Under the pieces are notes generated by a model. That model saw only the letters and a list, made by a program, of their open reading frames with translations, made no database searches and was not told the DNA's origin. Of a stretch of 64,000 nucleotides of DNA, positions 1-64,000 are shown in pieces. A program made the position numbers and the translations under genes. Numbering within the stretch: the first letter of the stretch is position 1; each line of letters begins with the position of its first letter. Origin of the DNA: a virus; the IMG/VR virus record IMGVR_UViG_3300045988_151591, positions 34,841-98,840 of that record. The stretch is one strand, 5' to 3'.

Positions 1-23
1 GGAACAAGAATATAGAGTTTCGT

Positions 24-497
24 ATGGGGAGTGCTGCCCCTGGAGACCGTGACCTTTATGATGCTGCTAACGGCATATATTACAAGTTTTTAGATTCCGA
101 ACATCCTGGGACGTATATTATTGCCATTTTGAAAAGTCCATGTGAGAAAGGAAAGATGGTCATGTGTTACGCTTTTTTGATACACGAGTCGAACAACGTT
201 GAGACCCTCTATGTGGCAGACGATACTTTGCCGATGCCATATAGCGACTATTCGATGGGTTTCTGTAATCTTATCGGCAGGTATGCGTCTTTGCATCTAC
301 GAGGGACATACAAAATGGCGACCCTCACGATGGAGGATGTGAAGCACATCAACGGTTATATAAGAAAGGTAGGCTATATGGTGGATTTTAGGACAGAGAT
401 ATGCAATATTCCGTCTTATTACTCAGTCTCTGCAAGACTTACTCGTCCTCTTTTTAAGAGGCACAAACATCGTCATGGTAAACAAGGAAATAAGTAA
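24..497 (+). CDS. hypothetical protein (157 aa)
   Basis: Intact ORF ahead of the packaging block. No motif recognised. Confidence 0.35.
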   Translation: MGSAAPGDRDLYDAANGIYYKFLDSEHPGTYIIAILKSPCEKGKMVMCYAFLIHESNNVETLYVADDTLPMPYSDYSMGFCNLIGRYASLHLRGTYKMATLTMEDVKHINGYIRKVGYMVDFRTEICNIPSYYSVSARLTRPLFKRHKHRHGKQGNK

Positions 498-605
498 TCT
501 TTAATCATATTACATCAAAATATCCTGAATTGTTTATTCAAAAAGAAGGGCAGCCGTTGTGATAACGTCTGCCCTTCGCCTTTCTTATGCAAAGCTCAAA
601 ACTCC

Positions 606-2600
606 CTATCTGCCACTCGGCAGCACAAACCAACCGCCACCGACTCGGAAGAACTTGCAACCTAAGTACAGCGTATCGAAGGCATCCGTGAAGTCGGTAC
701 GTTGCTGCAGGGGCAGCGTGTCCTCGCTTTCGGGCTTCTTCTCCTGACTCTTGTCTTTGTGAAATCCCTTGTACGAAATCTGCACCTCACAGAGCTGCAT
801 GGCGATGATAAGGTCGGGATTGTTTACCTGGTTGATGCGGATGGCGGGGTAGGAGAGGTGAGCCAAGCCGTCGTTGATGATCTTGTGCTTTACCTCGTGC
901 TTTTCGGGAGCACCCATATCTATGGCCGTCACGTTCCAACCGTGCTTCTCCAATTCTTCAATCACGGTCATGTAGAATCGCTCGTCCGACGAAGCATACG
1001 ACGCTCCCTGCTTTGCCGTAGCATCATAGAAATATGTCACGTCGCGGTTGATGGCTCGCTTCGGTGCGTAATAGTCGGAGAAATCGGCTATCACATCACG
1101 CAGCTTGCGCTCGTTCTTCACATAGAAACTCTTGATGACGTTCAGACATTCCATGCCGTCACGCTCATACATCTGCCCGACCACCAACGTATTGATATTG
1201 GCATTGTAATCCAAGGCTATATACAAAGGTAGGGAGTTGATGCAGTCGGAGTCCTGGCGGCAGTCGTTTCGCTCTCCCAACTCCTTGAAGTCGGGTTGAT
1301 AACTCTCGCTCGTGACTTTCTTTCCACCGATGATGCCCGATACCTTTTGCGTAGTGAATTTTGCAGACGATAAAGGGTCTATCTCGTCGGGGATATATCC
1401 GTGGACATGATCGATGTCGAGGTTGGAGTAAAAGCCGTCATTACTTTTTTGAATCTTTACATTCAGAATTGAAACGGCGAAAGTGTAGGGTGGAAGGTCT
1501 CGCTTCATCTGACGGATATAGTCTTCACCCAGAATATCCACATTGTCGAGCGATGACGCACGGCGCACACAGAAAGCCACACGGCGCAGTTCACGCAGAT
1601 AGTTTTCGGAGAATTTCTTTGAGCGCTGGAACATCTGCATCTCAAAATCCTCTTCCGGCGTGATGAGGTATTCGTAATCGTAAATCAGTTCGGCATCGTC
1701 CTGCGAAATGAGCTTATAGTTTACCGCCATCTCCACCATACCCTTTGTGACGTGTTGCCCATGGTTGGGCATAATGCGGAACTGCCCTTCATGCTTCATC
1801 ATCTTCAGAGCCACGGCACGGATCATCGTGCGCAACTCCTTCGGTACCACACGCACCGAGTGACTGGTCTTCTTGGCGTTATACAGTAGGTCGTTGTAGC
1901 GTATCACCTTGTTGGCGTAATCTTCCAACTGCTCCTGCACCCATCGGTAGGTATGGCCCTTGTATGGTCCCGTCTCCACCGTCAAGTCCAACTTTTCCTC
2001 CTCTTTCTCCAGCCACGACCCTTTGGCTGTGAGCGAGGCATCGGATAGGAAGCGTGTACTTTTATACATCGGGTTGTGGTCGGAGAAGTTGATGTCGCCC
2101 AAGGGATGCGTCTGTCCTGAAAGAGCCGGCATCAACTCGTCGGTCACTTTCTTATAGGGAAAGAACCTCGCCTCGTCGCCTACCATGGCCGAGAACGTGT
2201 AAGAGTTGGCAGAGGCAGTCTGCGAGAGCGAGATGAGCACCCAACCGGAACCATTGGCAAACCAGATGTAGTTGTCGTAGTTCTTAGGTTTGAAGATACT
2301 CTCGCGAGCATGTTTCGGTGGGCGACCCCAACCGAAGTGTATGCCCTGCGTAAAGCCGAACATACGCTCCATGGCCGCCATCGTACTTGGTATGGTCTTG
2401 CCGAAGCCTTGCTGACGGCTCACAGCCACCCATGCGCCAAGCATACCAGGCATGGAGTTTGATGCCGTCCAGACATAGGGAGCCACCAGTCCGTCGGTCT
2501 TACCCACACGACGGGCAGCAATCACTCGCTCGTCCTTGGCTCCCATGTATAGCGACTGCTGCTGGAATTTGGTTAAGTAAATGTTATGTGCTTGCTGCAT
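606..2600 (-). CDS. terminase large subunit (TerL)-like
   Basis: 664 aa. N-terminal P-loop-like 'RRVGKTDG' ATPase segment. Acidic C-terminal nuclease-like region. Sits downstream of DNA-modification genes in a phage context. Confidence 0.6.
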   Translation of the reverse strand: MQQAHNIYLTKFQQQSLYMGAKDERVIAARRVGKTDGLVAPYVWTASNSMPGMLGAWVAVSRQQGFGKTIPSTMAAMERMFGFTQGIHFGWGRPPKHARESIFKPKNYDNYIWFANGSGWVLISLSQTASANSYTFSAMVGDEARFFPYKKVTDELMPALSGQTHPLGDINFSDHNPMYKSTRFLSDASLTAKGSWLEKEEEKLDLTVETGPYKGHTYRWVQEQLEDYANKVIRYNDLLYNAKKTSHSVRVVPKELRTMIRAVALKMMKHEGQFRIMPNHGQHVTKGMVEMAVNYKLISQDDAELIYDYEYLITPEEDFEMQMFQRSKKFSENYLRELRRVAFCVRRASSLDNVDILGEDYIRQMKRDLPPYTFAVSILNVKIQKSNDGFYSNLDIDHVHGYIPDEIDPLSSAKFTTQKVSGIIGGKKVTSESYQPDFKELGERNDCRQDSDCINSLPLYIALDYNANINTLVVGQMYERDGMECLNVIKSFYVKNERKLRDVIADFSDYYAPKRAINRDVTYFYDATAKQGASYASSDERFYMTVIEELEKHGWNVTAIDMGAPEKHEVKHKIINDGLAHLSYPAIRINQVNNPDLIIAMQLCEVQISYKGFHKDKSQEKKPESEDTLPLQQRTDFTDAFDTLYLGCKFFRVGGGWFVLPSGR

Positions 2601-2630
2601 TGTTGTTATCCTGATTTTGTGTTGTGTTTC

Positions 2631-2861
2631 TTATTCGCTACGCGTCTTATGCCCCACATGCCATTTGCTGCACGTCCTGCACCGGTACACCGTCATGCCC
2701 TGCGCCCTTAGCTTCGGGTTCTGATTGAGATATTCCCAAGCATCATCCTCCGTCTCGTAGGCCTCCTTCGCCTTCCACGAGCGCTGCTTGCGAGTGTAGT
2801 GTTCGGGGTCCGGCTTGAACGGTGGTACCTTGTTGAAGTATTTGTGTCGGTTGTTACTCAT
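2631..2861 (-). CDS. small zinc-ribbon protein
   Basis: 76 aa, basic, with a C-terminal CRTCSKWH...H Cys/His cluster. Confidence 0.4.
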   Translation of the reverse strand: MSNNRHKYFNKVPPFKPDPEHYTRKQRSWKAKEAYETEDDAWEYLNQNPKLRAQGMTVYRCRTCSKWHVGHKTRSE

Positions 2862-2894
2862 GTGTTGTTTTTGTGTTAATTGTTAGTTATGTTG

Positions 2895-3797
2895 TTAGAA
2901 GAGGGTCGGCTGCGCCATCTCCAATTTAATGCGCTTGCAAGCCTTGTTGTAATACTCCTTATTGAGCTCGAAGCCGATGAAGTTGCGCTTGGTCTGTATG
3001 CAGCCTATCTGCGTCGTTCCCACTCCCGAAAACGGGTCTAAGACAATATCGCCTTCGTTACTGCTGGCTTTTATCAGCCTACGGATTAGTTTTAACGGCT
3101 TTTGAGTGGGATGGATATGTTTTTCTTCATAGAAGTTAATATCAGACCACACGTCAGTAACCCCTATTTGCGGATTGAATGTCTGAGCGACTTTTTCATA
3201 CGGACAATCAAAGGAGAGTACATGGGAAAGTTTGTCCCAGAGCTCCTTCGTAGGAAATTGCTCACATACGTTATTGCCGGTGTAAATACTCCACATGCCA
3301 CCGCCATTAGACTTAACACCCAACGCTTCATTGATTTGCTTGGCAGTCAGTCCTAATGCTTCTTGGCGTTCTTTGAGGAATGGCTTTACAAACTTCTTAT
3401 TGTCTTTGATTATAAAGAGTACGCTTTCCGTTACGTTAGGAAACATCTTGTATCTTCGTGTAGCCCGTCCGCTTACGACACGCATACCCTTATCAATAAC
3501 AATTTGCTGTCTTAATTCAAGTCCAAGTGATTCAAGGTAAGGAATGAGCAAGACTAAGATTCTGAAATAACCAAAGCAGTAGAATGTTCCACCTATACGC
3601 AAAACTCGCGCAACCTCCTTCAACCATTTAATGCACCATTCCACATAGTCGCTCTCAGTTCTCCATTGATAATCCCATTGCTCGTCAATTACCTTCCAGT
3701 AAGGAGGGTCTGCAACTGCAAGGTCTATGGAATTATCTTGAATGGCTTTCATCCCTTCCAGGCAGTCTTCGTTATATATCTTATTCAGTTCTATCAT
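2895..3797 (-). CDS. DNA methyltransferase (N6-adenine/N4-cytosine, beta class)
   Basis: DPPY motif IV near the N-terminus ('AVADPPYW'). FxGxG motif I near the C-terminus ('VLDPFSGVGTT'). This order indicates the beta class. Confidence 0.85.
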   Translation of the reverse strand: MIELNKIYNEDCLEGMKAIQDNSIDLAVADPPYWKVIDEQWDYQWRTESDYVEWCIKWLKEVARVLRIGGTFYCFGYFRILVLLIPYLESLGLELRQQIVIDKGMRVVSGRATRRYKMFPNVTESVLFIIKDNKKFVKPFLKERQEALGLTAKQINEALGVKSNGGGMWSIYTGNNVCEQFPTKELWDKLSHVLSFDCPYEKVAQTFNPQIGVTDVWSDINFYEEKHIHPTQKPLKLIRRLIKASSNEGDIVLDPFSGVGTTQIGCIQTKRNFIGFELNKEYYNKACKRIKLEMAQPTLF

Positions 3798-3819
3798 GCT
3801 TTGTTGTTTTGTAAAATTA

Positions 3820-4428
3820 TCAGTTAAACCATTTCACAGTTGTCTCGCCTTTATATCCTTTCTCCCACACGAACCAGGCGTAAGCCGCAGCGCTGCTGCC
3901 GTACTTGTCGAAGTCGCCATTCATAGCGCATTTCAGTCTTGACGAGCTTACCCAAACACGAATGGGTGGGGTAGAACGGAAGAGAGCGCGTCGACCCTTG
4001 CCTTCGAGGAAAGTCAGCTTCAGGAACATCGCCACCTTCTTTCCTTCGGGGATGATGCTCAGAGCCTTCTCCACAAACTGCTGCGCATATTTGTATGGAG
4101 GATTGGTAACGATGTTGCCGTCCCATTCCATATTGTCAATAGAGAGAAAGTCGGCAACCTCACCGTACCCTCTATCCACAAGATCGCGGCTCACCACCTC
4201 ATACCCTGCTGCCTCCAATACTCTACTCATGTGACCCTCGCCACACGAAGGCTCAAGAATCCTGCCCTCAAACCTCTCCAGCTTGCACAGCCATTCCGTC
4301 GCCTTTGGCTCAGTGGCATAGTAATCCTCCCGCTGTCTATCCGCATTCGTATGGTTGCTTGCGCCCAACGTCTTGAATACAGCATCCGAGCCGCCTACCC
4401 AGTCCTTTCTTTTTATGTTGTTATTCAT
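3820..4428 (-). CDS. DNA N6-adenine methyltransferase (NPPY type)
   Basis: 'EPSCGEGH' AdoMet motif I is followed by 'NPPY' motif IV ('IVTNPPYKYAQQF'). Confidence 0.8.
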   Translation of the reverse strand: MNNNIKRKDWVGGSDAVFKTLGASNHTNADRQREDYYATEPKATEWLCKLERFEGRILEPSCGEGHMSRVLEAAGYEVVSRDLVDRGYGEVADFLSIDNMEWDGNIVTNPPYKYAQQFVEKALSIIPEGKKVAMFLKLTFLEGKGRRALFRSTPPIRVWVSSSRLKCAMNGDFDKYGSSAAAYAWFVWEKGYKGETTVKWFN

Positions 4429-4469
4429 GTTGTGTAGAGTTTTTGTTGCTTATAATGAAAGTTCCAGTC

Positions 4470-4751
4470 TTAGAAGAATTTTGCGGGCTGACATTCATCG
4501 ATTAACTTGCGTGTTTCTTCAGCACAAGCAGCCACGCATTTTTCTACTGCTTCTGTGATGTCTTTGATTTGATCCTCACGCATATTGTTGTATTTATCAC
4601 AAGTGTCCTCTATTATTTGGTAGAGAGTCTGTTTTTGTAAAGCCTCCATATAGTCCACATACTCCTTGCACGTCTTGCGCCCTGGCTCCTTTACCCAATC
4701 GATGAAGTCCTTCTTCCAGTCCTTCCATGTCTTGATATTTATTGTTATCAT
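4470..4751 (-). CDS. hypothetical protein (93 aa)
   Basis: ORF in operon orientation between the methyltransferase and PAPS-reductase genes. Confidence 0.4.
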   Translation of the reverse strand: MITINIKTWKDWKKDFIDWVKEPGRKTCKEYVDYMEALQKQTLYQIIEDTCDKYNNMREDQIKDITEAVEKCVAACAEETRKLIDECQPAKFF

Positions 4752-4757
4752 TGTCGC

Positions 4758-5087
4758 TTACATTTTGAATTGTTTTTTCAAGAAAGTGTTGCTTTTAATA
4801 AGCTCTATCATTTCCTCCTCGGAGTGTATTCCTTCCCAAAATACTTCAGTATGCGACCCACCCCTTTCATCATCTACGGAGAACGGCACGGCATAGTTGG
4901 TATATACAACACCGTGATGTTTTATCAAGTGACGACCGGGATTCTTGTAGATGTTATTGATCCACGTCTCGTTGTCACATTCAGTCCATATTTTGCATTC
5001 TTCGAGGGTAAGGTATTTGTCGATACCCATAGGGTAGTGTCCTGCCCGCCCGTTGCCTTCTGTCCCGAAATAAATAATCTTTGCCAT
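4758..5087 (-). CDS. hypothetical protein (109 aa)
   Basis: ORF in operon orientation. 6-bp gap to the next gene. Confidence 0.45.
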   Translation of the reverse strand: MAKIIYFGTEGNGRAGHYPMGIDKYLTLEECKIWTECDNETWINNIYKNPGRHLIKHHGVVYTNYAVPFSVDDERGGSHTEVFWEGIHSEEEMIELIKSNTFLKKQFKM

Positions 5088-5108
5088 ATCGTTATTGTTT
5101 TGTGTTGT

Positions 5109-5957
5109 TTATAATGTCAAGTCAATACCGAACTTGTCCTCCAAGAACTTCTTGAAGTCCGGCTTACCGAACAGCCCTGTGCTTACCTTGTTCCAATCTG
5201 CATTGGAGCTGTAAAACACGTTGCTGGTGAACCATTCGTAAACGTTGTCGTACCGCTGGCACGCCTTGCTGTCAGGATGCGTTTCCCTAAATCGTTGCCC
5301 CGCACGGAGATACGCCTTTGCTATCTTGGGATATTTCTGAAACTCGATAATGCGCTTGCGCCTTGATACGAGAGGGCAGCACATGCAGCCGAGACGTTTC
5401 GACACGTCGATTTGCCCCGAATTGTAATAAATGGGTGCGAGTTTCAACTTTCTGTCTATGATGAAGTCGCGCACGTCCTCATCGGTCCATTCCAGAATAG
5501 GATAAATCTGTTCTACGTGATTTTCCTCTTTCTTCGCTCCGTAGTATCGGCACACTGTTGGCTCGTCGTATCTTTCGCCTCTTTTTCTGCTCTCAGCTTT
5601 GCGCACGCCGATAATACTTTTGTTGAGCACCTTATATTCCTTCAGTTTTTCACAACAGAAACGAGTAAAGCGAGATGGAAATCCTTTCTGCGCCACGAGA
5701 TGAAAAAAGGAGGTCTTGGCCCGCAGTATCTCCACTCCCATCTCCCTGACGTGCCCCAACGTGCCTGGCGGGTCGATGGTCGTATTCTTGTATATGGCCC
5801 GATACTTGATGCCGGCCTCTTTCGCCAGTTGAAGGATCACGTCGGAGTCCTTACCGCCCGAGTAGGCTATCTCTATCTCGCTGTCGTATCGCTTCTGCAC
5901 ACTCTGCAGGAGTTTTATCGACTGTTTTACCTTTTTCTGCAGTTGTTCGTTTAACAT
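5109..5957 (-). CDS. PAPS reductase / PP-loop ATP pyrophosphatase family protein (DndC/CysH-like)
   Basis: Canonical PP-loop 'SGGKDS' at residues ~33-38. C-terminal Cys cluster 'CMCCP'. Confidence 0.85.
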   Translation of the reverse strand: MLNEQLQKKVKQSIKLLQSVQKRYDSEIEIAYSGGKDSDVILQLAKEAGIKYRAIYKNTTIDPPGTLGHVREMGVEILRAKTSFFHLVAQKGFPSRFTRFCCEKLKEYKVLNKSIIGVRKAESRKRGERYDEPTVCRYYGAKKEENHVEQIYPILEWTDEDVRDFIIDRKLKLAPIYYNSGQIDVSKRLGCMCCPLVSRRKRIIEFQKYPKIAKAYLRAGQRFRETHPDSKACQRYDNVYEWFTSNVFYSSNADWNKVSTGLFGKPDFKKFLEDKFGIDLTL

Positions 5958-5960
5958 ATT

Positions 5961-5995
5961 TTTTATAGTCTTTTTATAGTGTTTTTATAGCGCAT
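5961..5995. repeat. 3x tandem TTTTTATAG(N)(N)
   Basis: Sequence reads 'ttttttatagtctttttatagtgtttttatagcg'. Lies directly upstream of the PAPS reductase gene on the minus strand. Confidence 0.5.
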
Positions 5996-6086
5996 TTATG
6001 CACTATATATTTGCTGAGGTTCGATTCTTTTGGAGAAATCAGCCGACTCTTTTGATGAAATCAACCGGCCGCCGTTTTTCCCATGT

Positions 6087-6212
6087 GCTAACACTTTTGA
6101 TGCAAAGGGCTAACACATTCGATGCAAAGGGCTAACACTTTCGTTTTAATGTGTCGGCACATTCGCTGTTCAAACGATGCCCATTGTTTATATCAAACGA
6201 TGCCCATCACCT
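6087..6212. promoter_or_regulatory. repeat array: 3x GATGCAAAGGGCTAACAC plus 2x AACGATGCCCATTGTT half-palindromes
   Basis: Direct repeats read in the intergenic region. The second motif recurs at 30971-31061. Confidence 0.55.
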
Positions 6213-6226
6213 TCATAAGGTCATGC

Positions 6227-7033
6227 CTATTCTTCATTATCCGTCTTTTCGGAATCCGTCAATTCGCTTTCTTTCATGTACCCGTGTCTAATCACATCCT
6301 CCTCGTCCTTCTGCTCCATGTACTCGAAGTAGTCCGGCTCAGTATCTTTGCCTACAGCCTGCAGGGATTCCTCTTCGGCTATATCCCGCATATCCTTTGC
6401 CGTAAGACCATACTTGCGGGCCAGACGTAGCTTCTCCTCCTCAGTATAGTTGATGCGGTCGCGTTTCACGATGCTCACGTCCTGCGTGATGGCAATGCGA
6501 CTCATGTCCGGCATCTCGTCCGTAGCGTCCTTCTCCTCGATGAAGTTGCCGTATATGTTGGTCAAGGCCTGCATACCCTTATCCACGGCACGGTCGTTGT
6601 TCTGCTGTTTGCCCGTGCGTATCAACCATTCTGCCGAATTGAGGTACATGGCCTTGTGGCGCGGACTCTCGTCGGTGGTGAAGAAGCGGATGATATGATT
6701 GCACACCGCCACGTCGTTGTTGAGCTCCGTGATGGTGCGATTTTTCACATTACCCTCGTCGTCCACCGTGATGCCCAGAGCCTGAATCATCGCCACAGCC
6801 TCCTTGTTGCCCTGTGCGGCTTGGTTGATGAACAACTCGTAGTCACGTCGGGCAATGTTGCGACAGGTGGTACGAGGGTCGATGTCCTTGTTCTGCACCC
6901 ACCTTTTGTAATATTCCGCACATATCTGCATACGATAGCGCTGCTCCAGGTTCGGGAACATCGTCTCGATGCTGATGCCTTGCGCCAACCATTTGTCGAT
7001 GCGTGCCAATGTGCCTTGTGTTATCTGACTCAT
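6227..7033 (-). CDS. hypothetical protein. Possible DNA-binding or small-terminase candidate, with an acidic C-terminal tail.
   Basis: 268 aa. First gene of the minus-strand operon that ends in TerL. No family motif recognised. Confidence 0.4.
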   Translation of the reverse strand: MSQITQGTLARIDKWLAQGISIETMFPNLEQRYRMQICAEYYKRWVQNKDIDPRTTCRNIARRDYELFINQAAQGNKEAVAMIQALGITVDDEGNVKNRTITELNNDVAVCNHIIRFFTTDESPRHKAMYLNSAEWLIRTGKQQNNDRAVDKGMQALTNIYGNFIEEKDATDEMPDMSRIAITQDVSIVKRDRINYTEEEKLRLARKYGLTAKDMRDIAEEESLQAVGKDTEPDYFEYMEQKDEEDVIRHGYMKESELTDSEKTDNEE

Positions 7034-7155
7034 CTTGTTTATGTTGTTTGTTACGTCGGCAAAGTTACGAAATCATCCAAAAACGATTGGGACATACCTC
7101 TCTGCCTGTCCGTATGCGAAAAAAAATATGTCCCACCCGTTTTTTCTCCTTTCAT

Positions 7156-7163
7156 TACCTTTG
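7156..7163 (+). promoter_or_regulatory. Bacteroidetes -7 promoter motif TAccTTTG
   Basis: 'tacctttg' lies ~70 bp upstream of the 7232 start. Confidence 0.45.
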
Positions 7164-7231
7164 CATCGTATCTTAATCAAAACAGGATAACACTTCACAT
7201 TTACATCACACATTAAAAATCAAACACAACA

Positions 7232-7762
7232 ATGCAAACGATCTTACCCAACATTACCCGATTCATAGCAGCCGCAATAGGTCTGCTGTGGTGTTACATC
7301 GAACCCTCACTCAACTACATCGGTGTATGCTTCTTCGCCCTTCTACTGGATTGCTACACGGCATGGCGGCTCAACCGCCGTATCTACAGCCGGTATCGTG
7401 AGGCTATCAAGAAGAACCCCAAATGCCAGATGGACGGCAAGCTGAAATCCAAGAAGATGACCAAGATGGTGCAGGACTTCTCCGTCCTCATCCTCGCCAT
7501 CTTCCTCGCCACCGCCATCGACACCATCGTACTCGACTACATGAATCCGCTCCATCTCGCCAATTATCTCGCCGCCCTTTACTGCGGAGTCCAGTTTGTC
7601 AGCATCCTTGAGAACGAAAGCACCTGCAACGGAGCAGGGTGGGCGCGAGTGATGCAGAAGATAGTAGCCGACAAGACCGAGCGCCACTTCAATATCAAGT
7701 TGAAGGAACTCATGCGGGATGAGGAAGATATGAGTAAAGAAAAATCCCCCGACCCCGAATAG
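7232..7762 (+). CDS. membrane protein, phage holin-like
   Basis: 176 aa. 3-4 predicted hydrophobic helices. Charged C-terminal tail. Confidence 0.4.
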   Translation: MQTILPNITRFIAAAIGLLWCYIEPSLNYIGVCFFALLLDCYTAWRLNRRIYSRYREAIKKNPKCQMDGKLKSKKMTKMVQDFSVLILAIFLATAIDTIVLDYMNPLHLANYLAALYCGVQFVSILENESTCNGAGWARVMQKIVADKTERHFNIKLKELMRDEEDMSKEKSPDPE

Positions 7763-7807
7763 TAGCATGGGCATCGCCGCCCATAACCCTAATAAAGAGA
7801 AAAGAGA

Positions 7808-8392
7808 ATGGCAACAATAAGCAATATCCTTGAGCATTGGGCTTCCATTTACAAGCCTTTTTCTCACAACCCCGAGAGCAAGCGCCTCGAAGACCAGAGT
7901 TTCTTCCGCATCCGCTACATCGACCTTGAGAACATCTTTTCCCGAAACGCCAACGTAGTTCACTCGCCGTGTATGCTATACAGCGTACTGACCACCGGCG
8001 AACTCGTTGACGCAAAGAAGGCATCTGTCTCTCACCAGGTGTGGTTTCTCGCCAAAGTGAAGGACACGCCGCAGACTCTTGGCCGTTACGACGGCAACAA
8101 GATAGAGCGCACGGCCAACGACCTCACCGACTACTGCAAGGACCTCATAGCCTGGCTTATCGAAGTGAAGCGCACAGGCCGCTGTCCCGTCACAAAGCGC
8201 AGTTTTGCCGACGATGCCATGGTGATGGCGGAGCTGCAAAGCATCGACACCAGCAGCATCTCCTTCGGCATGGTGGGTGACATCTACGCCGGACAATGGC
8301 TCGTGGTGGGCATGGACTGGAAGAGCCTGCAGCCGCTCTACAACTTCGCGTGTGGCAGCAACGGCAAGTATATCGTGCCGGAAGAACCCTAA
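7808..8392 (+). CDS. hypothetical protein (194 aa)
   Basis: ORF upstream of the tape-measure gene. Could be a tail chaperone or tail tube, but nothing in the sequence establishes this. Confidence 0.45.
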   Translation: MATISNILEHWASIYKPFSHNPESKRLEDQSFFRIRYIDLENIFSRNANVVHSPCMLYSVLTTGELVDAKKASVSHQVWFLAKVKDTPQTLGRYDGNKIERTANDLTDYCKDLIAWLIEVKRTGRCPVTKRSFADDAMVMAELQSIDTSSISFGMVGDIYAGQWLVVGMDWKSLQPLYNFACGSNGKYIVPEEP

Positions 8393-8413
8393 CCTTTTAA
8401 TAATATATGCGAT

Positions 8414-8941
8414 ATGGGCAAACCAATCAAAAATCCGATGTTCCCCTTCAATAGGGTAGCGGCTCTCTTCTTTCAGCAGGCCATCAATCAGCTTGAGGTG
8501 AACACCATGACACAGTGCATCTACCCCAAGGAGGTGTATAACGGATATGCTGTCGTCAATCAGAAACGCAAGGAGATGGGACAGTGGTACTCAACTGGCG
8601 AGGGCGCAAAATCGTTTGCCGGAAGAATCATCGAAGCCGGAGAAGGAGGCAAGGTGACGATGGCTTTCCAGTTCAACGACTATATGCGCTTTGTGGATAT
8701 GGGTGTCGGTCAAGGAACGACATACGAGGACGTAGAGTCGGGCAAGAAGGCTCGCTTCCAGACGCGATACGTCAGCAAGTGGGACCGAAAATCGGGCAAG
8801 TCGCAACGTCCTGCCATCATGATGGAGCTTCGCCACCTTCAGCAGCGCATCGCCAACTATCTGGTTGACTTCTACGGCTACGAGGGCGAGGTGAAACTGA
8901 TAAACACCTTCGAGGAAGCAAGTCCGATAAAGATAATGTAA
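8414..8941 (+). CDS. hypothetical protein (175 aa)
   Basis: ORF immediately upstream of the tape-measure gene. Confidence 0.45.
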   Translation: MGKPIKNPMFPFNRVAALFFQQAINQLEVNTMTQCIYPKEVYNGYAVVNQKRKEMGQWYSTGEGAKSFAGRIIEAGEGGKVTMAFQFNDYMRFVDMGVGQGTTYEDVESGKKARFQTRYVSKWDRKSGKSQRPAIMMELRHLQQRIANYLVDFYGYEGEVKLINTFEEASPIKIM

Positions 8942-8965
8942 CAACACAACACAAACACGCTAAAT

Positions 8966-11900
8966 ATGGCTACAGCAAAGAAAACTCAAATCGTCATTAC
9001 TGCCAATGCCGCCGTCGCCAAAAAGGTGATGGAGGAGCTTCAGCAGCGCATTGACGGTATAAAACAGAAGATGGCTGCGCTCGACGTGACAACCAAGCAG
9101 GGCCAGCGCGAGTTTAACAAACTGAAGAAAGAATTGGTTTCGTATAACTCGGCCGTAACGCAGAATATCACAAACGAGGAACGGGTAAAACATGCCATTG
9201 ACAATCTAAACACAACTTCTCTCAAGGAGTTGCGCCGTGCGCTCGTCTCAGCAAAAAGCGTACTCGGAAAAACGTTTGCTGACGATCCGGGTTTGAAGAA
9301 AAAACAGCAGGATGTGCGAACCCTGCAAAATCAAATCGATAAACTCACTGGCTCGGTACACAAGCAGGGTGGAGCATGGCAGACAGCGATGAAGAACCTC
9401 ACGGCATACGTCGGATTGTTTGCAGTGTTCAATAAGGCGAAAGAACTTGTGACGGGTGTTATTCAAAAGAATCTCGATATGTCAGACTCTTTGGCGAATA
9501 TTCGCAAGGTCTCAGGCTTACTTCATCAGGATATTGACAAGATGGCGGTATCTTTGTCAAAAATTGATACCAGAACTTCTGTGCAGGAGCTGCAAAACAT
9601 CGCCTATGCTGGAGCTAAATTGGGTATTGGAGAGTATGGACCAGAAGGCTTGGAGTCTTTCGTGAAAGCGGCTAACCAAGTAAACGTGGCATTAAAAGAG
9701 GATTTGGGCGACGAAGCCCTCACTGCGCTGTCTAAGATTACCGAGGTTATGGGTCTTATCCCTAAGATGGGCGTAGAGCAGTCTATGCTTAAAACAGGTA
9801 GTGCCATCTTCAAATTGGCGTCCACTTCTACGGCCACGTCAAATAAGATAATCGATTTCAGTAATCGTCTCCTTGCTATGGGTAAGGTGGGTGCGCTTTC
9901 CACATCTGATATTCTCGCCCTTGGTGCAGCCGTTGACAGTATGGCTATCGAACCAGAAGTGGCAAGTACTGCTTTTACAAAGCTGATTACCGAGATACGT
10001 AAGGGCACATCATCTATCGAGAAGGATTTAGGCCTTGCAAAAGGTTCTTTAAAGTCTTTCCTTGAAGAGGGTAGGGGTATTGAGGCTATACAGACAATCT
10101 TCCATAAGATGCACGAGTCTGGGAATGTCTTTGCCCTGGATAGTCTTTTTAAGGATCTTGGTTCCGACGGCTCCAGACTTATAAAGGTAATGGTGACTAT
10201 GGCCGAGAAAGCTGATATGCTTGATAAAGCCGTATCAACCTCTCGCCAGGCTTTCGATGAAGGTATGGCTGTAACTCAGGAGTATAATATCCAGCAAGAC
10301 ACAGCGAAGGGTATCCTTGAGCGTGCCAACAATATGTGGAATAAATCGTTTGTAAATCCTGATGGTATTAATTCTGTTAAGCAGTTGTCGATGGCCTGGT
10401 ACGATTTGTCCCGCGCCCTGACAACATCCTCCGCTTCACAAAAAGCAGTTTTAGGTACGATAGATTTAATAGTCCTCTCCTTTAAAACGTTGATAGCATT
10501 ACTGCCTACTCTTGTCGGCTTTTTCATTGGAAAAGGTATTGCGATGGCTGCCATTCAACTTGTCAATATCAGCAAGGCTGTGTGGGCTTGGGTGGTTGCG
10601 CAAAAGGCTTTGAATTTGGCAATGTCGGCTAACGTATTCGGATTGGCTATTGGTGTTTTATCTACGCTTTACTCTTATTTTCAAAAGAATGCCAATGCGG
10701 CCCAGGATGCTGCCGATGCTGCCGATCATTTTTCAAAATCGTTAGCTGGAGCTAAATTTGAAGTCGGTCGTGCTACTGTTGAATTGGACGGTTACAAGCG
10801 GGCTATCGATGGTGCTAAAAAAGGAACAAAGGAAAGACAAGCCGCAATCGACCAGTTTAACAACAAATTTGGTTCTTATCTTTCTAAATTGATAACAGAG
10901 AAGTCTACTGCGAAGGATCTTGCAAAAGCTTATAACGAAGCTGCTTCAGCTATAGAACGAAAGGTTATGGCTCAAGCGTTAGAAAAGGATGAGCAACAAC
11001 ATATCGCACCAAAAGCAGGTAGAGAGACTCAACTGAAATACAATTACGACCAGTATGCAAAGAAGATTCGTTTAGGGGAGTATGGTGGCACATGGTTGAA
11101 AGCCATTGCTGATGATAATCTCAAAAAACATGGTTTAAATTATACTATAAGGGAGCTTATTAAGCGAAGTGGCGTTGGCAGTAATTATTCGGCCCAGCGT
11201 AGGAATGCTTTGATTGCTGCTATCATGAACACGAATGGTAGTCCGTCACGTATTTATGATTGGTTGACTACATCTAAAGGTGTATATGGTGAAAAGCACA
11301 TAGACAGAAACAACGCCGAGTTTACGGAACAAGAAAGACTGGTCGCCATGGGTGCCGCTTATCTCCGTCAACGTGCAGCGCGCGAAAAGTCTACGCGTGA
11401 AGTAGTCGAGAAATATGAGGATTATCCATATTTACTCGTTACGGAGAATCCTAACGGTGTTAATACCGGTGATGGTAACGGTAATGGCGGCAACGGTGGT
11501 GGTGGCAAAGGGGGCAGAAATACCGGTTCTGGTGGAAATCCTAACCATGAGGAAAAGAATGTCGCAAAAGACCGCGCCAATGCGCTTATCGCCAACATCA
11601 AGGCTTTCTATGAGGAACAGATGCGCAAATACCTGGAATGGGTGACTCAGATGAACGCCGATGGCGAAAAGATAAGCGAAGGCCAGCAGAAGGAGCAGAT
11701 GGACTATCTGCAATCGCAGATGGAACGTGCTCTTGGTACGGCTCGCCAGTCTATCGCCACTCTTGACAATGGCTGGAAAGAGTTCTATTCCCACATGGAT
11801 GAGAACGTAATGGTTTTCGACGATGAGACTTCTAAGCAACTGCTTGAGTCTATTGGAAAGGCGAATGTTGGTGAACTTCACAAGTTGTTCACAAAACTGT

Positions 11901-13816
11901 CCGGCGACCTCTCTCGCGAAAACAATAAGTCTCTCGCAGAAAACCTCGGCGCATTGCTCGACCAGATATTTGCCAACGGTTCAAAGGAATTGCGTGAGGC
12001 AGCAGAGAAGTTGCTTGCCCGTCAGCGTGAGATACAGAAGATTTTGAATGAGCACGACTATACGGGTGCAGTTGATCGTAATACCCGTAGTGAATTTGAC
12101 CGCTTAGGCTTTCTGCATCCAGCCAAGGATATTCGTGCAGACTCTCCCGAAGGTCTTGAAAAGATGAATACTGCTTTCGATAAGCTGACCACCAAGGCAC
12201 GCGAGTCTATCACCATATTATATAGCCTCAATCCTGAAAGCGAGAAATTTCAGAATCAGTTTCTTCAGTTCCTGTCTGTAGCTAATGATGGCTTCGATTT
12301 TTCAAAACTCACGGCGCAAAATCTCAAGGCTCTCTATCTCGAACTGATAAAGTATAACGACGAATACGAGTCGGCAAGCAAGAAGAGAGATGACGAGCGT
12401 AAGAAGCTGAATGATTACGGGTGGTCTAAAACTGATTATTATAAAGATTACCAAAGTAAGCTGCCTGGAATGGAACAGGAGGCGTCCATTAAGGGTAGCT
12501 ATCGCAATGCCGGTCAGCGTATGGGTATGGAGTCGGTGTCGGCTTCCGATCCAGAACTTGAACTGATGAAGGCTCGCATGGAGTTTGCACAGCAGTATTA
12601 CGCATTCCTCGAAGAGCACAACGCCACCGAGCAGCACCTTGCTGATGCCAGAAAGAGTATTATGTCAGCACAGGCCAACTATGCTCAAAAGCTCACGGGA
12701 GATATGTTCGAGCAGTACAATTCACTCCTTGCCTTCATGGGACCGTTGCAAACCTTTGGCGAGTCGGTGGGCGAAGCTTTCGCTACTATGACCCAAAGCG
12801 CTTCCGAAGGACGCAAGGCATTGAAAACAGCCTTTAAGCAGATGATAAAATCGTTTGCCACCAACTCCCTTCAGATGATCAGTCAACAGCAGATAGACCG
12901 TGCGCAGACCACGGCACACTATACGCAGTTGCTCCTCATGCAGCAGGCATTTGGTACAGCAAAGGTGCAGGGAGAGGTCGCCACTGGTACGGCAATGATT
13001 GGTGCGCAGCAAGCAACTAATTTGACCCAGGAACAGCTCGAAGGTGTTCACCAGCAAGTGATGGCAGCCCTTCGCTCGGCAGGCATCTTTGGATGGTGCG
13101 TCAGCACTCTTGGTCCTATTGCCGGTCCTATTGCTTATGGTGCAATGATGTCAATCCTCATGGGCTTGCTCAGTTTTGCTATCAGCAAGATAGGAGGCGA
13201 CAGTTCTAAAAATGCGACTGTCAAGGGTCAGAATACAAAGCTCGTTACAGGTATGCTCACCTACGACAGTGGTAACGTGCAAGACCTGAAACCTTTCGTC
13301 GGCAATGACGGTAGTCTCTATTGGGCAACCGAGGACGACAAACCGCACAACGGTGTGTCGCTCCTCACTCAGCCTACCGCCACTACCATCAACGGGCAAC
13401 CGTCCTTAGTAGCCGAGAATGGTCCTGAGTTAGTAATCGGTCGTGAAACCACGCAAGCCATGATGATGAACAATCCGGCACTCCTCAAGGCTCTCGTCAA
13501 CTACGACAGCAACTATTCAGGCAGACGTGCAGCAAGACGCGCATTTGACAATGGTAATGTCGGCGAGCTTGCGAGCGCAATGGGGGACGCAGCAGCGGGC
13601 TTTACAGCAGAAAATGGTAATCTTCTGTTGGGCGCACCAGCGGCCAACAATGTAATCGCTAACAACACAGCCAGCCAAGCCGCTCTCATGCAAGCCGTCA
13701 AGACCCTCCTCGACAGACTGAATGAGCCTATCTACGCAAAGATAGACATGTATGGCCGTGGCAATCTTTACGACAGTATGACGAAGGCCAATCAGTTTAT
13801 GAAAGGCAAGGGCTAA
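8966..13816 (+). CDS. tail tape-measure protein-like (1616 aa)
   Basis: Very long, coiled-coil-rich protein. Internal hydrophobic segments. Gly-rich 'GNGNGGNGGGGKGG' stretch. Confidence 0.6.
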   Translation: MATAKKTQIVITANAAVAKKVMEELQQRIDGIKQKMAALDVTTKQGQREFNKLKKELVSYNSAVTQNITNEERVKHAIDNLNTTSLKELRRALVSAKSVLGKTFADDPGLKKKQQDVRTLQNQIDKLTGSVHKQGGAWQTAMKNLTAYVGLFAVFNKAKELVTGVIQKNLDMSDSLANIRKVSGLLHQDIDKMAVSLSKIDTRTSVQELQNIAYAGAKLGIGEYGPEGLESFVKAANQVNVALKEDLGDEALTALSKITEVMGLIPKMGVEQSMLKTGSAIFKLASTSTATSNKIIDFSNRLLAMGKVGALSTSDILALGAAVDSMAIEPEVASTAFTKLITEIRKGTSSIEKDLGLAKGSLKSFLEEGRGIEAIQTIFHKMHESGNVFALDSLFKDLGSDGSRLIKVMVTMAEKADMLDKAVSTSRQAFDEGMAVTQEYNIQQDTAKGILERANNMWNKSFVNPDGINSVKQLSMAWYDLSRALTTSSASQKAVLGTIDLIVLSFKTLIALLPTLVGFFIGKGIAMAAIQLVNISKAVWAWVVAQKALNLAMSANVFGLAIGVLSTLYSYFQKNANAAQDAADAADHFSKSLAGAKFEVGRATVELDGYKRAIDGAKKGTKERQAAIDQFNNKFGSYLSKLITEKSTAKDLAKAYNEAASAIERKVMAQALEKDEQQHIAPKAGRETQLKYNYDQYAKKIRLGEYGGTWLKAIADDNLKKHGLNYTIRELIKRSGVGSNYSAQRRNALIAAIMNTNGSPSRIYDWLTTSKGVYGEKHIDRNNAEFTEQERLVAMGAAYLRQRAAREKSTREVVEKYEDYPYLLVTENPNGVNTGDGNGNGGNGGGGKGGRNTGSGGNPNHEEKNVAKDRANALIANIKAFYEEQMRKYLEWVTQMNADGEKISEGQQKEQMDYLQSQMERALGTARQSIATLDNGWKEFYSHMDENVMVFDDETSKQLLESIGKANVGELHKLFTKLSGDLSRENNKSLAENLGALLDQIFANGSKELREAAEKLLARQREIQKILNEHDYTGAVDRNTRSEFDRLGFLHPAKDIRADSPEGLEKMNTAFDKLTTKARESITILYSLNPESEKFQNQFLQFLSVANDGFDFSKLTAQNLKALYLELIKYNDEYESASKKRDDERKKLNDYGWSKTDYYKDYQSKLPGMEQEASIKGSYRNAGQRMGMESVSASDPELELMKARMEFAQQYYAFLEEHNATEQHLADARKSIMSAQANYAQKLTGDMFEQYNSLLAFMGPLQTFGESVGEAFATMTQSASEGRKALKTAFKQMIKSFATNSLQMISQQQIDRAQTTAHYTQLLLMQQAFGTAKVQGEVATGTAMIGAQQATNLTQEQLEGVHQQVMAALRSAGIFGWCVSTLGPIAGPIAYGAMMSILMGLLSFAISKIGGDSSKNATVKGQNTKLVTGMLTYDSGNVQDLKPFVGNDGSLYWATEDDKPHNGVSLLTQPTATTINGQPSLVAENGPELVIGRETTQAMMMNNPALLKALVNYDSNYSGRRAARRAFDNGNVGELASAMGDAAAGFTAENGNLLLGAPAANNVIANNTASQAALMQAVKTLLDRLNEPIYAKIDMYGRGNLYDSMTKANQFMKGKG

Positions 13817-13867
13817 ATTTACGAATTTTATTTTCTTTATCTTATTTATTAGTTAGTATTTTCTGAT

Positions 13868-13905
13868 GAGACCGCTCCGTTGTGAAACGTGGCGGTCTTT
13901 TTCTT
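13868..13905 (+). terminator. intrinsic terminator
   Basis: 'gagaccgc...gcggtcttttt' hairpin plus T-run, 50 bp after the TMP stop. Confidence 0.6.
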
Positions 13906-13960
13906 TCGTTGTGAGGTATGAACGACCATCAAAAGATACTCTGTACGAAATCCGAATAAT

Positions 13961-14075
13961 CTGGTCGCATTTCGTAAAAATGAATGTGACAGGGTAGGGT
14001 AGTGGTATAACTGACTCATTTATTGGGACTTTATTCGTATTTTTGGTCGCATTTCGGGGTCTTGGTCGCATTTTT
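13961..14075. repeat. iteron-like repeats TGGTCGCATTT (3 copies)
   Basis: Copies at ~13961, ~14043 and ~14061, inside an ~900-bp AT-rich non-coding region upstream of the primase gene. Confidence 0.55.
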
Positions 14076-14710
14076 CATGAATCCTAAGCATACTATATCA
14101 GAATTTTGGGTAATTTTTTTATTCTCCTAAAATCAAAAGCCCCTAACCCCAATTTAGAAGTTAGTAGCATTAACGGCTTTGCCGTAAACATCAGACAATA
14201 AGTTACTTACAAGATTGAGATGGGGCAAAGCATAAGACGGAATTGAGCCAATTTTGCTGTATTTTATATCTTTTAGATAAATATTTTATTTCTTATGCGC
14301 ATATTAGTTTATAAAAATAATAATCATTTTGAGACCAAAATAATATAAAAAGCTAATTATTAAGCAAGTAACAGCAAGAAAAAAGTGGGCAACAGGGTGA
14401 TAATCGTGGGACAATCATGGGACTAAAATGGAGAAAAATATGATGAGTGGACTTTTGCTTTTTGGCTCATTTTTGAAAAATGGGACTTTTTGATACAGAA
14501 ATGAGACCAGAGTCTTCATTTTGGTCTCATTTTATTTTATTCTCCTTCTCGTAACTCAAAAATACCTGTTATTACGTGAAACAACTGAGATGTTTCGATT
14601 AAATTTCTTTTAATATATCTTAAATATTCAGGAAAACATCCCAGGTATTTTGTTGTCTTGATTTTATTTCTTAATTTTGCAACGAAAGTACTAAGTATAA
14701 TAACTAAGAT

Positions 14711-15796
14711 ATGTTTGACGAAGTTTGCTCTATTTATGAGTCTGCCCAAGATGCTTATGGTCGTTTCGTAGACCGCGAGACGGGTGAGTGCATTCAGCAG
14801 ATGACTATCCGCGAGTTCTGTCTTACGGACAGATGGAAGCCGTATGTTCAGCGCCTTCGTGCTATGCGTCAGGAATTTGGCAGCAAGGCAAAGAAGATGC
14901 CCGAGTACATCGATACCAAGAAGCATTTGCCTGGAGCAACTCTTAGCGGCTTGTTCGCCCTCTATGAGGATGACAGTCTGACCCATCCAGGGCAGCGTGT
15001 CATGGTTAGCCGACGAGAGAGCCACCTGAAACAGCACACGGGCTGGCTCGCCATCGACATTGATCTGCAGGACAATCTTCAGATAACTGATTTTGAAAGT
15101 ATATTTAAGCTTGCCCGTTTTCGTCCTGAGATAGGATTAATGATGCGGTCTTGCTCTGGTACTGGTTATTTCGGTCTGGTTCGTCTGGCCTATCCCGAAA
15201 GACACAAAGACCAGTTCAAAGCTCTGCTCAAAGAATATGCCGCTATTGGCATCATGCTCGACAAGGCTTGCAGCAACATCGGACGTGTGCGCTTCGCCTC
15301 ATGGGATGATCCCGAACATATATATATCAATGAAAATGTGGTGCCGTATAAGGGACTGGAAGATATGGCTGTGTTGCCATCGCTAATTCCTGTAACTAAA
15401 GTCGCTACGCATTACGAAAATACGTCGTCAGGTCAGAGGTCGGGTTATACTGGTGATTGGGAGAATGATACACCCGACATCATCTTGCGCAAAGCTCGTG
15501 TTCTTGTATGCAAGGTAGAGCAGAATGCTGTTGACATTATGGAAAACTATGATGACTGGGTTAAATGCGGAATGTCTTTATACAGTATCGATCCGCATGA
15601 AGGCTATGATATGTGGAAGCGAGTTTCTCGTTTCCGTCCCTTTGATGCCAACCACGGACACCGTGAATCAGACTTTGTGGCTCCTTGGAAATCATTCGGA
15701 AAATACGACAGAGTAAGAGCAAATACTTTTTTCATGTTTTGCAAAAGAGCCAAGGTAACACTTTCGAGGGAGGATATGCAGGAAATCTATGGCTAA
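14711..15796 (+). CDS. primase-polymerase (AEP-type) with PriCT-1-like C-terminal domain
   Basis: AEP motif I 'GWLAIDIDLQD'. 'SCSGTGYFGLV' and 'RVRFASWDD' motifs. C-terminal 'DWVKCGMSLYSI' PriCT-like segment. Confidence 0.6.
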   Translation: MFDEVCSIYESAQDAYGRFVDRETGECIQQMTIREFCLTDRWKPYVQRLRAMRQEFGSKAKKMPEYIDTKKHLPGATLSGLFALYEDDSLTHPGQRVMVSRRESHLKQHTGWLAIDIDLQDNLQITDFESIFKLARFRPEIGLMMRSCSGTGYFGLVRLAYPERHKDQFKALLKEYAAIGIMLDKACSNIGRVRFASWDDPEHIYINENVVPYKGLEDMAVLPSLIPVTKVATHYENTSSGQRSGYTGDWENDTPDIILRKARVLVCKVEQNAVDIMENYDDWVKCGMSLYSIDPHEGYDMWKRVSRFRPFDANHGHRESDFVAPWKSFGKYDRVRANTFFMFCKRAKVTLSREDMQEIYG

Positions 15797-15911
15797 AGGG
15801 TCGTAATCACAAAAAACATTTTTTTCACAAGTGTTAAATCGAAAACTCAAAAAATGGCAAAAAAGCCCTGATTTTCGCAAAAAGTGAAGCCTATGCGTAT
15901 TTACTTCATGT

Positions 15912-15945
15912 CTACTGATTGTTTACTGATTGTTTACTGATTGCT
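15912..15945. repeat. 3x tandem TACTGATTGTT
   Basis: 'ctactgattgtttactgattgtttactgattgctc' directly upstream of 15974. Confidence 0.5.
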
Positions 15946-15973
15946 CAAATGTTAAAATTCAAACAAAAAATAT

Positions 15974-16480
15974 ATGAAACTGATAACAATTACTGGTCCG
16001 AGTGGCGCAGGAAAGGACACTGTGGCTCAGATGCTGTCCGACTTGGGCGGCTATAAAGTGATATGTTCTTATACCACACGTCCGAAGCGCGAAGGCGAGA
16101 TTGACGGTTGGCAGCATTATTTTGTAGAGAAGTGCGACGTACCGCACGATAAGATGTTGGCATACACCCAGTATGGCGGCTATGAGTATTGGACCACCAT
16201 CGACCAGGTGACGGACAAGGCTATTTACGTGATTGACGAGGACGGACTGAAAGCCTTGTGTGAGAAATTCCCCGACATCGAGCTATTCAAGATTTGTGTG
16301 ACGGCATGGGAAGCAACTCGACTGCGCCGAGGGGTGTCGCAGGAACGCTTAGACCGCGATCAACAGCGCAATCTTCTGTCCTTGTTCTTCTACGATGCAG
16401 TAATCTTTAATAACGGCTCGCTCGAAAGTTTGTGCGACAAGGTGAAGCGACGAGTTTTGTGTAAACTTCGGGAAATATGA
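15974..16480 (+). CDS. guanylate kinase-like nucleoside monophosphate kinase
   Basis: P-loop 'GPSGAGKDT'. 'YTTRPKREGEIDGWQHYFV' matches the guanylate-kinase TTRxPRxGExDGxDYxFV signature. Confidence 0.75.
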   Translation: MKLITITGPSGAGKDTVAQMLSDLGGYKVICSYTTRPKREGEIDGWQHYFVEKCDVPHDKMLAYTQYGGYEYWTTIDQVTDKAIYVIDEDGLKALCEKFPDIELFKICVTAWEATRLRRGVSQERLDRDQQRNLLSLFFYDAVIFNNGSLESLCDKVKRRVLCKLREI

Positions 16481-16522
16481 GAATGCACTATTTTTTAAAT
16501 AACAAATTAAAATTCATCCATA

Positions 16523-17419
16523 ATGAAATTCATCGAACCACAAGTAGAATGGTGGCAGCAGACTACTCTTGCACAACATATAGCAAGAGTGGGCAGAATA
16601 TGCTACAAGGCAAAGGGCAAGCAGCCCGAAGAAGGAATGACCGAAGAGGAAGTGAAAACTTTCATCCAGAAGCGCGACGAGGAACGTTGCAGAGGCTTCT
16701 GGAAAAGCGGACATCGCTCGATGCTTCGCCACGGCACAGTCTATTTCTTTATGCCCAACGAAAGGGGTCTTCCTAACCACATCTGGGCATATCTGGAGGC
16801 ATCGCCTTACATCAACTATGCCACCAAGAATCATAAGGTATGGTTCAGTACCAATACTCAGTTTGCGCTTGAGCACGAGGACATGATGAATGCGCTTAGT
16901 CAGTATGGTGTCAGCGAAGACGAGTTTATCGAGAAGGCACTGAAGTACGAGTGTGAGGAGGCATTCTCTATTATCCGCATGACGATGGTAGTAACCACGC
17001 AGATAAGTACATCGCGTGAGCTCAACCGCACGTCGCCCAACAGCATCGCCGAGCAGAGCACACGCTATTGCAATTTAGAAAAAAAAGGAGGCGTACAGAT
17101 AGCACGTCCGCATTGGCACGAAGAAGGCAGTCGATGGCAGCGCTTTGTGTATGGCCTTGTATGTCGAGTGTGTGAGTGGGGCTACAACCGACTTCTGAAG
17201 TCCGGCTTGAAGCCGCAGGACGCACGAGGTGTTCTGCCTCTCGACACCTATACCGTTGTGGCATATACATACACGCTTTCCGACTGGAGCCATATTCTTG
17301 ACCTTCGCTTCCATGGCAAGACGGGCACGCCGCATCCCAATGCAAAGATGATTGGCGAGAAAATACGCAACATCATCATCGAGCGTATGCGCCAGTATTG
17401 TGATGAGTTTGACATTTAA
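16523..17419 (+). CDS. ThyX-family (flavin-dependent thymidylate synthase-like) protein, divergent
   Basis: C-terminal 'ARGVLPLDTYTVVAYTYTLSDWSHILDLR...' matches the ThyX ARxVLPL...R block. The canonical RHRxxSxxExSxRY motif is degraded to 'SRELNRTSPNSIAEQSTRY'. Confidence 0.65.
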   Translation: MKFIEPQVEWWQQTTLAQHIARVGRICYKAKGKQPEEGMTEEEVKTFIQKRDEERCRGFWKSGHRSMLRHGTVYFFMPNERGLPNHIWAYLEASPYINYATKNHKVWFSTNTQFALEHEDMMNALSQYGVSEDEFIEKALKYECEEAFSIIRMTMVVTTQISTSRELNRTSPNSIAEQSTRYCNLEKKGGVQIARPHWHEEGSRWQRFVYGLVCRVCEWGYNRLLKSGLKPQDARGVLPLDTYTVVAYTYTLSDWSHILDLRFHGKTGTPHPNAKMIGEKIRNIIIERMRQYCDEFDI

Positions 17420-17509
17420 TCATCAATATAAACATATATATATATCATGGCTAAAGATGCGTCTTCGTTTGGGCGTTAATGGACGTTATGATAAATAGTA
17501 GATTTTAAT

Positions 17510-18487
17510 ATGGGCAAAAGCAAAAAGCAACAAGAGGCAAAGCGCATAGATGCCATCTATGCGCAGCCTACCATTTATTACATTAACTTCAAAGATGTAC
17601 CTTTGGAGAAATATACCGAGTCGCTTGACCTACTCTTTCGTGATCCTGACTTTAATGAGTTGATGACGAAACGCAATAACCTCGCGAAGGTGGCAAGTAG
17701 GTTGAAGCAAGGTTCTTCAGAGATTCAAAATTTGGTGAAGCAGATACAGAAGCGCGATTTAGAGCTGGCTTATACGATGTATTCCTCCGTTGTGTTGGCG
17801 AATGTTCGTTCTAACGTTACCTTCGACTTTTTCTCCTTTGGTACTCTACTGAGATATTTTGTAGATTATTCTCAGGATGGTATGCAAGAGAAGGTAGATA
17901 CATTGTCACTCAACCTTGATAAGGTAGCGTTTCTTTCCGACATGCTGGAATGCGTCGTGAAGGATGTCAGGTCGAATATGTATGCAGTCTTCGGCAATAC
18001 TACTGAGTTCCATCAGTTCGACGGTGTTATCAAAATGATACAGCAACTTCGTGGCTTTTATCAGTCTGTTATTGGTAAGGATGACAACACTCCTAAAGCA
18101 CAGCTGTATTTTGAATATTCTGACAGTATCGACGATTACCTCAGCAAACGTTTGACTACCTACAGCAAGAAGCTTCGTAAACTGACACCCATGTTGCCAG
18201 TTTATACTGCAGAGCAGATGGTAGAAGCCATTAACCTGTTTTTTTACAATGAAACCCATTTTGATAAGGAATTTATCAAGCATACGGAAAGTGGAGGAAC
18301 GTATATAGATGCTTTATCGCTCGTCAAAGTTTTATCGCCCAGTCAGACAGAAAGGCTCGACAAGGTGATGAAAGAGGCGGGATGTACTGTCACAGCGGAT
18401 AAAGATCCAGCCAACTATTGCTTTAGAGTAACAGATATTATCCTGTTGTACTACCATAGAAGTAAAGGTAAAAAAGTAAAAAGGTAA
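17510..18487 (+). CDS. hypothetical protein (325 aa)
   Basis: ORF with a Lys-rich C-terminus. Confidence 0.5.
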   Translation: MGKSKKQQEAKRIDAIYAQPTIYYINFKDVPLEKYTESLDLLFRDPDFNELMTKRNNLAKVASRLKQGSSEIQNLVKQIQKRDLELAYTMYSSVVLANVRSNVTFDFFSFGTLLRYFVDYSQDGMQEKVDTLSLNLDKVAFLSDMLECVVKDVRSNMYAVFGNTTEFHQFDGVIKMIQQLRGFYQSVIGKDDNTPKAQLYFEYSDSIDDYLSKRLTTYSKKLRKLTPMLPVYTAEQMVEAINLFFYNETHFDKEFIKHTESGGTYIDALSLVKVLSPSQTERLDKVMKEAGCTVTADKDPANYCFRVTDIILLYYHRSKGKKVKR

Positions 18488-18536
18488 AAAAAGACCCTCT
18501 TGCCAATCTGAATGTAAAAAGTAAACATTTTTTAAG

Positions 18537-19268
18537 ATGCCAAATATCTATCTTCGGCTTCCGTTGAGTCGGTGCCAGTTTATCAGGAATCGAGACCCTA
18601 ACCACGTATTGTCCAAGTGTGATCCTCTGGTCTTTAACAGTTATATGCCGGAGCATTTCATTCTGCGCAATTCACTGACCCCGGCTGTGGCTAATTGTAA
18701 GCAAATCAATATGACTTGTTTTTCGCAACAGCAGTGGCGAAACATGATGCAAGGCAGACATCCTTTAGGTGGAAGTATTGTCATCAAGAGAGATGTTCAC
18801 CAATATCTTTCTTATGGCGAAGTTCAATACTTGAACGGTAAACTTGATTACGCTAAAACCAACAATGAAGATTATCTTTGCATTAAACTTCCGAATGAGG
18901 TGGAGATGGTAGATGTAGTCAAGTCGGTTACTCCTTCCTGGACGATTGATACCCATGGTGTGCGTCGCCTGCTTACATCCATAAACAATGACTTCAAGCG
19001 AAGCATTGTGGAGTGGTCGCTTTCTACTTTCGATTATTGCACGTCAAAAGGCCGTCTGATAGCTCGTTCCAGGGCTGCTGCGCTGGAGCGATACTTAATG
19101 AGATATGGCATAGAACCGACAACCGAAGAAAAGGATAATCTTCGCCGCATCGTCAACCGCTGGTTGAGTACCGAACACGCCAATTATAAGTCGTTTTCGT
19201 GTTTCGATATGCAGTATGGCGACGCAAAAGAAAGCTGTATGCACATTGACGAGATACAATGGCTATAA
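18537..19268 (+). CDS. hypothetical protein (243 aa)
   Basis: ORF preceded by a copy of the GTAAAAAGGTAAAAA element. Confidence 0.45.
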   Translation: MPNIYLRLPLSRCQFIRNRDPNHVLSKCDPLVFNSYMPEHFILRNSLTPAVANCKQINMTCFSQQQWRNMMQGRHPLGGSIVIKRDVHQYLSYGEVQYLNGKLDYAKTNNEDYLCIKLPNEVEMVDVVKSVTPSWTIDTHGVRRLLTSINNDFKRSIVEWSLSTFDYCTSKGRLIARSRAAALERYLMRYGIEPTTEEKDNLRRIVNRWLSTEHANYKSFSCFDMQYGDAKESCMHIDEIQWL

Positions 19269-19340
19269 ATACCGCCTTTAAAAATGTGTTAATAAGAAAA
19301 GTAAAATAAGTTAAAAGTTTAATTATAATATTCGATATAT

Positions 19341-19829
19341 ATGTTTGTACCAGATAATTGTAGGGAGACGTTTCTCGATGGCGTAACCGACGTTTACTTT
19401 CATGATGTGGAACATTCCTCTATCCCTGTTCCGCCATTTGTCGCTCAGATTATGCAGATAAACAACTGCAATTTTTCCGAGCCAGCGCTGCATATCGCCA
19501 TGTCTGAAGGAGAACATACGGTATTGGCAAGCAGCATTACAGCAAAAGAAACTCCATCGCAAGGTGGAAACGGAACTGTTTATACCTTTGAGGTGAGTGT
19601 AAATGTGTTGACTGGTGGTAATCTTGTATGCGAAGCGTCTAAACTAATGAAGGGTAAGGACTATTATATAGTACTTCGTAGGCGAGACGAATCGTTTTGG
19701 CTCTGTTATACGCTTGCTCATACTTTCCGACTTGCCACATCTTCGACTGCTACAAACAGTTCGGAGTCGAGAACCATAACAGCCACTTGTAAAGCAATGT
19801 CCGATTTTATTCCTATTCAGTTGGAATAA
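19341..19829 (+). CDS. hypothetical protein (162 aa)
   Basis: ORF. Confidence 0.4.
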   Translation: MFVPDNCRETFLDGVTDVYFHDVEHSSIPVPPFVAQIMQINNCNFSEPALHIAMSEGEHTVLASSITAKETPSQGGNGTVYTFEVSVNVLTGGNLVCEASKLMKGKDYYIVLRRRDESFWLCYTLAHTFRLATSSTATNSSESRTITATCKAMSDFIPIQLE

Positions 19830-19936
19830 ATTTTATAATATATTCGTTAAATATCAGAAATAGTATTTAGTTGTCAACGTCGTTGTCCGTGAGGATAGCG
19901 GCGTTTTTTTGTCCTTTTTGCCTACCTTCAATCTAT

Positions 19937-19944
19937 TACCTTTG
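19937..19944 (+). promoter_or_regulatory. Bacteroidetes -7 promoter motif TAccTTTG
   Basis: 'tacctttg' ~90 bp upstream of the protease-scaffold gene. Confidence 0.45.
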
Positions 19945-20034
19945 CAAACAGAAACATTTGACATAGTACATTCTTTGGTAAAAAGAATTGTTTACAGGAT
20001 AACATACATTCACAATCTTAATTTTTAAACCCGT

Positions 20035-21723
20035 ATGAAAGGTCTTTTTGAAATTATGACCAACAAGGAGTGGATGATCAACCCCGAGTTCGTACACGGA
20101 ATACGTAAGGCCTTAGAGCAGAACCTGAACACTCATGCTGCTTTCGAGAAGCCTCAGAAGACTTGCGGTTTTGTCACTGCTATAGACGAGAACGGATGCG
20201 TCTACTATCCCGAGGAATATCAGATCTCAGAGGATGGTAATCAGGTGAGAAGTCAGTGGGCTCTCAAAGATGATGATGCACAAAATTTTCCTTTTGTCTC
20301 TGTCCTTACAGTTGATGGTCCTATCACCCGCAATGGCGGCGGTTGCTCGTATGGTTCCGTCGATCATCGTAACATGATGATTAATGCAGCCAATCATCCT
20401 TTGTGTCGTGGTCATATCTTTATTATTGACACACCTGGCGGTACAGCATGGGCTAAGAATGATTATGAACAGGCCATCAATTACGCACGTTCACTTGGCC
20501 AGCCAGTTCTGTGTTTTATCGATGGCGACTGCTATTCTGCCGGTATGTATCTCGCCTCTCTCTGCGATGAGCGATATTACATGCACCCGAAGGACGGTGT
20601 AGGCTGCATCGGTGTGATGGGTGCTTTTTATACTGAGGCCGACGGCAGTACCAACAAGTTCACCAACGAGACTTATCACGAGATTTACGATCCGGAGTCT
20701 TATGACAAGAATCGCGAGTTCCGTGATATTGCCAACGACGGCAATACGAAGAAGTTCGTGGCAGAGTTGGCTGAACTGGGCGTCGAGTTCCGCAGAGATG
20801 TAAAGAAGGCTTGCCCGAAAGCTAAAAAGGAGCATCTCCATGGAAAGATATTCACAGCCGAAGAGGCAAAGGGCATTTTGGTGGATGGTCAATCTACTTT
20901 CCTTGACTGCATCCACCGCTGCTTCGATCTCTACAATGGTACAGCAAATCCTATCGAGAGAGAAATCACCACTGATGACCAAGGTACTGATACCGAAGGC
21001 ACAGAAAAAGAGCCTAAGAACGTCTCTACCCCAGCTACAGTAGCCAGTTCAGCACAAGAGCCAACGACCGCTCCATCTTCAAAAAAGGATAACAACAACA
21101 ATTTTAACCAAACTCATATTGATATGAAAAATTACCCATTGATTAGCGCTGCTTGTGGAATCAAGGAAGGCGAGATTGAAGTCAATGCAGAGGGCGCATT
21201 CATGAATATGCCATTGCTCGACTCTCTCGAAGCCAAGTTTTACACCAACGAGCAGGCTGTGGCCGATGCCAAGCAGAAAGCCACTACAGCAGAGCAAAAA
21301 CTCGCTGACCTTCAGGCTAAGTTTGATGCTCTTCAGGCAGAACACGACGCAGCTAAGACTCGTTCTGATGAAACGGCTGCAACTCTCGCCAAGAAGGACG
21401 AGGAGATAGCTGCCCTTACAACAAAGAAGAATGAGGAGATAGCTACTCTTACAACCGACAAAGCCAAGGTCGAAGAGGAACTGAAAGGCGCAAAGGAATC
21501 GCTCGCTACAGCCGAGCAGACCATTGCCGACAAGGACGCCCAGATAGCCGCCCTTACCGAAGAGGCTGGCAAGGAACCTGCGGCAGGAACTGCACCAGGT
21601 AACAACGGAGAAGGCGCACAGGTAACCGAACCTCATACAGCCTACCCCACTTGGAACCCTTCAGATCCTGTTGGCTCAAAGAAGGCTATCGAGAAGTATA
21701 AACGTGATAATGGTCTTCTCTAA
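20035..21723 (+). CDS. prohead serine protease (S49/ClpP family) fused to a coiled-coil scaffolding domain
   Basis: 'IIDTPGGTAW' and 'CYSAGMYLASLCD' are ClpP/SppA-like motifs. The C-terminal ~200 aa are coiled-coil heptad repeats ('EEIAALTTKKNEEIATLTTDKAKVEEELK'). Confidence 0.75.
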   Translation: MKGLFEIMTNKEWMINPEFVHGIRKALEQNLNTHAAFEKPQKTCGFVTAIDENGCVYYPEEYQISEDGNQVRSQWALKDDDAQNFPFVSVLTVDGPITRNGGGCSYGSVDHRNMMINAANHPLCRGHIFIIDTPGGTAWAKNDYEQAINYARSLGQPVLCFIDGDCYSAGMYLASLCDERYYMHPKDGVGCIGVMGAFYTEADGSTNKFTNETYHEIYDPESYDKNREFRDIANDGNTKKFVAELAELGVEFRRDVKKACPKAKKEHLHGKIFTAEEAKGILVDGQSTFLDCIHRCFDLYNGTANPIEREITTDDQGTDTEGTEKEPKNVSTPATVASSAQEPTTAPSSKKDNNNNFNQTHIDMKNYPLISAACGIKEGEIEVNAEGAFMNMPLLDSLEAKFYTNEQAVADAKQKATTAEQKLADLQAKFDALQAEHDAAKTRSDETAATLAKKDEEIAALTTKKNEEIATLTTDKAKVEEELKGAKESLATAEQTIADKDAQIAALTEEAGKEPAAGTAPGNNGEGAQVTEPHTAYPTWNPSDPVGSKKAIEKYKRDNGLL

Positions 21724-21776
21724 CATCATTTCTATTTTTTCAAACTTTCATTCACATTTTTAAAAAGTAAAGTATT

Positions 21777-23063
21777 ATGAATACACCTAAAAACTTTATT
21801 GGTATTGATGCCCTTCAGCAGGTAGCTAACCAAGTTTTTAAAAGCGTCGTGATGGGACCACAGTATGCAGCTCCTGAAGATATGCAGCGTCTTGGAGTAA
21901 AAGTTATCAGTGGCATCCAGTATCAGCGTACAACTAACATCTTCTTGCGTAAAGGTGGCACCACTCGCCGAAAGGATGTCAATCCTAAGATGAACAGCGA
22001 GGTGGGCTTCCTGAAAGAGCGCGTACTTACTGCCAAGCTCGCTTGGTTCCATGGTTCTGATAATATCGACAGATATTGCGAGACAATCCATGGTACAGAC
22101 GCGCAGGGTGCTTATCCTCTTTCTACTGTTGCTGTAGAGGCCGTAATAAAAACCCATGCTGATGACATCTACAATAACGCCTGGTGGGGTGACATCGACA
22201 ACGATCACGAGGGCGCTACCGAAGAGGAGAAGGCTATGGGCCTGGCTGATGGTTGGATCACCTGCATCAACCATGACATCGAGGACGGCTTGATTAGTGA
22301 GGCTAACCATAACCTCATTCATTGTGAAGCCATCTCAGCTCCTACGTCTTCCACAGATAGTTCTGCTTACAAGAACTTCCGTGATGCTTACATGAAGCTT
22401 GATCCACGTCTTCGTCGTCAGCCGATTTTCGCTTATATGACTACAGAGACCGCTATCAATATCTCTGATGCTTATGCTCTCCAGTCATACGGTACTCACA
22501 AGCTCGACGTAGTAGCAGACGGTAACTACAAGATTCCTGAGTTGCCAAAGGTAACTATCGCTCCTGTAGACGGTATGGGTGAAGGCGACCGCATCATCTT
22601 CTCTGTTGCCAACAACCTCGTGTTCGCTGTTGATTCAGAGGGTAATCAGACTTTCGTCGATGTACGCCTCGGCTCTGACAACGATACACGTGACCTGCAG
22701 TTCCAGTGTCAGAGTATTCAGGGCTACGGTATCGAAAATCCATTCTCATGGGCTTTGGCTGTTACGGATGGTGAGCTGCGCTGCACTGACTTTGTATCTG
22801 GCGACTATACCAACTCTAACCTTGTAGTGACTATCGCAGAAACTGAAGGCAAGGAGATTACCGACGCTTCAGTAACCGTCAACGGTACTAAGTACGACAA
22901 GGCCGTAGAAACCACTCCTAACCAGATCCTGACTCTTGAGGCAAAGGATGGTACAAAGGATAAGTTCTCGCATTGGAGTAATGGTAGCAAGGAGAAGTCC
23001 ATCACTATCACCGCTACTGGTATGAGTATGGGTCTTACTGCCTTCTTCAAGGCAAGTGAGTAA
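21777..23063 (+). CDS. major capsid protein candidate (HK97-like position)
   Basis: 428 aa. Lies immediately after the protease-scaffold gene. A strong terminator follows it. Confidence 0.5.
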   Translation: MNTPKNFIGIDALQQVANQVFKSVVMGPQYAAPEDMQRLGVKVISGIQYQRTTNIFLRKGGTTRRKDVNPKMNSEVGFLKERVLTAKLAWFHGSDNIDRYCETIHGTDAQGAYPLSTVAVEAVIKTHADDIYNNAWWGDIDNDHEGATEEEKAMGLADGWITCINHDIEDGLISEANHNLIHCEAISAPTSSTDSSAYKNFRDAYMKLDPRLRRQPIFAYMTTETAINISDAYALQSYGTHKLDVVADGNYKIPELPKVTIAPVDGMGEGDRIIFSVANNLVFAVDSEGNQTFVDVRLGSDNDTRDLQFQCQSIQGYGIENPFSWALAVTDGELRCTDFVSGDYTNSNLVVTIAETEGKEITDASVTVNGTKYDKAVETTPNQILTLEAKDGTKDKFSHWSNGSKEKSITITATGMSMGLTAFFKASE

Positions 23064-23097
23064 TCATCGGCACGACTGCTCATAATAATAAAATCAC

Positions 23098-23147
23098 GGG
23101 CGGCGGTCGGCTGACCTGACGGAAAATGTCGGTCGTCGCCTTTTTTA
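23098..23147 (+). terminator. intrinsic terminator after capsid gene
   Basis: 13-bp stem 'ggcggcggtcggc...gtcggtcgtcgcc' with G-U wobbles, followed by TTTTTT. Confidence 0.6.
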
Positions 23148-23173
23148 TTAAACCATTAAAACAAGATACAACT

Positions 23174-23740
23174 ATGGCAGAAAAAGCAACATGTCCTGAG
23201 CTCTTGGATGTACTGAACGAAAACGAGTGCTTGGAGAATATCGCAGGTATGGGCAATAATGTGTATATCGGTCTGAAGAGTGATTTGGCTGCGCCACTGA
23301 CTCTCACAGGCAGCACTTATTCTACTCCTACCTTCAAGAGCGGTAAGGGACTTTACAAGGTTGAAGCCAGCGATGACACACAGCAGATCCAGGGTTCTTC
23401 GGCTGGTTACAGAGGTGGCTTCGATCTTACAACTAACTTTGCTCTCGACTCTGTGAGTGAGACAGGCGGCAAGTTGGCCCGCGCTATCAACAACCAGGAT
23501 GTTTTCATCATCGTAACAGGTAAGGGTGGCGACAGAACGCAGATCATGTACGATCCTAACATCAAGGTGAAGTTCGACAATGGCGGCATCAAAACCGACA
23601 CTGGTGCCAAGAGTGGCGACGAGCGTAAAACCACCTTTGAGGCAAAACTGAACGGTGTACTTTATCCTAACCTCTACGTGACCGATCCTGCAACGGAAGG
23701 ATGGGATTCACTCCTTGCTTCCAAGGCAGTGGGGGGATAA
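23174..23740 (+). CDS. virion structural protein candidate (tail-tube or decoration-like)
   Basis: Start chosen at 'MAEKATCPELL', after the terminator. Gly/Thr-rich beta-like sequence. Ends at a G6 tract. Confidence 0.45.
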   Translation: MAEKATCPELLDVLNENECLENIAGMGNNVYIGLKSDLAAPLTLTGSTYSTPTFKSGKGLYKVEASDDTQQIQGSSAGYRGGFDLTTNFALDSVSETGGKLARAINNQDVFIIVTGKGGDRTQIMYDPNIKVKFDNGGIKTDTGAKSGDERKTTFEAKLNGVLYPNLYVTDPATEGWDSLLASKAVGG

Positions 23741-24113
23741 CGGGCGGAACTGATAAGGGCGAGACTGATTCCGCCGACCCAGGAACATCAGCAGCAAAGA
23801 AAGCGGCTGCGAGAGCGACTGCGGCAAGGACGAGCACTGCAAGTGTGAAGCCGACAGACGCAAGTACAACTCCGACAAGCGCCGCCAGTACATTGATTGA
23901 TGATGATTGATCGCTCTAAATTGTAAGGCATAACATTTACGATTTTAAAATTTATACTTTCAAAGACTCGGTATCTTGGCTAATAAGTCTATGATACCGA
24001 GTTTTTTGTTATTATAATATTAGCATTTTTAATGCGAGGTTTCTGTTATCTTTAAATATTTTGTGTAAATTTGCGGCATGAATTTATTATTGGTCTATTA
24101 ACATTTAACTATT

Positions 24114-25022
24114 ATGGAACTTCGTCATTTGCGCTCATTTGTATATGTAGCCGAAACTTTATCGTTCAGTATTGCAGCCACGCGCTGTTGTGTCGCTCAG
24201 TCCGCCATCAGTCAACACATCAAGGCTCTTGAGGATGAACTGAGGTGCAAGTTGCTTATCCGCACCTCGCACAGCATTATGCTCACCGAGAGTGGCGAGG
24301 CGCTTTTGCCTCGCGCCAAGGAGATACTGAAGCAGACGGATGACTGCAAGGAGCAAATCAATGCGCTCAACAACTGCCTTGTGGGCGAGCTGAGGATAGG
24401 TGTAGGCTCTTTTATCGCACCTTACATTCGGATGGCGGCACTTATCTTCATGGAGCGATACCCGAATGTGAGAATCAACGCCGAGTTTGCCAAGGCAGCG
24501 AACTTGAACCACCTGTTGAGAAGCCACTCCATCGACCTCGCCTTCACTCTGAACTCTGCCTACAAGAATGAGGGTATCAAGTCAGAACCCTGTATTCCTT
24601 TCCGTATCTATGCGATGATGCGGGACACCCATCCCCTGGCCCGACTGGAAAAGGTGTCATACGAGGATTTGTTAAGGCACAACGTGATTATGCCCGATGT
24701 AGGCGAAAGGGTGTTCAATACCTTCCAGCAATATCTGAGATATGACTTGATGAAACTGAATGTAAAATGTATTGTGAGCGACCCCAACGAAGACCTTGCC
24801 ATCGTGGAAGAAACCCATTGTGTTACTTTCATGCCTAAACTTTATCTGAAGAGTCACCCCACCCTTACCGTCCGTCCCATCGTGGGGCTTGAGCACGACC
24901 TGATGAGCAATGCCCACTGGATGAAGGACGTGCCGATGAAGCGGTCAGCACAACTTTTTCTCGACATTGTGCGCAACGAAGCCATACCTTATATTAAAAC
25001 TCTTGAGGAAGCCATGCGATAA
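24114..25022 (+). CDS. LysR-family transcriptional regulator
   Basis: N-terminal HTH 'LRHLRSFVYVAETLSFSIAATRCCVAQSAISQHIKALEDELRCKLLIRTS'. The length and C-terminal domain fit the LysR family. Confidence 0.85.
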   Translation: MELRHLRSFVYVAETLSFSIAATRCCVAQSAISQHIKALEDELRCKLLIRTSHSIMLTESGEALLPRAKEILKQTDDCKEQINALNNCLVGELRIGVGSFIAPYIRMAALIFMERYPNVRINAEFAKAANLNHLLRSHSIDLAFTLNSAYKNEGIKSEPCIPFRIYAMMRDTHPLARLEKVSYEDLLRHNVIMPDVGERVFNTFQQYLRYDLMKLNVKCIVSDPNEDLAIVEETHCVTFMPKLYLKSHPTLTVRPIVGLEHDLMSNAHWMKDVPMKRSAQLFLDIVRNEAIPYIKTLEEAMR

Positions 25023-25197
25023 AAAGATATTGTTATTATACCTTTATATATTGTGCCTGTTTATGTTTTCATAAGCATTTCTGTTTCGTGGTTTTCCTGT
25101 AAGAATACTTCATAGACTTCCCTTTTCTTTTTGTCTGTTTCCCTTTACTTTTGCAGATGATTCCGATATTGGAAGAATTTTGTAAATATCAATCATT

Positions 25198-25716
25198 ATG
25201 CAAGTAAAAACTAATGACGGCAACTATGATGTTGCCAGCAAAGGCTTAGGCAACACTGCCCTTGGCCTTGGTATTGCGGGATTGGCTACCAGCCTTTTGG
25301 GCGGTGGCGCTTCGCTGTTGGGCATGACGAGAAACGGCGGTCCGGCTACTGCCAACCCTTCCGACCCCGATGCGCGTTTCGTGACCAAGAGTGAGACCAA
25401 CCTCATTCAGGAGAACTCTACACTCAAGACTGAGCTCGCCATCCAGAAGAGCGAGAACTACACCGACAAGAAGTTGGTAGAGGTAACCCAGTATCTTGAC
25501 ACGAAGTTGCGCCGTGTGGAAGACAAGGTGGATGCCAACAAGGACGCACAGCAGGCGATCAACGCACAGCAGATGGCATACAATGCTGCTGCCAATGCCA
25601 ACATCGACGTGCTGAAGTCGCAGGTGGCATCTCTTGCGAGTGTCACCAAGGTGTTTATCCCTTCCAGCAACGTATGCCAGACCGGCTGCGGTTGTGGTTG
25701 TGGCTGTAACCAGTAA
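25198..25716 (+). CDS. membrane-anchored coiled-coil protein (i-spanin-like) with C-terminal GCGCGCGC tail
   Basis: TM segment 'LGLGIAGLATSLLGGGASLLG'. Long coiled-coil. Ends 'QTGCGCGCGCNQ'. Confidence 0.45.
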   Translation: MQVKTNDGNYDVASKGLGNTALGLGIAGLATSLLGGGASLLGMTRNGGPATANPSDPDARFVTKSETNLIQENSTLKTELAIQKSENYTDKKLVEVTQYLDTKLRRVEDKVDANKDAQQAINAQQMAYNAAANANIDVLKSQVASLASVTKVFIPSSNVCQTGCGCGCGCNQ

Positions 25717-25728
25717 TCGGCGTGAGAT

Positions 25729-26151
25729 ATGGATTACACCAATTCTCAGATTTTGGCGGCGGTCGTGTCCGAGTGGGCACGGCCAGCCATTTCGCAGATT
25801 GCTGCCAGCAACCTGATGCGTCTGCCCATGCTCCAGTCGTTGCAAGCCACCATCGGCAGCATGGGACTGGTGAGCGGCAACTACTCGCTGCAGGCCGACA
25901 TGGAGCCGATGATACAGCCCATCGTGAATGCGCTCGTCACACCGATGCTATGCAAGTACTTCGGCAACATTCCCGACGAGAGCATTCCGCAGATGGCTCA
26001 CGACGTGGTGGACCAGTTGCGCTTCAAGGGGTCGCTCTCTATCCTTGAGGGCATGATCACCTTCGACGAGGATGACCTCGACGAGCTGGCAGACCTTCTG
26101 CAGAAGAACCTACCTGTGGAGTCTTCGACAGGCTATCAGGTAAAACATTAA
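25729..26151 (+). CDS. hypothetical protein (140 aa)
   Basis: ORF. Confidence 0.4.
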   Translation: MDYTNSQILAAVVSEWARPAISQIAASNLMRLPMLQSLQATIGSMGLVSGNYSLQADMEPMIQPIVNALVTPMLCKYFGNIPDESIPQMAHDVVDQLRFKGSLSILEGMITFDEDDLDELADLLQKNLPVESSTGYQVKH

Positions 26152-26207
26152 CGTAAGAAAAAATGCGGCGGCCAAGATGCGTCGCTTTATTAAAAAAGAA
26201 AAAGACT

Positions 26208-26639
26208 ATGAACAAAAGAACCATTCCAGCCGTCATTACGGCTACTCTGGCAGTAGGTGCGACAGCCACTGCCCCTTATTACGATGTGAACATCACGCAG
26301 CAGCTCTGCACACCTGCCTGTGTGGACGAGACACCCGTGTTCGTGCCCCAGTTTTCGGTGAAGAATATTGTCAAGGTAGGCACTTCGCAGTATCTCGTGG
26401 TGATGCACGCCGAGGGTGTCATCAACTACGTGCCCTGCAACTGCGGAACGTGCTGCACCCGCTCCCAGGTGGTGAGCCAGGACTTCACCATTCCCGTGTT
26501 CAGTGCTACAGCCATTGCGTCCGTGTCTGCTTCGGTAGGTGCGATTCAGAACGGCATAGCCCGTGTGGCTTGTTGCAGCTGCAGTAAGACCTTTGTGTGC
26601 GATGCGCCTCTCACCCTCACCATCACAGCGACCGCTTAA
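26208..26639 (+). CDS. secreted Cys-rich protein
   Basis: Start at 'MNKRTIPAVITATLAVGATATAP', a signal-peptide-like segment. Cysteine clusters include CNCGTCC and CCSCS. Confidence 0.4.
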   Translation: MNKRTIPAVITATLAVGATATAPYYDVNITQQLCTPACVDETPVFVPQFSVKNIVKVGTSQYLVVMHAEGVINYVPCNCGTCCTRSQVVSQDFTIPVFSATAIASVSASVGAIQNGIARVACCSCSKTFVCDAPLTLTITATA

Positions 26640-26648
26640 ACTCTGACG

Positions 26649-26978
26649 ATGATGACGGAGTATCTGTTAGTAACCCTCGCAGTCCTGACGGCCGCGACGC
26701 TCATTCAGCATCTGGGATTGGCTGAAGCCGTAGCCCAGGTGTTGAGCAAGGTGGCATCATGCCCTCAGTGCCTTACGTTCTGGAGTGTGCTTGCCGTACT
26801 TGTGTGTATGCGTTGTTCTCCCGTCGGGGCTGCGCTGTTGTCCATTCTTGCAGCTTATTGTTCCAACTGGCTTTTGCTGTTGCTGCTTTTGCTGCAGAGA
26901 TTATTCACAAGACTATACGATTATGAAAGAAAAGAAAGTGAAGGTCAGTCCCGAGGCTCTGACAGAACCATCGAGTGA
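26649..26978 (+). CDS. small membrane protein (holin candidate)
   Basis: 109 aa. 3 hydrophobic helices. Charged C-terminus. Lies upstream of the endolysin. Confidence 0.4.
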   Translation: MMTEYLLVTLAVLTAATLIQHLGLAEAVAQVLSKVASCPQCLTFWSVLAVLVCMRCSPVGAALLSILAAYCSNWLLLLLLLLQRLFTRLYDYERKESEGQSRGSDRTIE

Positions 26979-27133
26979 CGACCTAAGAGAAAATAAGAAA
27001 GAAAGAAAGTTAGAGCAAGTTTCTTTCTTTCTTCCCGATTCGGGACAGGCGACGGCGCTTCCCGTCATTCCACATTTCCGTGGTGCTTGCCCCAATTGTT
27101 AGACCATTAATTCTTAAAAAATAAATAAAAATC

Positions 27134-27628
27134 ATGAAGTACAATCAATTAATCAACCAGGCCCGTGTTGACGGACAGATGACAGACAAAAAACTCAATG
27201 CTGCCTTGGAGCAGTTGTCGTGCGACCTGATGAAGGTGGAGAATGAGAATCCAGAGCTTTACTGGAAGATCATCCGTCACCAGCATGCCGTGCTCTACGA
27301 CCGCCACTACAGCGAGATGTTTGCCCATCATGATGTCGACCGACTTCTCTACAGCAAGTTGGACGATGAGGGTGTGCCTATGGGCAGGGGCGCTCACTGG
27401 ACTAAATCGGAGATTGAGCAAGCCACCAAGGACTTCGACTTCCCAAGCAAGGTGAATTGTTGGGACAAGTATGTAGCCTTCAATGCCATGTATGCTGACC
27501 TCTGCGCCGAGATGAGCGAAGAGGAGATTATCAAAGCCGCATACTTGTTCTACTTCTGTGATGCCGACTGGAAGGACACAGATGTACTCGACTGTACGAA
27601 AGTATGGGAATACATGAGCCATGTTTGA
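27134..27628 (+). CDS. hypothetical protein (164 aa)
   Basis: ORF. Confidence 0.5.
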   Translation: MKYNQLINQARVDGQMTDKKLNAALEQLSCDLMKVENENPELYWKIIRHQHAVLYDRHYSEMFAHHDVDRLLYSKLDDEGVPMGRGAHWTKSEIEQATKDFDFPSKVNCWDKYVAFNAMYADLCAEMSEEEIIKAAYLFYFCDADWKDTDVLDCTKVWEYMSHV

Positions 27629-27894
27629 AAAGTAAAAAGGTAAAAAGAGCCGAATATCATTTTGCTGGCGTCAGCAAAATGGTAGTCTTGCCTTTTCAGG
27701 ATAATATTTCGTTTCAGAAGCCGCTTTGCTCCACGAAGAGTGCAGCATTGCGGCTTCCATTGTTTCCGGCTGCGTCAACCCGGTGCGCAGTCTGTCATAC
27801 AAAGTAGCTGGGATATTTTTGTCCCGCACGACGGATAGCGTTTTCGTATCTTTGCCCTACATTTATTAACAACAGAACAAGAAAACGATAAACT

Positions 27895-28449
27895 ATGGTA
27901 AAGATTGAACCTTTAGCTAAATTCATTCTCTCGTTTGAGGGAGGTTTCGTGAACGACCCGAAAGACCGTGGTGGCGCAACCAACAAGGGCGTGACCATCG
28001 GTACATGGCGGCAGCAGGGGTACGACAAGAACGGCGACGGACGGATAGACGTGCGCGACCTCCGACTTATCTCAGATGCTGACGCTACGGAAATCCTGCG
28101 CCGATGCTATTGGCGCCGATGCCGTGCCGACGAGATCAATGACCAGAGCATCGCCAACCTCCTTGTGGACTGGCTGTGGATCAGCGGTACGCCTGCCGTC
28201 ACCCTCACCCAAGCCATACTGGGTGTGAAAGCCGACGGCATCATGGGAAAGAACACCATGGCCGCCCTAAACCGACAGAACCCCGAAGCTTTCTTCTCGC
28301 GCCTCAAGGCTCGCCGCAAGTTGTACTACGAGCGGTTGGCGAAGAACAAACCGTCACAGAAGCGGTTCCTCGCCGGATGGCTTCGTCGGCTCGACGGCAT
28401 CCGATACGGCTCGCTCGTCGACAACCGGGGGAGAGAAATCACCTGGTAG
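27895..28449 (+). CDS. endolysin: GH108 lysozyme domain plus PG_binding_3-like domain
   Basis: 'FEGGFVNDPKDRGGATNKGVT' is the GH108 EGG..NDP.D.GG.T.G.T signature. 'DGIMGKNTMAALN' is the peptidoglycan-binding motif. Confidence 0.85.
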   Translation: MVKIEPLAKFILSFEGGFVNDPKDRGGATNKGVTIGTWRQQGYDKNGDGRIDVRDLRLISDADATEILRRCYWRRCRADEINDQSIANLLVDWLWISGTPAVTLTQAILGVKADGIMGKNTMAALNRQNPEAFFSRLKARRKLYYERLAKNKPSQKRFLAGWLRRLDGIRYGSLVDNRGREITW

Positions 28450-28469
28450 TTTTGATAACTTTCCCATCC

Positions 28470-28620
28470 ATTTTTGGATTTTTCTGGATAAATCTGGTCC
28501 AGCTTTTGGATTTTTCTGGATTAAAAATAGTCCAATTTTGGCGTTTTTTGGATAAAATCGTACAATTTTAGATTTTTTCTGTACTAAAATCGTCCAATTT
28601 TGGCATTTTTGGGATAAAAA
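28470..28620. repeat. 5x tandem ~30-bp repeat TTTTGGATTTTTCTGGATAAAATCGTCCAA
   Basis: Degenerate direct repeats read between the endolysin gene and 28638. Confidence 0.6.
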
Positions 28621-28637
28621 CTTAGGATTCTATAAAA

Positions 28638-29672
28638 ATGAACAATCCAAAAAAAATAGACTTACATCTTCCCCGACATTGGAATCTCTGCACTACGGAA
28701 CAACTGGAGCTGATAGCCGACGTGATACGCGAGCAGGTGGAGCGGCAGGACAGATACCACCCCTTCGACATGCGCAACGTGAAGGTGGCGATCTTCTTCG
28801 TCCTGTCGGGTTTGGAGATAGTGGCGCTGCCCGACTCTCGCCTCGACATCAGCGAGCAGTATTACCTCTGCCGTATGCAGGACGACGAGGACAACGACAC
28901 CTTTCCGCTGTATCTGTGGCAGATCAACTATTGGCTGACGCCCAAGGCGAAGACCGACGCCCGAAAGTCGGCAGAGTACATCGCTCAGGGAGCAGGCTTG
29001 CTCGACTGGCTTGACAACGAGAACGGTGCCTTTCTCACCCGCTTCCCCTACCCTGTCATCCGGCGACGCCGCGCATGGTGGCGACGCAAGAAGGTGTTCA
29101 GCGGTCCTGCCAACGACCTCGACGGATTTTCGTGGGCGCAGTATCGCTTCGCCTCCGACATGATGCAGACCTACACCCGACTGAGCAACAGCCTCTTGAA
29201 GATGCAGCAGCGCGGCACTTTCACCGACGAGCAGATGCAGCGGCAGATGAAGAACGTGAACGCTGCCCGGACGATGTTTCTCGCCACCATCTTCAACGGC
29301 ACGACCGACTATGTGGACAGCAACACGGGCATGGTGAAACACGACTTCCACTATGAGTTGAACCAGTGGGAGACGAACCAGTCCTATTTCCGCGATTTCC
29401 CCGAAACGGCATGGCAGGTGATACTCTTCTGGTGGACGGGCGTGATGCACACCCTCGCTCATCGTTACCGCCATGTGTTCAAGGTGCAGCCCATCAAGTC
29501 GCAGAAGCCCTCCACGCCCTTGGAGATATACACTGCCACCACCGCCACCATGCAGAAGTATGCCGGTCTGACGGAGGACCAGGTGAACAACCAGAGCTAT
29601 TCCCTCGTGCTGGAGCACCTGGAACGCCTGACGGTGGAGAATGAGGAAATGGAAAAGATAAGGAAAAAGTAA
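28638..29672 (+). CDS. hypothetical protein (344 aa)
   Basis: ORF with Trp/Arg-rich segments. The longer reverse ORF 28662-29765 is judged an antisense shadow. Confidence 0.55.
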   Translation: MNNPKKIDLHLPRHWNLCTTEQLELIADVIREQVERQDRYHPFDMRNVKVAIFFVLSGLEIVALPDSRLDISEQYYLCRMQDDEDNDTFPLYLWQINYWLTPKAKTDARKSAEYIAQGAGLLDWLDNENGAFLTRFPYPVIRRRRAWWRRKKVFSGPANDLDGFSWAQYRFASDMMQTYTRLSNSLLKMQQRGTFTDEQMQRQMKNVNAARTMFLATIFNGTTDYVDSNTGMVKHDFHYELNQWETNQSYFRDFPETAWQVILFWWTGVMHTLAHRYRHVFKVQPIKSQKPSTPLEIYTATTATMQKYAGLTEDQVNNQSYSLVLEHLERLTVENEEMEKIRKK

Positions 29673-29771
29673 GCTTTTAAAGGTAAAAAAGTAAAAAGGT
29701 AAAAAAGTAAAAAGAGCCTTCTTGCTGATTTCTAAGACGAAAAAAGTAATAATCAAACCAAACAAGAGAAT

Positions 29772-30912
29772 ATGAAATACGGACTACCTTACAAAGGAAG
29801 CAAAAACAAGTTGGCAGAGCGCATTGTGCGCCTCCTGCCCAAGCGCACGCACCTCGTAGATTTGTTCTGTGGTGGATGCGCCGTGAGCCATGCTGCCCTG
29901 CTTATGGGCAAGTATGAGCACATACATATCAACGACATCAACTGGATGTGTCCTACGCTATTCATTGATGCCCTTAACGGTAAGTACAATGACGAAAACC
30001 GATGGATTAGCCGTGAAGACTTCTTTCGTCTGAAGGACACTGACCCTTATGTGGCTGTAGTGTGGTCGTTTGGCAACAATCTGCGCGACTATCTTTATTC
30101 TAAAGAGATTGAGCCATTGAAGAAAGCCATACACTATGCCATATTCTTCAGCGACTATTCGCTTGGCAAAGAACTCGGTCACGACCTCTCGTTCATCGAC
30201 CCCATACAAGACCTTCAAAAGCGATACCTTGCCGTGAAGCATTACTTCAATAAGTTGGGTCACTTCCAGCAGCAATCGTTTGAGGGGGGGGCAGAATCAG
30301 CGGATGCAGCAGGAATCCTTCAGTCGCACTACCCGACTTGCCTCAATACAAATGGGGGGGTACTCAGAGGATGCAGTCAGCGGAAGCAAACGAAAGGCTC
30401 AATACATTTCGGAATATCATCCCTTGGAAAGGCTGTCAAATCCAGTCTTTCAAAAAAAAAAAAATACAAGCGACCCAGCGAGCTACAGCACAACGAAGGA
30501 CGAAACATCGTTGCATCGCTTGCAATATCGAGAACGGCAGCACAGTCTGCCCAGATATTCGGGGGGGCAGTTTCTACCTATTACGTCCTCTGTGCTTGAC
30601 TATGAAGAAGTCACGATACCCGAAGACAGCGTGATTTATTGCGACATTCCATACGAGGGTACAGACGGATATTTAGAAAAAGGCAAAGGAGGTTTCGACT
30701 ATGAACGATTCTATCAGTGGTGTGAGCGGCAAACGCAACCCGTATTCATATCCTCTTATCAAATACCCGAAGACCGCTTCGACTGCATAGAAGAGTTTAC
30801 CCATCGTTGCACCTTGGCTCAGAAAGACAACAACCTCGTGACGGAGCGCATCTTCGTTCCCAAGCATCAAGCCGAAAGAGGCAACCGCACCGTGCAGCTC
30901 ACGCTGTTCTGA
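29772..30912 (+). pseudogene. Dam-type N6-adenine methyltransferase, split across two frames by a ~300-bp homopolymer-rich insert
   Basis: N-terminal 'YKGSKNKLAERIVRLLP...LVDLFCGGCAV' is Dam motifs X/I. 'CDIPYEGT' is a DPPY-like motif IV in the 30280-30912 frame. Between them are G8, G8, A13 and G7 tracts, with no stop codons in two frames. Confidence 0.6.
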
Positions 30913-30970
30913 CAAGTATGTCCCACTCAGGAAAAAGCAAAGCAGTAACTTTGCCATAAGCATACGAAGA

Positions 30971-31061
30971 AACAAACGATGCCCATTGTTATATGCAAAC
31001 AATGCCCATTGTTTAACCACAACAATGCCCATTGTTGCATATAAACGATACCCATTGTTTT
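30971..31061. promoter_or_regulatory. array of 4 palindromic sites AACAATG-CC-CATTGTT
   Basis: Read directly at 30971, 30997, 31021 and 31044, upstream of the HU-like gene. The same motif occurs at 6172-6212. Confidence 0.55.
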
Positions 31062-31104
31062 GTTCGGGTAGATGCACAATGTATAATAACTAAATTTTAA
31101 GAAA

Positions 31105-31587
31105 ATGGCATTTTCATTAAAATTGAGCAAGTCGAAAGCCTATAACCCCTCCACCAAGGAGCAGGGCTTTCGCACCACCGTTAAGTCTAACGGCAAAGCA
31201 GACATGGACTCTTTGGTAGCGTCTGCAAGTAAGAACACCACCATGCACAAGGCCGAGCTCCGCATGGCTTTTGAGCTGATGCTTGACGCTATCGCCGAAG
31301 CGCTCACATCGGGAAAGAACGTCGAGCTCAAGGGTATCGGCAACATCGGTTTCTCATGCTCCGGCGCTTGGACCAAGACCGCCGAGGAGCAGACCAAGGT
31401 GGAGCACAAGATCGGTGTAGCCTTCTATCCAAGCAATGAGGTACACGCTGCCGTAGCCACAGCCAAGACATCGTGGACCAAGGATGGCGAGGGCGACGAG
31501 CCTACCACTCCCGGCACAGGCGACTCCGGCACCACGGGTGGCGGCGACCAGAAACCTGGTGGCAACCCTCCCGAGATTGAGTCGTAA
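31105..31587 (+). CDS. HU-like DNA-binding protein (Bacteroidetes HU-HIG type)
   Basis: 'AELRMAFELMLDAIAEALTSGKNVELKGIGNIGFSCSG' is an HU-fold-like segment. Gly/Thr-rich C-terminal tail ending '...GGGDQKPGGNPPEIES'. Confidence 0.5.
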   Translation: MAFSLKLSKSKAYNPSTKEQGFRTTVKSNGKADMDSLVASASKNTTMHKAELRMAFELMLDAIAEALTSGKNVELKGIGNIGFSCSGAWTKTAEEQTKVEHKIGVAFYPSNEVHAAVATAKTSWTKDGEGDEPTTPGTGDSGTTGGGDQKPGGNPPEIES

Positions 31588-31729
31588 AGGCAGCGGGTGT
31601 ATAGCCATTCCAGTTCTTTCCAATTTTGCAAGATTTGGAAAGAACTGGAATACCTACAGACACTCTATAGACAATGTACGATTGTCATATATAAGGATTT
31701 TAATGAATCAATATAAACAAAAAACAATT

Positions 31730-32548
31730 ATGAGAAAATTATTTTCAATTCTTTTTGCGCTTATCGCAGTAGTGATGTTATCCTCGTGCTGTTTTGTGTC
31801 GCCCGATGCCGACGAGGAAACCGTGTTGGTAAAGAAACCATGGTTCTTCGGACACGGAGGTGTTGACAACGACCCAGTTCAGAGTGGTCTGACATGGTGT
31901 GCCCTGAGTACTCATTCTGAAACATTCAAGATTGTGCCTGTACGCCACGAGGTAGTTCTTGACGACATCTTCTCCGACGATAACACGCCGCTCGACTTCC
32001 ATTCTGTCATAGTCACGCAGGTGGAGCAAGGCAAGTCGCCCATACTGTTGCAGAACTATGGACGCGACTGGTTTGATACCAACCTATACAACTACTTCTG
32101 CAATCTTATCAGAGACCATATCTCGCAGTACAGTCCGTTCGATTTGATGTCCAACCGACAGGTATTGAGCACCATCGACAAGAAGATTCTGAAGCAGATG
32201 CAGGATTACGTGGCTGCCCTCTCCAAGCACAAGCCGATGCCCGTCATCATCAAGGACGTTATCATCGGTAAGGCAACCCCAAACAAGGAACAGCTTGCCG
32301 AAATGAACCGCACGGCAAAGATGGTACAGGCCAAGCAGACACAGGAGCGTGAATATGAGGTTCAGGTGGCTCGCGAGAAGGCTGAACGCCAAAAGGCTGT
32401 GGCAGACAAGGCGTATATGAACGAGATGAATCTTAACCCGCAGCAGTTTATTCAACTTAAATGGGTGGAGACCGTGGCTCTGAAGCAGGGCGCAAACATC
32501 GACGTGCTCGTTGGTCCGGCAGAGCACATGTGGAATATCAAACGATAA
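31730..32548 (+). CDS. SPFH/band-7-like lipoprotein
   Basis: Lipoprotein signal 'MRKLFSILFALIAVVMLSSC'. C-terminal 'VIIKDVIIGKATPNKEQLAEMNRTAKMVQAKQTQEREYEVQVAREKAERQKA' resembles HflK/C-stomatin. Confidence 0.55.
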   Translation: MRKLFSILFALIAVVMLSSCCFVSPDADEETVLVKKPWFFGHGGVDNDPVQSGLTWCALSTHSETFKIVPVRHEVVLDDIFSDDNTPLDFHSVIVTQVEQGKSPILLQNYGRDWFDTNLYNYFCNLIRDHISQYSPFDLMSNRQVLSTIDKKILKQMQDYVAALSKHKPMPVIIKDVIIGKATPNKEQLAEMNRTAKMVQAKQTQEREYEVQVAREKAERQKAVADKAYMNEMNLNPQQFIQLKWVETVALKQGANIDVLVGPAEHMWNIKR

Positions 32549-32907
32549 TGTGCGACTACGATATGTAGGCGGACGCAACACGACACCCCGACAACAACAT
32601 AATATAGGCCATAATGCAAAAACGTGAAACATATTGTTAGATTAACTGCGGCTCGCACGGCTTCATTCCCGAAGACTACCAACACTCTCGAACTTTCCAA
32701 TTCTATGAAGTGGACGGGAAAGGGAAGGGAGAACCGACGGGACCGCAGTTTTTTCGCTCAGACGCGGTGCGCCGAATGAGGCAACCGCACCGTGCAGCTC
32801 TCGCAGTTCTGACTCATGTCCGTACCACTAAGACAATTCTTAGTACATTTGTAGTCGAAAAAAGCAACAACAACATACATCAACCCCTAAAAACAGGATA
32901 ACAGAAT

Positions 32908-34701
32908 ATGTCACGCAACAAGAACAGAGTTACCAACTTACAGCAGCTCCAAGATCGTAGTGAGGAGCTGAAGCGCGATGGATATGTGGCCGTGTCGCCC
33001 TCTGCTTTCATCAATCCCAACAGCGGCGCACAAGTCTTCTCATGGAACGATTACGTCCGCTCCATGCTCTTCGAGACAGCCGGCATGACAGCGCAGGGCA
33101 GCTCGTCCACCTCATCGGGAGCACGACGACAGATTTCCACCATCTTCGCCTCCAGCGGCGGCGAGAACAAGGCCAAGCCCAACGGCGTGGGAACACCCGG
33201 ACTGGGCTACATGGAATGGGGCGTGGGCAACCGACTGCCCAACCTCGTCTGGATTCTCTCACGGATGTCGCCATTCACCGCTGCCGGCGTCGACTTCATC
33301 AAGAAGATACTCGTAGGCCACGGACCCTCGCCCAAGTACCACTACACCCAGTACGTAGGCGGCAACATCACCGAGAAATACATCCCCTACGCATCGGCTG
33401 GCACACTGCTCCGCGGACAAATAGCCGACCTCAAGGCACAGGAGGCAGCAGAACGTCAGGCACAACAACAGAACGGCGTAAGCGGCGACCCCGACGATCC
33501 TCTGCATTTCGACAGTCAGCAGACCGAAGGCCAGCCCAAGGACAGCGACGAGATGAAAGCCCTGAAGGATGCGCTCGCCAAATGGGAACAAACCAACCGC
33601 GAGGTACAGAAATTCATAAAGGACAACGACCTGATGCAGACCTTCCTCAACATGGCGGGCGACATGGCGCTCATGTCGCAGTGCTTCGTCGAGCTGCAAC
33701 TCAACCAGCGGCAACTCTCCGATGAGGGCAAGCCGGTACCCACCAGCCAGTGGACCCCCAAGGTCGTGGGACTGAAACACCGCAGCATCTTCACCACCCG
33801 ACTGGAGCGACAGGACTCCAACTATCGCATCAACTATGCCTACGTGTCGAACCAGTGGCTCGACCCCACGCAAGACCGCACCGCACAGTTCGCCGACCTC
33901 GACAAGAGTATCGCCGCAGTGCCCTATCTTCCCGCCGTGTCGGCAGTGAAAGACCTCCATGCAGCCGTGCGCCGTGCCCGTCAGCAGCGAGTGAGCCGCA
34001 AGGACCGCCCCACCCGCTTCATCATGTCGCCACGCGACTATGGCGGTCCCTACTATGCCGATGCCCTCTGGCATTCCATCTTTGCCGGAAGCATCTACGA
34101 GTATGCCTTCACCATTGTCGACGACCGACTCACCCGTAAGCGCAACTCCAACATCATCGGTCGCGTCATCTACATTCACCAGGAATATCTCAAGAACCTC
34201 TACACCCAGCAGGGCGACAAGAAGACCAAGACCATGGCGCAGCTTCAGCAGGAGGTGTTCAGCGACATCAACACGTGGCTCTCCAATCCCGACAATGCGG
34301 GTCAGGCTCTTATCTCTGCCGTGTTCACCGGCGCCGACGGCAAGGAGCACAAGGCATGGGAGATTGTGGAGATAGAGAGCAAGGCCAACTCGCAAGCGCA
34401 AGCCGAGAAGACCGAGCTGCAGGAAATCACAAGCATCATCTTCTTCGCCATGGGCCTCGACTCCAAGCTCATCGGCAACACCCCAGGCGACGCAACCTCA
34501 TCGGGCGGCACCGACCTCCGTGAGCGTTTCCTCGTCAAGCAGATACAGTTTGCCCCATTGCAGCAGCTCATGCTCCGAGCCTTGGAGGTAATCGACGATT
34601 TCAATGAATGGGACACACACCTCGAATGGCAGATAGACCGTGAGGTGCTTACCACCCTCGACAACTCGAAGACAGGCGTCAAGAAGCAGGAACAGGAGTA
34701 A
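32908..34701 (+). CDS. portal-like protein candidate (597 aa)
   Basis: Size and position at the head of a structural operon. No motif certainty. Confidence 0.35.
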   Translation: MSRNKNRVTNLQQLQDRSEELKRDGYVAVSPSAFINPNSGAQVFSWNDYVRSMLFETAGMTAQGSSSTSSGARRQISTIFASSGGENKAKPNGVGTPGLGYMEWGVGNRLPNLVWILSRMSPFTAAGVDFIKKILVGHGPSPKYHYTQYVGGNITEKYIPYASAGTLLRGQIADLKAQEAAERQAQQQNGVSGDPDDPLHFDSQQTEGQPKDSDEMKALKDALAKWEQTNREVQKFIKDNDLMQTFLNMAGDMALMSQCFVELQLNQRQLSDEGKPVPTSQWTPKVVGLKHRSIFTTRLERQDSNYRINYAYVSNQWLDPTQDRTAQFADLDKSIAAVPYLPAVSAVKDLHAAVRRARQQRVSRKDRPTRFIMSPRDYGGPYYADALWHSIFAGSIYEYAFTIVDDRLTRKRNSNIIGRVIYIHQEYLKNLYTQQGDKKTKTMAQLQQEVFSDINTWLSNPDNAGQALISAVFTGADGKEHKAWEIVEIESKANSQAQAEKTELQEITSIIFFAMGLDSKLIGNTPGDATSSGGTDLRERFLVKQIQFAPLQQLMLRALEVIDDFNEWDTHLEWQIDREVLTTLDNSKTGVKKQEQE

Positions 34702-34773
34702 CCCTCCCCTCCCTGACTTCCGTCCCGACAACAACATCTTTTTTTCACCCAGCACATAACAGCACAACACATC

Positions 34774-35883
34774 ATGATACTTTCCACCAATCAAGAACTT
34801 CGGCTTATCCTGCCCAGCAATGCCGTGGACGATATAGCCAACCTGCAGGGCGTGCTCGACAACAGCGAGAAGGACTTCCTGCAGGACAAGTTGGGCAAGC
34901 CGCTCTACACACGGCTCTGCGAATACTACACCACCCTGGGCGGCGACGGCTTCTATCAGCAGAAGACCGACGGATCCTATGCCAAGAAACCATGGAGCGT
35001 CCTCCTCAACCTCGCCCAGCGCATGGTGGTCAACGACGCCATGGCGCGATACGCCTACCAGCAAATCCTTTCGGTCAACGGCGCAGGCGTCAACATCGCC
35101 TCCTCTACCGATTACGACCCCGCCACAGAGATACTCCTCGACAAGGGAGTGGCAGGATATAGGATGGAGGCCATGGTGTCGCTCAACAACCTCTTGAAAC
35201 TCCTTGAAAACTGGGCAGTCAGCATCAACACGCCAGCCGAAACAGCCGCCCCGAAAGACGGCAGCGCAAGTACAGAAGTACCAAAGGGCGAAAGTACAGA
35301 AGTACCTGACGACGGAAAATCCGACATACCACAGGACGAAAATGCCGAAGCCCATACAGCTATCGAGGAGATAGTGCTGTTGTGGCAGGAGAGCAAGTAC
35401 TACTATCTGCACCACGACCTCCTCTTTCCTACGTGCAGCGTCCTTGAGCAGTATCTTAGCGTGCACGACAACCGCGACAAGTTTATCCGTCTGTTGCCCG
35501 ACATCCGCTACGTACAGGACGAATACATAGCCGACGTGTTCGGCGACGAGCTCATCGACCGTCTTCAGCATGCCGACGACCGCGACAAACTCCTCCGTAA
35601 GGTGCGCCGACTGATGACCGCCTACCTCGTGGAGCGAACCACCGTCATCGCCTTTGACAAGGCTACCCGACTGTTGGCGCACAACGAGTCCATCTCGCTC
35701 CGCGATTCCGTCTATCGCCTCCTCAATGCCGAGAAGCAGGCTCAGGAAGCCGCCGATAGCAATGCCTCCTCCTCCACTTCCACCACGACCGCCGCTCCCT
35801 CATCATCCGCTGCAGACAAATCCGGCGGCTACGAGAATAACCAGGAGGGCGGCAAGATATTCGTCACACCACTCATGTTCTAA
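34774..35883 (+). CDS. hypothetical structural protein (369 aa)
   Basis: ORF with an acidic central region and a Ser/Thr-rich C-terminus. Confidence 0.5.
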   Translation: MILSTNQELRLILPSNAVDDIANLQGVLDNSEKDFLQDKLGKPLYTRLCEYYTTLGGDGFYQQKTDGSYAKKPWSVLLNLAQRMVVNDAMARYAYQQILSVNGAGVNIASSTDYDPATEILLDKGVAGYRMEAMVSLNNLLKLLENWAVSINTPAETAAPKDGSASTEVPKGESTEVPDDGKSDIPQDENAEAHTAIEEIVLLWQESKYYYLHHDLLFPTCSVLEQYLSVHDNRDKFIRLLPDIRYVQDEYIADVFGDELIDRLQHADDRDKLLRKVRRLMTAYLVERTTVIAFDKATRLLAHNESISLRDSVYRLLNAEKQAQEAADSNASSSTSTTTAAPSSSAADKSGGYENNQEGGKIFVTPLMF

Positions 35884-35913
35884 AACCCCGACAACAATAA
35901 AAGACACAACAAT

Positions 35914-36990
35914 ATGAACAAAGAGCAAATCATTCAGATACTCACGCCGGCACTCAACACCCGAATGCTGACTGCCGAACAGAAAGAAGCCTTCGAGCAG
36001 GGACTGACACTGCTTGAAAGCGTGCCCAGCGCACAGGCTTTCGTGCGCGACTCGCATCGTTTCCGCGACTACCACCGCCGTGTGCGCCAGTTGATCACCA
36101 GCCTGCAGATTATCCCCATCCCCGAAATTGCCGAAGCCAAGCGCCACGTGGGCCGACCCACCAAGGAGGAGCAGGCACGATACAACGAACAGCAGAAGCA
36201 GAAAGCCCTCGACGAAGCCCGCCAGTCGCTCTTCCCCGAGGTGAAGCCCAACGTGGCCGTACAGCCACTCACCTATGGCGGTATCGTGGCCAACCCCAAC
36301 GGCGAGAGCATCGCCGCCACCATGCCCAACCTCGCACAGATACGTCCTTTCCTCAGTCCTGCCCTTCAACAGCGCGTCAATACCGTGCGCGACCTCCGCA
36401 ACGAGATGGCGAGCAAGGCCGAGCAAGCCAAGACGATGGCAGAAGCCAACGAGAAGTCGCAACAGCAGAACAAGGGCATCCTCTACACTGAAGCCGAGAT
36501 AGCGTTGCTCGCCACCCGTGCGACAGAGATAGAGAGCCACATCCTGCCCGATATTTACATGGCAGTGGACCGCGAAATGGGCGAAGTCTATCTCCGATTG
36601 AATCAGCGCAACGGCGACCCCGAATATATTGCCTATGTGGAAAAGACTTTCAGTTTGTCGCCACAGGAACTGCGTACCCAGCTCAAGCCCTTCTATGAGA
36701 AAGCACAAGAGCGCGACCCTCGTTTTGCCGTCAGCATAGCAGAGAAAATCGCTGCCGACCGACCCGAGGTGAAAGCCGCACGCGACAAGGCAGCCAAGCA
36801 CAAGGCCGAAGCTGATGCCATCATCAAGTATATCATCCGCAAGGACAAGCCAAGTACCAAGGCAAGGGTGAAGGGACTGAAGGAGCGTATCGACCGTTTG
36901 CGCCAGGAGTATGCCGACATCGTAACCGAAGACGAACTCACCGGCTACGAGGCCATCCTTACCAAGACCATCGCCGAAGCGGGAGTCTAA
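35914..36990 (+). CDS. hypothetical coiled-coil protein (358 aa)
   Basis: Lys/Glu/Ala-rich, scaffold-like. Confidence 0.5.
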   Translation: MNKEQIIQILTPALNTRMLTAEQKEAFEQGLTLLESVPSAQAFVRDSHRFRDYHRRVRQLITSLQIIPIPEIAEAKRHVGRPTKEEQARYNEQQKQKALDEARQSLFPEVKPNVAVQPLTYGGIVANPNGESIAATMPNLAQIRPFLSPALQQRVNTVRDLRNEMASKAEQAKTMAEANEKSQQQNKGILYTEAEIALLATRATEIESHILPDIYMAVDREMGEVYLRLNQRNGDPEYIAYVEKTFSLSPQELRTQLKPFYEKAQERDPRFAVSIAEKIAADRPEVKAARDKAAKHKAEADAIIKYIIRKDKPSTKARVKGLKERIDRLRQEYADIVTEDELTGYEAILTKTIAEAGV

Positions 36991-37027
36991 GATGTCGTTT
37001 TGTTTTTAGTGCTTATTTTAGTCAGAA

Positions 37028-37696
37028 ATGACTGGAAATTCTATCATAGAGAAGAGTCAGGATATGGAGAAGTCCGAAAAGTTTAAGGCATTGTGTATCG
37101 CCATCCTTGCCCAGAGCGGCAACTGCCAGGAGTCGCAACTTGCCTTTCGTGGCACGGAGAGCATACAGCAGATGTGCGCTGCGTGGCACAAGTATTGGCA
37201 CGGCATGATAACCGAAGTGCCACAGCAGGTCATGGCAGCTTTTCGTGACTTCTATCCTGACTATAAGAGCGAGATAAATGCTGCCGGCATCTTCTACAAC
37301 GAGGACTCGCCTACAGGCAATGTGCTCATCGGCGACAGCACAGAGACCATCCACCTCTATCATGCCCACACGGCCTATATCCTGGGCAACGCCCGTGTCG
37401 TGCTGCACAACATCGCCTCTGCCCTGGTTATGAATCCCGACTGCCATGTAGAGTTGCGCGACTTCTCACGGGCCACCGTCAAGGAAGGTCACGCCGTGGC
37501 ACGCAACCAGTCCCGACTGACCACCAATGCCTCTGCCGAGTGTTATGACATGTCGGTGGTCAACATCACAGCAGGCACACTCACCGACCATGGCCACAGA
37601 GCTGTCTACGCTTTCGGTAATGCCGTCGTCAACTCCTTCACCCGTCAGTTTATCTCTATATACGACAACGCTCAAGTAAATATCAAGAAACAATGA
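37028..37696 (+). CDS. hypothetical protein (222 aa)
   Basis: ORF. Overlaps the next gene by 4 bp. Confidence 0.5.
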   Translation: MTGNSIIEKSQDMEKSEKFKALCIAILAQSGNCQESQLAFRGTESIQQMCAAWHKYWHGMITEVPQQVMAAFRDFYPDYKSEINAAGIFYNEDSPTGNVLIGDSTETIHLYHAHTAYILGNARVVLHNIASALVMNPDCHVELRDFSRATVKEGHAVARNQSRLTTNASAECYDMSVVNITAGTLTDHGHRAVYAFGNAVVNSFTRQFISIYDNAQVNIKKQ

Positions 37697-40506
37697 ACTC
37701 ACATCTCACCATACTTATCAACGACCGACCTGTGTCGCTGCCCGATGATTTCTCTATCGATATAGAGGACCAGAACCCTGTGTTCAATGATAACGAGATG
37801 TTCGCCTATCCGTTTTCCATTCCGCTCGACGGCAACCGATGGCTGGTAAAGAACATCGATGACGTGCGGGCATCGTTTCGTGCTGTCAACATGGAGCATT
37901 TGCCTACGCGCATTCATGCCGACGGACTGCCCTTCCGCAACGGTACGCTCGTCATGCAGGATGCTGAAGAGATAAAGGACTCGCTCTCGATGAGCATTAA
38001 TGCAGGCAGACAGAGTTTCAGCGACCTCATCGGATCGCTCAACTGTCGTGACATTCCCATCAAGGATGAATTGATTATCGGCGAGAAGATAGGCAACGTA
38101 AGGGTAGACATCGAGAGCGACCCTGTTGTAAATGTCAGCGTATTCGTGGAGGGAGGAAAACATAAGGATGACGAGACTGTCACCCGAACCATCCATGCCG
38201 AGCACGTAAGCGTGAGTAAGGTGCTCGAACCGCAGGCGCTTGGCTTCTCCTATCCTGCATCGTGCCAGGAGTACACCACCAATATCCTTTATCCTTTACA
38301 CATGAAGGCCGATGCCAAGAGAAAGTCGTCACGATCCTACCCCAACGGCAATACAGTCAACGAGCCCGCCATCGCCAAGAATGGCGACTATATCAACACG
38401 TCGGCTGCCTATGGCGAGACTGATGGCGCGGGCCGTCCCGCAGCTTATTGCAACGCCCGTATCTGCTACAAGCACCACGGACTCGCAGACGATGGCACCA
38501 CATCGAGCGACGTTATTAGTACGAAGGAATGCAAGTGGACCAACGAGGATCTTTATCCCTATTGGGTGTTGGACGCACGCCGCCCGCAGTCGGGCATCTG
38601 TTTCTATGTACTCTATTTTCTCGACTGCCTGTTTCATCACCTGGGTGTCACCTTCGACAAGTCGGCACTGATGCAGATAGAGGATATGAAGCACCTCTGT
38701 TTCTTCACCACCGTTTGCGCCTACGACACCAAAGAGCATCCACATCACGGAACATACTACAAGAAGGACGACCCCGAAGTCATCGCCAAGAAAAAGAAGG
38801 AAGGCGAGATTAAGGAAGGATATTTCAAGAAGCAAGATCATATCAACTCCTGGTTGGAGTCGCGCGGTTGTGGTGGAAAAATCAACATCGTAAAGGCAGA
38901 GGACAAGACGGTCAACGAGCTCACCCTCACCACTAACGAAGGGACTTCCGAACACATACAGGTGGGAGAGACGACAAAAGAGGGCGGCAAGGTGACTGGT
39001 ATCAGCATCGAGGCGCAAATCTCTAAGTTCAACGTGCAGGCCAACGTGCTCTATATGGTGGCCAACAGCGACAACTTCCCCGATGAGAGTGTCAGCACGA
39101 TTATCTCATCCTTGGAGAGCGCCTTCGGCATCAAGTTTTCCTACGACTATGAGCAAAAGAAAGTCACGGCCTACCTCATCCGTGACGTGCTTCGCGAGAG
39201 TGGACAGCCAGCACGCACGTTCCGCGCAGACATTCATTCTATCATTCCCGTCAGCGAGAAGATAACGGGTGTACGTATGCGATACTCCGAAGAGAGCGAT
39301 GCCAAGGATCAGCAGCAGAACGTCAAGGACAGCCGCAAGAATAAAAATATGGGCTATGCCACCGATTACGACTATATCGACTATCCCGAACCGGGAAGTG
39401 GAGACAACGAAACGGTTTACGATCGAGATTACGTTGACTTCTTTCATAATTTAAGTTCTGGAGATAAAAGATGCTACATCGACCGCAAGACGGGCAATGC
39501 CTATCGCGTGAAGGTGAATGGCGACGCCACTACTACAGCCGACCTCAAACCTGTACTTTTCGAGGTAGGCCAGTACAAGGGTGTGGAGTATGGCGATTGC
39601 AGCGAGGAGAATGAAGACTTCATCCACGACATCACCATCGACTTCACTCCTGTGCCGTTCAACGATGTCAACTATTTCAAGGAGATAGAGGCTGCTTACG
39701 GCTCTCATACGGCAAAGTACTATGATGATTCAAAGACAACAACCTATGGTGTCGTTATCAAGGAAGGACAGCCCATCCTCTGCGCCTATGTCGACGAGGA
39801 AATGGAACATGAGTTTGTCGAGCAAATCATCAACCAGACCATCTCCTCGCCTTTCTGCGACTTCTATATGCAGCAGTCATTGAAACTCGTCGAGAGTTAC
39901 GACCCGTCAAACACCGAAGACGGCAACTCGCCTCTTCAAGACGATTCACGATGGGGATTTGCCTTGGCCATGATGCGAGGCGGCGGTACGAATGCAACCA
40001 CAGAGCCCTATGACTATAACTATGACCACTTCGGTACTTCCAAGTGGCGCACGGCAGCAGGCGAGTATGCTCTTGCTTGCGACTCTCTTGACATGATGGG
40101 CAATGTATTCGACTACAATGGTGTGCAGGAAGGCAGAGGCAAAGGTGAACGCTTCTCGCTCAAGATACGCGCTTTCAAAGAGCCGTCATGGCTCAGTAAG
40201 CCGGAATACAAGGATGTTTCTCTCTGCGACCCCGACGAGGTGGATGCCAAAGGCAACGTGATAACCAAGATACGCTCACGCGGTCTTTTTGATACCTTCA
40301 TTTTGCCCTACGCCTATTTTCTGCTTAACCGCAAGAAGTACATCATCCGCTGTTCGGCTTCTGTCGCACAGATAGCCGACATACCTAACCATTGGAAGAC
40401 GTGGTGGAACATCGGAGGTGTGAAATGTCTTATCGACAAGGTGAATACAACTATCACGGCTAAGGAAGGCATTGGAGAGGTAGAACTGACCGTCTATGCC
40501 CTGTAA
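37693..40506 (+). CDS. large virion/tail-associated protein (937 aa)
   Basis: Long ORF immediately upstream of the KS-ACP pair. No enzymatic motif recognised. Confidence 0.5.
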   Translation: MNSHLTILINDRPVSLPDDFSIDIEDQNPVFNDNEMFAYPFSIPLDGNRWLVKNIDDVRASFRAVNMEHLPTRIHADGLPFRNGTLVMQDAEEIKDSLSMSINAGRQSFSDLIGSLNCRDIPIKDELIIGEKIGNVRVDIESDPVVNVSVFVEGGKHKDDETVTRTIHAEHVSVSKVLEPQALGFSYPASCQEYTTNILYPLHMKADAKRKSSRSYPNGNTVNEPAIAKNGDYINTSAAYGETDGAGRPAAYCNARICYKHHGLADDGTTSSDVISTKECKWTNEDLYPYWVLDARRPQSGICFYVLYFLDCLFHHLGVTFDKSALMQIEDMKHLCFFTTVCAYDTKEHPHHGTYYKKDDPEVIAKKKKEGEIKEGYFKKQDHINSWLESRGCGGKINIVKAEDKTVNELTLTTNEGTSEHIQVGETTKEGGKVTGISIEAQISKFNVQANVLYMVANSDNFPDESVSTIISSLESAFGIKFSYDYEQKKVTAYLIRDVLRESGQPARTFRADIHSIIPVSEKITGVRMRYSEESDAKDQQQNVKDSRKNKNMGYATDYDYIDYPEPGSGDNETVYDRDYVDFFHNLSSGDKRCYIDRKTGNAYRVKVNGDATTTADLKPVLFEVGQYKGVEYGDCSEENEDFIHDITIDFTPVPFNDVNYFKEIEAAYGSHTAKYYDDSKTTTYGVVIKEGQPILCAYVDEEMEHEFVEQIINQTISSPFCDFYMQQSLKLVESYDPSNTEDGNSPLQDDSRWGFALAMMRGGGTNATTEPYDYNYDHFGTSKWRTAAGEYALACDSLDMMGNVFDYNGVQEGRGKGERFSLKIRAFKEPSWLSKPEYKDVSLCDPDEVDAKGNVITKIRSRGLFDTFILPYAYFLLNRKKYIIRCSASVAQIADIPNHWKTWWNIGGVKCLIDKVNTTITAKEGIGEVELTVYAL

Positions 40507-40535
40507 GAGTATTCTTTAATCAAACAAACATAATC

Positions 40536-41750
40536 ATGGATAGAAAAATATTAATCACAGGCACAGGTATCGTTTCCAGTCTTGGCAACGATACCTTTTC
40601 CGTCGCACAGAAGTTGGCAAATGGAGAGTGCGGTCTGCACCACGATCCCGCACGCAGCGAGAAAGGCTATCAGTCCGACCTGTGCGGAAAGATAAAGGAC
40701 CCGAACCCTTGGAAGTTATCTGAACTCACAAGGGCTCAACGGCAATGTTTTTCCGAACCGACCCTATATTCCTTATCTGCCGTCAATGAGGCTCTGATGG
40801 AAGCCAATATTCTTCCCGAGTTCTTGCAGTCTCACAATGTGTCTGTCATCGTCAGCAATGACTCTACGGCAGGAGAAAGCTATCAGGCAATGACCACTGC
40901 CATTACACAGCGCGACACCCGACGTTTAGGGGCGGCTGCAGTGTTTCGCACACTCAATTCCACCGTCAGCATGAACCTCGCCTCTATCTACGGACTGAAA
41001 GGACTTTCGCTTACCGTCAGCGGGGCTTGTGCCGGAGGAGGTCATGCCATTACTCTCGCCAAGATGCTTCTTGATACGCGCCAAACCGAAATGGTGATTG
41101 TCGTTGGCGCACAGGAGACTGGTCCCTTCTCCATGCTGTCGTTTGATGCCATGGGCGTATTCTCGCCAGACAAGGTGCAGCCTTTCGGCAAAGGCCGCAA
41201 TGGTCTGGCTCCTTCGGGTGGTGCTGCCTGTGTCATTCTTGAGCCTTCCGACAGCTTGCGTTTTGAGGATTATGAAGTCTCGCCCGTGGCAGAACTTTCC
41301 GGCTGCGGCTTCTCCACCAACGGCACCAACATCTGTACCCCGGATGCTTATCAGGAAGAAGTGGCAATGATTAAGGCCATAGAATCGGCAGGACTCGATG
41401 CAGGAATGATAGATGTACTCCTTGCCCATGCCACAGGTACAGAGCTGGGCGATGCTGCAGAGGCAGAAGCCATCGGAAAGGTATTCCCCGAGAGCCCTTA
41501 TATCGTAGCCACCAAGGGCATGACGGGGCACGAGTGCTGGATGGCTGGTGTATCGCAGGCCGTTCAAGCATCCATGATGCTCAACACAGACACTGTCTTC
41601 GGTGCGGCTACCACAGCCGAGAATGCTTTTCCCAAACTCAATCTCGTCATGCAGTCACGCGAGTACTCAGCACACCATATCCTCTGCAATGCCTTTGGCT
41701 TCGGAGGCACCAACTCATCATTCATCATCTCTAAATATCAACCATCATGA
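40536..41750 (+). CDS. beta-ketoacyl-ACP synthase (FabF/FabB-like KS)
   Basis: 'ITGTGIVSSLGN' N-terminus. Active-site Cys in 'TVSGACAGGGHAITLA'. His motifs 'LAHATGTELGD' and 'TKGMTGHECWMAG'. C-terminal 'NAFGFGGTNSSFII'. Confidence 0.9.
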   Translation: MDRKILITGTGIVSSLGNDTFSVAQKLANGECGLHHDPARSEKGYQSDLCGKIKDPNPWKLSELTRAQRQCFSEPTLYSLSAVNEALMEANILPEFLQSHNVSVIVSNDSTAGESYQAMTTAITQRDTRRLGAAAVFRTLNSTVSMNLASIYGLKGLSLTVSGACAGGGHAITLAKMLLDTRQTEMVIVVGAQETGPFSMLSFDAMGVFSPDKVQPFGKGRNGLAPSGGAACVILEPSDSLRFEDYEVSPVAELSGCGFSTNGTNICTPDAYQEEVAMIKAIESAGLDAGMIDVLLAHATGTELGDAAEAEAIGKVFPESPYIVATKGMTGHECWMAGVSQAVQASMMLNTDTVFGAATTAENAFPKLNLVMQSREYSAHHILCNAFGFGGTNSSFIISKYQPS

Positions 41751-41995
41751 ACAAAGAAGATATACGTCAGCGGGTGTTCAATATCGTTGAAGGCCTGCGC
41801 ACACCTTGGGCATCGACAGCAGAAGTGACCGACAGCGCTAACCTGCGTGATGATCTTGCTCTTGAGTCTATTGACTTTCTCGACCTCGTTCTTCAGACCG
41901 AAACCATGTTCCATATCAAGATTTCGCCAGAAGAGGCAAAAGACTTACAGCTTGTGTCTGATGTGACAGCTATCGTAGAGAAGAAAATGTCTTAG
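41747..41995 (+). CDS. acyl carrier protein
   Basis: 82 aa. 'DDLALESIDFLDLVLQTETMF' matches the ACP DLGxDSLDxVELVMxxEE helix-II motif, with a conserved Ser. The ATG overlaps the KS stop codon. Confidence 0.8.
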   Translation: MNKEDIRQRVFNIVEGLRTPWASTAEVTDSANLRDDLALESIDFLDLVLQTETMFHIKISPEEAKDLQLVSDVTAIVEKKMS

Positions 41996-42058
41996 CGACT
42001 TTCGCAGCCAAAAGAAAAATCTCAGCACATACATTCATCTCCTGTTTTATCTATAGAT

Positions 42059-43111
42059 ATGGCAAAGAATATTTTACTTACATCTGGTTCAATCCTTGCT
42101 GGCAACCCGGTTACTTTTACAATCTCGCCGTCAGTTCCAGATAATACACCTTCTTTTCATCGTGTCGTCGTAGAGGTCATGTTCGACAATGACGGCAGCT
42201 ATGATGTCATACAACTCAATGAGCCTGTCACCAAAGAGGGCACTGATGTATCGCTTGATGTATCGTCAGCTCTCCGTGCGGCACTCGACTCCTACGAATA
42301 TACTCCCGAGCCGACAACCTATCCTTTCGTGAGCTGGTACGTCCATGCCTACGATGAATATATGGATAGCAATGGTGAGATACATACCAATGTAGGCGAG
42401 GTGTTTTATCCTCAAAACCCCGACGAAACCGGCAATACGAACCTTCGCAGCATAGCGGGTGCTTTCTCTGATATGGTGCGCCTTCTGTCTGGACTCAGCA
42501 AGGGAGTCGTTTCGTTTACCCGAAAGCCGAACACATTGCCGCAACCCGTCGTTGTGGGTGACACCTTTATTTATACTCCATCATACGAGACAGAACAACT
42601 GCTCAGTAACAGTCCGACCCTGGTTCCTCCCACGTCTGTCTCTAAGGAGATTACGCAGGAAGGACTACAGACCGTCGGTACTCACCAACTTTATGCGCTG
42701 CCTGCTACAGAGGCGAGCAACCGTTACACCATACGCTTCATCAATCTGTTTGGTGTACTTGAGAATGTCAGTCTGCCGAAAGCCTACAGCCGTAAGATGG
42801 CGCTTACAACAGAATCGTATATTGTGGCAAAGCAGGAGACGTTCAACTCCTTCTCTCGTGCGTCGGTCAAGAAACAGAATGATCAAGAAACTTGGAATCT
42901 CACTACTGACCCGCTCGACGAGAATTGGCTCGACTGGTATCTGCACGAGTTTGCCATGAGCAAACACGCATGGATTTTATTGCACGGCATTTGGATTCCA
43001 TGCACCATTCTTTTGGAAGACGAGACCACTATCCAGGATGACACTAATACCAACATGTATGCTTTGTCGTTTAAAGTAGTGATCGATATTAATGGTTCAC
43101 TTCTACTCTGA
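42059..43111 (+). CDS. hypothetical protein (350 aa), tail-associated by position
   Basis: ORF between the ACP gene and the tail fibre. Confidence 0.5.
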   Translation: MAKNILLTSGSILAGNPVTFTISPSVPDNTPSFHRVVVEVMFDNDGSYDVIQLNEPVTKEGTDVSLDVSSALRAALDSYEYTPEPTTYPFVSWYVHAYDEYMDSNGEIHTNVGEVFYPQNPDETGNTNLRSIAGAFSDMVRLLSGLSKGVVSFTRKPNTLPQPVVVGDTFIYTPSYETEQLLSNSPTLVPPTSVSKEITQEGLQTVGTHQLYALPATEASNRYTIRFINLFGVLENVSLPKAYSRKMALTTESYIVAKQETFNSFSRASVKKQNDQETWNLTTDPLDENWLDWYLHEFAMSKHAWILLHGIWIPCTILLEDETTIQDDTNTNMYALSFKVVIDINGSLLL

Positions 43112-43140
43112 TAGAATACTTTTTTCTTAGTTTATGTCTG

Positions 43141-43183
43141 GCGAAGGTCATCGACTTTAGGGCTGTGTCCTTCGTTTTTTTTG
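43141..43183 (+). terminator. intrinsic terminator
   Basis: 'cgaaggtc...gtccttcg' stem followed by T8. Confidence 0.5.
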
Positions 43184-43281
43184 TATCTATGTGTCACCCT
43201 CCCGCGCCATGCTTTGTCCCTATCAAGAAACGTGTTTTCGGTAACTTTGCTACATCTAAAAATAAATAATCAAAAATCATC

Positions 43282-45597
43282 ATGGCAACAGAAGTCAAAA
43301 TTACGAATTATTGGATTTCGAGCAGTGCGCTCTATATCCAACTCAACGCAATGGGTGAGCCTAACTACATCCAGTGTAGCGTGGCGAGTGGTGCTTCTAT
43401 TCTATGCTATATGCAGGACATTGAGGGTCTGGGCTACGATGCCGGGCACAACTATCAGCGTTGGCCGTTAGTGGCTTATCCCTCTCTCTTTCCTGATGCA
43501 AAGGCTAAGTATGTTTACGTAGCCATTCCGCGCGTCAGCAATGGCGTCAACGGTACGGCAATGGTGGTATTCCCCAGCGAGCGCATTGACATCTACGGTA
43601 AGTCTATTGCATCTCCGGACAAGCAGGTGGGCAACGAGGACTATTACTATGTGTATCTGCAAGGAGAAATCTCTGAGGTCCTGACCAAAAATGTAGGTAA
43701 GGATGAGAACGATCAGGACATCATAGAAAAGTATCGTGAGTGGACTCTCACTGTGGAATACGGTTCTCTTGCCACCGACGAAGCGATAGCTTCCGGCGGC
43801 GAGGGTCAGTGGTGGAGATATGAGTCAGTACACGACACCATCAAGTTCCTGAAGATCATCTCTGTGGCAGCATTTACTACGCTCAAGGCAGCGACAGCCA
43901 CTATCGCCACCCTTTTCTTGAACGGACATAAAATCGTTGGCGTAGCGACAGAAAACACCGATGATACGTCAGCCAACAAAGTGGTTACTCCTGAGTTCCT
44001 TGGGCAGTTTGGTGTACGCCATTTCTTATCCAAAGAGAATGATGACACGGTAAACGGCATGATTACCTTTATCAAAGGACTGGTGAGCGAGGCTTTAGTA
44101 AAGCTGAACAGAGGTGCTTACTTTGGTAAGGGAGGAGCGTTGATAGACGAGGCAGGACGTGCCATCTTGGAGTCGTTACAGTCCATCGACTACGACAACG
44201 AAGCAGAGCAGGGTTTCGCTGTTAAGAAGGATAACGGAAAATATCACGCCTTCGTTACGAACCTCACCATCTGGGGCAAGGCGATATTCCACGAATTAGA
44301 TGTACGCAAGCTGTCTTATTCGGGAGGCAACTTCTATTTATCTGGAGCTGGTAGCAAGCTTATCAAAGTTGTGCCTGTCAAGGAATCGGTATCTGCTGAC
44401 GGTGTGATCTCTTGGGTAGAAACAACTGCGGATGATGCAGAATGCGCTGGCTGGAAATGCTATCTCTTAGCTGACAACGGAACTACTGCCACGATGAACT
44501 ACTGGCAGGAGGGCGACCAAGTGCGCTGTCAGACTATTGGCGAGATTGTGGCTGGTGGAGCATATAGTGATACAAGTAATAAGAGTTACTGGCGTACTAT
44601 TCCTGATGGTGGCGTATCTACGCAAAATGAGAAGATATACGGCACTAAAACGGAGACTTATCTTGACGAAGCTGGTAAGGAGCAGACGAGAGAAGAACAG
44701 GTGGAATTGTACGATGGTCAGGCGTTTGCTTGGATTGTCGTTGGCAAGCATTCCGAAGGCTTAGACGGATATACAGAGAAGAATGCGCCTGTTGAGATAA
44801 AGGGAGACCCTGCTGAGGGCGACACAATCGTGCTGGACGGCAACAGACATCGTAATGGCAATCTTGAGTACGACAAGACGGACAGGCAGAACGTGATTAT
44901 CCTTGAGACAACTGGCGACTATGCTCCTCGTATCGCTTGCTATGCTAATATCTCTGAGTACAAGCATACTATCACAAAAAGCGTAAATGGCGAGAACAAA
45001 GAAGTATCTCTGTCGGTATTCGAGACTTCACCGAAGGGTGGAACGAAAATCAATTCCTCACACTTTGAATTGATTTCGGATGACGGCAGTACTATTAATA
45101 TCATCAATTATAGAGGTGACTGGGTAGAAGGAAATACCTATCATAAGAACGACCAAGTAAATCACAATAATGCCGTTTGGGTGTGTGTTGCCAATTCAGA
45201 GGAGGACGTAACAGGTGAGCCTTCTGACGGCTCGACACAATGGAAAAAAGTTCTATCTGGAAGCAAAGGCGAGAAGGGAGACAAGGGCGAGGACGGCGTG
45301 GCTTATCAGATAATGATAACGAGCGATACGGGCACGGTGATGATTAACGGTTCGGGCGAAATGACGCTGAAGGCAACGCTGCTACGCAATGGCGAGGACA
45401 TAAGCGACACCGTGGGCAACAGCTCATGGTCGTGGTGGCGACAATCGGCTGATGCCGAAGATGATGCTGTATGGAATAAGCTGCATGAGGGGATTGGCCG
45501 GAACTGTCTTATAACACGTGACGACGTAGACAGACAGGCACAATTCGGATGTAGTGTGTGCGTATCAGATACAAAGACTATTAATAGTAACATATAA
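43282..45597 (+). CDS. tail fibre protein with short collagen-like motif
   Basis: 771 aa. 'SGSKGEKGDKGEDG' Gly-X-Y triplets. Beta-rich repeats. Confidence 0.6.
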   Translation: MATEVKITNYWISSSALYIQLNAMGEPNYIQCSVASGASILCYMQDIEGLGYDAGHNYQRWPLVAYPSLFPDAKAKYVYVAIPRVSNGVNGTAMVVFPSERIDIYGKSIASPDKQVGNEDYYYVYLQGEISEVLTKNVGKDENDQDIIEKYREWTLTVEYGSLATDEAIASGGEGQWWRYESVHDTIKFLKIISVAAFTTLKAATATIATLFLNGHKIVGVATENTDDTSANKVVTPEFLGQFGVRHFLSKENDDTVNGMITFIKGLVSEALVKLNRGAYFGKGGALIDEAGRAILESLQSIDYDNEAEQGFAVKKDNGKYHAFVTNLTIWGKAIFHELDVRKLSYSGGNFYLSGAGSKLIKVVPVKESVSADGVISWVETTADDAECAGWKCYLLADNGTTATMNYWQEGDQVRCQTIGEIVAGGAYSDTSNKSYWRTIPDGGVSTQNEKIYGTKTETYLDEAGKEQTREEQVELYDGQAFAWIVVGKHSEGLDGYTEKNAPVEIKGDPAEGDTIVLDGNRHRNGNLEYDKTDRQNVIILETTGDYAPRIACYANISEYKHTITKSVNGENKEVSLSVFETSPKGGTKINSSHFELISDDGSTINIINYRGDWVEGNTYHKNDQVNHNNAVWVCVANSEEDVTGEPSDGSTQWKKVLSGSKGEKGDKGEDGVAYQIMITSDTGTVMINGSGEMTLKATLLRNGEDISDTVGNSSWSWWRQSADAEDDAVWNKLHEGIGRNCLITRDDVDRQAQFGCSVCVSDTKTINSNI

Positions 45598-45621
45598 TAA
45601 TATTAAAACAAACAAACGATT

Positions 45622-46665
45622 ATGGCAAAAGTATTAGCTAATGGTCAGATTACTATCGTTGACCTCAATGACGGCAAGGCCGTTCAGTGTTTTACACAAT
45701 GCTCTAAGGGCGAGACTCAGATTTACACCCCCGACACGGGTGTGTACACTCCGAACTACTCGTCGAGTGAACCAAACGTGATAACAGCCCGTGTATATGT
45801 GACGGGCAGTGCTACAGACCAGGCTCCGACCTCGGCTTGTACGGGATGGTCGTGGAAGTTGGATGGTGTGGCTGCCACTCCTGTGAGCGGCAAGTCGTAT
45901 CAGCTTAACCTCGCCAGCAACATCGACAAGAACGGCAGCGTGAAGAACATCGAGTGGTCGTGCAAATATACTGACCCCGAAACTAAGGCTACGACAACGT
46001 GTATCGGCTACAAGACCATTTCGCTGGCTAAGAGTGGCGGTGCGCTTCAGACGGTGCAGATTGAGACTCCCGACGGCAACACGTTCGACTCGACCAACAA
46101 CAGCAATAAGCTGCGTGCTATAGCCAAGTTCTTCCGTGGCAACGTGCAGGACACCACCATGACATCAATGACTTGGGAGGTGCTGAATATCAGTGCAGGA
46201 ACATGGGACGCCGTGGCTTCGGGCAACGTGAGCACTTCGGGCGGCGTGAGCACTCTGAACGTGAGCGCCAATGACGTGCTTAACTTCCAGACTTTCCGCT
46301 GTACGGTGAAGGACGGTGCTGATACGGCCAGCGCTATCATCACGTTCTTCGATGCGAGCGACCCGTACGTGGTGGAGGTGTATTCGCTGACCGGCGACAA
46401 GATAGTGAACGGTTCGCAGTCGACGGAGCTTTACGCCCGACTCTGGAAAGACGGCAAGGTAGTGGAGGATGGTGCAGCGGTGAAGGCAGACAGCAACCAT
46501 GCCTCGAACTACATCTACAAATGGACGAAGTACAATGCCAGCGGTGTAGCCACGAACTGGAACGGTACATCAAGTGCGGTGAATGCTTCGAGCAAGCCTT
46601 ACGTCACGGTGTCCAACGCTGACGTGGCAGTGAGAGGCACGTTTACTTGTGAGGTGTCTAAATAA
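45622..46665 (+). CDS. tail fibre/Ig-like protein
   Basis: 347 aa. Thr/Ser/Gly-rich beta sequence. A terminator follows. Confidence 0.5.
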   Translation: MAKVLANGQITIVDLNDGKAVQCFTQCSKGETQIYTPDTGVYTPNYSSSEPNVITARVYVTGSATDQAPTSACTGWSWKLDGVAATPVSGKSYQLNLASNIDKNGSVKNIEWSCKYTDPETKATTTCIGYKTISLAKSGGALQTVQIETPDGNTFDSTNNSNKLRAIAKFFRGNVQDTTMTSMTWEVLNISAGTWDAVASGNVSTSGGVSTLNVSANDVLNFQTFRCTVKDGADTASAIITFFDASDPYVVEVYSLTGDKIVNGSQSTELYARLWKDGKVVEDGAAVKADSNHASNYIYKWTKYNASGVATNWNGTSSAVNASSKPYVTVSNADVAVRGTFTCEVSK

Positions 46666-46690
46666 GGGCACCTCACCCTTATTTTTTATT
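46664..46690 (+). terminator. intrinsic terminator
   Basis: 'aagggcacctcaccctt' hairpin plus 'attttttatt'. Confidence 0.5.
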
Positions 46691-46710
46691 AATAAAAAAA
46701 ATGAAAGAGT

Positions 46711-49353
46711 ATGGCAGTATTATTGGCGAGGGGCCAGATAACGATAGCGGCGATAAAGGATGGTGCGCCTGGTCCGCAAGGCAAGCCTGGCAAGGATGCC
46801 GTTTCTATTATTGTCGAAGACGCTCCGCTCGTTTTTGACACAGATGATAGTGGAATTGTACCTGTTAGCATATCAAAGGCTGCGAAGGTAAAGATAATGA
46901 AGGGTAACCTGAATATCTCTAATGAATGCAGCAATATTAGCTCAAGGGATGATTTGTGCGTAAATTGCAAATGTGGTGCAATACAGAAGGATGGATATAT
47001 CGAAGTATCTGTATCAGGCAGTAATATTGCAAAGAACGACGTGGTTATTGATGGTGTAAATCAAGGACAGGTTTCTGCAACATCAGGCTATGCGGTCGCA
47101 CAATTTGCTTACGCTGGTGTAGTCTATTTTGCGCAAGTTCCATTCTCGGTAAACGTGTCGAAGTATATGGGTAGTGTAAAGGTTACGGCAAAGCAGTATC
47201 AGTCGCAATTTAAGGCATTGGAGAACGACCTCAAAAAAAGCAATCCTACCGTTCTCAACGCCTACACATCTACTATCAAGCAGACAGCGAAGGAGATTAC
47301 TCTCAGTGTGACTCAGAGCCAGCAAGGACGGCATAACCTACTGCGAGATACGGCACTGACGAGGAAGGGTGATATATATTATTGGACCGGCCTCTTCCAG
47401 CCTACGATAACACAGGGCGTGAACGGCCATAATGCCATCCGCTTCTCGGTGACGGGTGACGGAACGCCTCAGTACAAGGGACTTTTCTGGGGAAATCACG
47501 TCAACGGCATCGCTGTGAAGAAGAACACCGACTACACATTCTCGGCATGGATAAAGTGCGACACGAAGGACTTACAGGTTTGTTCAGAAGTTTTCAAGAT
47601 GGCTGCGCTGAATGGCGATAGAGGGGACAGAATTACTGCCACCTCGGGTAACATGTACTGGCTGACAAAGGAGAACGAGGTGAATCAGTGGAGGCAGGTG
47701 AACTACACCTTCAATACGGGCGACGCAGAGTTTATCGAGGTGAATATCTTTGTCTACAATGGCATAACCGTGGACGGAACCTTTGGTTATACTGTCTCGG
47801 GTAACGGATGGATATGTATGCCAATGCTTGAGGAGGGGAGCGAGTACACAGGCTGGACTCCTGCGGAAACGGACTACGACTATGTGGGAGGAAACCTTAT
47901 GGAGGACACGATGACACTGACCAAATCGTCTGACAACAGCAATCTCCAGTTTGCCAGCGGACTGATTATGTTTGAAAAATACGAAGGCTGCTACGGAATA
48001 TTGTACAACAAAAACAACTCGGCAGAGTCTCTGTTCACAGAAGCCTTGCAATATAAATTTCCAACAAGAGCTACCCTTTCTGGGCAGGCGAGAATAGTAA
48101 AGAAGCAGGACTATGTGTTTTCCTTCGTTGCCAAGGGCAGCGGGAACATCAATGTTTTTCTCTATGGAGACAGCGTTCATGCAAATGTATATACAGAAAC
48201 CTGCGAAGGAAACGAATATACGGACGGCAGGGCTGACGGATACGCACAGCTCGCACTCACATCGACCTATAAGCGGTACTGGGTGCATTGGCGAATAGAG
48301 GACTATACTGGCGAGGGAGCAGAGGTAATTCCAGACAAGATGCTGATACGTGTTCCAGGAGATACTGAGGCTTGGGTGACAAAGCCGAAACTGGAGGAAG
48401 GCGCACAACTTACTGATTATACAGAACGGAAGACCGACCTCATAGACAGAGCCACAGCCAAGGCGGCAGGACTTGAGATTACGTCGAGCGGAGTAACTCT
48501 GTATGGCGAGAAAATCAAGGTGGAGAACACACTCTCTACCGGTCAGACTACGACAGCCGCACTCTTTACAGACGGAGCCATCAATGCGGCTCTGATACTG
48601 GCGCAGATGCTTACATCGCAAGGACACAACGGGCAGATGGTAAGGATAGCCGATGGCCTTATCAATATCTACGGCAAGGCAGGAACTGCAAATATCCGCT
48701 TCGGTCTGAACAGTTCGGGACAGGCCGTGCTGTCGTACTACGACGACAACGGAAACTTTCTCTACGACCTCGGCCCTACTGGTGTCGCCTCGCTCAGCAA
48801 GACCGACGCGAAGATAACTTCTGCGCAATATATCAAAGCAGAGGACGCAGGACTGACGACTCCACTCGGAGAGAATGTAGACCTGCCGTGGGTTGACACC
48901 ACCAAGTCGTGGTACACGGCAACGAAGGACAACAACTACATTCTTTTCGTTAAGGGTGCGACGGGTAAAACGACAACCCTGTATCGTTACTCAGCACCAA
49001 GAGTGAACGGAAAAATAGTAGCCGACTCGGCAAACGGATTGGGTACATACGACCTTGCGAGTGCTGCCGACGGAAGGACGTTTACGAGCCGCACAATGGT
49101 GAAGAATGGTGCGCTGACAAATCTTGCGGATGGCGTGTTCCTTACTGCGGATGCCACGGTCTACGACAACACAAAGCTGGTGCCTTCCATCAAGAAGGGG
49201 CAGAGCGTGACAAGGCCATCCTTCTATGTACAGATAGCCACCTTCAGCGCTAAGTACATGACACTCGCAGGGCATGGAAGAATCTATTCGATACAGACAG
49301 AAACCACTTTCGGTAATCTTGACGTAGGAATAATGAGCAACAATAATTACTAA
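46711..49353 (+). CDS. tail fibre / receptor-binding protein with N-terminal collagen-like motif
   Basis: 880 aa. 'GAPGPQGKPGKDA' near the N-terminus. Confidence 0.6.
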   Translation: MAVLLARGQITIAAIKDGAPGPQGKPGKDAVSIIVEDAPLVFDTDDSGIVPVSISKAAKVKIMKGNLNISNECSNISSRDDLCVNCKCGAIQKDGYIEVSVSGSNIAKNDVVIDGVNQGQVSATSGYAVAQFAYAGVVYFAQVPFSVNVSKYMGSVKVTAKQYQSQFKALENDLKKSNPTVLNAYTSTIKQTAKEITLSVTQSQQGRHNLLRDTALTRKGDIYYWTGLFQPTITQGVNGHNAIRFSVTGDGTPQYKGLFWGNHVNGIAVKKNTDYTFSAWIKCDTKDLQVCSEVFKMAALNGDRGDRITATSGNMYWLTKENEVNQWRQVNYTFNTGDAEFIEVNIFVYNGITVDGTFGYTVSGNGWICMPMLEEGSEYTGWTPAETDYDYVGGNLMEDTMTLTKSSDNSNLQFASGLIMFEKYEGCYGILYNKNNSAESLFTEALQYKFPTRATLSGQARIVKKQDYVFSFVAKGSGNINVFLYGDSVHANVYTETCEGNEYTDGRADGYAQLALTSTYKRYWVHWRIEDYTGEGAEVIPDKMLIRVPGDTEAWVTKPKLEEGAQLTDYTERKTDLIDRATAKAAGLEITSSGVTLYGEKIKVENTLSTGQTTTAALFTDGAINAALILAQMLTSQGHNGQMVRIADGLINIYGKAGTANIRFGLNSSGQAVLSYYDDNGNFLYDLGPTGVASLSKTDAKITSAQYIKAEDAGLTTPLGENVDLPWVDTTKSWYTATKDNNYILFVKGATGKTTTLYRYSAPRVNGKIVADSANGLGTYDLASAADGRTFTSRTMVKNGALTNLADGVFLTADATVYDNTKLVPSIKKGQSVTRPSFYVQIATFSAKYMTLAGHGRIYSIQTETTFGNLDVGIMSNNNY

Positions 49354-49359
49354 ACGAAT

Positions 49360-49905
49360 ATGATAACATATAAGGAATTGTATGCTACGCCTTTGGAAAC
49401 GAAGGTTGCGACATGGAAAAATAATGAGGTGCGTCTTGCTGTGAACGAACGCAAGACAGAAGACGGTGAGTATCTGTACGACTGCGTGTTGCTCGGCATG
49501 AATACCGATGAGGTGCCCACAGAAGAACAGCTGACAGAGGCTCTGAGAATCAAGTGCATCGAGCAGATAACGGAGTACGATAAGAGCGCAGAGGTGAATA
49601 CGTTTTATCTCAACGATGAAGCTCACTGGCTCGACTTCGAGACAAGAGACAGAGTGTATCAGGGCAACGAGCGACTTATGCGAATGGGGAGAACGGAAAC
49701 GACCCTGTGGCTCGACGGCGAGTGTTATACCCTGCCTATTGACACAGCTCAAGACCTCATCAGCAAGATAGAAGTCTACGCAAAGGACTGCTACAATGTT
49801 ACGCAGACCCATCTTGATAAGGTTGCGCAGTTACAGACGATAGACGCATTGATAGCCTATGATATTACGGCAGGTTATCCCGAAAAAGTACGATTAACAA
49901 TTTAA
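49360..49905 (+). CDS. tail-fibre assembly/chaperone-like protein (paralog A)
   Basis: C-terminal 'CYNVTQTHLDKVAQLQTIDALIAYDITAGYPEKVRLTI' is paralogous to the C-terminus of 50364-50999. Confidence 0.45.
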   Translation: MITYKELYATPLETKVATWKNNEVRLAVNERKTEDGEYLYDCVLLGMNTDEVPTEEQLTEALRIKCIEQITEYDKSAEVNTFYLNDEAHWLDFETRDRVYQGNERLMRMGRTETTLWLDGECYTLPIDTAQDLISKIEVYAKDCYNVTQTHLDKVAQLQTIDALIAYDITAGYPEKVRLTI

Positions 49906-49917
49906 TTTTATAGCTAT

Positions 49918-50301
49918 ATGAAGAAAATCGTTAAAGGCAATGACTTCACGCTGAAGATACCAGTGATGAAGATGGTGGAGGGGCAAGCACAGGCTTTCCC
50001 TCTGCCAGCCTTTGACTACGCATATAACACAATTCTTACGTTAGGTGGTGAAGAACAGCGTGGTTTCATTATGTCGATAGGACAGGAATTAGTACATGTA
50101 GCTAACCTTGAGACTATCAAGGAAATTCTGACGGAATTGTTTGATGCAAGCACTGCCACAGCCTATGAAACTTTCGTTAAGAAAACCATTAGATGGACTT
50201 CAACGCAGGGTAGTGCCACGTTTGCTGTTTACTGCGCGTATCAGATTGGCACCAACAGAAAGCCCGTCGCCTACTCGGTTCTGCCTGTCTACGCTTGCTG
50301 A
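49918..50301 (+). CDS. hypothetical protein (127 aa)
   Basis: ORF. Confidence 0.45.
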   Translation: MKKIVKGNDFTLKIPVMKMVEGQAQAFPLPAFDYAYNTILTLGGEEQRGFIMSIGQELVHVANLETIKEILTELFDASTATAYETFVKKTIRWTSTQGSATFAVYCAYQIGTNRKPVAYSVLPVYAC

Positions 50302-50363
50302 CCTATTTGCCTCTTTGAGAGAGAGAGTAGAATAAAAAGTAACTTTAAAAGAAAGGTAAAATT

Positions 50364-50999
50364 ATGAAAAAAACAATTTCGTTTGTCAGTACGATTATTC
50401 CTGCTGACCAGTTTAAAAAAAAATATGAAATCGGTAGTTCAGACAAGAGTGAAACAATCACCATCTACCATCTTGGCGAGGTGTTGGATAGCGAGATAGG
50501 AGCTTATCGGTGTTATGAATGTAGCATCCCGACATCGCTATTCGATGAGGACGAGGTGAAGGCTGCTTACGCTAAATTCGATGAAAGAGTAAAGGCGGCA
50601 GAATTGGCTTATGCCATCTCAAAGAAGGAGGAAGAGATAACAGCCTACGACACCTCAGACAAGGTAAACGGCTTTATTTTAAACGGTATGCTTATTTCAT
50701 GGAACAAGGATGACCCTAATTCTCCTAACGTCGAAAAGCGCATGGGCTTACGACAGAATATTGCTGACAAGGTTGCGCTTGGCGAGGAAAATATCGCTAT
50801 ATGGCTAAAAGGTGTATCTTTTACTATGCCATGTGCGCAAGCCGAAGTACTCATGCGAAGCATCGAAAACTATGCTTACGAGTGTTTTAACGTTACGGCG
50901 AGCCATAAGCAAGCAGTCAGTCAGCTGACGACCATCGAGGAGGTGGAAGCCTACGACTACAAGGCAGGCTACCCGAAGATGCTTGAGATGCGTGTATAA
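50364..50999 (+). CDS. tail-fibre assembly/chaperone-like protein (paralog B)
   Basis: C-terminal 'CFNVTASHKQAVSQLTTIEEVEAYDYKAGYPKMLEMRV' is paralogous to 49360-49905. Confidence 0.45.
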   Translation: MKKTISFVSTIIPADQFKKKYEIGSSDKSETITIYHLGEVLDSEIGAYRCYECSIPTSLFDEDEVKAAYAKFDERVKAAELAYAISKKEEEITAYDTSDKVNGFILNGMLISWNKDDPNSPNVEKRMGLRQNIADKVALGEENIAIWLKGVSFTMPCAQAEVLMRSIENYAYECFNVTASHKQAVSQLTTIEEVEAYDYKAGYPKMLEMRV

Positions 51000-51091
51000 T
51001 ATCATTTTCCTGATGCCGGGAAAATGATAACCATATTATTGACCTCAATAAAATGGTCAGTATTCCATAAACCCATTAATATAAAAAGATT

Positions 51092-51616
51092 ATGTGTATA
51101 TTAAGTATTATTTCGTTTCTCCTCTTGGGAGGATTCCTTCTTCTGTCGTTTATGCGCTTCGGAGCACCCGACATGATAAGCGACATTTACTATCAGTTGC
51201 AGAACTGCACGGGCAGCGAGGTGATAGGCAACAAGACGAAGCACAACTATGGACTTCTCTTCACCTTTATCATGTTCTTCACAGCCATCGCCATGATGGT
51301 ATGTATGCTCGACACGGGCAAGGGCATTCAGTGCCTCGCCTTCATAGGTTGCGCAGGACTGATGTTTGTCGGTGCTGCACCCAACTATCTCGATGCCGAC
51401 GCCTACCCTATCCATAAGGGAGGAGCCATCGTAGCCGCCATAGGATGCGTAGGCTGGTGTATGAGTGTATGCTGGATGATGACACTCATCGTACTGGCAG
51501 AGTACCTTCTCTGCCTCTACATCTTCGACCGCAGGGCGTCATTCTACAAACCCTGGTATTGGGCAGAGATGGCGGGCTTCATTGACGTATATTTCACCTA
51601 TTGGCTCTGCGTATGA
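51092..51616 (+). CDS. integral membrane protein (174 aa)
   Basis: 4-5 hydrophobic helices. Confidence 0.45.
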   Translation: MCILSIISFLLLGGFLLLSFMRFGAPDMISDIYYQLQNCTGSEVIGNKTKHNYGLLFTFIMFFTAIAMMVCMLDTGKGIQCLAFIGCAGLMFVGAAPNYLDADAYPIHKGGAIVAAIGCVGWCMSVCWMMTLIVLAEYLLCLYIFDRRASFYKPWYWAEMAGFIDVYFTYWLCV

Positions 51617-51882
51617 AGACATTTCTCCGAAACCTCATCACCCTCAACAAGCGAGACTGGATCGGTCTTGCTTGTTTGCTGTTTGTCAGTATATTTGTAG
51701 GTCCGCTGGCTTTGCCTGTCATGATAGGACGCGAGATATACCAGTACCGGCGCTATCACCTCCCACGCTTCGAGTGGGAAGACATTGTGCGATACACCCT
51801 CGTCATCTTCCTGGGGAGCATCGCCCACTACTTTATCTTTGATTATGTCTTGAAGATGAATCATATTGTCTCGCTCTGTTGA
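51601..51882 (+). CDS. small membrane protein (93 aa)
   Basis: Two hydrophobic helices. Overlaps the previous gene. Confidence 0.4.
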   Translation: MALRMKTFLRNLITLNKRDWIGLACLLFVSIFVGPLALPVMIGREIYQYRRYHLPRFEWEDIVRYTLVIFLGSIAHYFIFDYVLKMNHIVSLC

Positions 51883-52148
51883 TTGCGGCAGAACTCGTTT
51901 CCATTTATTTCCTTTTATTTCTTAGGAAATAATTGGAAACGAAAAAATTTGGTCGTTTCAAGAAAAAACATATAAAACAATCCCTGCCATTCTCACGAAT
52001 AGCAGGGATCCATACTTTTAATTTTAGATTATGACTCTCTATTTGAAACTTCGAGTCACATTATAGCACTGCAAAGGTAAGCAAAGTTTGCGAAACACGC
52101 AAATTTTCTCCTTTATATCTTTAATATTCTATCATGCCGCCGCTTTTC

Positions 52149-52607
52149 TTACTCTCCAGGCACAGTAAAGTCTATCCACTTCACGTTAGGGAAGTACTTC
52201 TGGTAGTTGTCCTTGGTGATGTCCTGTTCCCAGTCGGTGCCGTCCATATACTCTATGCAGACGCTCACGGGCATGGCATGCACCTTCTCCACTCCGATGA
52301 AGGCAGCGTTTGCCAAACGCTTATACTTCTTGTTCGTGTCGAAAGGTCCCGTTGCCGACACCTTGCGCAACTGAAGGTTGGGTGTCATGCCTACCGACAC
52401 GTCGCCTACCTCGTTTACGGCACACCACTCCACCTTGACGTACTTCACCTTCTTCTCTCCGTCGCATGTAAAACTGACGTACAGCGCCTTGGTTGTGTAG
52501 AGCAGTGTAGGCTTGAGCTTGAAGCTTGAGAACACCACTTGCGCATTTGCTGTATGGGCAACGAGCATCATTGCCAACAGCAGCAGCATCTTGATTGATT
52601 TTTTCAT
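52149..52607 (-). CDS. secreted protein with signal peptide
   Basis: 'MKKSIKMLLLLAMMLVAHTANAQ' followed by a beta-rich sequence. Opposite strand to its neighbours. Confidence 0.55.
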   Translation of the reverse strand: MKKSIKMLLLLAMMLVAHTANAQVVFSSFKLKPTLLYTTKALYVSFTCDGEKKVKYVKVEWCAVNEVGDVSVGMTPNLQLRKVSATGPFDTNKKYKRLANAAFIGVEKVHAMPVSVCIEYMDGTDWEQDITKDNYQKYFPNVKWIDFTVPGE

Positions 52608-52723
52608 ACTTTGATATTTTTATTCGTTAATATGTTCATATTTTCGTAGTCTTACACTCTCCCACTCCCTTATTATGTCCGATGTTTCACGCACGTTTTT
52701 TGTACCTTTACACTATGAGCAAC

Positions 52724-52772
52724 GTCGTAGTACTTTCATAGTACTCTCGTAGTACTTTCGTAGTACTTGCTC
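52724..52772. promoter_or_regulatory. 4x tandem (T)CGTAGTACTT(T) repeats containing palindrome AGTACT
   Basis: Read in the divergent intergenic region between 52607 (minus) and 52829 (plus). Confidence 0.5.
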
Positions 52773-52828
52773 TGAGTTAATTAACGCCCCCTTTTAGGGG
52801 CAATGTTTCACGTAATTCTATTGCAACT

Positions 52829-53266
52829 ATGGCAAAAATTACACCCAGCCATTTGATTAGTTCAATCAGTGGCAAACTGTGCAAGAAGGACACTACTTAT
52901 ATTGGTGTCAACAAACGCACGGGTAAGATGTATTCGGCTGGCTATCATGGATGCTCGCAGCCGAACAGTGAGAAACAGCAGACGGCAAGGGATGCCTTCA
53001 AGAAGAAGGCGCAGTTTGCCTCGTCTTGGTGGAAGCAGAACCGCCCGTCGGCAACGTCGGCGAAGGGCACGGAGGCTTACCTCGCCGTGATGAAGGCCTA
53101 CAAGGCGCAGCACAAGATCGGCAACCCTTACAGCTTCATGCGCTCCCTCGTCACCGATGACCTCAAGGTCATCCTTGCCGGCAACGACCTCACGGGTGGC
53201 GTGAAGCCAGGCGGCTCCACCACTGAAGGCGGCGGTCAGAAGCCTGGCGGCGAGCTGGAGTCTTAA
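52829..53266 (+). CDS. basic protein with C-terminal Gly-rich tail shared with 31105
   Basis: 145 aa, Lys-rich. Ends '...GGVKPGGSTTEGGGQKPGGELES', which is similar to the 31105 C-terminus. Confidence 0.45.
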   Translation: MAKITPSHLISSISGKLCKKDTTYIGVNKRTGKMYSAGYHGCSQPNSEKQQTARDAFKKKAQFASSWWKQNRPSATSAKGTEAYLAVMKAYKAQHKIGNPYSFMRSLVTDDLKVILAGNDLTGGVKPGGSTTEGGGQKPGGELES

Positions 53267-53297
53267 AGGCCGTTAAGTGCCAGAAGGCTTAACATTT

Positions 53298-53335
53298 CCC
53301 ACGGCAGGCACACGGCTTGCCGTGGGATTTTTATT
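53298..53335. terminator. bidirectional intrinsic terminator
   Basis: 'cccacggca...tgccgtggg' 9-bp stem plus 'atttttatt'. Lies between convergent genes. Confidence 0.55.
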
Positions 53336-53624
53336 CTTCGGGCAGGAGCATCACACCGACACGAACCTTTGCACCACAATGAGGACAGAAGGCGGTGGTG
53401 TTGATAGTAGGCTGTGCATCGCTCGAATCGCCTATTGGATAGAACAAATCAGTGATGTCGCAATCCAGTTTCTCGCAAAGGTCTTCCAAACGTTTTATTG
53501 TAGGGTTGCCTTTGATGTAATTCTGAATGATGTTCTGCGTCTTTAGGTCGAACTTCTGACAGAAAGACGTAATGGTGTAACCGCGCTCTTTTATGGCGCG
53601 ACGAATGTCTATTTTCGTTCTCAT
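53331..53624 (-). CDS. XRE-family HTH regulator with C-terminal zinc ribbon (repressor candidate)
   Basis: 'YTITSFCQKFDLKTQNIIQNYIKGN' HTH. 'CPHCGAKV' zinc ribbon. Confidence 0.65.
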   Translation of the reverse strand: MRTKIDIRRAIKERGYTITSFCQKFDLKTQNIIQNYIKGNPTIKRLEDLCEKLDCDITDLFYPIGDSSDAQPTINTTAFCPHCGAKVRVGVMLLPEE

Positions 53625-53939
53625 GTTTATATTAGTATTGTTTTGGCTGCAAAGTTAATACATATATTTGTATTTTGCAAGTTTTTCTGAAAAATAATTA
53701 TTATATACGTTTATTTCTGTTCAAAAGAGTATAGTTTTATCTGTTCGCAGAGTTTTCTTTTGTATTTTTTTTGTAAAAAAAGAGAGGCATATCATCTATT
53801 TTTATTGTATCTGAATTATTATTTTACCCCTATAAATAGTTAATAATCAATGTCTTAACTAAAAATCACTCCTGTAAAAGCCATCCCAAGAGGAACACCT
53901 AAATAATTGATAATTAGAGCAATCGCATCCAGCAAACTT

Positions 53940-54250
53940 TCCTTGCAACTTCGATTCGCAAGCGAGAGCGCCGCCGCACTGGGGAGCCTTGCGTGCACCC
54001 GATTTAGCTAAAACTTATCATATATGCGGACGCACACCCCAGGCGGGCGAGGGTGCGCCATGGATGGGGAGAGGGTGCACGGCGTAGGGCGTGAGGCATA
54101 CCAGACGGGGCGAGGGTGTGCCCCTCGCTCGCCCTGAAGCGGTCGAGGGTGTGGCGGTCGTGTGTGCTGTTGCTCGTCGTGGCTGCTGTGGATGCCTGAA
54201 CGGTGGCGAGGTGGTCCGCAGAGGTGCAGCCGTGCGCCTATATAATCAAG
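53940..54250. other. GC-rich island with 4x GCGAGGGTG repeats and stem-loops
   Basis: About 300 bp of high-GC sequence inside an AT-rich intergenic. 'gggcgagggtgtgcccctcgctcgccc' forms a hairpin. Confidence 0.4.
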
Positions 54251-54325
54251 GTAAAAAGAAAAAATAATGATAAAAGCAAAAATAATTGCAAAAATATTTG
54301 GTAAAAGGTAGAAAAATTACTACCT

Positions 54326-54538
54326 TTGCAAAGTCAAACAAATAAAACATATAAAATAATGAAGTACACAGAATTTCACCGAAGAATCAAGGCCAAGGGC
54401 TGGAAGTTCGACCACGCCGAAGGCTCGCACTACTTTTACACCAAGGGCGGAAAGCTCTCGCCCCCTGTCCCCTTTCATGGGGCAAAGGAGGTGCCCGAGC
54501 CGTTACGGCGGAGCATAGCGCGAGCGATGGGAATTTAA
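54326..54538 (+). CDS. hicA: HicA-family mRNA interferase toxin
   Basis: 'KYTEFHRRIKAKGWKFDHAEGSHYFYTKGGK...VPFHGAKEV' matches the HicA/YcfA signature. The likely true start is the internal ATG 'MKYTEF' (~54359). A TAccTTTG promoter motif lies upstream. Confidence 0.75.
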   Translation: MQSQTNKTYKIMKYTEFHRRIKAKGWKFDHAEGSHYFYTKGGKLSPPVPFHGAKEVPEPLRRSIARAMGI

Positions 54539-54606
54539 CAGAAGAAAGAGGAAAGGGGCGCGCCCCTTTCCTCCATCATAATAAACGATATAATATATAT
54601 AAGGAT

Positions 54607-55014
54607 ATGGCAAACGAAATTATAATGCTTATTTCTGCAAGTGCCGACAGTTTCGGCGCATGCTCTGAGAATTGCCCCGGTATTTGGGCGGCTGGCGACA
54701 CCGTGGAAGCATGCAAGGCCGACACCGTGCAAGCTATCGAGTTAATAGAAAAGAACATGCCACGCGAGGACTGGCCCGAACCTCTGAAGGCTGGCGAATA
54801 TACAATTATATGGCGGTATGATACCGAAAGCTTTTTGTATTATTACGGTAGTTTTATATCTCTTGCAGGTATGGAGCGTATCACGGGGATAAATCAAAAA
54901 CAACTATGGGCCTATATGCACGGACGCAAGAAACCGCGACAGGCACAGAAAGAGAAAATTATAAACGCTTTACACCGTTTCGCCCGTGAGTTGGCGGCGG
55001 CCGTTATACTTTAG
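54607..55014 (+). CDS. hicB: HicB-family antitoxin
   Basis: 'FGACSENCPGIWAAGDTVEACKADTVQAIELIEK' is a HicB/UPF0150 fold motif. The C-terminal segment is DNA-binding-like. Confidence 0.7.
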   Translation: MANEIIMLISASADSFGACSENCPGIWAAGDTVEACKADTVQAIELIEKNMPREDWPEPLKAGEYTIIWRYDTESFLYYYGSFISLAGMERITGINQKQLWAYMHGRKKPRQAQKEKIINALHRFARELAAAVIL

Positions 55015-55098
55015 GTTAGTTTTATTTGTTTGACAGCTTTTGGAATTAGCCGAAGTTATCCCGACAAGGTTTGCACCCTGTCGGGATTTTTTTTGTTT

Positions 55099-55446
55099 TT
55101 ACCTCTTTGCTCCTCCCCCCTGCTCCAGACGCTCGACGATGGCGCGGAGCTGCTGCACGGTGTCGGCTGTGTAGGTCTCACCGCCGACACGCACGACACC
55201 AACCAGGGCACCACCACCACCGCCTGCGCGCTGCGCCCTGGCTTGCTTCACCTCCTCCACAACTGCAGGAGGGGCGAGAAGCTGCCACGGCTCCACATCC
55301 AAGGCGGCGGCGATGCGCTCCAAGGTTGGGAACGATGGCCGCGAGATCGTGGCGGATACACTGGGACGCGATACGCCCAGAAGGTCGGCTAAATCCTGTT
55401 GGGTCATGCCCTTTTGTGTTAGTATGTCTTTAATGTATGATTTCAT
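55099..55446 (-). CDS. XRE-family HTH transcriptional regulator
   Basis: 'MKSYIKDILTQKGMTQQDLADLLGVSRPSVSA' HTH. Pro/Gly-rich C-terminus. Confidence 0.65.
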   Translation of the reverse strand: MKSYIKDILTQKGMTQQDLADLLGVSRPSVSATISRPSFPTLERIAAALDVEPWQLLAPPAVVEEVKQARAQRAGGGGGALVGVVRVGGETYTADTVQQLRAIVERLEQGGGAKR

Positions 55447-55612
55447 CTTTTTTAATTTGGGTACAAAGATATACATATTTATATAATGTAAAGAAGTCTT
55501 TACGTTAAATAGTGTTTAAAGTAAAAAAATAGTTACTTAAATATTTGTTTGGTAAATATATATTTACTATCTTTGCACTCGAAAACAAAGTAACAACAAA
55601 AATACAAAGATT

Positions 55613-56461
55613 ATGAAAAAGTCAACAAACATTGCAGCATTGAAAGAGTTAGTTAATTACAACGTATTAGACCGCGTTAAGTTACGCGTTAATGGCGTAC
55701 AGGCTTACAACATTGCCGAGGGCGAGGAGTACACCGTAATAGTAAAATATGAAAAGCAGCGCGGCCGCTATTACTTCGTAGATCGCGACGGCCGCCGCTT
55801 CCTTGCTTCTCACTACGACCGCGCCGAGTTCATAGCTGGTGAGATGCTCGCAGTAATCGCAGAAGAGCGCAGCGCAGCACAGCGCGCAGCCGAACAGGTG
55901 AAGGCGTCCGGCTCTGTCGCCGTATGCTCTTCGCTTTGTGATCTCTTTTTCGAGGAGTGCGATATACTCGGTATCAGAGTCAAGAGCACCGCCGTAGGTG
56001 TTGACAACCTCGGCCGTATGCTTACATGCTACGACCTGGTAAAGGATGACGAACCAGCACAGCAGGAAGACAGCGACAACAACGACGCACAGAGCAACGA
56101 GAGCGACCAGACAACCGCCGAGCCTTCACGCCTCGCCAAGGCAGCCGCAAAGGTAAAAGCATACGCCCGCCGCGCGGCCTTTGATGTGAGCCTTTTAGCC
56201 GTGGTTGTTCTCTGCTTCGTCGTCTTCTTCGCCTGCATCCCTGCCTTTAACATGATGTTAAAGGCCGCAGGCATCGAGGGGACAGCCTGTACCGTCTTTA
56301 CATGGTGCGCCCTTTTCCCTGCTCTTGATATTACTTCGTGGCTTGAGTGTAACGCCTTGGCGGTCTTGGCTCGCTTGTTCCCTGATATGTTCAGAGGCCC
56401 GCGCCCTGAGTTCCTCCGCCCCTGCTCTATCTTAGCAAAGGCCGTCCGCAACTCTTTATAA
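55613..56461 (+). CDS. hypothetical protein with C-terminal membrane segments (282 aa)
   Basis: ORF. Preceded by a 28-bp sequence identical to the one upstream of 57038. Confidence 0.5.
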   Translation: MKKSTNIAALKELVNYNVLDRVKLRVNGVQAYNIAEGEEYTVIVKYEKQRGRYYFVDRDGRRFLASHYDRAEFIAGEMLAVIAEERSAAQRAAEQVKASGSVAVCSSLCDLFFEECDILGIRVKSTAVGVDNLGRMLTCYDLVKDDEPAQQEDSDNNDAQSNESDQTTAEPSRLAKAAAKVKAYARRAAFDVSLLAVVVLCFVVFFACIPAFNMMLKAAGIEGTACTVFTWCALFPALDITSWLECNALAVLARLFPDMFRGPRPEFLRPCSILAKAVRNSL

Positions 56462-56483
56462 CCATTTTAAAATCCTCGAAGAT

Positions 56484-56762
56484 ATGAAGACAATCACCGC
56501 AACCCCTCAGACCATCACAGCCGCCGCAGTACGTCGCGCCCTGGCTCAGTGTCTCACCCTCGCCGCCACATACGGCGCACAGCGCACCGCCGCAGCTCTG
56601 AGAGCTGCACGCCGTTTCGCCATCCTCTCCGCTGCTTGGCTCCGTGCCTCGCATGAGTTTTTCGCCCAGGATGGCGACCCTATCCGCTGCACAGGCTGGC
56701 AGCTCGTCGGCTTCAACCTCGCCGCCGCTGCCGTTGTCGTATTACTCAGCATTAAGTATTAA
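56484..56762 (+). CDS. hypothetical protein (92 aa)
   Basis: Ala-rich ORF. Confidence 0.35.
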   Translation: MKTITATPQTITAAAVRRALAQCLTLAATYGAQRTAAALRAARRFAILSAAWLRASHEFFAQDGDPIRCTGWQLVGFNLAAAAVVVLLSIKY

Positions 56763-56773
56763 CCATTTAAGAT

Positions 56774-56974
56774 ATGTATATTATGACACGTTACAACAAT
56801 TATATAAAGGCTACAGTGCTAACTCCTGGTACCGCTGAAATCATGTATCGAATTATTAATAATACGCCAGAACTTGACAAACTCACGGGCGCACAGTGTG
56901 CCGTTGTCGCCGAATTGATGTACCAGCAAAAAGAGTATGGTTTCGACGAGTGCCTGAAGCAAAATGGCCTATAA
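56774..56974 (+). CDS. hypothetical protein (66 aa)
   Basis: Small ORF. Confidence 0.35.
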   Translation: MYIMTRYNNYIKATVLTPGTAEIMYRIINNTPELDKLTGAQCAVVAELMYQQKEYGFDECLKQNGL

Positions 56975-57037
56975 CGTAATATATTATAGCACCCCTTTAT
57001 AAATCACGGAACAAATAACAACAAAAATACAAAGATT

Positions 57038-59434
57038 ATGAAAGCAACATTAAATGAGATTATCGAGAACTTAGTTAAAGTATTAACCGACAAGGCAGAG
57101 ACCGCACAGTATTACAGCGATAACGAACAATACACCGGCCTTTGTGGCTGGTGCGGTATCATGTCGCCAGAATCTCGCCCGGCATATATAAAGACCTTCG
57201 GCAAGGATACGACCGAGCAAGCCGAGGCCAAGGCCCGCGAGATCATCGCCGAAAAGGAAGCAGCACGCCAGCGCACGAAGTACGCACAGCACGCCAAGGA
57301 AGCCGACCGCCTCGAAGGTGTGCCCGCCGTTGGTGGTTTCTTTTGGGCAGACAATAGCGGCCTAAAGTGTGACGGAGGCCGCGGCCTATTCGAGGAGCTG
57401 CACGCCCTCAACTACTACACACACGCCGACGAAAAGCCCGCCCGCCTCTGTTGTGTCGAGCAAATTATAAAAGTATCGGAGGCCGATTTTTCCCGCCCAG
57501 AACTCGCCGACGAACTCGTAACACGTCACAACCTGCAGGGCTTCTGTCGTTCTGAGGACGTGGACGAGGAACACAACAAATATAACTACAACAACGAGGA
57601 ATGGGCGACCTTTTACACCGTCGGCGCTCTTGTGGTTGCGCCTTCGGGCAAATACTATCTTATAGACTCCGAGGGCTACGACTACGCGCGTTATATCTAC
57701 GTGCCGATTGAATGGCCCGTAATGTTCGCCGATGAGGTGGCGAGCATCAAGGCAGCCGAGGAAGCACGCAAGGCAGAGGAGGCGCGACAGGCAGCCGAGG
57801 AGAAGGCGCAGCGCCTCGCCGAATATCGCACGCGCTGCGCTAAGTGGCTGCCCCTCATGCGCAACGTGGAGGAGATGGAGCAGGACGGAAAAGCAACCGC
57901 CCGAAAGATTGACAACGCCCGAAAGGCGAATATATTGGCCATGTGCTCCGCCGCCTTCCCTGGCGTGAAGTTCTCCGTATCTGTTCGCCGTGGCTGGGGT
58001 GCCGATTTCGATTTAACATGGACCGACGGCCCCACGGTCGAGGAGTTCGAGGCTAAAACCGATCTCGATTTATTTTGCCGCAGTCGCGACACCTTCAACG
58101 GCTGGGACGATTCAACCGACATTATTTTCTCCGAGTTCTGCGAGTTCGCAGATCTGACCATGGGACGCAACGGCGGCGACATCAAGGCACGCCGCGAAAT
58201 GTCAGACGAGGCACGCGCCGCCCTATTGGCTGACATCTTCGCCACCGTTCCCGCCACCGACAGCCGCGACAAATACGGCTATACTAAGCCGTACACCTAC
58301 ACCGACAAGGAGGCCGAGGCAGTAGCCGCAGCCCTTGGCGTGGACGTGTTCGATATACTCATACAGGGATACGCCGAGACCGCCGACACCATCGCCCGCC
58401 GTGCCTGGGACAAACGCAGCTACACCAATACCACAACGCCAGAGCCTACCGACCCGAAGCCGGGCAAGGCTCAAGCAAAGGCGACAGAGCACACCGAAGC
58501 CGCACCCGCTCAGGATGCAGCACAGACCGCCGAAGCACCCGCCGAAGGCTTGCAGCTCGTAGCAACAGCCGAGGGCGTGGCAGTGATAGGCGACAGCCGC
58601 ACAACATACCGCAACCGAAAAGCCATCAAGGCGCACGGCGCGACCTGGAACAAGACCGCCCAACAGTGGCAGGCAAGCGAGCCCGAGGCCGTGGCACGCC
58701 TTCGCGAGTGGTTCGGGGTATCTGTTACCCCGACCGCCCCAGAGGCCGACACAGCCAACGAGAGCGACAGAAAAAAGGCTTTTTTCGTAATCTTTGCAGC
58801 GTGCGAAATTGGTGCGCAGGAATGGAACAAAAGCGGATATTATACAGGAGGAACCACTCAAGACTGCGAACCCTTCGAAGCTGTCGCACCGGAAGCCGTG
58901 ACAGCGTGGAAAGAAGCGGGGCAGCCTCTCAACCGCAACGAGTGCGCCCGCCTCTATGGCGAAGAATTAACCAAGGAGGCCAAGGACGCGCACACAGTTG
59001 CCAGACATCGCGCGAAATATTGCGAAGACTGGCGCGACGAACTCCGCGAGATATGGGGTATATATAAAGATCTGACAGCAACAGACCACACAACCGCAAA
59101 GACTTCCGCAGATGCTACGTTATACGAGCCCGCCGAAATCACGGCAACCGCACCGACCGACACCGCCGAGGACTTCGGCAGACTGACGCAAGCGGGGGAG
59201 CAGCCGGAAGGCTGCGGCAAGGTGTGGCAGTTTGAACGATGCACGGACGCCAACGGCCACGAATTGCACGAAATTCGCCGCGTGCCTTCTGGTTTCATGG
59301 TGTTTTTCAATGTGTGCGAAGCAACGGGCGGCGGTTGCTCTACGATGGTCGTATATCCCACATATTGCGAAGCCCTGGAGGTGCTGACCCACTGCCGACC
59401 TGGTGCACAACTGATTGCCCAGCCTGCGGCATAG
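57038..59434 (+). CDS. large polyvalent-like protein (798 aa) with KxxGAxWxxxxxxW motif
   Basis: 'TYRNRKAIKAHGATWNKTAQQWQ' resembles a plasmid primase-associated C-terminal motif. Modular, acidic. Confidence 0.45.
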   Translation: MKATLNEIIENLVKVLTDKAETAQYYSDNEQYTGLCGWCGIMSPESRPAYIKTFGKDTTEQAEAKAREIIAEKEAARQRTKYAQHAKEADRLEGVPAVGGFFWADNSGLKCDGGRGLFEELHALNYYTHADEKPARLCCVEQIIKVSEADFSRPELADELVTRHNLQGFCRSEDVDEEHNKYNYNNEEWATFYTVGALVVAPSGKYYLIDSEGYDYARYIYVPIEWPVMFADEVASIKAAEEARKAEEARQAAEEKAQRLAEYRTRCAKWLPLMRNVEEMEQDGKATARKIDNARKANILAMCSAAFPGVKFSVSVRRGWGADFDLTWTDGPTVEEFEAKTDLDLFCRSRDTFNGWDDSTDIIFSEFCEFADLTMGRNGGDIKARREMSDEARAALLADIFATVPATDSRDKYGYTKPYTYTDKEAEAVAAALGVDVFDILIQGYAETADTIARRAWDKRSYTNTTTPEPTDPKPGKAQAKATEHTEAAPAQDAAQTAEAPAEGLQLVATAEGVAVIGDSRTTYRNRKAIKAHGATWNKTAQQWQASEPEAVARLREWFGVSVTPTAPEADTANESDRKKAFFVIFAACEIGAQEWNKSGYYTGGTTQDCEPFEAVAPEAVTAWKEAGQPLNRNECARLYGEELTKEAKDAHTVARHRAKYCEDWRDELREIWGIYKDLTATDHTTAKTSADATLYEPAEITATAPTDTAEDFGRLTQAGEQPEGCGKVWQFERCTDANGHELHEIRRVPSGFMVFFNVCEATGGGCSTMVVYPTYCEALEVLTHCRPGAQLIAQPAA

Positions 59435-59528
59435 ACTCCTTATTATAGCGTGTGCGAAAAATTGAGGACTTCGCACACGCTCAGAAAACAAACTCTATAT
59501 TATAGACCCTTAAAAATTGTACTGAATT

Positions 59529-59798
59529 ATGGACAATAGAAAAGAATACGCCTACCTGCTTTGTGTCGGTGGCAAGATCTTAAAGATTATAGCTAAATGG
59601 TGGAGCACGCCGCAGGAAATGACGGCAACGAAATGCGGCATGGCGACCGTGGCACGCACATTCAGAAAGTCGGCGGGCGTGTTGGTCTATGAGCGACAGG
59701 GCGGCGGTCTCTGGAAGTTCGCAGAACGTTGCGAGGTTCGCCCCGACTCTTACCCACGAGAGATCATCCTTACAGCGGACAACGAGATATTATATTAA
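59529..59798 (+). CDS. hypothetical small protein (89 aa)
   Basis: Preceded by a TATATTATAGACCC motif. Confidence 0.4.
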   Translation: MDNRKEYAYLLCVGGKILKIIAKWWSTPQEMTATKCGMATVARTFRKSAGVLVYERQGGGLWKFAERCEVRPDSYPREIILTADNEILY

Positions 59799-59835
59799 AT
59801 CCTATATTATAGACCCTATAAAATTATACTGAATT

Positions 59836-60105
59836 ATGGCAAGAGTAGATTTATACAAGTTTGACGTGTATGAGCCGTATAAGCTATGCGGCGAATGTCA
59901 TAGAACATTAAGAGAGGCAAAGCAGGCCTATGTAAAGCACTTACAGCAAGCCCATCGCGTTGGTTGTCAAATACTTGGCTGCACCCTAAAGGATGATAGC
60001 AGTTTTTTGACCTTCACCCCGTGGTATAGCGACGTACTGGCCTTCGGGCGCACAAAGCTGACCAACATCGGTTACGCCGTGAAAGTTGGCAAGTATAAAA
60101 TATAA
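59836..60105 (+). CDS. hypothetical small protein (89 aa), Cys/His-containing
   Basis: Preceded by a TATATTATAGACCC motif. Contains 'CGECH'. Confidence 0.4.
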   Translation: MARVDLYKFDVYEPYKLCGECHRTLREAKQAYVKHLQQAHRVGCQILGCTLKDDSSFLTFTPWYSDVLAFGRTKLTNIGYAVKVGKYKI

Positions 60106-60146
60106 TAAAATTCTATATTATAGGCCATTCAAAAAACGACTAAATT

Positions 60147-60362
60147 ATGAAATTCGTAAGAACGACTCACTTATCCATTCACTACACCGAGAAGCAGCTA
60201 ATGGATATATATTTAGCGGATGAAAACAGTTTCACCTCTCAAATGATGGTGCAGGAATTACTGGAAGATCAGACTCAACGTTTTTTGCAACTAATAGAGA
60301 GCCAGGCGCTCGGGATGTCACTCGGATGGATGGCACCAAATGCACCAACGAAAAGTCGATAA
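60147..60362 (+). CDS. hypothetical small protein (71 aa)
   Basis: Preceded by a TATATTATAGGCC motif. Confidence 0.35.
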   Translation: MKFVRTTHLSIHYTEKQLMDIYLADENSFTSQMMVQELLEDQTQRFLQLIESQALGMSLGWMAPNAPTKSR

Positions 60363-60406
60363 TAAAAGGGCATGAGAGTCATAGTGGTGGTCTTTGGGCA
60401 GTTTGC

Positions 60407-61009
60407 AGGGACATGGGCAACGATGTTGCTGAGATACGCGCTGCCGTGGATCGTGAGATAGCCGAGGAGACGGCACAGCGAGAGCGCGAGGAGCTTCGCC
60501 TGAAAGCGGAAGCCGAAGCTAAGGTGAAGGCTTTACAGGAGGCTCAGGAGATTAGGGCTGCGCTTGCCGGCATGAAGGACAGTGTATGTATCAAGCCTAT
60601 TGAGGTGTTGCAGCGGTACGACTTGCTGGAGGAGCATCTGGAACAACTGAAGCCTGGTGAGTATGCCGTTTGCATCAACTATAGGAAAAAGGGCACGGTG
60701 GAGTTGCGCACGAAAGCACGAACGACCGACCATCTGAAGGTGTTGGCAAAGGTGACGAAGGAGGAGAAGAATAGTAAAGCCGCTTTACATCGTTTTGCCG
60801 TGAAGGTGCGCGAGGCGTATCAGTCGGGCATTGTCATCATCGGAAAGACTCACGCCCTTCATAGTTTCGGAAAGCGTATTGTGGACGCTGCTCTTTGTAT
60901 CAAAGAGAGTAAAAACACCTACTTTTCCTCGGCTGCGCCTCGAAGATATTATGACAAGAACACTTTGGTGTATATGAAACTTGAACAGATAGAACAGAAC
61001 GGCAATTAA
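60407..61009 (+). CDS. hypothetical coiled-coil protein
   Basis: Internal start at 'MGNDVAEIR'. The 5' end of the ORF overlaps the previous gene. Confidence 0.4.
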   Translation, partial: RDMGNDVAEIRAAVDREIAEETAQREREELRLKAEAEAKVKALQEAQEIRAALAGMKDSVCIKPIEVLQRYDLLEEHLEQLKPGEYAVCINYRKKGTVELRTKARTTDHLKVLAKVTKEEKNSKAALHRFAVKVREAYQSGIVIIGKTHALHSFGKRIVDAALCIKESKNTYFSSAAPRRYYDKNTLVYMKLEQIEQNGN

Positions 61010-61029
61010 TTTAATTTATTATAGACAAT

Positions 61030-61254
61030 ATGGAAAAAGACCAAATCATTTACGACAAACGTAAGGCCATGGGCGAGAGCATCCGCGCAATGCGTACCGC
61101 ACAGGGCTGGGAGCAAGATCAGCTCGCCAAGATTGCGGGCATCTCTATCTCAAACATTCGCAGCGTGGAAGCCGGCAAGTATGCCGTTAATATCGACGTA
61201 CTCAACAAGATTGCAGGAGCACTTGGTGCGGAGCTGAGAATGGTGGAAAGGTAA
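61030..61254 (+). CDS. XRE-family HTH regulator (Cro/CI-like)
   Basis: 'IRAMRTAQGWEQDQLAKIAGISISNIRSVEAGK' HTH. Confidence 0.7.
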   Translation: MEKDQIIYDKRKAMGESIRAMRTAQGWEQDQLAKIAGISISNIRSVEAGKYAVNIDVLNKIAGALGAELRMVER

Positions 61255-61331
61255 TTTTAAAGGTAAAAAAGTAAAAAGGTAAAAAGAGCCTTCTTGCTGA
61301 TTTCAAAACAAAAAGTAAAAAACGAAAGATT

Positions 61332-61631
61332 ATGGCAACAAAGAAAGTTTATCCGTTTATCCATGTTGGCAGCTTTGTCAACGGCGAGGAAGTAATGATT
61401 GACGCTCGCGAAGTATGTTTCTATTATCCCGCACCATCCGTAAAGAAGGCCGATGGAACACCGATTGCCTATGTGGTCGGCTTGCGGTCGGGCAAGGAGT
61501 TGACGCTATGTGTGGACGTTGATCAGGAAGTATATCCTGGAGAGGATCTTGTTACCCTGATTGACAGAGTGCTGTATAGCCACTTCTGGCATGACAACGA
61601 GGACTCTATGCCGGACGAGGATGAGGAATAA
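61332..61631 (+). CDS. hypothetical protein (99 aa)
   Basis: Preceded by a GTAAAAAGGTAAAAAGAGCC element. Confidence 0.45.
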   Translation: MATKKVYPFIHVGSFVNGEEVMIDAREVCFYYPAPSVKKADGTPIAYVVGLRSGKELTLCVDVDQEVYPGEDLVTLIDRVLYSHFWHDNEDSMPDEDEE

Positions 61632-61659
61632 CATAACATTTTAATTTTTACGAAAGAAT

Positions 61660-62277
61660 ATGGCAAAAGAAAGATTTACGTTGACATCGGGCAAGGATCT
61701 GATGTGGACAGTGACAGACAATGAGAACGGAATTGCGATTGAGTTTCGCGAAGGTTTGTTTAATGAGAGTCAGGAGGTGAAGCTGATTGCTGAGTTCACT
61801 TATGGTGACGCACCGAGAATGGCACGTATCATGCGCGAGATAGGCGACTGGATGGCGGAGAAACACGTGGAGGTGGCTCTTAGCGACTGGCGCTCTCGTC
61901 GCTCTGCTATCTGGAAGTTGAGCAACGAAAAATTCTGGCTGGCGATGGCAGCAGCTACCAACAGCCTTCTGCTGTCGGACAAGGACGCAGAACACGCGGC
62001 TTTTATGTTGTACGCCGAGGTGTGCGATTGGGCAGAGTTCGAGAAGAGTGTGGACCTGACGGAAGCCGAGGAGGAAAACCTGAAAGGCGTGTTGTCGGAA
62101 CTGACGGACGCAGAAGCTTGGGAGGTGTTCAAAATCCTGCACGTCTTTTGGAACTATCGCACGGAAGACACAGACATGTTCCAATGGGCTTTGGATGTGA
62201 CCTGGTGGCCTGCATGGTTGCCAACGGATCTGAAAGAGTCTGAGACCGCAGATGATGATATTATAGACGAGAAATAA
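61660..62277 (+). CDS. hypothetical protein (205 aa)
   Basis: ORF. Confidence 0.5.
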   Translation: MAKERFTLTSGKDLMWTVTDNENGIAIEFREGLFNESQEVKLIAEFTYGDAPRMARIMREIGDWMAEKHVEVALSDWRSRRSAIWKLSNEKFWLAMAAATNSLLLSDKDAEHAAFMLYAEVCDWAEFEKSVDLTEAEEENLKGVLSELTDAEAWEVFKILHVFWNYRTEDTDMFQWALDVTWWPAWLPTDLKESETADDDIIDEK

Positions 62278-62289
62278 AACGAGGGAAAT

Positions 62290-62463
62290 ATGGAAATAAT
62301 AAAGACTGAAAATTCAAGATCAGGTCGCCCTGCCATGGAGGGCAGGACACGAAAATATATCGTAGCCGATGATGTGCACGAGTGGATTCTCCAGCACGGA
62401 GGCGGCCAGTATATCACAGACACCATGCGCACGATTATGGCAGTGCAGCAGGGAAACGAATAA
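62290..62463 (+). CDS. hypothetical small protein (57 aa)
   Basis: Read manually. Below the ORF-track length cutoff. Confidence 0.3.
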   Translation: MEIIKTENSRSGRPAMEGRTRKYIVADDVHEWILQHGGGQYITDTMRTIMAVQQGNE

Positions 62464-62509
62464 AAAATAGCAACAACATACTTTTAATTTAGAAACATAT
62501 TATAGCATG

Positions 62510-64000
62510 ATGAAAACAATAGAGAACTTTGACGATTATCGTGCGCTGGTGGACGAGGTGAAGATGCACGACTATAGATATTTCGGGCTGAACCGCCCGA
62601 CCATCAGCGACGAGGAATACGACGCGATGTACTTTGCCTTGCAGGAGTACGAAGAGCAGCACGCGGACGAGATATTGCCCGACTCACCTACTCAGCAGTG
62701 CTACAGCGAGAACGGCAACGGAAAGCGCACGGTGGCACGTCGCACGGCTTGCCTGTCGATGAAGAAGTTGCACGATGCCAAGGCGGTGGTGAAATACCTG
62801 AGAGCGCAGCAGAGAGCTGCCAATATCGGCAGCAAGGGCACGGAGGTGGCTGTAGAGTGGAAGTTTGACGGCGAGACCGTGAGCTTAGTATATCGTCAGG
62901 GAGTGTTGGCAGAAGCCACATACGGACACGGCAAGGAGTTGTTTGGCAACGACTGCCTGGACCATATCAAGCATGTGCAGGGCGTACCCGACAAGGTGGA
63001 CGTATGGAGTCAGTACGACCGAGTGGAGGTGAGAGGCGAGGTGATCATTTCGCTTGAGGAGTTTGCCCGTTATTGCAAGGCTGGCAAATCACCCCGTTCT
63101 ACGAGCAACGGCATCATGGCGAAGAAGGTGGCTGTGGCTGACGAGTGCAAGCGCCTGGAGTTTCATCCTTTCCGCCTCATTATGGATGGCGTGACAAGAC
63201 ACATGCCGGCGATGCAAGCCTTAGAGCGCAACAGCTTTAAGACTTCTGGTTTCGTGTCGGCTCTCAATCTTGAGAAGACGGATACCGAGCTGGAGCAGGA
63301 CATCGAGAACATCGTGTGCGCTGCCGAGGTAAAGCGCGAGAAGCTACCCTACCCTACCGACGGACTTGTCTTTAAGTTCGACAACTACGAGTATTACGAC
63401 TGCATCGGACAGACCGACCATGACGCAAAGTATAACTGCGCGTTTAAGTTCCGTCCCGTATTCAAGGCCGTAACCACCTATCGCGGACATCATACCACGG
63501 TAGGCGAGAAGACTGGCAAGATAACATTCGTAGCCGACTTTGACGAGGTGGAAATGAACGGACACCTTTTTGCTCATGCCAACTGCGGCAGCGAGCGCAC
63601 GTTCCTTCAGAAGGATCTTACACCTGGATGCAAGATTGAGGTTAGCTTGCACGGCGATGTGATTGTTTGCGTTGATGGAAAGGTGGAGGAAGAATCTATC
63701 ATTGAGGAAGAACCTCTTGTTATAGACGAGGAGCCTCTTGTTATAGACGAGTCGGGGATGGTTCATCATCCAGAGCCTCACGTTATAGGGCAGGATATTA
63801 ATCAGAGCCAGGAGTCTGAAGCAGAGCCAGAACCTATTCTTCAGCCGGAGCCTGACCCTCAGCCGAAGCCGAAGCGCAAGCGTAACTATCCGCAGGTAGG
63901 CGAGCCGACACTGCGAGGAAATGAAGAATCGGTATCTGCACAGCAGGAGATGTCTTCTTGTGGCATAAAAAAGGCGTTGACCTATATGTTCGCGGCCTTG
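62510..64000 (+). CDS. NAD-dependent DNA ligase (LigA-like), 3' partial
   Basis: Read manually. No stop codon before the window end. KxDG adenylation motif 'VEWKFDGETVSL'. N-terminal 'YRYFGLNRPTISDEEYDAMYFAL' is LigA-like. Confidence 0.7.
   Translation, partial: MKTIENFDDYRALVDEVKMHDYRYFGLNRPTISDEEYDAMYFALQEYEEQHADEILPDSPTQQCYSENGNGKRTVARRTACLSMKKLHDAKAVVKYLRAQQRAANIGSKGTEVAVEWKFDGETVSLVYRQGVLAEATYGHGKELFGNDCLDHIKHVQGVPDKVDVWSQYDRVEVRGEVIISLEEFARYCKAGKSPRSTSNGIMAKKVAVADECKRLEFHPFRLIMDGVTRHMPAMQALERNSFKTSGFVSALNLEKTDTELEQDIENIVCAAEVKREKLPYPTDGLVFKFDNYEYYDCIGQTDHDAKYNCAFKFRPVFKAVTTYRGHHTTVGEKTGKITFVADFDEVEMNGHLFAHANCGSERTFLQKDLTPGCKIEVSLHGDVIVCVDGKVEEESIIEEEPLVIDEEPLVIDESGMVHHPEPHVIGQDINQSQESEAEPEPILQPEPDPQPKPKRKRNYPQVGEPTLRGNEESVSAQQEMSSCGIKKALTYMFAAL

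Follow-up and report, generated by a model that had tools for sequence, protein, structure and literature searches.

What does a palindrome do at two distant intergenic sites of one phage genome, and which protein, if any, reads it? The initial annotation of the stretch analysed here, 64,000 nucleotides of viral DNA (the window), had interpreted a motif shared by two spacers (sites 1 and 2) as multi-copy binding sites for one dimeric DNA-binding protein. It had named five candidates: XRE-type regulators at 53331, 55099 and 61030, a LysR regulator (24114-25022) and an HU-like protein. These gene annotations, on which the proposal relied, hold, the HU-like gene belonging to the HU-HIG family.

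The window can be assigned to a tailed phage of a Bacteroidota host. It encodes a tape-measure protein, a head protease, a portal, a GH108 lysin, a holin and several DNA methyltransferases. No Shine-Dalgarno sequences were found in the window, and TAnnTTTG -7 boxes precede most genes, the intergenic boxes lying mostly just upstream of gene starts. Searches of INPHARED and PLSDB by blastn with both sites and their 3-kb flanks returned no match, and remote portal matches were the only link to cultured phages. Rfam returned no family at threshold, no tRNAs were found, and the motif sequence gave irrelevant matches alone in the literature. The ~100-kb Bacteroidales phages concerned are abundant in human-gut metagenomes, with more than 118 IMG/VR contigs carrying the conserved LysR gene. 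To our knowledge, almost nothing is known about the control of gene expression in these phages.

Two intergenic sites share one palindrome

Site 2 consists of four AACRATG-CC-CATTGTT 16-mers on the + strand, repeated with an exact 23-bp period (cores 30975-30990, 30998-31013, 31021-31036 and 31044-31059). The units carry, in order, 1, 0, 0 and 2 mismatches to AACAATGCCCATTGTT. They are separated by the linkers ATATGCA, TAACCAC and GCATATA, the first of which is complementary to the third. With four units at site 2 and 1.5 units at site 1, the sharing of the motif between two distant intergenic sites was borne out. The 16-bp palindrome of the initial annotation is present as well, its dyad in fact reaching 18 bp (AAACRATG-CC-CATTGTTT).

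A motif scan of the window with up to three mismatches gave 9 strand-matches, compared with 0.77 ± 0.89 in dinucleotide shuffles of the window; none of 100 shuffles reached nine. The sequence ATGCCCAT occurs six times in the window, five times in the two arrays and once elsewhere (7767-7774, minus strand, between the genes 7232-7762 and 7808-8392). All array copies at both sites lie on the + strand and are intergenic, so the motif is not spread at similar density through coding DNA. Judging from the position of the -7 box (Table 1), the site 2 array is predicted to span ~+13 to +100 relative to the transcription start of the HU-HIG gene.

Table 1. Features at and around the two sites, in window positions.
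Feature	Position	Strand	Remarks
PAPS-reductase-like gene	5109-5957	-	borders the site 1 spacer
TTTTTATAG x3	5960..5990	+	11-bp period; directly upstream (gene strand) of 5109-5957(-)
-7 box TATATTTG(C), perfect	6006..6013	+	points into the site 1 arrays
a-type array, CGAYTCTTTTGRWGAAATCARC x2	6022..6065	+	22-bp period
b-type array, GCTAACAC + TTTYGATGCAAAGG	6087..6152	+	22-bp period, 2.6 copies
c-type unit GTGTCGGCAC, single	6151..6160	+	x3 arrays in relatives
Site 1, 23-bp-period part	6170..6238	+	three units: A-type, A/B hybrid, B-like remnant
ORF, 268 aa, conserved	6227..7033	-	stop codon is the right edge of site 1
~50-bp direct repeat, left copy	30871..30925	+	with the right copy, brackets promoter, array, HU-HIG gene and SPFH cassette
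-7 promoter box, Bacteroidetes-type, TAACTTTG(C)	30946..30953	+	21 nt upstream of the first array unit
Site 2 array	30975..31059	+	four 16-bp dyads; inverted-repeat and periodicity evidence
HU-HIG family gene	31105..31587	+	PF18291, PF14848, PF00216; array within its 5' leader
~50-bp direct repeat, right copy	32771..32823	+	precedes the portal promoter box, TACATTTG at 32844

Site 1 as a mosaic of array types

The whole 270-bp spacer 5958-6226 is composed of short periodic repeats. Site 1 is a mosaic of about five array types, with the GCTAACAC repeat as part of the same phenomenon. In its 23-bp-period part, the first unit is a full A-type unit with one mismatch (core 6173-6188). The second (core 6196-6211) is an A-left/B-right hybrid in which the left arm and the centre alone are kept (AACGATGCCCATCACC). 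The third, the B-like remnant TAAGGTCATGCCTATTCTTCA at 6216-6238, overlaps the stop codon of the ORF 6227-7033(-). The three tandem repeats previously described at site 1 have to be redefined: GATGCAAAGGGCTAACAC is complete in two places (6099-6116 and 6121-6138), and it is GCTAACAC that occurs three times, at 6087, 6109 and 6131, with a 22-bp period. In relatives, the b-type array reaches up to 4.6 copies, and the c-type unit forms arrays of three both at site 1 and before an HU-like gene.

The sole promoter-like box at site 1 is TATATTTG, and no + strand ORF lies downstream of it. It is conserved in close relatives that carry site-1 arrays (L004, L049, L053, L079 and L109), and more distant relatives have a version with one mismatch. 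It is possible that this box is the promoter of a non-coding or antisense transcript. An intrinsic terminator at site 1 was considered and dropped after a terminator scan of the window found none; a GAGGTTCG...CGAACCTC+U7 hairpin is present at site 1 in some relatives alone.

Array types are exchanged, reused and lost among related phages

Exact-pattern scans and scans with neighbouring proteins retrieved hundreds of loci, which lie on IMG/VR contigs (~50-106 kb) and on contigs of human-gut metagenomes (up to ~114 kb). All 13 HU-HIG loci keep the layout of promoter, array and ATG, and the genomic neighbourhood of the cassette differs between lineages. Leaders of the window type (L061-L068 and L072/L073) retain the TAACTTTG box and AGCATACGAA, after which come an array of two to four dyads spaced by 22-23 bp, then GGTATATGC and finally the ATG; those of L069-L071 have the same order of box, array and ATG in a different leader sequence. 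The palindrome itself changes. At least six unrelated ones were found in HU leaders, namely AAACRATGCCCATTGTTT, AAACTATGCCCATWGTTT, AAGTTTCGCGCGAAAC, AAACTATACCTATAGTTT, ATAGGAATAGGTATTCCTAT or AGGATATACTTATCCT.

A scan for TTCGCGCGAA-N12-TTCGCGCGAA showed that one type can be reused within a genome. Threefold TTCGCGCGAA arrays occupy three loci in each of the contigs 171719, 175279 and 3300029828_000005: the HU leader, the spacer between the portal gene and the next gene, and that between the primase and dNMP kinase genes. Two further genomes have the array at two loci. Two copies of AAGTGATGCGCATCACTT follow the TTCGCGCGAA array at two loci, in the same order and orientation, and two of the TTCGCGCGAA loci are identical over 55 bp, linkers included, which indicates copy-paste. 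Likewise, A-type arrays lie at two loci in the window and two in L249, and the c-type was found at both sites of contig 134987. Intergenic slots far apart in one genome thus tend to carry the palindrome type particular to that genome. A further slot lies ~8.4 kb beyond the one after the portal gene. The orientation of arrays relative to the flanking genes differs between slots.

With the ORF 6227-7033 as an anchor, we fetched 80 orthologous site-1 loci. About a third of them carry arrays, of many types and with hybrid units, and up to 5-6 types can stand side by side; other loci have no array at all. In contig 155282 (L078; 100.8 kb, near-complete), site 1 is absent together with its AT-rich part, the neighbouring ORF being 98% identical to that of the window, and exact A-type units remain at one locus alone. 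Array presence and copy number also differ between near-identical genomes. An operator private to two sites is therefore too narrow a picture, since a 98%-identical relative lacks site 1, the site is a mosaic and the palindromes are swapped.

In total, at least 12-15 array types were distinguished, each array consisting of 2-6 direct copies of a 16-18-bp dyad of 7+2+7 bp. We conclude with high confidence that the motif is one of the types within a family of modular 22-23-bp dyad arrays that replace one another in ~100-kb human-gut Bacteroidales phages. That these arrays mark promoter-proximal or intercistronic slots and cassette borders in this phage family is likewise a reading in which our confidence is high. 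As a cis-element that can be mapped computationally, they point to regulatory slots and to the break-points of accessory genes (HU-HIG, SPFH, PAPS reductase). Their repetition and exchangeability may also make them hot spots of recombination along the borders of accessory cassettes (PAPS reductase; HU-HIG plus SPFH).

Candidate binders do not follow the array type

If one of the annotated DNA-binding proteins read the motif, it should co-vary with the array type, and we used this co-variation as the test. None of the five proteins appears to read the motif. HU-HIG is 80-99% identical before six different palindromes. LysR is a core gene in more than 118 contigs (76-99% identity) and XRE 61030 is a conserved core gene (84-100% identity), both irrespective of array type. 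XRE 53331 is a member of a modular family in which at least six HTH domains alternate, and the variant present in the window recurs unchanged in more than 20 contigs without the A-type 16-mer. XRE 55099 has operators of its own, GTAAAGA-NN-TCTTTAC, which are unrelated to the motif. The binders named in the initial annotation thus all fail.

XRE 55099 is informative in another respect. Its recognition helix is hypervariable, 7+2+7 palindromes lie in its own divergent promoter region, and in 14 relatives the half-site changes with the helix: SRPS goes with GTAAAGA, TRPS with GTAAACA, TQQS with ACAAATA, K/RQAT with ATAGATA and TRPT with AACGTT. This match can serve as a positive control for operator/repressor co-variation with the same 7+2+7 design. 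As a by-product, the family offers a directly usable correspondence between recognition helix and half-site.

Searches of the window revealed no DNA-binding domain beyond those of the five candidates. No array copy was found beside any HTH gene, and no extra CGCG or G-type sites near regulator genes in 26 loci. The ORF 6227-7033 was considered as a binder or small terminase subunit and set aside, with no Pfam, PHROG or PDB match; as a specificity factor it was rejected because it is 72-99% identical whatever the arrays. The arrays adjoin methyltransferase genes in the window. The idea that they are methyltransferase targets was dropped because HU cassettes of other lineages have no neighbouring methyltransferase.

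Sequence constraint and nucleic-acid structure

In a set of 99 distinct units, the information content of the 16-mer is 1.4-2 bits per position, with 0.6 at R, values that are inflated because units were ascertained by similarity; that of the 7-nt linker is ~0.1 bit. In the window's own array, 3 of the 64 core positions deviate and the linkers are unrelated. Some types (ATGCGCAT and TTCGCGCGAA) are perfect palindromes, centre included. The constraint on the core relative to the linker, together with such perfect palindromes, favours a sequence-specific reader of double-stranded DNA.

Other signals resemble nucleic-acid structure. The HU leader of the window folds with -37.1 kcal/mol (z = -3.5) and the CGCG-type leader of L063 with z = -4.0; the fold of site 1 is unremarkable (z = -0.65 on the + strand and -1.9 on the - strand). 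In the HU leaders, arrays of two independent types have complementary linkers at symmetric positions (P = 0.004 and 0.003). Such complementarity is absent in 7 of 9 other arrays, and whole-array dyad symmetry was rejected as a general rule since it holds for HU-leader arrays alone. On the ATGCC strand, non-Watson-Crick positions are G.T in 18 cases and A.C in 5, a count that is inflated and not independent because of shared ancestry. In GATACTT types the asymmetric centre is kept and the arms change in complementary fashion, and the ATGCNCAT superfamily shows the same complementary arm changes around a conserved centre. The non-palindromic units U1 and U4 of L065 are reverse complements of each other, and U-rich tracts follow several arrays.

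Inverted repeats flanking the arrays were no better than shuffles in 9 of 11 arrays. Significant ones were found in L157 (11 bp, P<0.0005) and L069 (7 bp, P=0.03). Closing inverted repeats as covarying stems around every array were therefore rejected, the shuffle test being negative except in these two.

Copies on a Prevotellaceae chromosome

Outside the phages, 16-mer arrays of the same sequence and 23-bp spacing were found in a single Prevotellaceae MAG among 185,579 species-representative genomes searched for a two-unit pattern. Because of this ratio, the A-type is essentially a phage feature. One array, of four units, lies between the GAPDH and nitroreductase genes, and the other, of six units, follows a pectinesterase gene; both have the left end TTTTTGTAGCTAG in common, and one is situated between convergent genes and terminator-like hairpins. 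The chromosomal copy L157 is enclosed in a perfect 11-bp terminal inverted repeat (TTTTTTGTAGC/GCTACAAAAAA), and the Prevotellaceae copy looks mobile.

How the arrays may work

For every account of how the arrays work, our confidence is moderate to low. We lean, tentatively, towards operator-like arrays for a putative genome-specific dimeric DNA-binding protein that would gate transcription just after the promoter. Each dyad would bind a dimer of a putative sequence-specific HTH-type protein. The protein would be specific to each genome, distinct from the five candidates, and perhaps encoded in the ~36 kb beyond the window, by another element or by the host. The spacing of two helical turns would place neighbouring dimers on one face of the DNA and so allow cooperative binding. 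Starting at ~+13, the bound array would block promoter escape or elongation into HU-HIG, and the same block would act on whatever is transcribed from the box at 6006. The originally proposed multi-copy sites for a dimeric protein remain plausible, their architecture being supported by the dyads, their spacing, the promoter, the core conservation and the reuse elsewhere, with every named binder removed. A differing orientation of arrays relative to flanking genes is also what would be expected for dyads in double-stranded DNA. Should there be a specific binder, specificity groups comparable to those of immunity or incompatibility would follow from the array types. Several observations count against operators: no binder was found, site 1 is dispensable, the near-complete contig 155282 keeps exact A-type units at a single locus, no autoregulatory copy exists, the chromosomal copy looks mobile, and there are the structure-like signals described above. 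Moreover, at least 12-15 types, up to 5-6 of them side by side, would need many regulators.

In a second account the arrays would be transcribed, within the HU-HIG leader, in a short RNA from the box at 6006 or between cistrons, and would fold as RNA into a stack of hairpins or a single long and imperfect one. This structure would set the fate of the transcript by attenuation, RNase III-type processing or protection from decay. This is a serious but doubtful alternative. Since no sequence-specific partner would be needed, any palindrome would do and types could be swapped freely, which agrees with the lack of a co-varying protein. The position of arrays between -7 box and ATG or between cistrons also fits, as do the folds of the two HU leaders, the complementary linkers in two independent leader types, the L065 units, the excess of G.U over A.C, the complementary arm changes in the ATGCNCAT and GATACTT superfamilies and the U-rich tracts. 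The same data set limits to such folding, in that site 1 folds unremarkably, most arrays tested lack linker complementarity, closing inverted repeats are not generally significant, Rfam has no match and the G.U count owes part of its size to ancestry. Within a type there is no compensatory drift; arms and the unpairable centre keep their sequence in phages and host alike, and it is the linkers that diverge. Moreover, hybrid units incapable of forming a hairpin persist in many lineages. A reader of loops in particular is unlikely because array orientation relative to flanking genes differs between slots. Were structure in RNA or DNA nevertheless the answer, the BrickBuilt/REP idea would be extended from bacterial chromosomes to phages. 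We regard it as unlikely, though as a strong rival, that the arrays are selfish or neutral minisatellites of the BrickBuilt, MITE or REP kind, which would arise by slippage, spread by recombination or transposition through permissive intergenic DNA of Bacteroidales chromosomes and phages, and affect genes as a by-product, their main consequence being recombination hot spots for cassette exchange. Gain and loss between near-identical genomes, the patchy occupancy of the 80 site-1 loci by many types, the clustering of types with hybrid or nested units, and the 55-bp identity at two loci of one genome would all follow from this, and so would the Prevotellaceae copies downstream of housekeeping genes, with their common left end and, in one case, the 11-bp terminal inverted repeat; BrickBuilt provides a published precedent (PMC4596501). 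Against it stands the array at the same leader position in 13 of 13 HU-HIG loci, in differing contexts, which argues for function. The strong purifying selection on the 16-mer and its absence from linkers, the lack of significant terminal inverted repeats or target-site duplications in phage copies, and the restriction of the two-unit pattern to one species-representative genome in 185,579 also speak against a selfish element.

Three further accounts were weighed. It is rather improbable that the arrays form a hypervariable cis/trans recognition system with a genome-specific factor, in which multi-type clusters act as decoys, an operator 'sponge'. The specificity factor would then be either a DNA-binding protein that diversifies or a non-coding transcript of the site-1 cluster from the 6006 promoter; the clusters would titrate regulators of competing heteroimmune phages in a phage-phage conflict, and the arrays on the Prevotellaceae chromosome might be a similar counter-measure on the part of the host. 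Junction or kinked DNA is the preferred target of HU-family proteins, and HU-HIG might bind cruciforms or bent DNA in the arrays irrespective of sequence and so regulate itself. Its gene is indeed kept behind arrays that vary in sequence and are always dyad-symmetric, with whole-array symmetry in the HU leaders. We consider this very unlikely: the same arrays occupy slots without an HU gene, L072 and L073 keep the array though HU-HIG is truncated to 37 aa, and the exact constraint on the 16-mer is left unexplained. A role as replication-origin iterons or as a dispersed partition centromere of the P1/N15 kind is hardly credible. A 22-23-bp period is typical of iterons, the sopC sites of N15 are dispersed palindromes, an AT-rich stretch containing three 11-mers lies beside site 1, and the cumulative GC skew has its minimum near 6-8 kb. 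That turn coincides, however, with a switch in gene orientation at 7033/7232. Array sequences are not conserved among relatives that share replication genes, and no Rep, ParA, ParB or TubZ family was detected within the window. An origin was rejected because site 1 is missing in L078.

Comparison with known systems

The arrays resemble the OL/OR clusters of 434 and lambda, which are bound by XRE-family repressors and comprise three or four dyads of 14-18 bp whose centres are spaced by 20-24 bp. Site 2 has 7-bp arms, a 2-bp centre, four units and an exact 23-bp period, and the A-type core fits ACAA-N6-TTGT. As in 434 and the lambdoid phages, there is more than one cluster per genome, and the sequence differs between related phages at constant layout. 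Unlike in those phages, no repressor gene is adjacent and none co-varies with the arrays, whether HU-HIG, LysR or the three XREs; the arrays lie downstream of the -7 box instead of straddling divergent promoters; and 5-6 unrelated types can stand side by side and be gained or lost between near-identical genomes.

The PeSLs of T4-type phages, reportedly termed 'mobile regulatory cassettes' by Arbiol, Comeau and Krisch in 2010, are similar in being repeated promoter-plus-stem-loop modules at accessory-gene borders, at break-points of insertion, deletion and shuffling. They differ in being single promoter and terminator hairpins, with no tandem arrays, no 22-23-bp periodicity and no genome-specific types. 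REP/BIME elements and the RNase III R sites of T7 are likewise palindromes in extragenic or intercistronic DNA. They are transcribed and influence how stable an mRNA is or how it is processed, and REPs are also bound by proteins (IHF, gyrase). In contrast to the arrays, REPs in BIMEs measure 35-40 bp and alternate in orientation, T7 R sites are single structured hairpins, and neither shows tandem direct 22-23-bp units or type-swapping; within each array studied here, all units are direct repeats.

Plasmid iterons share the ~22-bp direct repeats, the occasional presence at two loci (origin and control) and the specificity for an incompatibility group. The arrays depart from them in that no rep gene is linked or adjacent, close relatives dispense with them and each unit is itself palindromic. 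Type III antitoxin (ToxI) and RNA anti-CRISPR arrays have units of ~28-45 nt, compared with 22-23 nt here, and the layout differs from that of ToxI, the downstream gene being HU-HIG, with no endoribonuclease and no Rfam family at threshold.

A bacterial parallel is BrickBuilt of Porphyromonas gingivalis, a set of 23-nt tandem direct repeats with dyad symmetry and predicted stem-loops. It is invariably intergenic, shows promoter activity and has terminators at its flanks, and strain W83 has been noted to contain repeats of 22, 23 and 41 nt (PMC4596501). Both come from hosts of the order Bacteroidales and occur more than once per genome, in varying copy number (PMC4596501), and the arrays combine ~23-nt direct repeats and an internal dyad with an exclusively intergenic position at several loci per genome. 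Unlike BrickBuilt, they consist of a conserved 16-mer and a free 7-nt linker, come in many unrelated unit sequences, and number 2-6 copies per array compared with up to 22.8 (PMC4596501). The phage copies have no long leader or tail; the arrays occur mainly in phage genomes and hold a fixed position in a gene leader. A leader and tail with IS5-like terminal inverted repeats were not found, 9 of 11 arrays being at shuffle level; terminal inverted repeats liken the Prevotellaceae copy L157 to BrickBuilt. Read on its minus strand, the b-type unit, TTAGCCCTTTGCATC, agrees with the terminal repeat of BrickBuilt, GAGCCCTTTGCA, in 11 of 12 positions.

Repressor and regulator genes

The divergent promoter region of the XRE-family gene at 55099 carries 16-bp palindromes of a 7+2+7 design, GTAAAGA-NN-TCTTTAC and, at a spacing of 33 bp, GTAAATATATATTTAC. 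Among 14 relatives (retrieved loci L274–L296), recognition-helix residues 1–4 change together with the palindrome half-site, the tetrads being SRPS, TRPS, TQQS, TQSN, SQAS, K/RQAT and TRPT. As read from sequence co-variation, this correspondence is an immunity-type repressor/operator code. A HicA toxin/HicB-like pair (54326–55014) adjoins the switch region.

The XRE protein at 53331 belongs to a modular family (L302–L342) in which the N-terminal HTH domain comes in six or more alternative versions, alongside a variable-length linker and a conserved, zinc-ribbon-like C-terminal tail, CPHCG. The LysR gene is a conserved core gene of the phage family, present in more than 118 IMG/VR contigs at 76–99% identity; a full-length LysR-type core gene is unusual for a phage.

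Features of the window and of other loci
Feature	Position	Strand	Remark
XRE-family gene	55099-55476	-	region considered 55099-55612
XRE 55099 palindrome, GTAAAGA-NN-TCTTTAC	about 55488-55503
XRE protein, 97 aa	53331-53624		modular family (L302-L342)
LysR-type regulator, full-length	24114-25022		L160-L239
A-rich element AAAGGTAAAAAAGTAAAAAGGTAAAAAGAGCC, 8-bp period	18464-18500, 27628-27660, 29679-29720, 61259-61295
32-bp unit TCCAATTTTGGATTTTTCTGGATAAAAATAG x4.9	28467-28620		intergenic, before gene 28638
Repeat TGTTTACTGAT x3	15909-15943		intergenic
Repeat TCGTAGTACTT x4	52725-52768		intergenic
Palindrome CTATAATATAG	59495, 59802, 60113		three intergenic sites
16-mer arrays, 23-bp period	L157 405-535 (x4), L159 7370-7503 (x6)		Prevotellaceae MAG Gx481_bin33 chromosome

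The HU-HIG cassette and other repeats

The cassette of array, HU-HIG and SPFH genes is flanked on both sides by a direct repeat of about 50 bp (30871–30925 and 32771–32823), which duplicates the methyltransferase gene's 3′ end. This D12-class adenine methyltransferase (29772–30912) is a single 376-aa ORF in the relative locus L061, whereas in the window it is split into two overlapping ORFs (29772–30599 and 30280–30912), likely through a frameshift or as a pseudogene. The portal promoter TACATTTGTAGTCGAAAAAAGCAA, with its box at 32844, recurs in L074/L075, where it precedes an array of three GTGTCGGCAC units and another, different HU-like gene. Amid the structural genes lies a small ORF (41747–41995) resembling an acyl carrier protein (PP-binding).

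All four occurrences of the A-rich element fall at a stop codon or directly past one. Upstream of a BT4734-like/PriCT_2 primase-type gene (14711–15796) lies an AT-rich non-coding stretch of 0.9 kb (13817–14710, GC about 40%) containing three copies of TGGTCGCATTT. As an origin region this stretch is more plausible than site 1, the array mosaic in the spacer 5958–6226.

Chromosomal arrays and the BrickBuilt terminal repeat

Both Prevotellaceae arrays are built of the phage arrays' own 16-mer with uniform linkers, and they have the left end TTTTTGTAGCTAG in common. The L157 array is bounded by an 11-bp inverted repeat, TTTTTTGTAGC/GCTACAAAAAA, and looks MITE-like. BrickBuilt, a Porphyromonas gingivalis minisatellite/MITE, has a reported IS5-like terminal inverted repeat, GAGCCCTTTGCA, to which the phage b-type unit TTAGCCCTTTGCATC is a near-match (11 of 12 bases) when the site-1 arrays are read on the - strand (window 6087–6152; L079, L102, L109). 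On that strand the unit also resembles the -7 promoter consensus, and either likeness may be coincidental.

Follow-up and report, generated by a model that had tools for sequence, protein, structure and literature searches.

The 894-nucleotide (nt) AT-rich noncoding gap at 13817 to 14710 of the window (the whole 64,000-nt stretch of viral DNA that was analyzed), which separates a tape-measure gene from a primase-like gene, is best explained as the seat of a self-contained, cis-acting DNA cassette of ~650 nt (roughly 13,900 to 14,545) with no protein gene inside. In the cassette, short repeated sites flank a core with two covarying hairpins, each site at a fixed distance from it. We tentatively favor a role for the cassette as a second origin or priming site, used in the lytic phase and bound by a type-specific protein; the canonical origin of this phage is a Rep_3/iteron/ParA replicon located just outside the window, not the cassette.

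The tape-measure gene (8966 to 13816; 1,616 amino acids [aa]; PF10145 and PHROG tape-measure matches) adjoins the gap, which starts after its stop codon. An intrinsic terminator of the tail/tape-measure operon follows on the + strand at 13869 to 13903, with a stem at 13869 to 13898 (−10.6 kcal/mol as DNA; z = −5.0) and then a T-run; it is kept in relatives with compensatory changes and forms the left border of the cassette. The first-pass annotation had placed a noncoding stretch, beginning at 13906, between this terminator and the primase gene, and that description holds: 13906 is the end of the terminator, and no open reading frame (ORF) longer than 72 aa lies inside 13817 to 14710. The 72-aa, 34-aa, and 17-aa ORFs of the gap were rejected as conserved small genes, there being no conservation and indels in the gaps of relatives. 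Rfam 15 returned no match at the gathering threshold across the whole window, and at E values of up to 10 it returned only sub-threshold chance matches on terminator-like hairpins; ARAGORN found no tRNA or tmRNA. The A/T tracts remarked upon earlier are equally real, with a GC content of 0.32 in the gap versus ~0.48 across the window and a minimum for the gap of 0.16 at 14250 to 14349; on composition only, this tract and a second one at 14111 to 14156 are candidate unwinding elements.

Three exact copies of TGGTCGCATTT, previously reported as direct repeats, are present on the + strand, at 13962 to 13972 (site A), 14044 to 14054 (site B), and 14063 to 14073 (site C, 19 nt from site B), and one-mismatch copies start at 14499 (− strand) and 14522 (+ strand). 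All five of the window's matches with at most one mismatch fall within 571 nt (1.24 expected; none of 100 shuffles gave five). The gap also contains 7 of the window's 21 copies of GGTCNCA (0.29 expected; P about 3e-8), 9 of its 29 copies of GTCNCAT, and 4 of its 24 copies of TGGGAC (0.34 expected). Site D, at 14330 to 14341 on the − strand, reads TGAGACCAAAAT on the + strand and ATTTTGGTCTCA on the −; the site E equivalent, AAATGGGACTTT, occupies 14478 to 14489 on the − strand and reads AAATGAGACCA in other type A genomes (motif types are defined below). A variant site, TGGGACTTT (14024 to 14032 on the + strand; GTCCCA on the − strand), has an exact repeat at 14481, and a cluster of variants on the + strand (14406 to 14453) comprises GTGGGAC (14406) and ATGGGAC (14417), 11 nt apart within an 11-nt × 2 tandem at 14402 to 14423, together with GTGGAC (14447). 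The right border of the cassette (14498 to 14543) is formed by the inverted sites F (14499 to 14509, − strand) and G (14522 to 14532, + strand), followed by a T-run; the F/G pair makes a hairpin with an 11-bp stem (−9.5 kcal/mol as DNA; z = −5.4) which, with its T-run, resembles a terminator in this genome and in type A. The palindromic segments noted at first pass are oppositely oriented copies of the same motif (14330, and the 14499/14522 hairpin). The claim that did not survive is that of a typical iteron architecture: the sites are 8 to 11 bp long, of mixed orientation, and irregularly spaced (start-to-start distances of 82, 19, about 270, about 150, 21, and 23 nt), and Tandem Repeats Finder detected no regular 17- to 22-bp iteron array in the gap. 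The spacing of paired sites, 11, 19 to 21, or 23 nt, approximates whole turns of the helix.

The gap is kept in about 100 related phage contigs, with its length retained in roughly 60 of 70 relatives, and the cassette is present in more than 100 contigs of 50 to 106 kb. This large family of gut Bacteroidota phages abounds in viromes of the human gut, and a search of the phage collection turned up no cultured relative. Assignment to the Flandersviridae, Gratiaviridae, or Quimbyviridae was rejected, as those families encode DnaG primases (PMC8008677). The relatives are likewise motif enriched (P values of 1e-5 to 1e-12) and fall into three motif types, GGTCNCA (type A), GTCCA/TGGAC, and TGCACTCT, with site positions relative to the core fixed within 1 to 2 nt. 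All type A relatives have equivalents of site A (−188 to −201 from the core), sites B and C (−119 and −100), and site D (+156 to +167); the equivalent of site E lies at +307 to +318, and the variant cluster is kept as GGGAC repeats. Positions −100, +167, about +338, and about +358 are common across motif types: a site at −100 is also found in types B and C, type C has a site at +167, and type B carries at the F/G position (about +337 to +338 and +357 to +358) an inverted pair built from its own motif, with no T-run on the + strand. Because three interchangeable motif types share one geometry, the sites are probably protein-binding sites. Pairing of the motif copies as RNA helices (A/B/C with D/E/F, or F with G) was considered and rejected: within a single genome, the middle base of the motif is free to vary, and in about half of the type A relatives the F/G hairpin has a mismatched center, which argues that the sites are bound by protein rather than engaged in such helices.

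Nucleotide identity within the cassette is 0.60 to 0.84, versus 0.26 to 0.55 at saturated 4-fold sites of the adjacent primase gene; the cassette is under purifying selection. That the gap is a nonfunctional spacer with chance repeats, a reading to which AT-richness and nothing else lends itself, is already refuted by this identity together with the conserved gap length, the motif enrichment, and the hairpin covariation described below, and we give it practically no credence. Since the repeats are real, nonrandom, and conserved in position and are accompanied by an AT-rich tract, the cassette is a genuine cis-acting element, in all probability a protein-bound one.

The conserved core (14091 to 14215, + strand) is the one stretch of the gap that can be aligned across nearly all relatives (70 to 85% identity); it contains a TATA-like stretch, a near −7 box (GAATTTTG, 14102 to 14109), a G-poor tract, and the hairpins H1 and H2. 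The G-poor C/T/A tract at 14111 to 14156 contains one G, and the 54 nt upstream of H1 contain 1 to 5 G residues in each of 105 distinct members of the family; at the core, the local GC skew flips sign, a family-wide switch from C-rich to G-rich sequence. H1 (14160 to 14174, + strand) has the structure GTTA-GTAGCAT-TAAC with an invariant 7-nt loop, and relatives show seven different stems that are fully complementary (GTTA/TAAC, GTGA/TCAC, GTTG/CAAC, GTAG/CTAC, GTCA/TGAC, ATTA/TAAT, and GTGT/ACAC), three of the four pairs having changed on both sides and 98.8% of cells being paired. H2 (14175 to 14183, + strand), GGC-TTT-GCC, can be extended to ACGGC/GCCGT (14173 to 14185), in which form it overlaps H1; all three of its pairs have changed on both sides (GCC/GGC, GGC/GCC, ATT/AGT, AAC/GTT, and others). 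Taken together, six of the seven pairs of H1 and H2 show compensatory change and 98% of cells are paired, a result matched by none of 500 shuffles and with slid controls scoring far lower. The hairpins thus have one property of ssi or primase recognition hairpins, that of a conserved structure maintained by compensatory changes. The 5-bp form of H2 is the minimum-energy fold as DNA, and H1 alone is thermodynamically weak and absent from that fold; the hairpins lie on one side only, with no opposed pair. The consensus fold of type B scores −38.0 for the + strand, stronger than the −20.2 of the − strand and the −0.3 to −8.4 of column shuffles, and G-T type deviations favor the + strand over the − strand by 5 to 2, a bias that is not significant. 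Two further structures were set aside, namely, a long-range stem enclosing H1 and H2 with a C-rich left arm and a G-rich right arm, whose signal is modest (−16.5 versus −13.0 kcal/mol) and which is missing in some members, and a second candidate helix in type B, for which both compensatory and disruptive changes were seen.

The gene to the right of the gap (14711 to 15796, + strand; 361 aa) encodes a primase of the archaeo-eukaryotic (AEP) type, with family domain matches to PF08800 (BT4734-like_N; 31 bits against a cutoff of 22.4) and PF08707 (PriCT_2; 26.5 against 22), a PHROG "DNA primase" match (E = 7e-12), and an acidic DxD motif within AEP motif I, AIDIDL; no homologue of solved structure was found by sequence search. 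It has its own promoter, outside the cassette at 14649 to 14680 on the + strand, which from the Bacteroides consensus we take to be of the Bacteroidota type: TTTG (14649 to 14652), 19 nt, and TAATTTTG-C (14672 to 14680). The −7 box of this promoter is kept in position in 10 of 10 type A relatives and also in type B relatives, and a TAnnTTTGC box precedes most operons of the window. Within the cassette, no canonical Bacteroidota promoter (TAnnTTTG) is positionally conserved in either type; many members have a near-canonical −7 box (nAnnTTTG) where the core begins on its 5′ side. In most genomes, the neighbors of the cassette are genes for the primase, a guanylate kinase, and ThyX.

The first-pass annotation took the cassette to be the origin of the phage, with the adjacent primase as the initiator that binds TGGTCGCATTT iterons. 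The repeats, the AT-rich tract, and the adjacency of the primase are all real, and an origin-like role is possible; the primase as reader of the repeats and this site as the canonical origin do not stand, and the literal reading is largely contradicted and, in our estimation, very improbable. Two relatives of different motif types (L062, GGTCNCA; L061, TGGACW) have primases that are 97% identical and differ in that only the intergenic cassette has been replaced, with homology in the left flank stopping about 100 nt past the tape-measure stop; with such nearly identical primases beside different motif types, it is not the primase that reads the repeats. Across the family and all motif types, the N-terminal half of the primase is 80 to 90% identical, and the variable, mosaic C-terminal half shows no grouping by motif type. 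The cassette and the primase are parted in 8 of 70 relatives by 3.6 kb of genes on the opposite strand, for which PHROG gave no matches, and the cassette stays beside the tape-measure gene; in one of them (L103), the insertion begins just to the right of the F/G pair. Motif type was uncorrelated with the primase or with Rep iteron type, and no protein tracking motif type was found within 4 kb of the primase or 10 kb of the ParA gene. We predict that the primase will not bind specifically to TTGGTCGCATTT.

Also counting against that reading is the classic origin about 3.8 to 4.3 kb past the right end of the window (equivalent to about 67.85 to 68.26 kb in window numbering), located on a contig of 99.95% identity, where four direct and four inverted 22-bp iterons with an exact 22-nt period surround an AT-rich spacer and directly abut, upstream, the ATG of a Rep_3-like initiator gene, with a ParA gene beside it. 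Tandem Repeats Finder reports 22-nt × 3.9 arrays at this locus (L319, 16189 to 16600; L324, about 11290 to 11668), and iterons and rep are exchanged as a single unit between genomes that are otherwise 96 to 97% identical; upstream of the ParA gene are separate repeat arrays, with motifs unlike those of the cassette. As the textbook origin lies elsewhere, the cassette can be no more than a second origin, or else a control region, and phage-plasmids are known to use two origins, those of the P1 type having a separate lytic origin (PMC10983915). Set beside an iteron origin, the cassette has the composition of an unwinding element and lacks regular direct repeats, a co-changing adjacent initiator, and DnaA boxes, no match to TTATCCACA with up to one mismatch occurring in 13817 to 14710. 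Another candidate origin, the 32-nt × 4.9 tandem array with a DnaA box-like TTATCCA at 28,467 to 28,620, was discarded because it varies in copy number and relatives either lack it or carry a replacement. GC skew, proposed earlier as a check, has no inflection at the cassette; it is uninformative here because there is none at the Rep/iteron origin either.

If the cassette is a lytic-phase origin or priming site, a phage or host DNA-binding protein existing in at least three specificity types would occupy about 7 to 11 short sites at fixed distances to the left and right of the core, the sites of this genome reading GTC-N-CA. The resulting protein complex would melt the G-poor tract and the 16%-GC tract, and H1 and H2 (14160 to 14183, with the GTAGCAT loop) would fold in the single strand thus opened, or in RNA transcribed across it, and may there be recognized, or used for priming, by the neighboring primase through its conserved N-terminal AEP domain; the one observation that points to this last step is the co-conservation of the core and the N-terminal half of the primase. 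We count in favor of this model the motif enrichment, the geometry, the selection, the covariation, the AT minimum, the compositional switch at the core, and the want of a conserved promoter, as well as the primase, guanylate kinase, and ThyX neighbors and the plasmid-like lifestyle suggested by Rep_3 and ParA. Counted against it are the failure of motif-type association to find an initiator, the presence of a classic origin with its initiator elsewhere, the loose linkage to the primase, the one-sided hairpins, the weakness of H1, and the featureless skew; covarying hairpins with an invariant loop are, moreover, more usual in RNAs than in origins.

This last point leads to the main rival, which we regard as possible if doubtful: a control region akin to an immunity region, guarded by a repressor and giving rise to a noncoding RNA. 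Its core would then comprise a noncanonical promoter and the 5′ part of the RNA, a C/U-rich unstructured leader followed by H1 and H2, and the + strand transcript would stop at the F/G hairpin after about 430 nt or act in cis on transcription in a nut/put-like fashion; the sites would be operators of a type-specific regulator, and the three motif types would be heteroimmunity classes. Covarying stems with an invariant loop are a classic RNA signature, and the stronger + strand fold of type B, the direction of the G-T deviations, the near-canonical −7 box at the edge of the core, and the terminator-like F/G hairpin and T-run of type A all favor this rival, as does a cassette that requires no neighboring protein gene; the retention of geometry while site specificity is swapped is also a lambdoid-like pattern. 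Against these stand the lack of a positionally conserved canonical promoter in either type, the absence of an Rfam match even at E values of up to 10, covariation support confined to two short hairpins, the weakness and patchy occurrence of the long-range stem, the missing + strand U-run at the right-end hairpin of type B, and the nonsignificance of the strand bias, and 11 operators spread over 560 nt would be unusual for one promoter.

An improbable further explanation is some other cis site with no part in replication initiation, such as a pac site, an additional partition or centromere-like cluster, or a recombination/resolution site, with the core as the point of cutting or exchange. Two clusters of short sites flanking a conserved center recall P1 pac, attP, and res, a ParA system is present in the genome, 5 of 80 primase-anchored contigs end in the cassette versus about 1 expected, and two metagenome-assembled genome (MAG) contigs end 84 to 97 nt from the core. 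However, the contig ends are scattered, at 98, 230, 331, 353, and 527 nt from the ATG of the primase gene; one break, in a 92,227-bp contig whose ends overlap by ~120 nt, is an artifact of circular assembly; and of 75 contigs anchored on the tape-measure gene, only 1 stops within the cassette. Swapping of the cassette would plausibly cause such assembly breaks. No terminase, integrase, or resolvase gene turned up nearby in the family scans, the arrays of the ParA gene carry different motifs, and the core is absent from host chromosomes. A cos or pac site was accordingly rejected as the cause of the contig ends, and so was attP, for which no host attB was found: a 28-nt core pattern gave three matches in 185,579 species genomes, all in MAG-assigned contigs of 6 to 52 kb, and the one inspected (L201) has the same order of tape-measure gene, cassette, and primase gene. 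The family scans, which revealed no integrase, covered some of the ORFs in the window and in its 20-kb extensions.

Several known systems share parts of this design. Phage P1 has a plasmid origin, oriR, with RepA iterons and parABS, and a separate lytic replicon, oriL/repL; here, too, a Rep_3-like initiator with iterons and ParA is joined by a second candidate cis element beside lytic-type genes. P1 oriL, however, lies inside repL and is switched on by transcription from a repressor-controlled promoter, whereas the cassette has no gene inside it, no RepL homologue was seen, and its replication activity is that of a candidate. In RSF1010 (IncQ), oriV combines iterons and an AT-rich region with the ssiA and ssiB hairpins, which are primed by the plasmid's own RepB′ primase. 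The cassette resembles it in having repeated sites, an AT-rich tract, conserved hairpins, and a non-DnaG primase belonging to the replicon; it differs in that the RSF1010 iterons are 20-bp tandem repeats read by RepC and its two ssi hairpins are on opposite strands, whereas here the sites are 8 to 11 bp long, point in both directions, and lie to the left and right of the core, the hairpins form a single pair, and no iteron-binding protein was found. The ori and crr of P4 likewise offer short motifs in both orientations, in two clusters of noncoding DNA, with a primase as the key replication protein, but the P4 alpha primase-helicase itself binds its octamer iterons, and in the present family motif type varies independently of the primase. 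The family's own Rep_3/iteron origin is also AT-rich, noncoding, repeat bearing, and exchanged as a module, although the cassette lacks 22-bp periodic iterons, a protein gene, and a co-changing rep. Lambdoid immunity regions conserve geometry and swap site specificity, and heteroimmune operators generally (lambdoid OR/OL and the Mu operator/enhancer) resemble the cassette in keeping geometry while exchanging sequences over many short sites in both orientations; unlike the cassette, they have an adjacent repressor gene and overlap clear promoters.

As a caution, AT-rich DNA and short repeats beside a replication gene do not by themselves identify an origin. The cassette may possibly be a new, protein-free, exchangeable control module, either a lytic origin/primase-loading signal or an RNA immunity switch, in an undescribed family of ~90- to 105-kb Prevotella/Bacteroidota phage-plasmids, although we hold this in some doubt. 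If so, the module would join one core with an invariant-loop hairpin to a fixed-position array of sites in at least three specificity types, and the family would be a large, hitherto undescribed one carrying a Rep_3 initiator, ParA, and an AEP primase. In either case, the cis-acting sites of the family are now located, namely, an origin of plasmid type accompanied by Rep_3 and ParA and, by the primase gene, a second conserved cassette that probably binds protein, and these provide handles on plasmid persistence, on the switch to lytic replication, and on the basis of incompatibility or immunity types in these phages.

The 894-nt gap at 13817-14710 separates two genes, extending from the stop codon of the first to the ATG of the second. 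The first encodes a 1616-aa tape-measure protein, as identified by PF10145 and the PHROG tape-measure families; the second encodes a primase-like protein of 361 aa, which combines BT4734-like_N and PriCT_2 domains with the AEP motif 'AIDIDL' and matches 'DNA primase' in PHROG. The tape-measure terminator (13869-13903) lies at its start and a Bacteroidota-type primase promoter (14649-14680; TTTG, 19 nt, then TAATTTTGC) at its end; as for the primase, a TAnnTTTGC box is found upstream of most operons in the window. The repeats and AT-rich DNA that the first-pass annotation reported here were confirmed by motif counts and low GC content. Exact copies of TGGTCGCATTT start at 13962, 14044 and 14063, with single-mismatch copies at 14499 (-) and 14522 (+); no other site in the whole 64 kb matches with one mismatch or fewer, which gives five matches where 1.24 were expected. 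Seven of the 21 GGTCNCA cores in the window fall in the gap, against 0.29 expected there (P about 3e-8), and the looser variants GTCCCA/TGGGAC add four sites. GC content is approximately 0.32 across the gap and falls to 0.16 in its lowest 100-nt stretch (14250-14349). The sites are, however, short, irregularly spaced and present in both orientations, and a Rep/iteron origin was found elsewhere, so the label of a typical iteron origin beside its initiator was not sustained.

No cultured phage similar to the locus was found in the phage collection searched, and neither the described RNA families nor the named phage families fit; Flandersviridae, Gratiaviridae and Quimbyviridae were rejected because they encode DnaG primases. 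A primase-based scan of IMG/VR yielded 109 relatives on contigs of 50 to 106 kb, 80 of which were retained; the ends of a 92,227-bp contig overlap, and it therefore represents a circular genome map. A noncoding gap of approximately 720 to 1,100 nt (GC, 0.31 to 0.36) is kept in roughly 60 of 70 relatives. Identity across the cassette within it (approximately 13,900-14,545) is 0.60 to 0.84, versus 0.26 to 0.55 (saturated) at 4-fold degenerate sites of the adjacent primase gene, and the sole block that aligns family-wide is a core at 14091-14215 with 70 to 85% identity. The first part of this core is nearly free of G on the plus strand (1 to 5 G per 54 nt in 105 distinct members); two adjoining hairpins also lie in it, H1 (14160-14174, GTTA[GTAGCAT]TAAC) and H2 (14175-14183, GGC[TTT]GCC). 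Both sides have changed in six of their seven base pairs while 98% of cells remain paired, a level of covariation that none of 500 shuffles reached and that collapses in slid controls; in an enlarged set of relatives, the H1 stem takes seven distinct forms, each of them fully complementary, and the loop never varies. Searches of Rfam and with ARAGORN returned no match. Three metagenome-assembled genome (MAG) contigs match a 28-nt pattern from the core, and two of them (L201 and L203) belong to MAGs classified as Prevotella sp.; these assignments, combined with the TAnnTTTGC promoters, point to a Prevotella/Bacteroidota host.

Relative to the H1 loop, type A relatives carry GGTCNCA sites at -188, -119 and -100, reverse-orientation sites at +156 to +167, +307 to +318 and +327 to +338, and a last site at +348 to +359. 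GGTCNCA is lacking from a second group, which is larger and carries TGGAC(A/T)/GTCCA instead, at -168, -129, -100, +255, +284 to +317, +337 and +357, and a third type, represented by the related contig L038, has AGAGTGCA/TGCACTCT at -102, +167, +275 and +338. In all three types, an inverted pair closes the cassette at one common position. Within a single genome, the middle base of GTC-N-CA is free to vary, and the center of the hairpin that the closing pair (14499 and 14522) could form is mismatched in about half of type A genomes, so the copies are not maintained by RNA pairing; they behave as putative protein recognition sites under geometric constraint.

The proposal that the primase reads these repeats fared poorly. 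Its N-terminal half is 80 to 90% identical in all motif types, and its C-terminal half is a mosaic that does not sort by type; at least three unrelated-looking C-terminal variants (11 to 75% identity; gene at 14711-15796, relatives L003 to L082) recombine independently of the upstream cassette. In the related contigs L062 (eight GGTCNCA) and L061 (no GGTCNCA, four TGGACW), 97% identical primases flank different motif types; the flanks are 87 to 95% identical, and replacement is confined to the DNA between them, from approximately 100 nt past the tape-measure stop codon to approximately 115 nt upstream of the primase start codon. Eight of 70 relatives have 3.6 kb of opposite-strand genes between the cassette and the primase, and in these the cassette remains beside the tape-measure terminator.

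The window was extended through exact-protein look-ups. L319, an ENA contig of 104,810 bp, is 99.95 to 99.97% identical to window positions 55928-64000 except for one 4.27-kb indel, an insertion in L319 at window position 60316; from there rightward, the L319 coordinate equals the window coordinate minus 51659. Past the right end of the window lies a plasmid-like replicon (L319 10848-18160). An NAD-dependent DNA ligase gene, which starts at approximately 62507 and runs off the window, is followed in L319 by a 900-nt repeat-array region, a ParA-like ATPase gene (PHROG 164, E = 3e-48), a 117-aa open reading frame (ORF) and a 412-nt gap (L319 16189-16600; the module sits at window-equivalent 67.85 to 68.26 kb, approximately). 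This gap holds four direct 22-bp iterons (ACCTACGGATTTGTTTAC) that recur every 22 nt exactly, then approximately 165 nt of AT-rich spacer and four inverted iterons that stop at the ATG of a 519-aa protein. The protein has subthreshold matches to Rep3_N and 'replication initiation protein', and a 381-aa homologue (25% identity, E = 5e-22) matches Rep3_C above the Pfam cutoff and the R6K pi protein weakly. Iterons and rep alone are replaced between genomes 96 to 97.5% identical on both sides, and every Rep variant is paired with its own iterons; judged by its sequence, the locus is a textbook origin/initiator specificity module and, with ParA, suggests that the virus lives as a phage-plasmid. 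Neither there nor at the cassette is there an inflection in GC skew, which is therefore unable to arbitrate.

Repeats also occur at other loci. At 28467-28620, in the interval that separates the endolysin gene from the one after it, a 32-nt unit is repeated 4.9 times with DnaA-box-like TTATCCA(G/A)A; it was rejected as a conserved origin because among relatives the array varies in copy number, gives way to other repeats or is missing. Upstream of an ORF at 52829-53266, an 11-nt unit (TCGTAGTACTT) occurs four times in tandem (52725-52768); it resembles the GTACTTT and ACGTAGGT repeats that precede the ParA gene (L319 14300-14660), and both may be dispersed targets of a single binding protein. 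Several 11- to 23-nt tandem arrays lie at 5960-6207 and 30972-31060, where near-palindromic AAC(G/A)ATGCCCATTGTT, with two copies at 6170-6205 and four at 30972-31060, looks like an operator common to two distant loci. A repeated unit of approximately 40 nt (TCTATATTATAGRCC...AAAATTGTACTGAATTATGG) upstream of successive small ORFs (59485, 59800, 60120 and 61010) probably represents an early promoter or operator in several copies. The 8-nt repeats AAAGGTAA/AAAAGTAA, often followed by AAAGAGCC, mark gene ends at 18460-18491, 27628-27647, 29679-29714 and 61259-61286; the element recurs in the cassette of the related contig L029 and, in relatives, downstream of the endolysin gene. The genome further encodes a beta-ketoacyl synthase (40536-42058; PF00109, PF02801), followed by a short unannotated stretch, a PAPS-reductase-like protein (5109-5957) and DNA methyltransferases (2895-4428 and 29772-30599; N6_N4_Mtase and PHROG 799); contigs L320/L321 also carry, upstream of the window, a gene for a C5 DNA_methylase. 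The stretch at 33000-37000 is compositionally odd (GC, 0.56 to 0.60; negative GC skew; AT skew, +0.18 to +0.27), and its proteins have no family matches.

We tentatively suggest that the cassette is best read as a second, lytic-phase origin or priming site. This reading is favored by the site array with its constant spacing, by the AT-rich tract, by a local change of composition at the core, by the neighboring genes and by the precedent of two origins in phage-plasmids such as P1 (PMC10983915; also general knowledge). Once a type-specific DNA-binding protein had assembled on its positioned sites, the strand-asymmetric, AT-rich DNA would open, and a conserved factor would then read the H1/H2 hairpin with its invariant loop; the most plausible candidate for this factor is the primase, by way of its conserved AEP domain. 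The reading is weakened by the loose linkage of cassette and primase and by the search for an initiator, which found none when the L062/L061 flanks, the Rep iteron types and the genes near primase and ParA were compared.

The main rival reading, a repressor-guarded noncoding RNA or immunity-type control region, which we consider only slightly less likely, would accord with the RNA-like covariation, a consensus fold that is better on the plus strand, the near-canonical -7 box that lies at the edge of the core and the resemblance of the cassette's right end to a terminator; that no conserved canonical promoter was found inside the cassette favors the second origin. A role in packaging, partition or recombination is improbable, since contig ends within the cassette are scattered, a search for a host attB found none and the ParA gene has separate arrays of different motifs.

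On comparative grounds, the cassette is a real, strongly constrained and modular element predicted to act in cis. We propose that it works in a way similar to that of multisite nucleoprotein origins and operators, from which it differs in being protein-free and exchangeable as a unit, in existing in three specificity types with a single geometry and in having at its center a covarying hairpin whose loop is invariant.

Follow-up and report, generated by a model that had tools for sequence, protein, structure and literature searches.

Enterobacterial REP and BIME sequences are short, lineage-specific, high-copy intergenic mosaics that often lie past stop codons or inside operons, and their palindromic forms can terminate transcription or stabilise mRNA; their few modules alternate in orientation. 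The REP unit itself is an imperfect palindrome mobilised by a RAYT transposase. Cluster K mycobacteriophages carry SAS/ESAS, a 13-bp motif located 3-8 bp from the start codon and overlapping the ribosome-binding site. Phage Mu has four late promoters that depend on an activator, the C protein. In Bacteroidota, promoters of the primary sigma factor combine a -33 TTTG with a -7 TAnnTTTG box, and Shine-Dalgarno-independent initiation favours unstructured, A-rich leaders. The PeSLs of T4-like phages, each made of an early promoter and a terminator stem-loop, are short conserved cassettes that recur many times between the genes of a phage genome, flank variable genes, and allow modules to be exchanged by homologous recombination between otherwise unrelated sequences (PMC2839356, PMC4122927). 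The element described here is closest in its working to the enterobacterial BIMEs and also resembles the PeSLs of T4-like phages; it lacks the defining features of both.

The DNA analysed, hereafter the window, is a 64,000-nucleotide stretch of IMG/VR record IMGVR_UViG_3300045988_151591 (positions 34,841 to 98,840 of that record). It is phage DNA, with genes for a tape-measure protein, a head protease, a GH108 endolysin, a tail fibre, ThyX, a guanylate kinase, two DNA methyltransferases, a primase-like protein, and an HTH regulator. When 15 kb of the window were compared by megablast with cultured phage genomes, no match was returned, and tblastn with the head protease retrieved only distant Flavobacterium and Cellulophaga phage relatives at ~25-30% identity, with no close cultured relative. 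ARAGORN detected no tRNAs in the window, and neither the window nor eight host loci gave an Rfam match at the gathering threshold. Start regions in the window are A-rich, G-poor, and without a Shine-Dalgarno sequence, A accounting for 50-65% at positions -15 to -12 and for 69% at -3.

Four copies of the element lie in the window at 18461, 27629, 29679, and 61259, all on the + strand and at the positions that the earlier note had given; their spacing to the start codons at 18537, 29772, and 61332 is likewise in agreement with it (Table 1). The motif described there does recur four times, and its unit was revised on closer reading to (RGTAAAAA)n with n = 2-4, followed by GAGCC and then by TTCTTGC. 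The arrays hold 3-4 units at 18460-18492, 2 at 27629-27646, 4 at 29682-29713, and 3 at 61262-61285. GAGCC follows the array in copies 2-4 and GACCC in copy 1; TTCTTGC or CTCTTGC comes next in three copies, and a hairpin takes its place in the copy at 27629. The stop codon of the preceding + strand gene lies at, adjoining, or (copy 1) inside each of the four copies. The window contains three hairpin-less copies and one copy made of array plus hairpin. A search of the window for GTAAAAAGGTAAAAA with up to two mismatches gave nine matches against 0.17 expected, a number reached in 0/100 shuffles. Using a profile of 101 copies from other phages, nhmmer recovered 61256-61302 (E 5.6e-15), 29682-29730 (E 7.4e-15), 18464-18504 (E 2.8e-5), and 27624-27651 (E 4.6e-5), and no further significant site in the window.

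Table 1. Parts of the four copies of the element in the window
Feature	Position	Strand	Details
Copy 1, array	18460..18492	+	AAGTAAAG GTAAAAAA GTAAAAAG GTAAAAAAA; holds TAA stop (18485-18487) of ORF 17510-18487
Copy 1, variant core GACCCTCTTGCC	18493..18504	+	Partial unit GTAAAAAGTAAAC at 18514-18526; ATG 18537
Copy 2, two-unit array and GAGCC	27629..27651	+	One base past TGA (27626-27628) of ORF 27134-27628; without TTCTTGC core
Copy 2, imperfect 25-nt inverted repeat (AAAAGAGCC...GCCTTTT)	27643..27696	+	Encloses perfect hairpin 27658-27681
Copy 3, TTTTAAAG lead-in and four-unit array	29675..29713	+	3 nt past TAA (29670-29672) of ORF 28638-29672
Copy 3, canonical core GAGCCTTCTTGC	29714..29725	+	Partial unit AAAAAAGTAATAA at 29740-29752; Dam methyltransferase ATG 29772
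Copy 4, TTTTAAAG lead-in and three-unit array	61255..61285	+	1 nt past TAA (61252-61254) of HTH gene 61030-61254
Copy 4, canonical core GAGCCTTCTTGC	61286..61297	+	Partial unit AAAAAGTAAAAAA at 61310-61322; ATG 61332

The copy at 27629 carries a perfect 10-bp hairpin, CATTTTGCTG/CAGCAAAATG, at 27658-27681, as had been noted before. Its array and GAGCC are genuine members of the motif; the TCTTGC past the hairpin is coincidental, as TCTTTCC stands there in a relative with 97% identity (L104). A different relative carries the full GAGCCTTCTTGCTGATTTC plus ~50 nt that are missing from the window. An origin of the hairpin at 27658 by insertion into a GAGCC/TCTTGC core was considered and dropped on comparison with relatives. 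The stem comprises 13 bp and the region folds at -25.9 kcal/mol (z -2.8), the only U-tract being CUUUUC, 10 nt later. This copy is the terminator-like, array-plus-hairpin form of the family and may be a terminator. A perfect -7 box of the host type, TATCTTTG, belongs to the endolysin gene itself and lies at 27847-27854, 40 nt ahead of the ATG. Two stop codons are immediately followed by members of a second family of small hairpins, AATATCATTTT(G/C)C..., at 27653-27684 and 50998-51029; the pair shows a compensatory G:C to C:G difference in the stem, and both hairpins are probably terminators.

Several repeats and genes of other kinds were seen in the window. Three tandem small paralogous ORFs at 59490-60362 (89, 89, and 71 aa) each stand behind the same 43-nt leader (AAAYYCTATATTATAGRCC...), and a near-identical 31-nt leader (AAATAACAACAAAAATACAAAGATTATGAAA) at 55588-55618 and 57013-57043 precedes the different genes 55613 and 57038. 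Further intergenic tandem repeats, at 52725-52767, 6087-6168, and 28472-28627, comprise an 11-nt unit, TCGTAGTACTT, in four copies, a 22-nt unit in three, and, upstream of gene 28638, a unit of roughly 31-62 nt in three. Between the genes for the Dam methyltransferase and an SPFH/Band-7 protein (30952-31060), a 16-nt palindrome, AACAATGCCCATTGTT, recurs four to five times with a spacing of 23 nt, with one further pair 25 kb away at 6173-6212, and has an iteron- or operator-like look. About 330 nt at 53900-54230 are G+C-rich, without a convincing ORF or an Rfam match, and belong to an intergenic region of 1 kb; a canonical promoter (54297-54328) follows downstream of them. A beta-ketoacyl synthase with both Pfam domains (40536-41995), followed by an overlapping 82-aa ORF that is possibly an acyl carrier protein, sits amid phage structural-type genes and is an unusual auxiliary gene for a phage.

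Comparison with other genomes revealed that the repeat extends beyond phages. The exact 20-mer GTAAAAAGGTAAAAAGAGCC was present in 110 IMG/VR stretches (>70 viral contigs) and in 99 GTDB genome stretches, the latter nearly all from Segatella (Prevotella) copri or Prevotella sp., whose chromosomes each hold many sites; the complete HDD04 chromosome (3.86 Mb) has seven scattered ones. Neighbours of the host sites are housekeeping genes: the repeat lies between trpD and trpC, between uvrA and rlmH, and downstream of manA, nlpE, a PTS EIIC gene, and a SusC-like gene. The host infected by the phage of the window is therefore S. copri or a close relative. The description of the element as phage-specific thus fails for the array and GAGCC, which occur at many S. 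copri housekeeping loci, and survives for the TTCTTGC core, which is strongly enriched in phages.

The module common to these sites is a tandem RGTAAAAA array ending in GAGCC, usually with a TTTAAAG lead-in. The host and the large phages have it in the form (GGTAAAAA)n-GAGCC-hairpin-(TTTTTACC)n, which resembles a bidirectional terminator and in the host is often located between convergent genes; the fold of array, hairpin, and inverted array reaches -34 to -35 kcal/mol (z -6 to -8). A second attached module in the host and large phages (H2) is a conserved hairpin, CCAGCGAT..ATCGCTGG. Host arrays also end right at ATGs, for example that of trpC. Leaving out the sites that had retrieved the loci, array density was ~1 per 60 kb in host DNA versus ~1 per 6 kb in phage DNA. 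MITEs are marked by terminal inverted repeats and a target-site duplication; in this family the palindromic host forms have inverted arrays at both ends, whereas the window copies have a single array. Full-text literature searches with motif strings and for S. copri repeats, REPs, and MITEs found no description of the family, and PMC7283042 mentions MITEs in generic terms only.

In S. copri, the module GAGCCTTAACCCCTTTGCGCCCCCGTTCCCAGCGATTCCATCGCTGG (L184 2203-2312, L111 800-871, L120 2750-2914) is itself a conserved interspersed repeat; it lies between housekeeping genes, including inside the trp operon, as well as in large Segatella phages, and it matched no Rfam family. Contigs of Lachnospiraceae/Clostridia MAGs bearing the S. 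copri repeat (L124, L135, L146, L163, L168, L170, L195, L202, L208) are likely mis-binned Segatella, since at least L146 and L124 share S. copri flanks (the end of a manA-type gene).

Like REP/BIME sequences, the family is high-copy, intergenic, and dispersed on the host chromosome, as the 99 GTDB stretches and seven HDD04 sites illustrate, and it is a mosaic of array, inverted array, hairpins, H2, and TTCTTGC core in both orientations. It has no sequence similarity to them, however, being built on an 8-bp A-tract array where REP is a 35-nt imperfect palindrome; the three main window copies have no palindrome, and phage genomes carry the family at ~10 times the density of the host, REPs being essentially confined to chromosomes. 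That the four copies are members of a lineage-specific modular intergenic repeat family of S. copri and its phages is well supported.

Among arrays retrieved with one and the same query, the TTCTTGC core followed the array in 155/379 cases in phage loci versus 4/185 in host loci. The core rate was 2.7 per 10 kb in phage contigs of up to 40 kb versus 0.26-0.31 per 10 kb in larger ones. The core-rich contigs are Mu-like, ~30 kb in size, and encode a Mu-type portal, Mu F, a Mu G-like protein, and transposase; the larger phage contigs, to whose lineage the window belongs, have host-like hairpin modules instead. Only tail-fibre-type genes (46711-49905, 92-95% amino-acid identity) are common to the window and the Mu-like group, with no regulator among them, and therefore no common phage factor is evident. 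The family consensus is TTTAAAG(GTAAAAAR)3-4GAGCCTTCTTGCT, and its information content drops beyond +18. Searched alone, the core (GAGCCTTCTTGCTKWT) gave in viral contigs mostly chance matches in the coding sequence of unrelated viruses, and 72/81 occurrences in a scan of new loci had no array; as array-less matches are due to chance, the core is meaningful only beside an array.

The Mu-like contig 102459 (31.6 kb) was mapped as an assembly of three contiguous loci. All of its cores (8/8) are sense-oriented, lie within runs of co-directional genes headed by canonical promoters, and stand ahead of the genes for the transposase, the major head protein, tail completion, and the tail fibres. Judged from gene function and from the analogy with Mu, the transposase would be early and the head and tail genes late. 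The element, although abundant in Mu-like phages, differs from the Mu late promoters in occurring far more than four times, in not being confined to late genes, and in being found in non-Mu phages also. At the ends of the Mu-like contigs, no transposase-site resemblance of an array-like kind was seen. A Mu-like Segatella phage (L003 2448-4874, IMG/VR contig 128214) encodes a Mu F-like head protein with an apparent intein/Hint insertion.

The element lies just upstream of genes in the sense orientation, as the earlier note had it. Non-redundant arrays behind a sense ORF with 70 codons or more numbered 136, and in 118 of them (87%) the stop codon of that ORF lay inside the TTTAAAG lead-in or the array. 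An ORF started within 120 nt past the core in 81 of 98 non-redundant cores, at a distance of 11-87 nt with a mode of 32-36, and merely 11-17 nt separated core and ATG in five non-redundant cases. Core-less arrays end 1-17 nt before the ATG in phages and directly before it in the host, so near that they must lie in the mRNA leader. One relative (L096) has a canonical promoter, TTTG-N19-TAATATTG, then the element, and then the ATG of the head protease/scaffold gene; in the same leader of L100 the promoter and a short array are kept and the core unit is missing. Seven non-redundant variant-core copies are directly followed by a terminator-like palindrome and no ORF, and one conserved copy lies antisense within the 3' end of a gene; given the missing ORF and the antisense placement, these copies cannot serve a downstream start. 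Apparent divergent or convergent junctions were mostly co-directional on inspection. The TTTAAAG lead-in was also considered as a -1 frameshift site and dropped for its register: its internal TAA serves as the stop codon, which puts the heptamer out of the X XXY YYZ frame. With SAS/ESAS the element shares its nature as a conserved short sense repeat just upstream of many starts, proposed to act on translation and not on transcription; unlike SAS/ESAS, its conserved part ends 11-87 nt from the ATG, its array is variable, and it is shared with the host.

As with PeSLs, the element bounds swapped genes or moves together with them. A relative (L036) is 98% identical to the window up to 29672 and then continues without the element and with a different methyltransferase, another (L109) keeps the element at 61259 and has another gene downstream, diverging at 61350, and in a third (L009) the whole 29679-32900 block is absent. 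In contrast to PeSLs, the three main window copies have neither canonical promoter nor stem-loop, and the family is common to host and phages, whereas PeSLs are not on the host chromosome. Unit number varies among near-identical genomes, in which the whole unit may also be tandemly duplicated. Homology breakpoints after which similarity does not resume were found at 52% of array junctions versus 35% of array-less ones (odds ratio 2.0), a statistic drawn from redundant loci centred on arrays and from crude ORF calls. The 29679-32900 block is a 3.2-kb accessory cassette starting with the studied element and comprising the Dam methyltransferase, the palindrome cluster, and the SPFH gene; inside it is a 43-nt direct repeat (30871-30913 and 32771-32813, 93% identical).

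Taken as a whole, we read the element as a BIME/PeSL-like modular repeat that serves as an intercistronic cassette and recombination linker, a reading whose functional steps we infer and to which we give an even chance. The hairpin-less form would be transcribed within polycistronic mRNA and make up nearly the whole spacer between two co-directional genes. It would end the upstream reading frame with stops in all three frames, which follow from three units as TAA recurs every 8 nt, and would place an unstructured A-rich stretch before the next start codon as a leader for Shine-Dalgarno-independent initiation. Its near-identity across unrelated genomes could provide a short homology patch for the duplication, gain, or swap of gene cassettes, and the array-plus-hairpin copy at 27629 may be the terminator, or an RNA-end element, of the preceding gene 27134-27628. 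Folded as RNA, the hairpin-less window copies (18461, 29679, 61259) scored z +0.2 to +0.6 against shuffles and had no significant structure, and mutual information between array and core gave no complementary covariation. With folding at shuffle level and no covariation, the hairpin-less copies are not terminators or structured RNAs. Several points tell against the intercistronic cassette: the usual core-to-ATG distance would fit a promoter as well; the copies that run into a palindrome or lie antisense cannot serve a downstream start; the highly conserved, contiguous 12-mer core has no role assigned in it; if host ribosomes were the sole reader, the near-absence of the core from the host (4/185) is unexplained; and the arrays have G or GG every 8 nt, compared with the G-depleted ordinary leaders here.

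Could the conserved part instead be a promoter? TTCTTGC would then be a non-canonical -7-like element and the A-tract array an UP-like or activator-binding region, read by host RNA polymerase with the help of a phage activator or an alternative sigma, transcription starting ~5-10 nt downstream. The ~45 nt are indeed highly conserved, in sense, and upstream of genes, the core is enriched in phages, and its usual distance of 32-36 nt to the ATG also suits a promoter with a 25-30-nt leader. In addition, the canonical promoter at 54297-54328 has an array-like GGTAAAAGGTAGAAAAA in its spacer, and a two-unit array, as read from the sequence, yields a TTTA-N21-CCTTCTTG geometry. Canonical TTTG-N17-23-TAnnTTTG promoters, however, number six in the window against 1.5 expected and none is at the elements, which bears out the observation that these do not fit the host promoter (TTTG-N19-21-TAnnTTTG). 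Like Bacteroidota promoters, the element lies upstream of genes and its core ends in TTGC, in the manner of the local TAnnTTTGC boxes, but it has neither the TA nor the -33 box. Specifically, the core reads CCTTCTTG (or CATTCTTG, GCTTATTG), with only the final TTG(C) in common, and upstream of it stands the GTAAAAA array, the sole TTT(A) being that of the lead-in. Because the distance of the lead-in shifts by 8 nt per unit (n = 2-6), there is no fixed -33 geometry. A sigma-70-type consensus scan of 17000-31000, for TTGACA-like and TATAAT-like hexamers separated by 16-18 nt, returned 28 sites, none at 18461, 27629, or 29679 on the + strand. The suggestion of a middle/late promoter is disfavoured, as in contig 102459 the element precedes the early-type transposase and the late-type head and tail-fibre genes alike and is intra-operonic, showing neither the single gene class nor the operon-head position of a temporal-class promoter, and as in L096 a single intergenic region holds the canonical promoter and, downstream of it, the element. 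The core is dispensable in L100, and the five distances of 11-17 nt to the ATG weigh against a promoter, as do the occurrence in two unrelated phage groups without a shared regulator in the sequence compared and the lack of an RNA polymerase or sigma domain, such as a T7/N4/crAss-type phage promoter would call for, in ~50 window proteins and the large ORFs of related loci, a set in which genomes are incompletely sampled and many proteins belong to no family. Being essentially absent from the host (4/185 arrays), the core is not a host regulon signal. Sigma-54 (-24 GG/-12 GC) and rrn/lambda boxA were dropped after a by-eye consensus check. On balance a promoter peculiar to the phage of the window is unlikely, and transcribed spacer cassettes are the likelier reading of the copies.

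About equally likely as the promoter, and so also improbable on its own, is a selfish or neutral repeat with no cis-regulatory role, which would spread by slipped-strand mispairing and homologous recombination between arrays, be exchanged within the phage pool and between phage and host, and survive only where harmless (intergenic, sense). This would agree with the varying unit number and whole-unit duplications among near-identical genomes, the confinement to one host lineage and its phages, the ~10 times denser arrays in phages than in the host, the enrichment of mosaic breakpoints at array junctions, and the copies without a downstream gene or antisense in a gene end. It is opposed by the strong conservation of the 12-nt core across unrelated genomes and by near-uniform orientation and exact placement (stop inside, ATG within ~35 nt), since a neutral element would scatter more; transposase association and target-site duplication were not seen, there being no empty/filled site pair from which to read a duplication. 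The strict 8-bp periodicity, the conserved G positions, and the presence in both host and phage DNA would also suit phased binding sites for a DNA-binding protein, nucleoid-associated or of another kind, which might influence supercoiling, replication, or packaging, much as gyrase and IHF act at E. coli BIMEs. We consider this quite improbable: no binding protein was identified, 8-bp phasing does not produce planar A-tract bending, and the strand bias relative to transcription and the stop/start coupling point to an RNA-level or gene-expression context. Least probable, to the point of being hardly credible, is that the hairpin-less form is a weak intrinsic terminator or attenuator in which the core GCCUUCUUGCU is an imperfect inverted copy of the array unit. 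The two do agree at 8/11 positions with all differences being transitions, UUUU often follows, the copy 4 fold pairs AGUAA.AAGGU with GCCUU.CUUGCU, and TTGCTTTTAAAG lies past the core in many relatives. Yet the folding energy is at shuffle level, covariation is absent, the window copies are followed by GATTTC and not by a U-run, and in L096 the element lies between the canonical promoter and the gene, where a terminator would be harmful.

For the intercistronic repeat family, a further, tentative proposal is that this undescribed family and its TTCTTGC module constitute a portable signal, either an enhancer of Shine-Dalgarno-less translation or intercistronic expression or a promoter for redirected host polymerase, which moves with cassettes and drives mosaicism. 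If true, a portable, phage-restricted expression signal would travel with gene cassettes among the phages of one host. S. copri is a major human gut bacterium that is difficult to handle genetically, and little is known of its expression signals and its phages. For annotation the case is a caution: conservation of a motif ahead of phage genes does not by itself make it a phage promoter. The repeat common to host and phages is a sequence-only marker for assigning uncultured phages to S. copri, and the family may account in part for the fragmented assemblies and the mosaicism of S. copri and phage genomes. Its compact, portable intergenic cassettes are candidate expression parts for Prevotella/Segatella genetics.

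Follow-up and report, generated by a model that had tools for sequence, protein, structure and literature searches.

A stop-free spacer with several homopolymer tracts as a probable ON/OFF switch in a Dam-like DNA methyltransferase gene of human-gut phages

We describe a gene for a putative orphan phage D12/Dam-like N6-adenine DNA methyltransferase, whose N-terminal and catalytic halves lie in different reading frames on either side of a spacer that lacks stops in each forward frame and carries four long homopolymer tracts. The gene lies in a 64,000-nucleotide stretch of viral DNA (hereinafter the window; positions 34,841 to 98,840 of IMG/VR record IMGVR_UViG_3300045988_151591). We propose, with a probability of about 0.7, that it is a multi-tract hypermutable contingency locus, in which changes of tract length would switch the enzyme ON and OFF by way of the frame-neutral spacer.

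Results and discussion

Organization of the locus

The N-part open reading frame (ORF) matches the D12 methyltransferase family of Pfam (PF02086; residues 7-58, E 2e-11), and the catalytic motif CDIPY follows in the +1 frame (Table 1), as the first-pass annotation, which had assigned Dam motifs X/I and CDIPY to different frames, had it. No single uninterrupted ORF covers both halves in this frameshifted allele, which is OFF and has a 275-aa N-terminal fragment as its product; in silico, a change of -1 or +2 at any one of the four tracts yields a full-length protein of 379-380 aa.

Table 1. Coordinates of the features of the methyltransferase locus in the window
Feature	Positions	Strand	Remarks
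N-terminal half, frame A	29772-30281	+	motif X, motif I (DLFCGGCAV), motif II (INDIN), helical/hairpin DNA-recognition region
N-part ORF as annotated in the window allele	29772-30599		stop at 30597-30599
C-part ORF, +1 frame	30280-30912		
Final stop trinucleotide ahead of the spacer	30281-30283		TGA
Frame-neutral spacer	30282-30596	+	no TAA, TAG or TGA in any forward frame; from tract 1 to about 37 nt short of motif IV
Tract 1, G8	30284-30291	+	TTTGA directly before
Direct repeat, 23 nt	30287-30309 and 30354-30376		78% identical, spaced 67 nt
Spacer segment 1, 62 nt	30292-30353	+	all three frames open
Tract 2, G7	30354-30360	+	opens the second copy of the direct repeat
Spacer segment 2, 91 nt	30361-30451	+	all three frames open
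Tract 3, A13	30452-30464	+	sole A run longer than 9 in the window
Spacer segment 3, 96 nt	30465-30560	+	all three frames open
Tract 4, G7	30561-30567	+	
C-terminal catalytic half, frame B (+1 relative to the N half)	30568-30912	+	stop at 30910-30912
Motif IV, CDIPY	30640-30654		DIPY at 30643-30654

The clustering of tracts in the methyltransferase gene is far beyond chance: its G tracts are the only runs of at least seven G in the 64-kb window, which elsewhere has just one G6 and one C6. When translated, the tracts (G8, G7, A13, G7) encode glycine and lysine. Four tracts had already been recognized in the first-pass annotation, of which the second, listed there as G8, is a G7. Similarly, the absence of stops that it reported for two frames is real and extends to all three forward frames over 315 nt; what it lacked is the corollary that, with all three frames open, several tracts make up one modulo-3 switch. 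Its internal direct repeats are present, and its estimate of about 100 additional codons is a fair one, given that motif IV would be at about residue 290 of the window gene as against 219 in tract-less relatives, and that the low-confidence spacer of a modeled ON relative comprises 95 residues.

Enzyme class, predicted fold and origin of the spacer

The assignment to the D12/Dam-like class is supported by both sequence and structural modeling. The window N-part ORF and the ON relative P0002 score 44.5 and 53.6 bits, respectively, against PF02086 (gathering cut-off 22). The AdoMet-binding motif I (FxGxG) is present at residues 30-38, with F32, G34 and G35 invariant in 144 sequences; the catalytic motif IV, (D/N)PP(Y/F), takes the variant form DIPY, with D290, P292 and Y293 invariant and with DIPY and DPPY alternating within the family. 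A DNA-recognition hairpin, SFGNN..Y, is found in the conserved N half. The AlphaFold2 model of an ON relative (pTM 0.70) displays the order AdoMet region, recognition domain and catalytic region of the Dam fold, with the N and C halves at pLDDT >90 and spacer residues 166-260 at pLDDT <50; it thus predicts a disordered spacer inside a Dam fold. The best 25 Foldseek matches in the PDB are all EcoDam, T4Dam, DpnM or Mcbe1 (probability 1.0, target TM at most 0.59), with identity to solved Dam enzymes of only 13-16%.

Tract-less members of the D12 subfamily with (L-Q/E-S/R)n linkers resemble the window gene in both halves, in the position of the linker and in its repetitive nature. The LQS/LER repeats of their linkers number from 3 to over 30, in proteins of 274-432 aa, and the linkers vary in frame by 3-codon units, which alter length and not frame, whereas the window clade possesses frame-shifting homopolymer modules. 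One frame of spacer segment 2 reads TQRMQSAEANERLN, in which the ancestral RLQSLERL-type linker motif is kept. The window clade has converted the repetitive linker of its own family into homopolymer modules. The peptide motifs QxF ahead of each tract and RMQSxEAxERL behind hint at an ancestral frame order of A, B, C, A, B.

Variation of tracts and frames among relatives

A first protein search recovered 3,667 homologous proteins, and the relatives compared here, about 70 distinct sequences, come from independent SPAdes/Illumina assemblies of the human gut, each comparison being of one consensus assembly with another. Contigs bearing the locus reach 100-230x coverage and are often binned with Prevotella, which is probably the host, to judge from this MAG binning only. 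Searches of annotated phage records returned no match to the locus with blastn, and with tblastn only methylases of at most 35% identity (from Lactococcus and Lau218 phages) and no cultured relative.

The relatives have one to six tracts per gene at homologous places, with lengths of about G5-G19 and A8-A15 (G6-G19 for the homologues of tract 1, A8-A15 for those of tract 3 and G5-G12 for those of tract 4). Nearly all tract-bearing relatives contain the A tract, and some have just one tract, of G (L004, L166); in L004 the spacer is almost wholly gone and one tract is left. A sister clade (L042, L044, L182, L183) has C tracts on the coding strand; this, along with loop lengths of 60-100 nt, renders a G-quadruplex or another G-specific role at the DNA level unlikely.

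Tract length is observed to differ at the DNA level between near-identical genomes, and the reading frame differs with it. Thus, L017 and L018, which are 99.9% identical, are distinguished by two substitutions in 4 kb and by G8 versus G7 at tract 1, with one being ON and the other OFF. Indels are likewise confined to the tracts in the near-identical sets L147/L009, L026/L162 and L137/L138/L186, with nearby shorter runs remaining stable, and among nearly identical genomes the A tract differs by 2-3 nt and tract 4 also varies in length. Some of the +/-1 differences, A11-A15 above all, could be errors made at homopolymers by assembly or by Illumina sequencing. Of about 20 contig ends near the locus, four coincide exactly with a tract, which fits heterogeneity and, equally, sequencing trouble.

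Across about 69 relatives, motif IV is distributed 26:22:21 over the three frames relative to the N half. The catalytic half is therefore in frame in 26, and 24 of these have an uninterrupted ORF, with the remaining two (L015 and L016) showing an in-frame stop within the spacer. ON alleles amount to about 38% of the consensus sequences, essentially the one third expected under neutral drift of tract length; this share is no evidence of selection for either state, and it is equally expected if slippage during expression makes the genotype irrelevant. Among the ON proteins in public data, every one of the three segments is read in all three frames and in many combinations, as exemplified by segment 1, whose three translations (AESADAAG..., QNQRMQQESF... 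and GRISGC...) are all found in ON relatives. The lengths of segment 3 modulo 3 are distributed 27:21:10, as against the stretch between the last tract and motif IV, which measures 66 nt in 51 of 58 relatives, indicating that spacer lengths are free of a modulo-3 constraint.

Selection on the spacer and on the two halves

No stop trinucleotide was observed in the spacer of the window, whereas dinucleotide shuffles contain a mean of 9.9 and none of 20,000 was free of stops. In T-poor structural genes, the window has one longer interval that is stop-free in all frames (34836-35159), along with a few shorter ones; since other T-poor parts score similarly, the shuffle statistic alone is not specific, and the argument for a purging of stops is carried by the comparative evidence. 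The spacers of 70 distinct relatives contain 22 stop trinucleotides in 15,870 nt, as against one per 23-35 nt in the flanks. Moreover, none of the at least 96 substitutions observed in segment 3 creates a stop, although about 15% of random substitutions would do so. Substitutions are strongly periodic by codon in both the N half (p = 2e-28) and the C half (p = 7e-6), and at most weakly so in the spacer, with segment 3 likewise lacking a strong signal. This pattern, together with the segment lengths modulo 3, gives no sign of one 'native' frame per spacer segment, in the sense of a present-day one-frame constraint.

The two halves present a different picture. The N half is 81-99% identical among relatives, with an omega of about 0.06-0.08 that is alike in ON and OFF comparisons. 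All 42 OFF alleles that could be measured keep the C-half ORF intact, at 110-117 codons; the dN/dS medians of the C half are 0.08-0.15 (only medians are given, as the ratio of means is inflated by misaligned pairs). These values show that OFF alleles are not decaying and that both halves are under purifying selection. ON and OFF alleles persist alike.

A proposed modulo-3 switch

We posit that the two halves of the enzyme are joined by a disordered spacer, the amino-acid sequence of which is apparently irrelevant, and which has been purged of stops in the three forward frames and is loaded with hypermutable homopolymer tracts. Slipped-strand mispairing during replication of the phage DNA would frequently change the length of these tracts within a population. 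As no frame is closed within the spacer, translation of the catalytic half depends on nothing but the summed tract lengths modulo 3. All tracts would thereby act as one additive ON/OFF switch, with a slip at one being compensable at any other, and the OFF allele of the window would be one slip away from ON at each of its tracts. The benefit we infer is bet-hedging of the methylation of virion DNA: progeny with methylated DNA would withstand hosts that restrict unmethylated sites, and unmethylated progeny would escape methylation-dependent restriction.

Phase-variable switching by slippage was one of three explanations that the first-pass annotation left unranked; it has strong support from the comparative data, unlike the other two. 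One of these, that the region of about 300 nt is an intron, an intein or a small mobile insert removed to restore a normal Dam, could account for the 70-110 codons by which the protein exceeds its relatives or Dam and for the internal direct repeats. We consider it to have next to no chance of being correct, given that ON relatives translate through the region, its modules keep the RLQSLERL motif of the family's own linker, and its boundaries and length vary continuously among relatives; furthermore, no homing-endonuclease or intein-like ORF is present, no relevant Rfam match was obtained at E <= 1, and the folding energy is ordinary (z = -1.27), which also answers the suggestion of a self-splicing fold. 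The other, homopolymer error in sequencing or assembly, to which a dying pseudogene may be added, draws on the frameshift of the window allele, on the lack of any other record of the exact product of the window ORF, and on the error-proneness of long homopolymers, at which contigs often break. As a general explanation it is very improbable and already largely refuted: errors or decay would not yield the same tract architecture in about 70 distinct sequences from independent assemblies, confine the indels of near-identical genomes to the tracts while nearby shorter runs stay stable, or keep both halves of OFF alleles intact under purifying selection, and the purging of stops from all frames is a signature of selection beyond either.

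A more serious competitor, albeit still an unlikely one, is recoding at the level of expression, whereby slippage of RNA polymerase and/or sliding of the ribosome on A13 and the G runs would give products in all frames. About one third of the product would then be full-length whatever the DNA genotype, expression would be constitutive and weak, and differences in tract length would be near-neutral drift. Runs of at least nine A are established sites of transcriptional slippage, with mRNAs in all three frames reported for the A9 of Thermus thermophilus dnaX (PMC1088944); the A13 of the window is long enough, and an A tract is shared by nearly all tract-bearing relatives. The 26:22:21 distribution of frames matches neutrality of the genotype, and a spacer open in all frames would also maximize the productive slipped transcripts. 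However, programmed sites are normally fixed in tract length and frame relation, both of which vary freely here. Moreover, G and C runs are poorer templates for slippage than A and T runs, some relatives have nothing other than a single G tract, and the lone G tracts in the neighboring methylase of relatives, where compensation is impossible, look like plain ON/OFF switching. Recoding can also coexist with switching of the DNA, as leakiness of OFF alleles. Less probable again is a combinatorial generator of isoforms, in which combinations of frames would give ON enzymes in up to 3^(n-1) spacer versions, unequal in their activity, processivity, binding of partners or preference for sites. Close relatives do show many distinct ON spacer combinations, the number of modules ranges from 1 to 6, and the spacer sits between the DNA-recognition and catalytic halves. 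Yet the spacer is predicted to be disordered, shows no frame-specific constraint and is nearly all deletable, as in L004; the recognizable hairpin for DNA recognition lies outside it in the conserved N half, and the tract-less subfamily tolerates its widely differing repeat numbers at the same place. Hence, of the proposals considered, the additive ON/OFF switch remains the one we favor.

Neighboring genes and restriction pressure

In relatives, G tracts are also found in a gene of the PAPS-reductase family and in a neighboring PF01555 methylase, the latter being ON in L162 and OFF in L026, two relatives with 99.75% identity. Among the 4-mer palindromes of the window, GATC is the second most avoided (O/E 0.36) and CTAG is absent, which points to restriction pressure; the avoidance of GATC is only suggestive with regard to GATC as the target site of the enzyme. 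An HU-like gene lies downstream of the methylase, and no nuclease was recognized among the neighbors, the upstream 344-aa ORF being without a Pfam or PADLOC match.

These neighborhoods raise the possibility, which we offer tentatively, that a group of phages abundant in the human gut, for which Prevotella is the probable host, may operate a multi-gene program of 'epigenetic bet-hedging' made up of independently slippage-switched modification genes, with the spacer serving as a modulo-3 counter. The set would comprise the Dam-like methylase, the neighboring N6_N4 methylase and, in relatives, the PAPS-reductase-family enzyme, and each burst would hold virions differing in their modification pattern. 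That different spacer frames give functionally distinct enzymes is a more speculative idea.

Comparison with known systems

The closest parallel is among the contingency loci of phages T2/T4, namely the A-run of T2 agt, coding for an alpha-glucosyltransferase, described in connection with TgvAB/McrBC (Gomez, Barrick & Waters, bioRxiv 2025, PMC12633550). As proposed here, a phage DNA-modification enzyme is toggled there by +/-1 homopolymer slippage within the ORF, with the same trade-off between defenses against modified and against unmodified DNA (PMC12633550). T2 agt is, however, a single-frame gene with ordinary short A runs, where a slip creates a null allele that reverts only at the same site. 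The window clade, by contrast, has one to six long tracts gathered in a dedicated spacer with every frame open, any tract can compensate for another, and its methyltransferase belongs to uncultured gut phages known here from sequence. The polyG tract in the methylase gene of the Bordetella phages BPP-1/BMP-1/BIP-1 (Liu et al. 2004, as cited in PMC12633550) is a further parallel; according to the citing text it is a single tract that was noted and not studied. In Campylobacter Fletchervirus phages, G7-G11 tracts in phage genes give ON/OFF subpopulations in one phage stock, with the tracts, in the accounts that cite the work, being in receptor-binding proteins and altering adsorption rather than DNA modification (Sorensen et al., Cell Rep 2021; cited in PMC12823448, PMC12633550).

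Bacterial phasevarions, such as the Type III mod and Type I hsd genes of Haemophilus, Neisseria, Helicobacter and Streptococcus suis (e.g. PMC6265453, PMC7383803), share with the window locus the slippage of simple sequence repeats (SSRs) in a methyltransferase ORF, giving random, reversible ON/OFF methylation, which is predicted in the present case. Nevertheless, they are chromosomal restriction-modification components that regulate host genes epigenetically, as opposed to a Type II-like D12/Dam-like orphan of a phage. Moreover, their repeat tract is usually single and close to the 5' end, and the other frames are closed by stops, whereas the window locus has several mid-gene tracts. T. thermophilus dnaX (PMC1088944) also has a long A run with the downstream part read in all frames at the RNA level, and A13 should act similarly; it differs in having one conserved run of fixed length with defined products, whereas tract lengths and frame relations vary among genomes of the window clade. 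A literature search found no paper on this multi-tract, frame-neutral spacer architecture. To our knowledge, Fletchervirus has one tract per gene, and a frame-neutral spacer has not been described for it. Thus, a spacer that is translatable in all frames and serves as a modulo-3 counter would be a design principle not yet described for contingency loci.

Conclusions

On a practical level, gene callers split or truncate such genes (about 250-300 aa as against products of 353-388 aa) and assemblers break contigs there. Phage contingency loci have only recently been recognized, in receptor-binding proteins of Campylobacter phages and in T2 agt, and the present locus would extend the idea to the methylation of DNA in uncultured phages that are very common in the human gut. 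It would also add an architecture apparently purpose-built for switching, which would raise the switching rate and in which any tract can undo another. Finally, it would offer a testable case of phages hedging between the restriction of unmethylated DNA and methylation-dependent restriction.

Anatomy of a Dam-like methylase gene split across two frames

The window comes from a tailed phage for which no close relative was found among deposited phage genomes, and its Dam-like methylase gene is divided between two reading frames. The N-part ORF matches the D12-class N6-adenine DNA methyltransferase domain in Pfam (PF02086, residues 7-58, E 2e-11), and motif IV falls in the C-part ORF, bearing out the split described in the first-pass annotation together with the internal direct repeats that it reported. 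All four homopolymer tracts that it listed lie between the conserved parts, the second being G7 where G8 had been noted; elsewhere in the 64-kb window, G and C runs stay below 7 and A runs do not exceed 9.

Features of the methylase locus, of the surrounding phage genes and of modification genes in relatives (L handles denote homologous loci in relatives' DNA)
Feature	Position	Strand	Remarks
N-part ORF	29772-30599	+	275 aa, frame A; begins MKYGLPYKGSKNKL...DLFCGGCAV
C-part ORF	30280-30912	+	frame B, +1; terminal part ...VIYCDIPYEGTDGY...
Motif IV CDIPY	30640-30654	+	in C-part ORF
Tract G8	30284-30291	+	between conserved parts
Tract G7	30354-30360	+	between conserved parts
Tract A13	30452-30464	+	between conserved parts
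Tract G7	30561-30567	+	between conserved parts
23-nt direct repeat	30287-30309 and 30354-30376		G-tract + ..CAG.GGATGCAG
Tape-measure protein	8966-13816		
Head protease	20035-21723		
GH108 lysin	27895-28449		
HU-like protein	31105-31587		
PF01555 methylase	L162:1709-2479		tract near 2320; ~-180 relative to Dam-like start in others
PAPS-reductase-family gene	L138:172-1392		G tracts ~365, 1013, 1072; PF01507, E 1e-17; weak BrxP-like PADLOC match

The interval 30282-30596 (315 nt) contains no TAA, TAG or TGA in any of the three forward frames, and 14 on the reverse strand; dinucleotide shuffling gives a mean of 9.9 stops, with zero stops in none of 20,000 shuffles. This statistic is not decisive alone, because the window holds other intervals free of stops in all forward frames, one longer (34836-35159, 324 nt) and a few shorter (including 36243-36488, 246 nt, and 58324-58559, 236 nt), in T-poor structural genes. 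These three intervals, which reach zero stops in just 1-9 of 20,000 shuffles, lie in genes with long antisense ORFs, have no homopolymer tracts, and probably reflect a codon-usage effect.

The 100-nt gap that leads up to the methylase start codon contains a perfect 16-nt repeat (AAAGGTAAAAAAGTAA, 2.2 copies, 29679-29714). Past the methylase stop and ahead of the HU-like gene, a 23-nt unit, ACAAACAATGCCCATTGTTTAT, is repeated in tandem 3.9 times (30972-31060); each copy has an inverted motif CAATG...CATTG, and the array looks like a set of candidate operator or binding sites. A full-length LysR-type transcriptional regulator (HTH_1 and LysR_substrate domains, 24114-25022) is encoded a few genes upstream of the lysin.

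Relatives and the frame-neutral spacer

Scanning the N half against three public collections recovered about 85 distinct gene sequences, about 70 of them with tracts at homologous positions. The relatives are 92-107-kb contigs from short-read SPAdes assemblies of human-gut metagenomes; binning placed several of them in Prevotella MAGs, which is the basis of the host assignment. One contig (ERZ808270 NODE-1, 184,950 nt) carries the gene twice, as identical sequences 92.4 kb apart (L145, L148), and is probably a ~92-kb genome assembled as a head-to-tail dimer. Genes in the relatives have one to six tracts of G6-G19 or A8-A15; a sister clade (L042, L044, L182, L183) has C tracts and an A tract, and a 70% identical clade (L029-L041) has an intact 305-aa ORF without tracts. 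Motif IV lies in frames 0, 1 and 2 relative to the N half in the ratio 26:22:21, and protein databases hold a matching bimodal set of lengths, ~252-309 aa (truncated) versus 353-388 aa (full length).

From the first to the last tract, 70 loci contain 22 stop trinucleotides in 15,870 nt, most of them in a single short module of one sub-clade; the flanking halves have one per 22.7 nt (N) and one per 35 nt (C). Typically, the stop-free stretch runs from 3 nt ahead of the first tract to 37 nt short of motif IV. A random substitution in the spacer would yield a stop in about 15% of cases, and none of at least 96 observed in its third segment did so. Third-position periodicity of substitutions is strong in both halves (N, p = 2e-28; C, p = 7e-6), and weak or absent in the spacer segment (p = 0.16 and 0.049). 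In the relatives the length from the A tract to the last G tract is free of any restriction to multiples of three, with a distribution of 27:21:10 modulo 3, and the last tract lies 66 nt from motif IV in 51 of 58 loci. Every one of the three inter-tract segments occurs in all three frames in full-length proteins of close relatives (A-A-A, B-A-A, A-A-B, B-A-C, B-B-A, A-C-B, A-B-C and C-C-A, among many combinations), and L004 has lost the first-to-last tract region, keeping a single G8. These patterns argue strongly that the spacer is frame-neutral and its sequence dispensable.

An AlphaFold2 model of P0002, an in-frame (ON) homologous protein that shares 95% identity with the N-part ORF of the window in a homolog search, has pLDDT above 90 at residues 1-165 and ~261-367 and below 50 across the spacer (166-260), with pTM 0.70. 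Its best 25 PDB fold matches are all E. coli Dam, T4 Dam, DpnM or Mcbe1; hence the two halves are predicted to form one Dam-like enzyme, with the spacer modeled as a disordered loop on the surface, where it connects the recognition region to the strand leading into motif IV. Distant tract-less members of the subfamily (274-432 aa) have (L-Q/E-S/R)n repeats of widely varying copy number at this position, e.g. LQSLERLQSLQR..., and a remnant of this ancestral motif, RMQSAEANERL, survives in the window's modules, which indicates that the spacer is the family's own variable linker, evidently converted from in-frame repeats to tandemly duplicated, frame-shifting homopolymer modules. The tract-less proteins P0121-P0240, relatives of L190, carry at least 3, and in some cases more than 30, tandem triplets ahead of motif IV; backbones that are otherwise nearly the same vary in repeat number alone (e.g. 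391, 400, 406 and 409 aa), suggesting in-frame repeat-number variation.

Tract variation and maintenance of both halves

At the DNA level the tracts behave as hypermutable sites: indels separating near-identical genomes are restricted to tracts, as far as can be read from consensus assemblies in which some +/-1 calls may be wrong. Over 4,000 nt, L017 and L018 show two substitutions and one indel (G8 versus G7 in the first tract), which leaves one of the alleles ON and its counterpart out of frame (OFF). Between L147 and L009 there are two substitutions, and indels solely at a spacer G tract and at another G tract 1.46 kb upstream; five substitutions separate L026 from L162, whose indels fall in the A tract, the last G tract and a G tract of the upstream gene. 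Indels among L137, L138 and L186 are confined to tracts, and L012, L013 and L015, with short G6 tracts, show none among themselves. Judged from these very few events, tracts would change at roughly hundreds of times the rate of an ordinary site. Four of about 20 contig ends fall at tracts, a pattern that either heterogeneous populations or trouble in sequencing could explain. The assemblies of L019, L043, L171 and L215 end precisely at a spacer tract, and in one of this set, IMGVR_UViG_3300029566_000010 (99 kb), both contig ends lie inside the methylase gene.

In each of the 42 measurable OFF alleles, as in ON alleles, the C half retains an uninterrupted ORF of 110-117 codons in its own frame; the N half is disrupted in just one of these OFF alleles. 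N-half omega is ~0.06-0.08 in ON-ON, ON-OFF and OFF-OFF pairs, and median C-half omega is 0.08-0.15. By all indications, the gene is maintained and not decaying. L015 and L016 have an in-frame tract configuration, yet carry nonsense substitutions in the spacer (gene positions 571 and 589), one of which is among only three substitutions in 4 kb separating L015 from L012; ordinary mutation thus sometimes knocks the gene out.

These signatures of selection contradict a pseudogene or the homopolymer sequencing errors entertained in the first-pass annotation, an account we regard as very improbable. An intron or mobile insert, in line with the intron-like or inserted element that it also proposed, is a negligible prospect, as the spacer yielded neither an Rfam match nor an unusually stable fold. 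Functionally distinct spacer isoforms are quite unlikely, given a spacer predicted to be disordered and lacking frame constraint. Slippage during expression on the A13 and G runs, making OFF genotypes leaky, would fit the uniform frame distribution and is compatible with switching at the DNA level; it is nevertheless rather unlikely, because tract lengths and frames vary, unlike in programmed recoding, and single-tract genes occur. The remaining option, phase-variable switching, is the one supported in these consensus assemblies by tract-only indels, maintained halves and an open spacer in relatives. The comparative evidence argues for a real, selected, multi-tract contingency locus in the gene of an orphan Dam-like methylase of the phage, whose spacer is open in every forward frame. 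A literature search of incomplete journal coverage found no paper describing such an architecture.

Other modification genes and restriction-site avoidance

In many relatives a second DNA methylase lies directly upstream (PF01555, N6_N4_Mtase, E 4e-31), in which a G7-G9 tract separates the HPTQKP motif from GSGTT; this gene occurs in L026, L012-L016, L021, L022, L158, L168 and L210, and the window lacks such a neighbor. This gene is ON in L162 (G7) and OFF in the 99.75%-identical L026 (G9). The PF01507 gene of L138 and L005 carries up to three G7-G10 tracts, and the tract ACTATGATA[CT]G7-10 is seen in L012, L017, L147 and L009; of the near-identical pair L147 and L009, the former has G10 at one tract and the latter G8. 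In this phage group, several DNA-modification-type genes thus seem to be targets of homopolymer switching. CTAG is absent from the 64-kb window (81 expected under a second-order Markov model) and occurs 41 times in 377 kb of relatives; GATC (O/E 0.36), GGCC (0.46) and CCGG (0.46) are also depleted in the window, suggesting strong restriction-site avoidance. Both the tracts in these other modification genes and the avoidance of CTAG and GATC lend context to the switch proposed below.

A proposed switch of virion DNA methylation

The window's allele is OFF, with a 275-aa product. In silico, -1 or +2 at any single one of its four tracts gives a full-length protein of 379 or 380 aa, with a different spacer each time, and the remaining one- or two-base tract changes give a truncated product of 286-287 aa. 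We posit that slipped-strand mispairing at several tracts alters their lengths; as the spacer is closed in no frame, the tract-length sum modulo 3 alone would set the ON or OFF state, and a slip at one tract would be reversible at any other. We infer that, within a population, several tracts would multiply the switching rate by their number. The switch probably serves to hedge bets over the methylation of virion DNA, with hosts that restrict unmethylated sites on one side and hosts with methyl-dependent restriction on the other; we infer both this selective benefit and the target site, with the T2 agt contingency locus, pitted against TgvAB and McrBC, as the analogue (PMC12633550).
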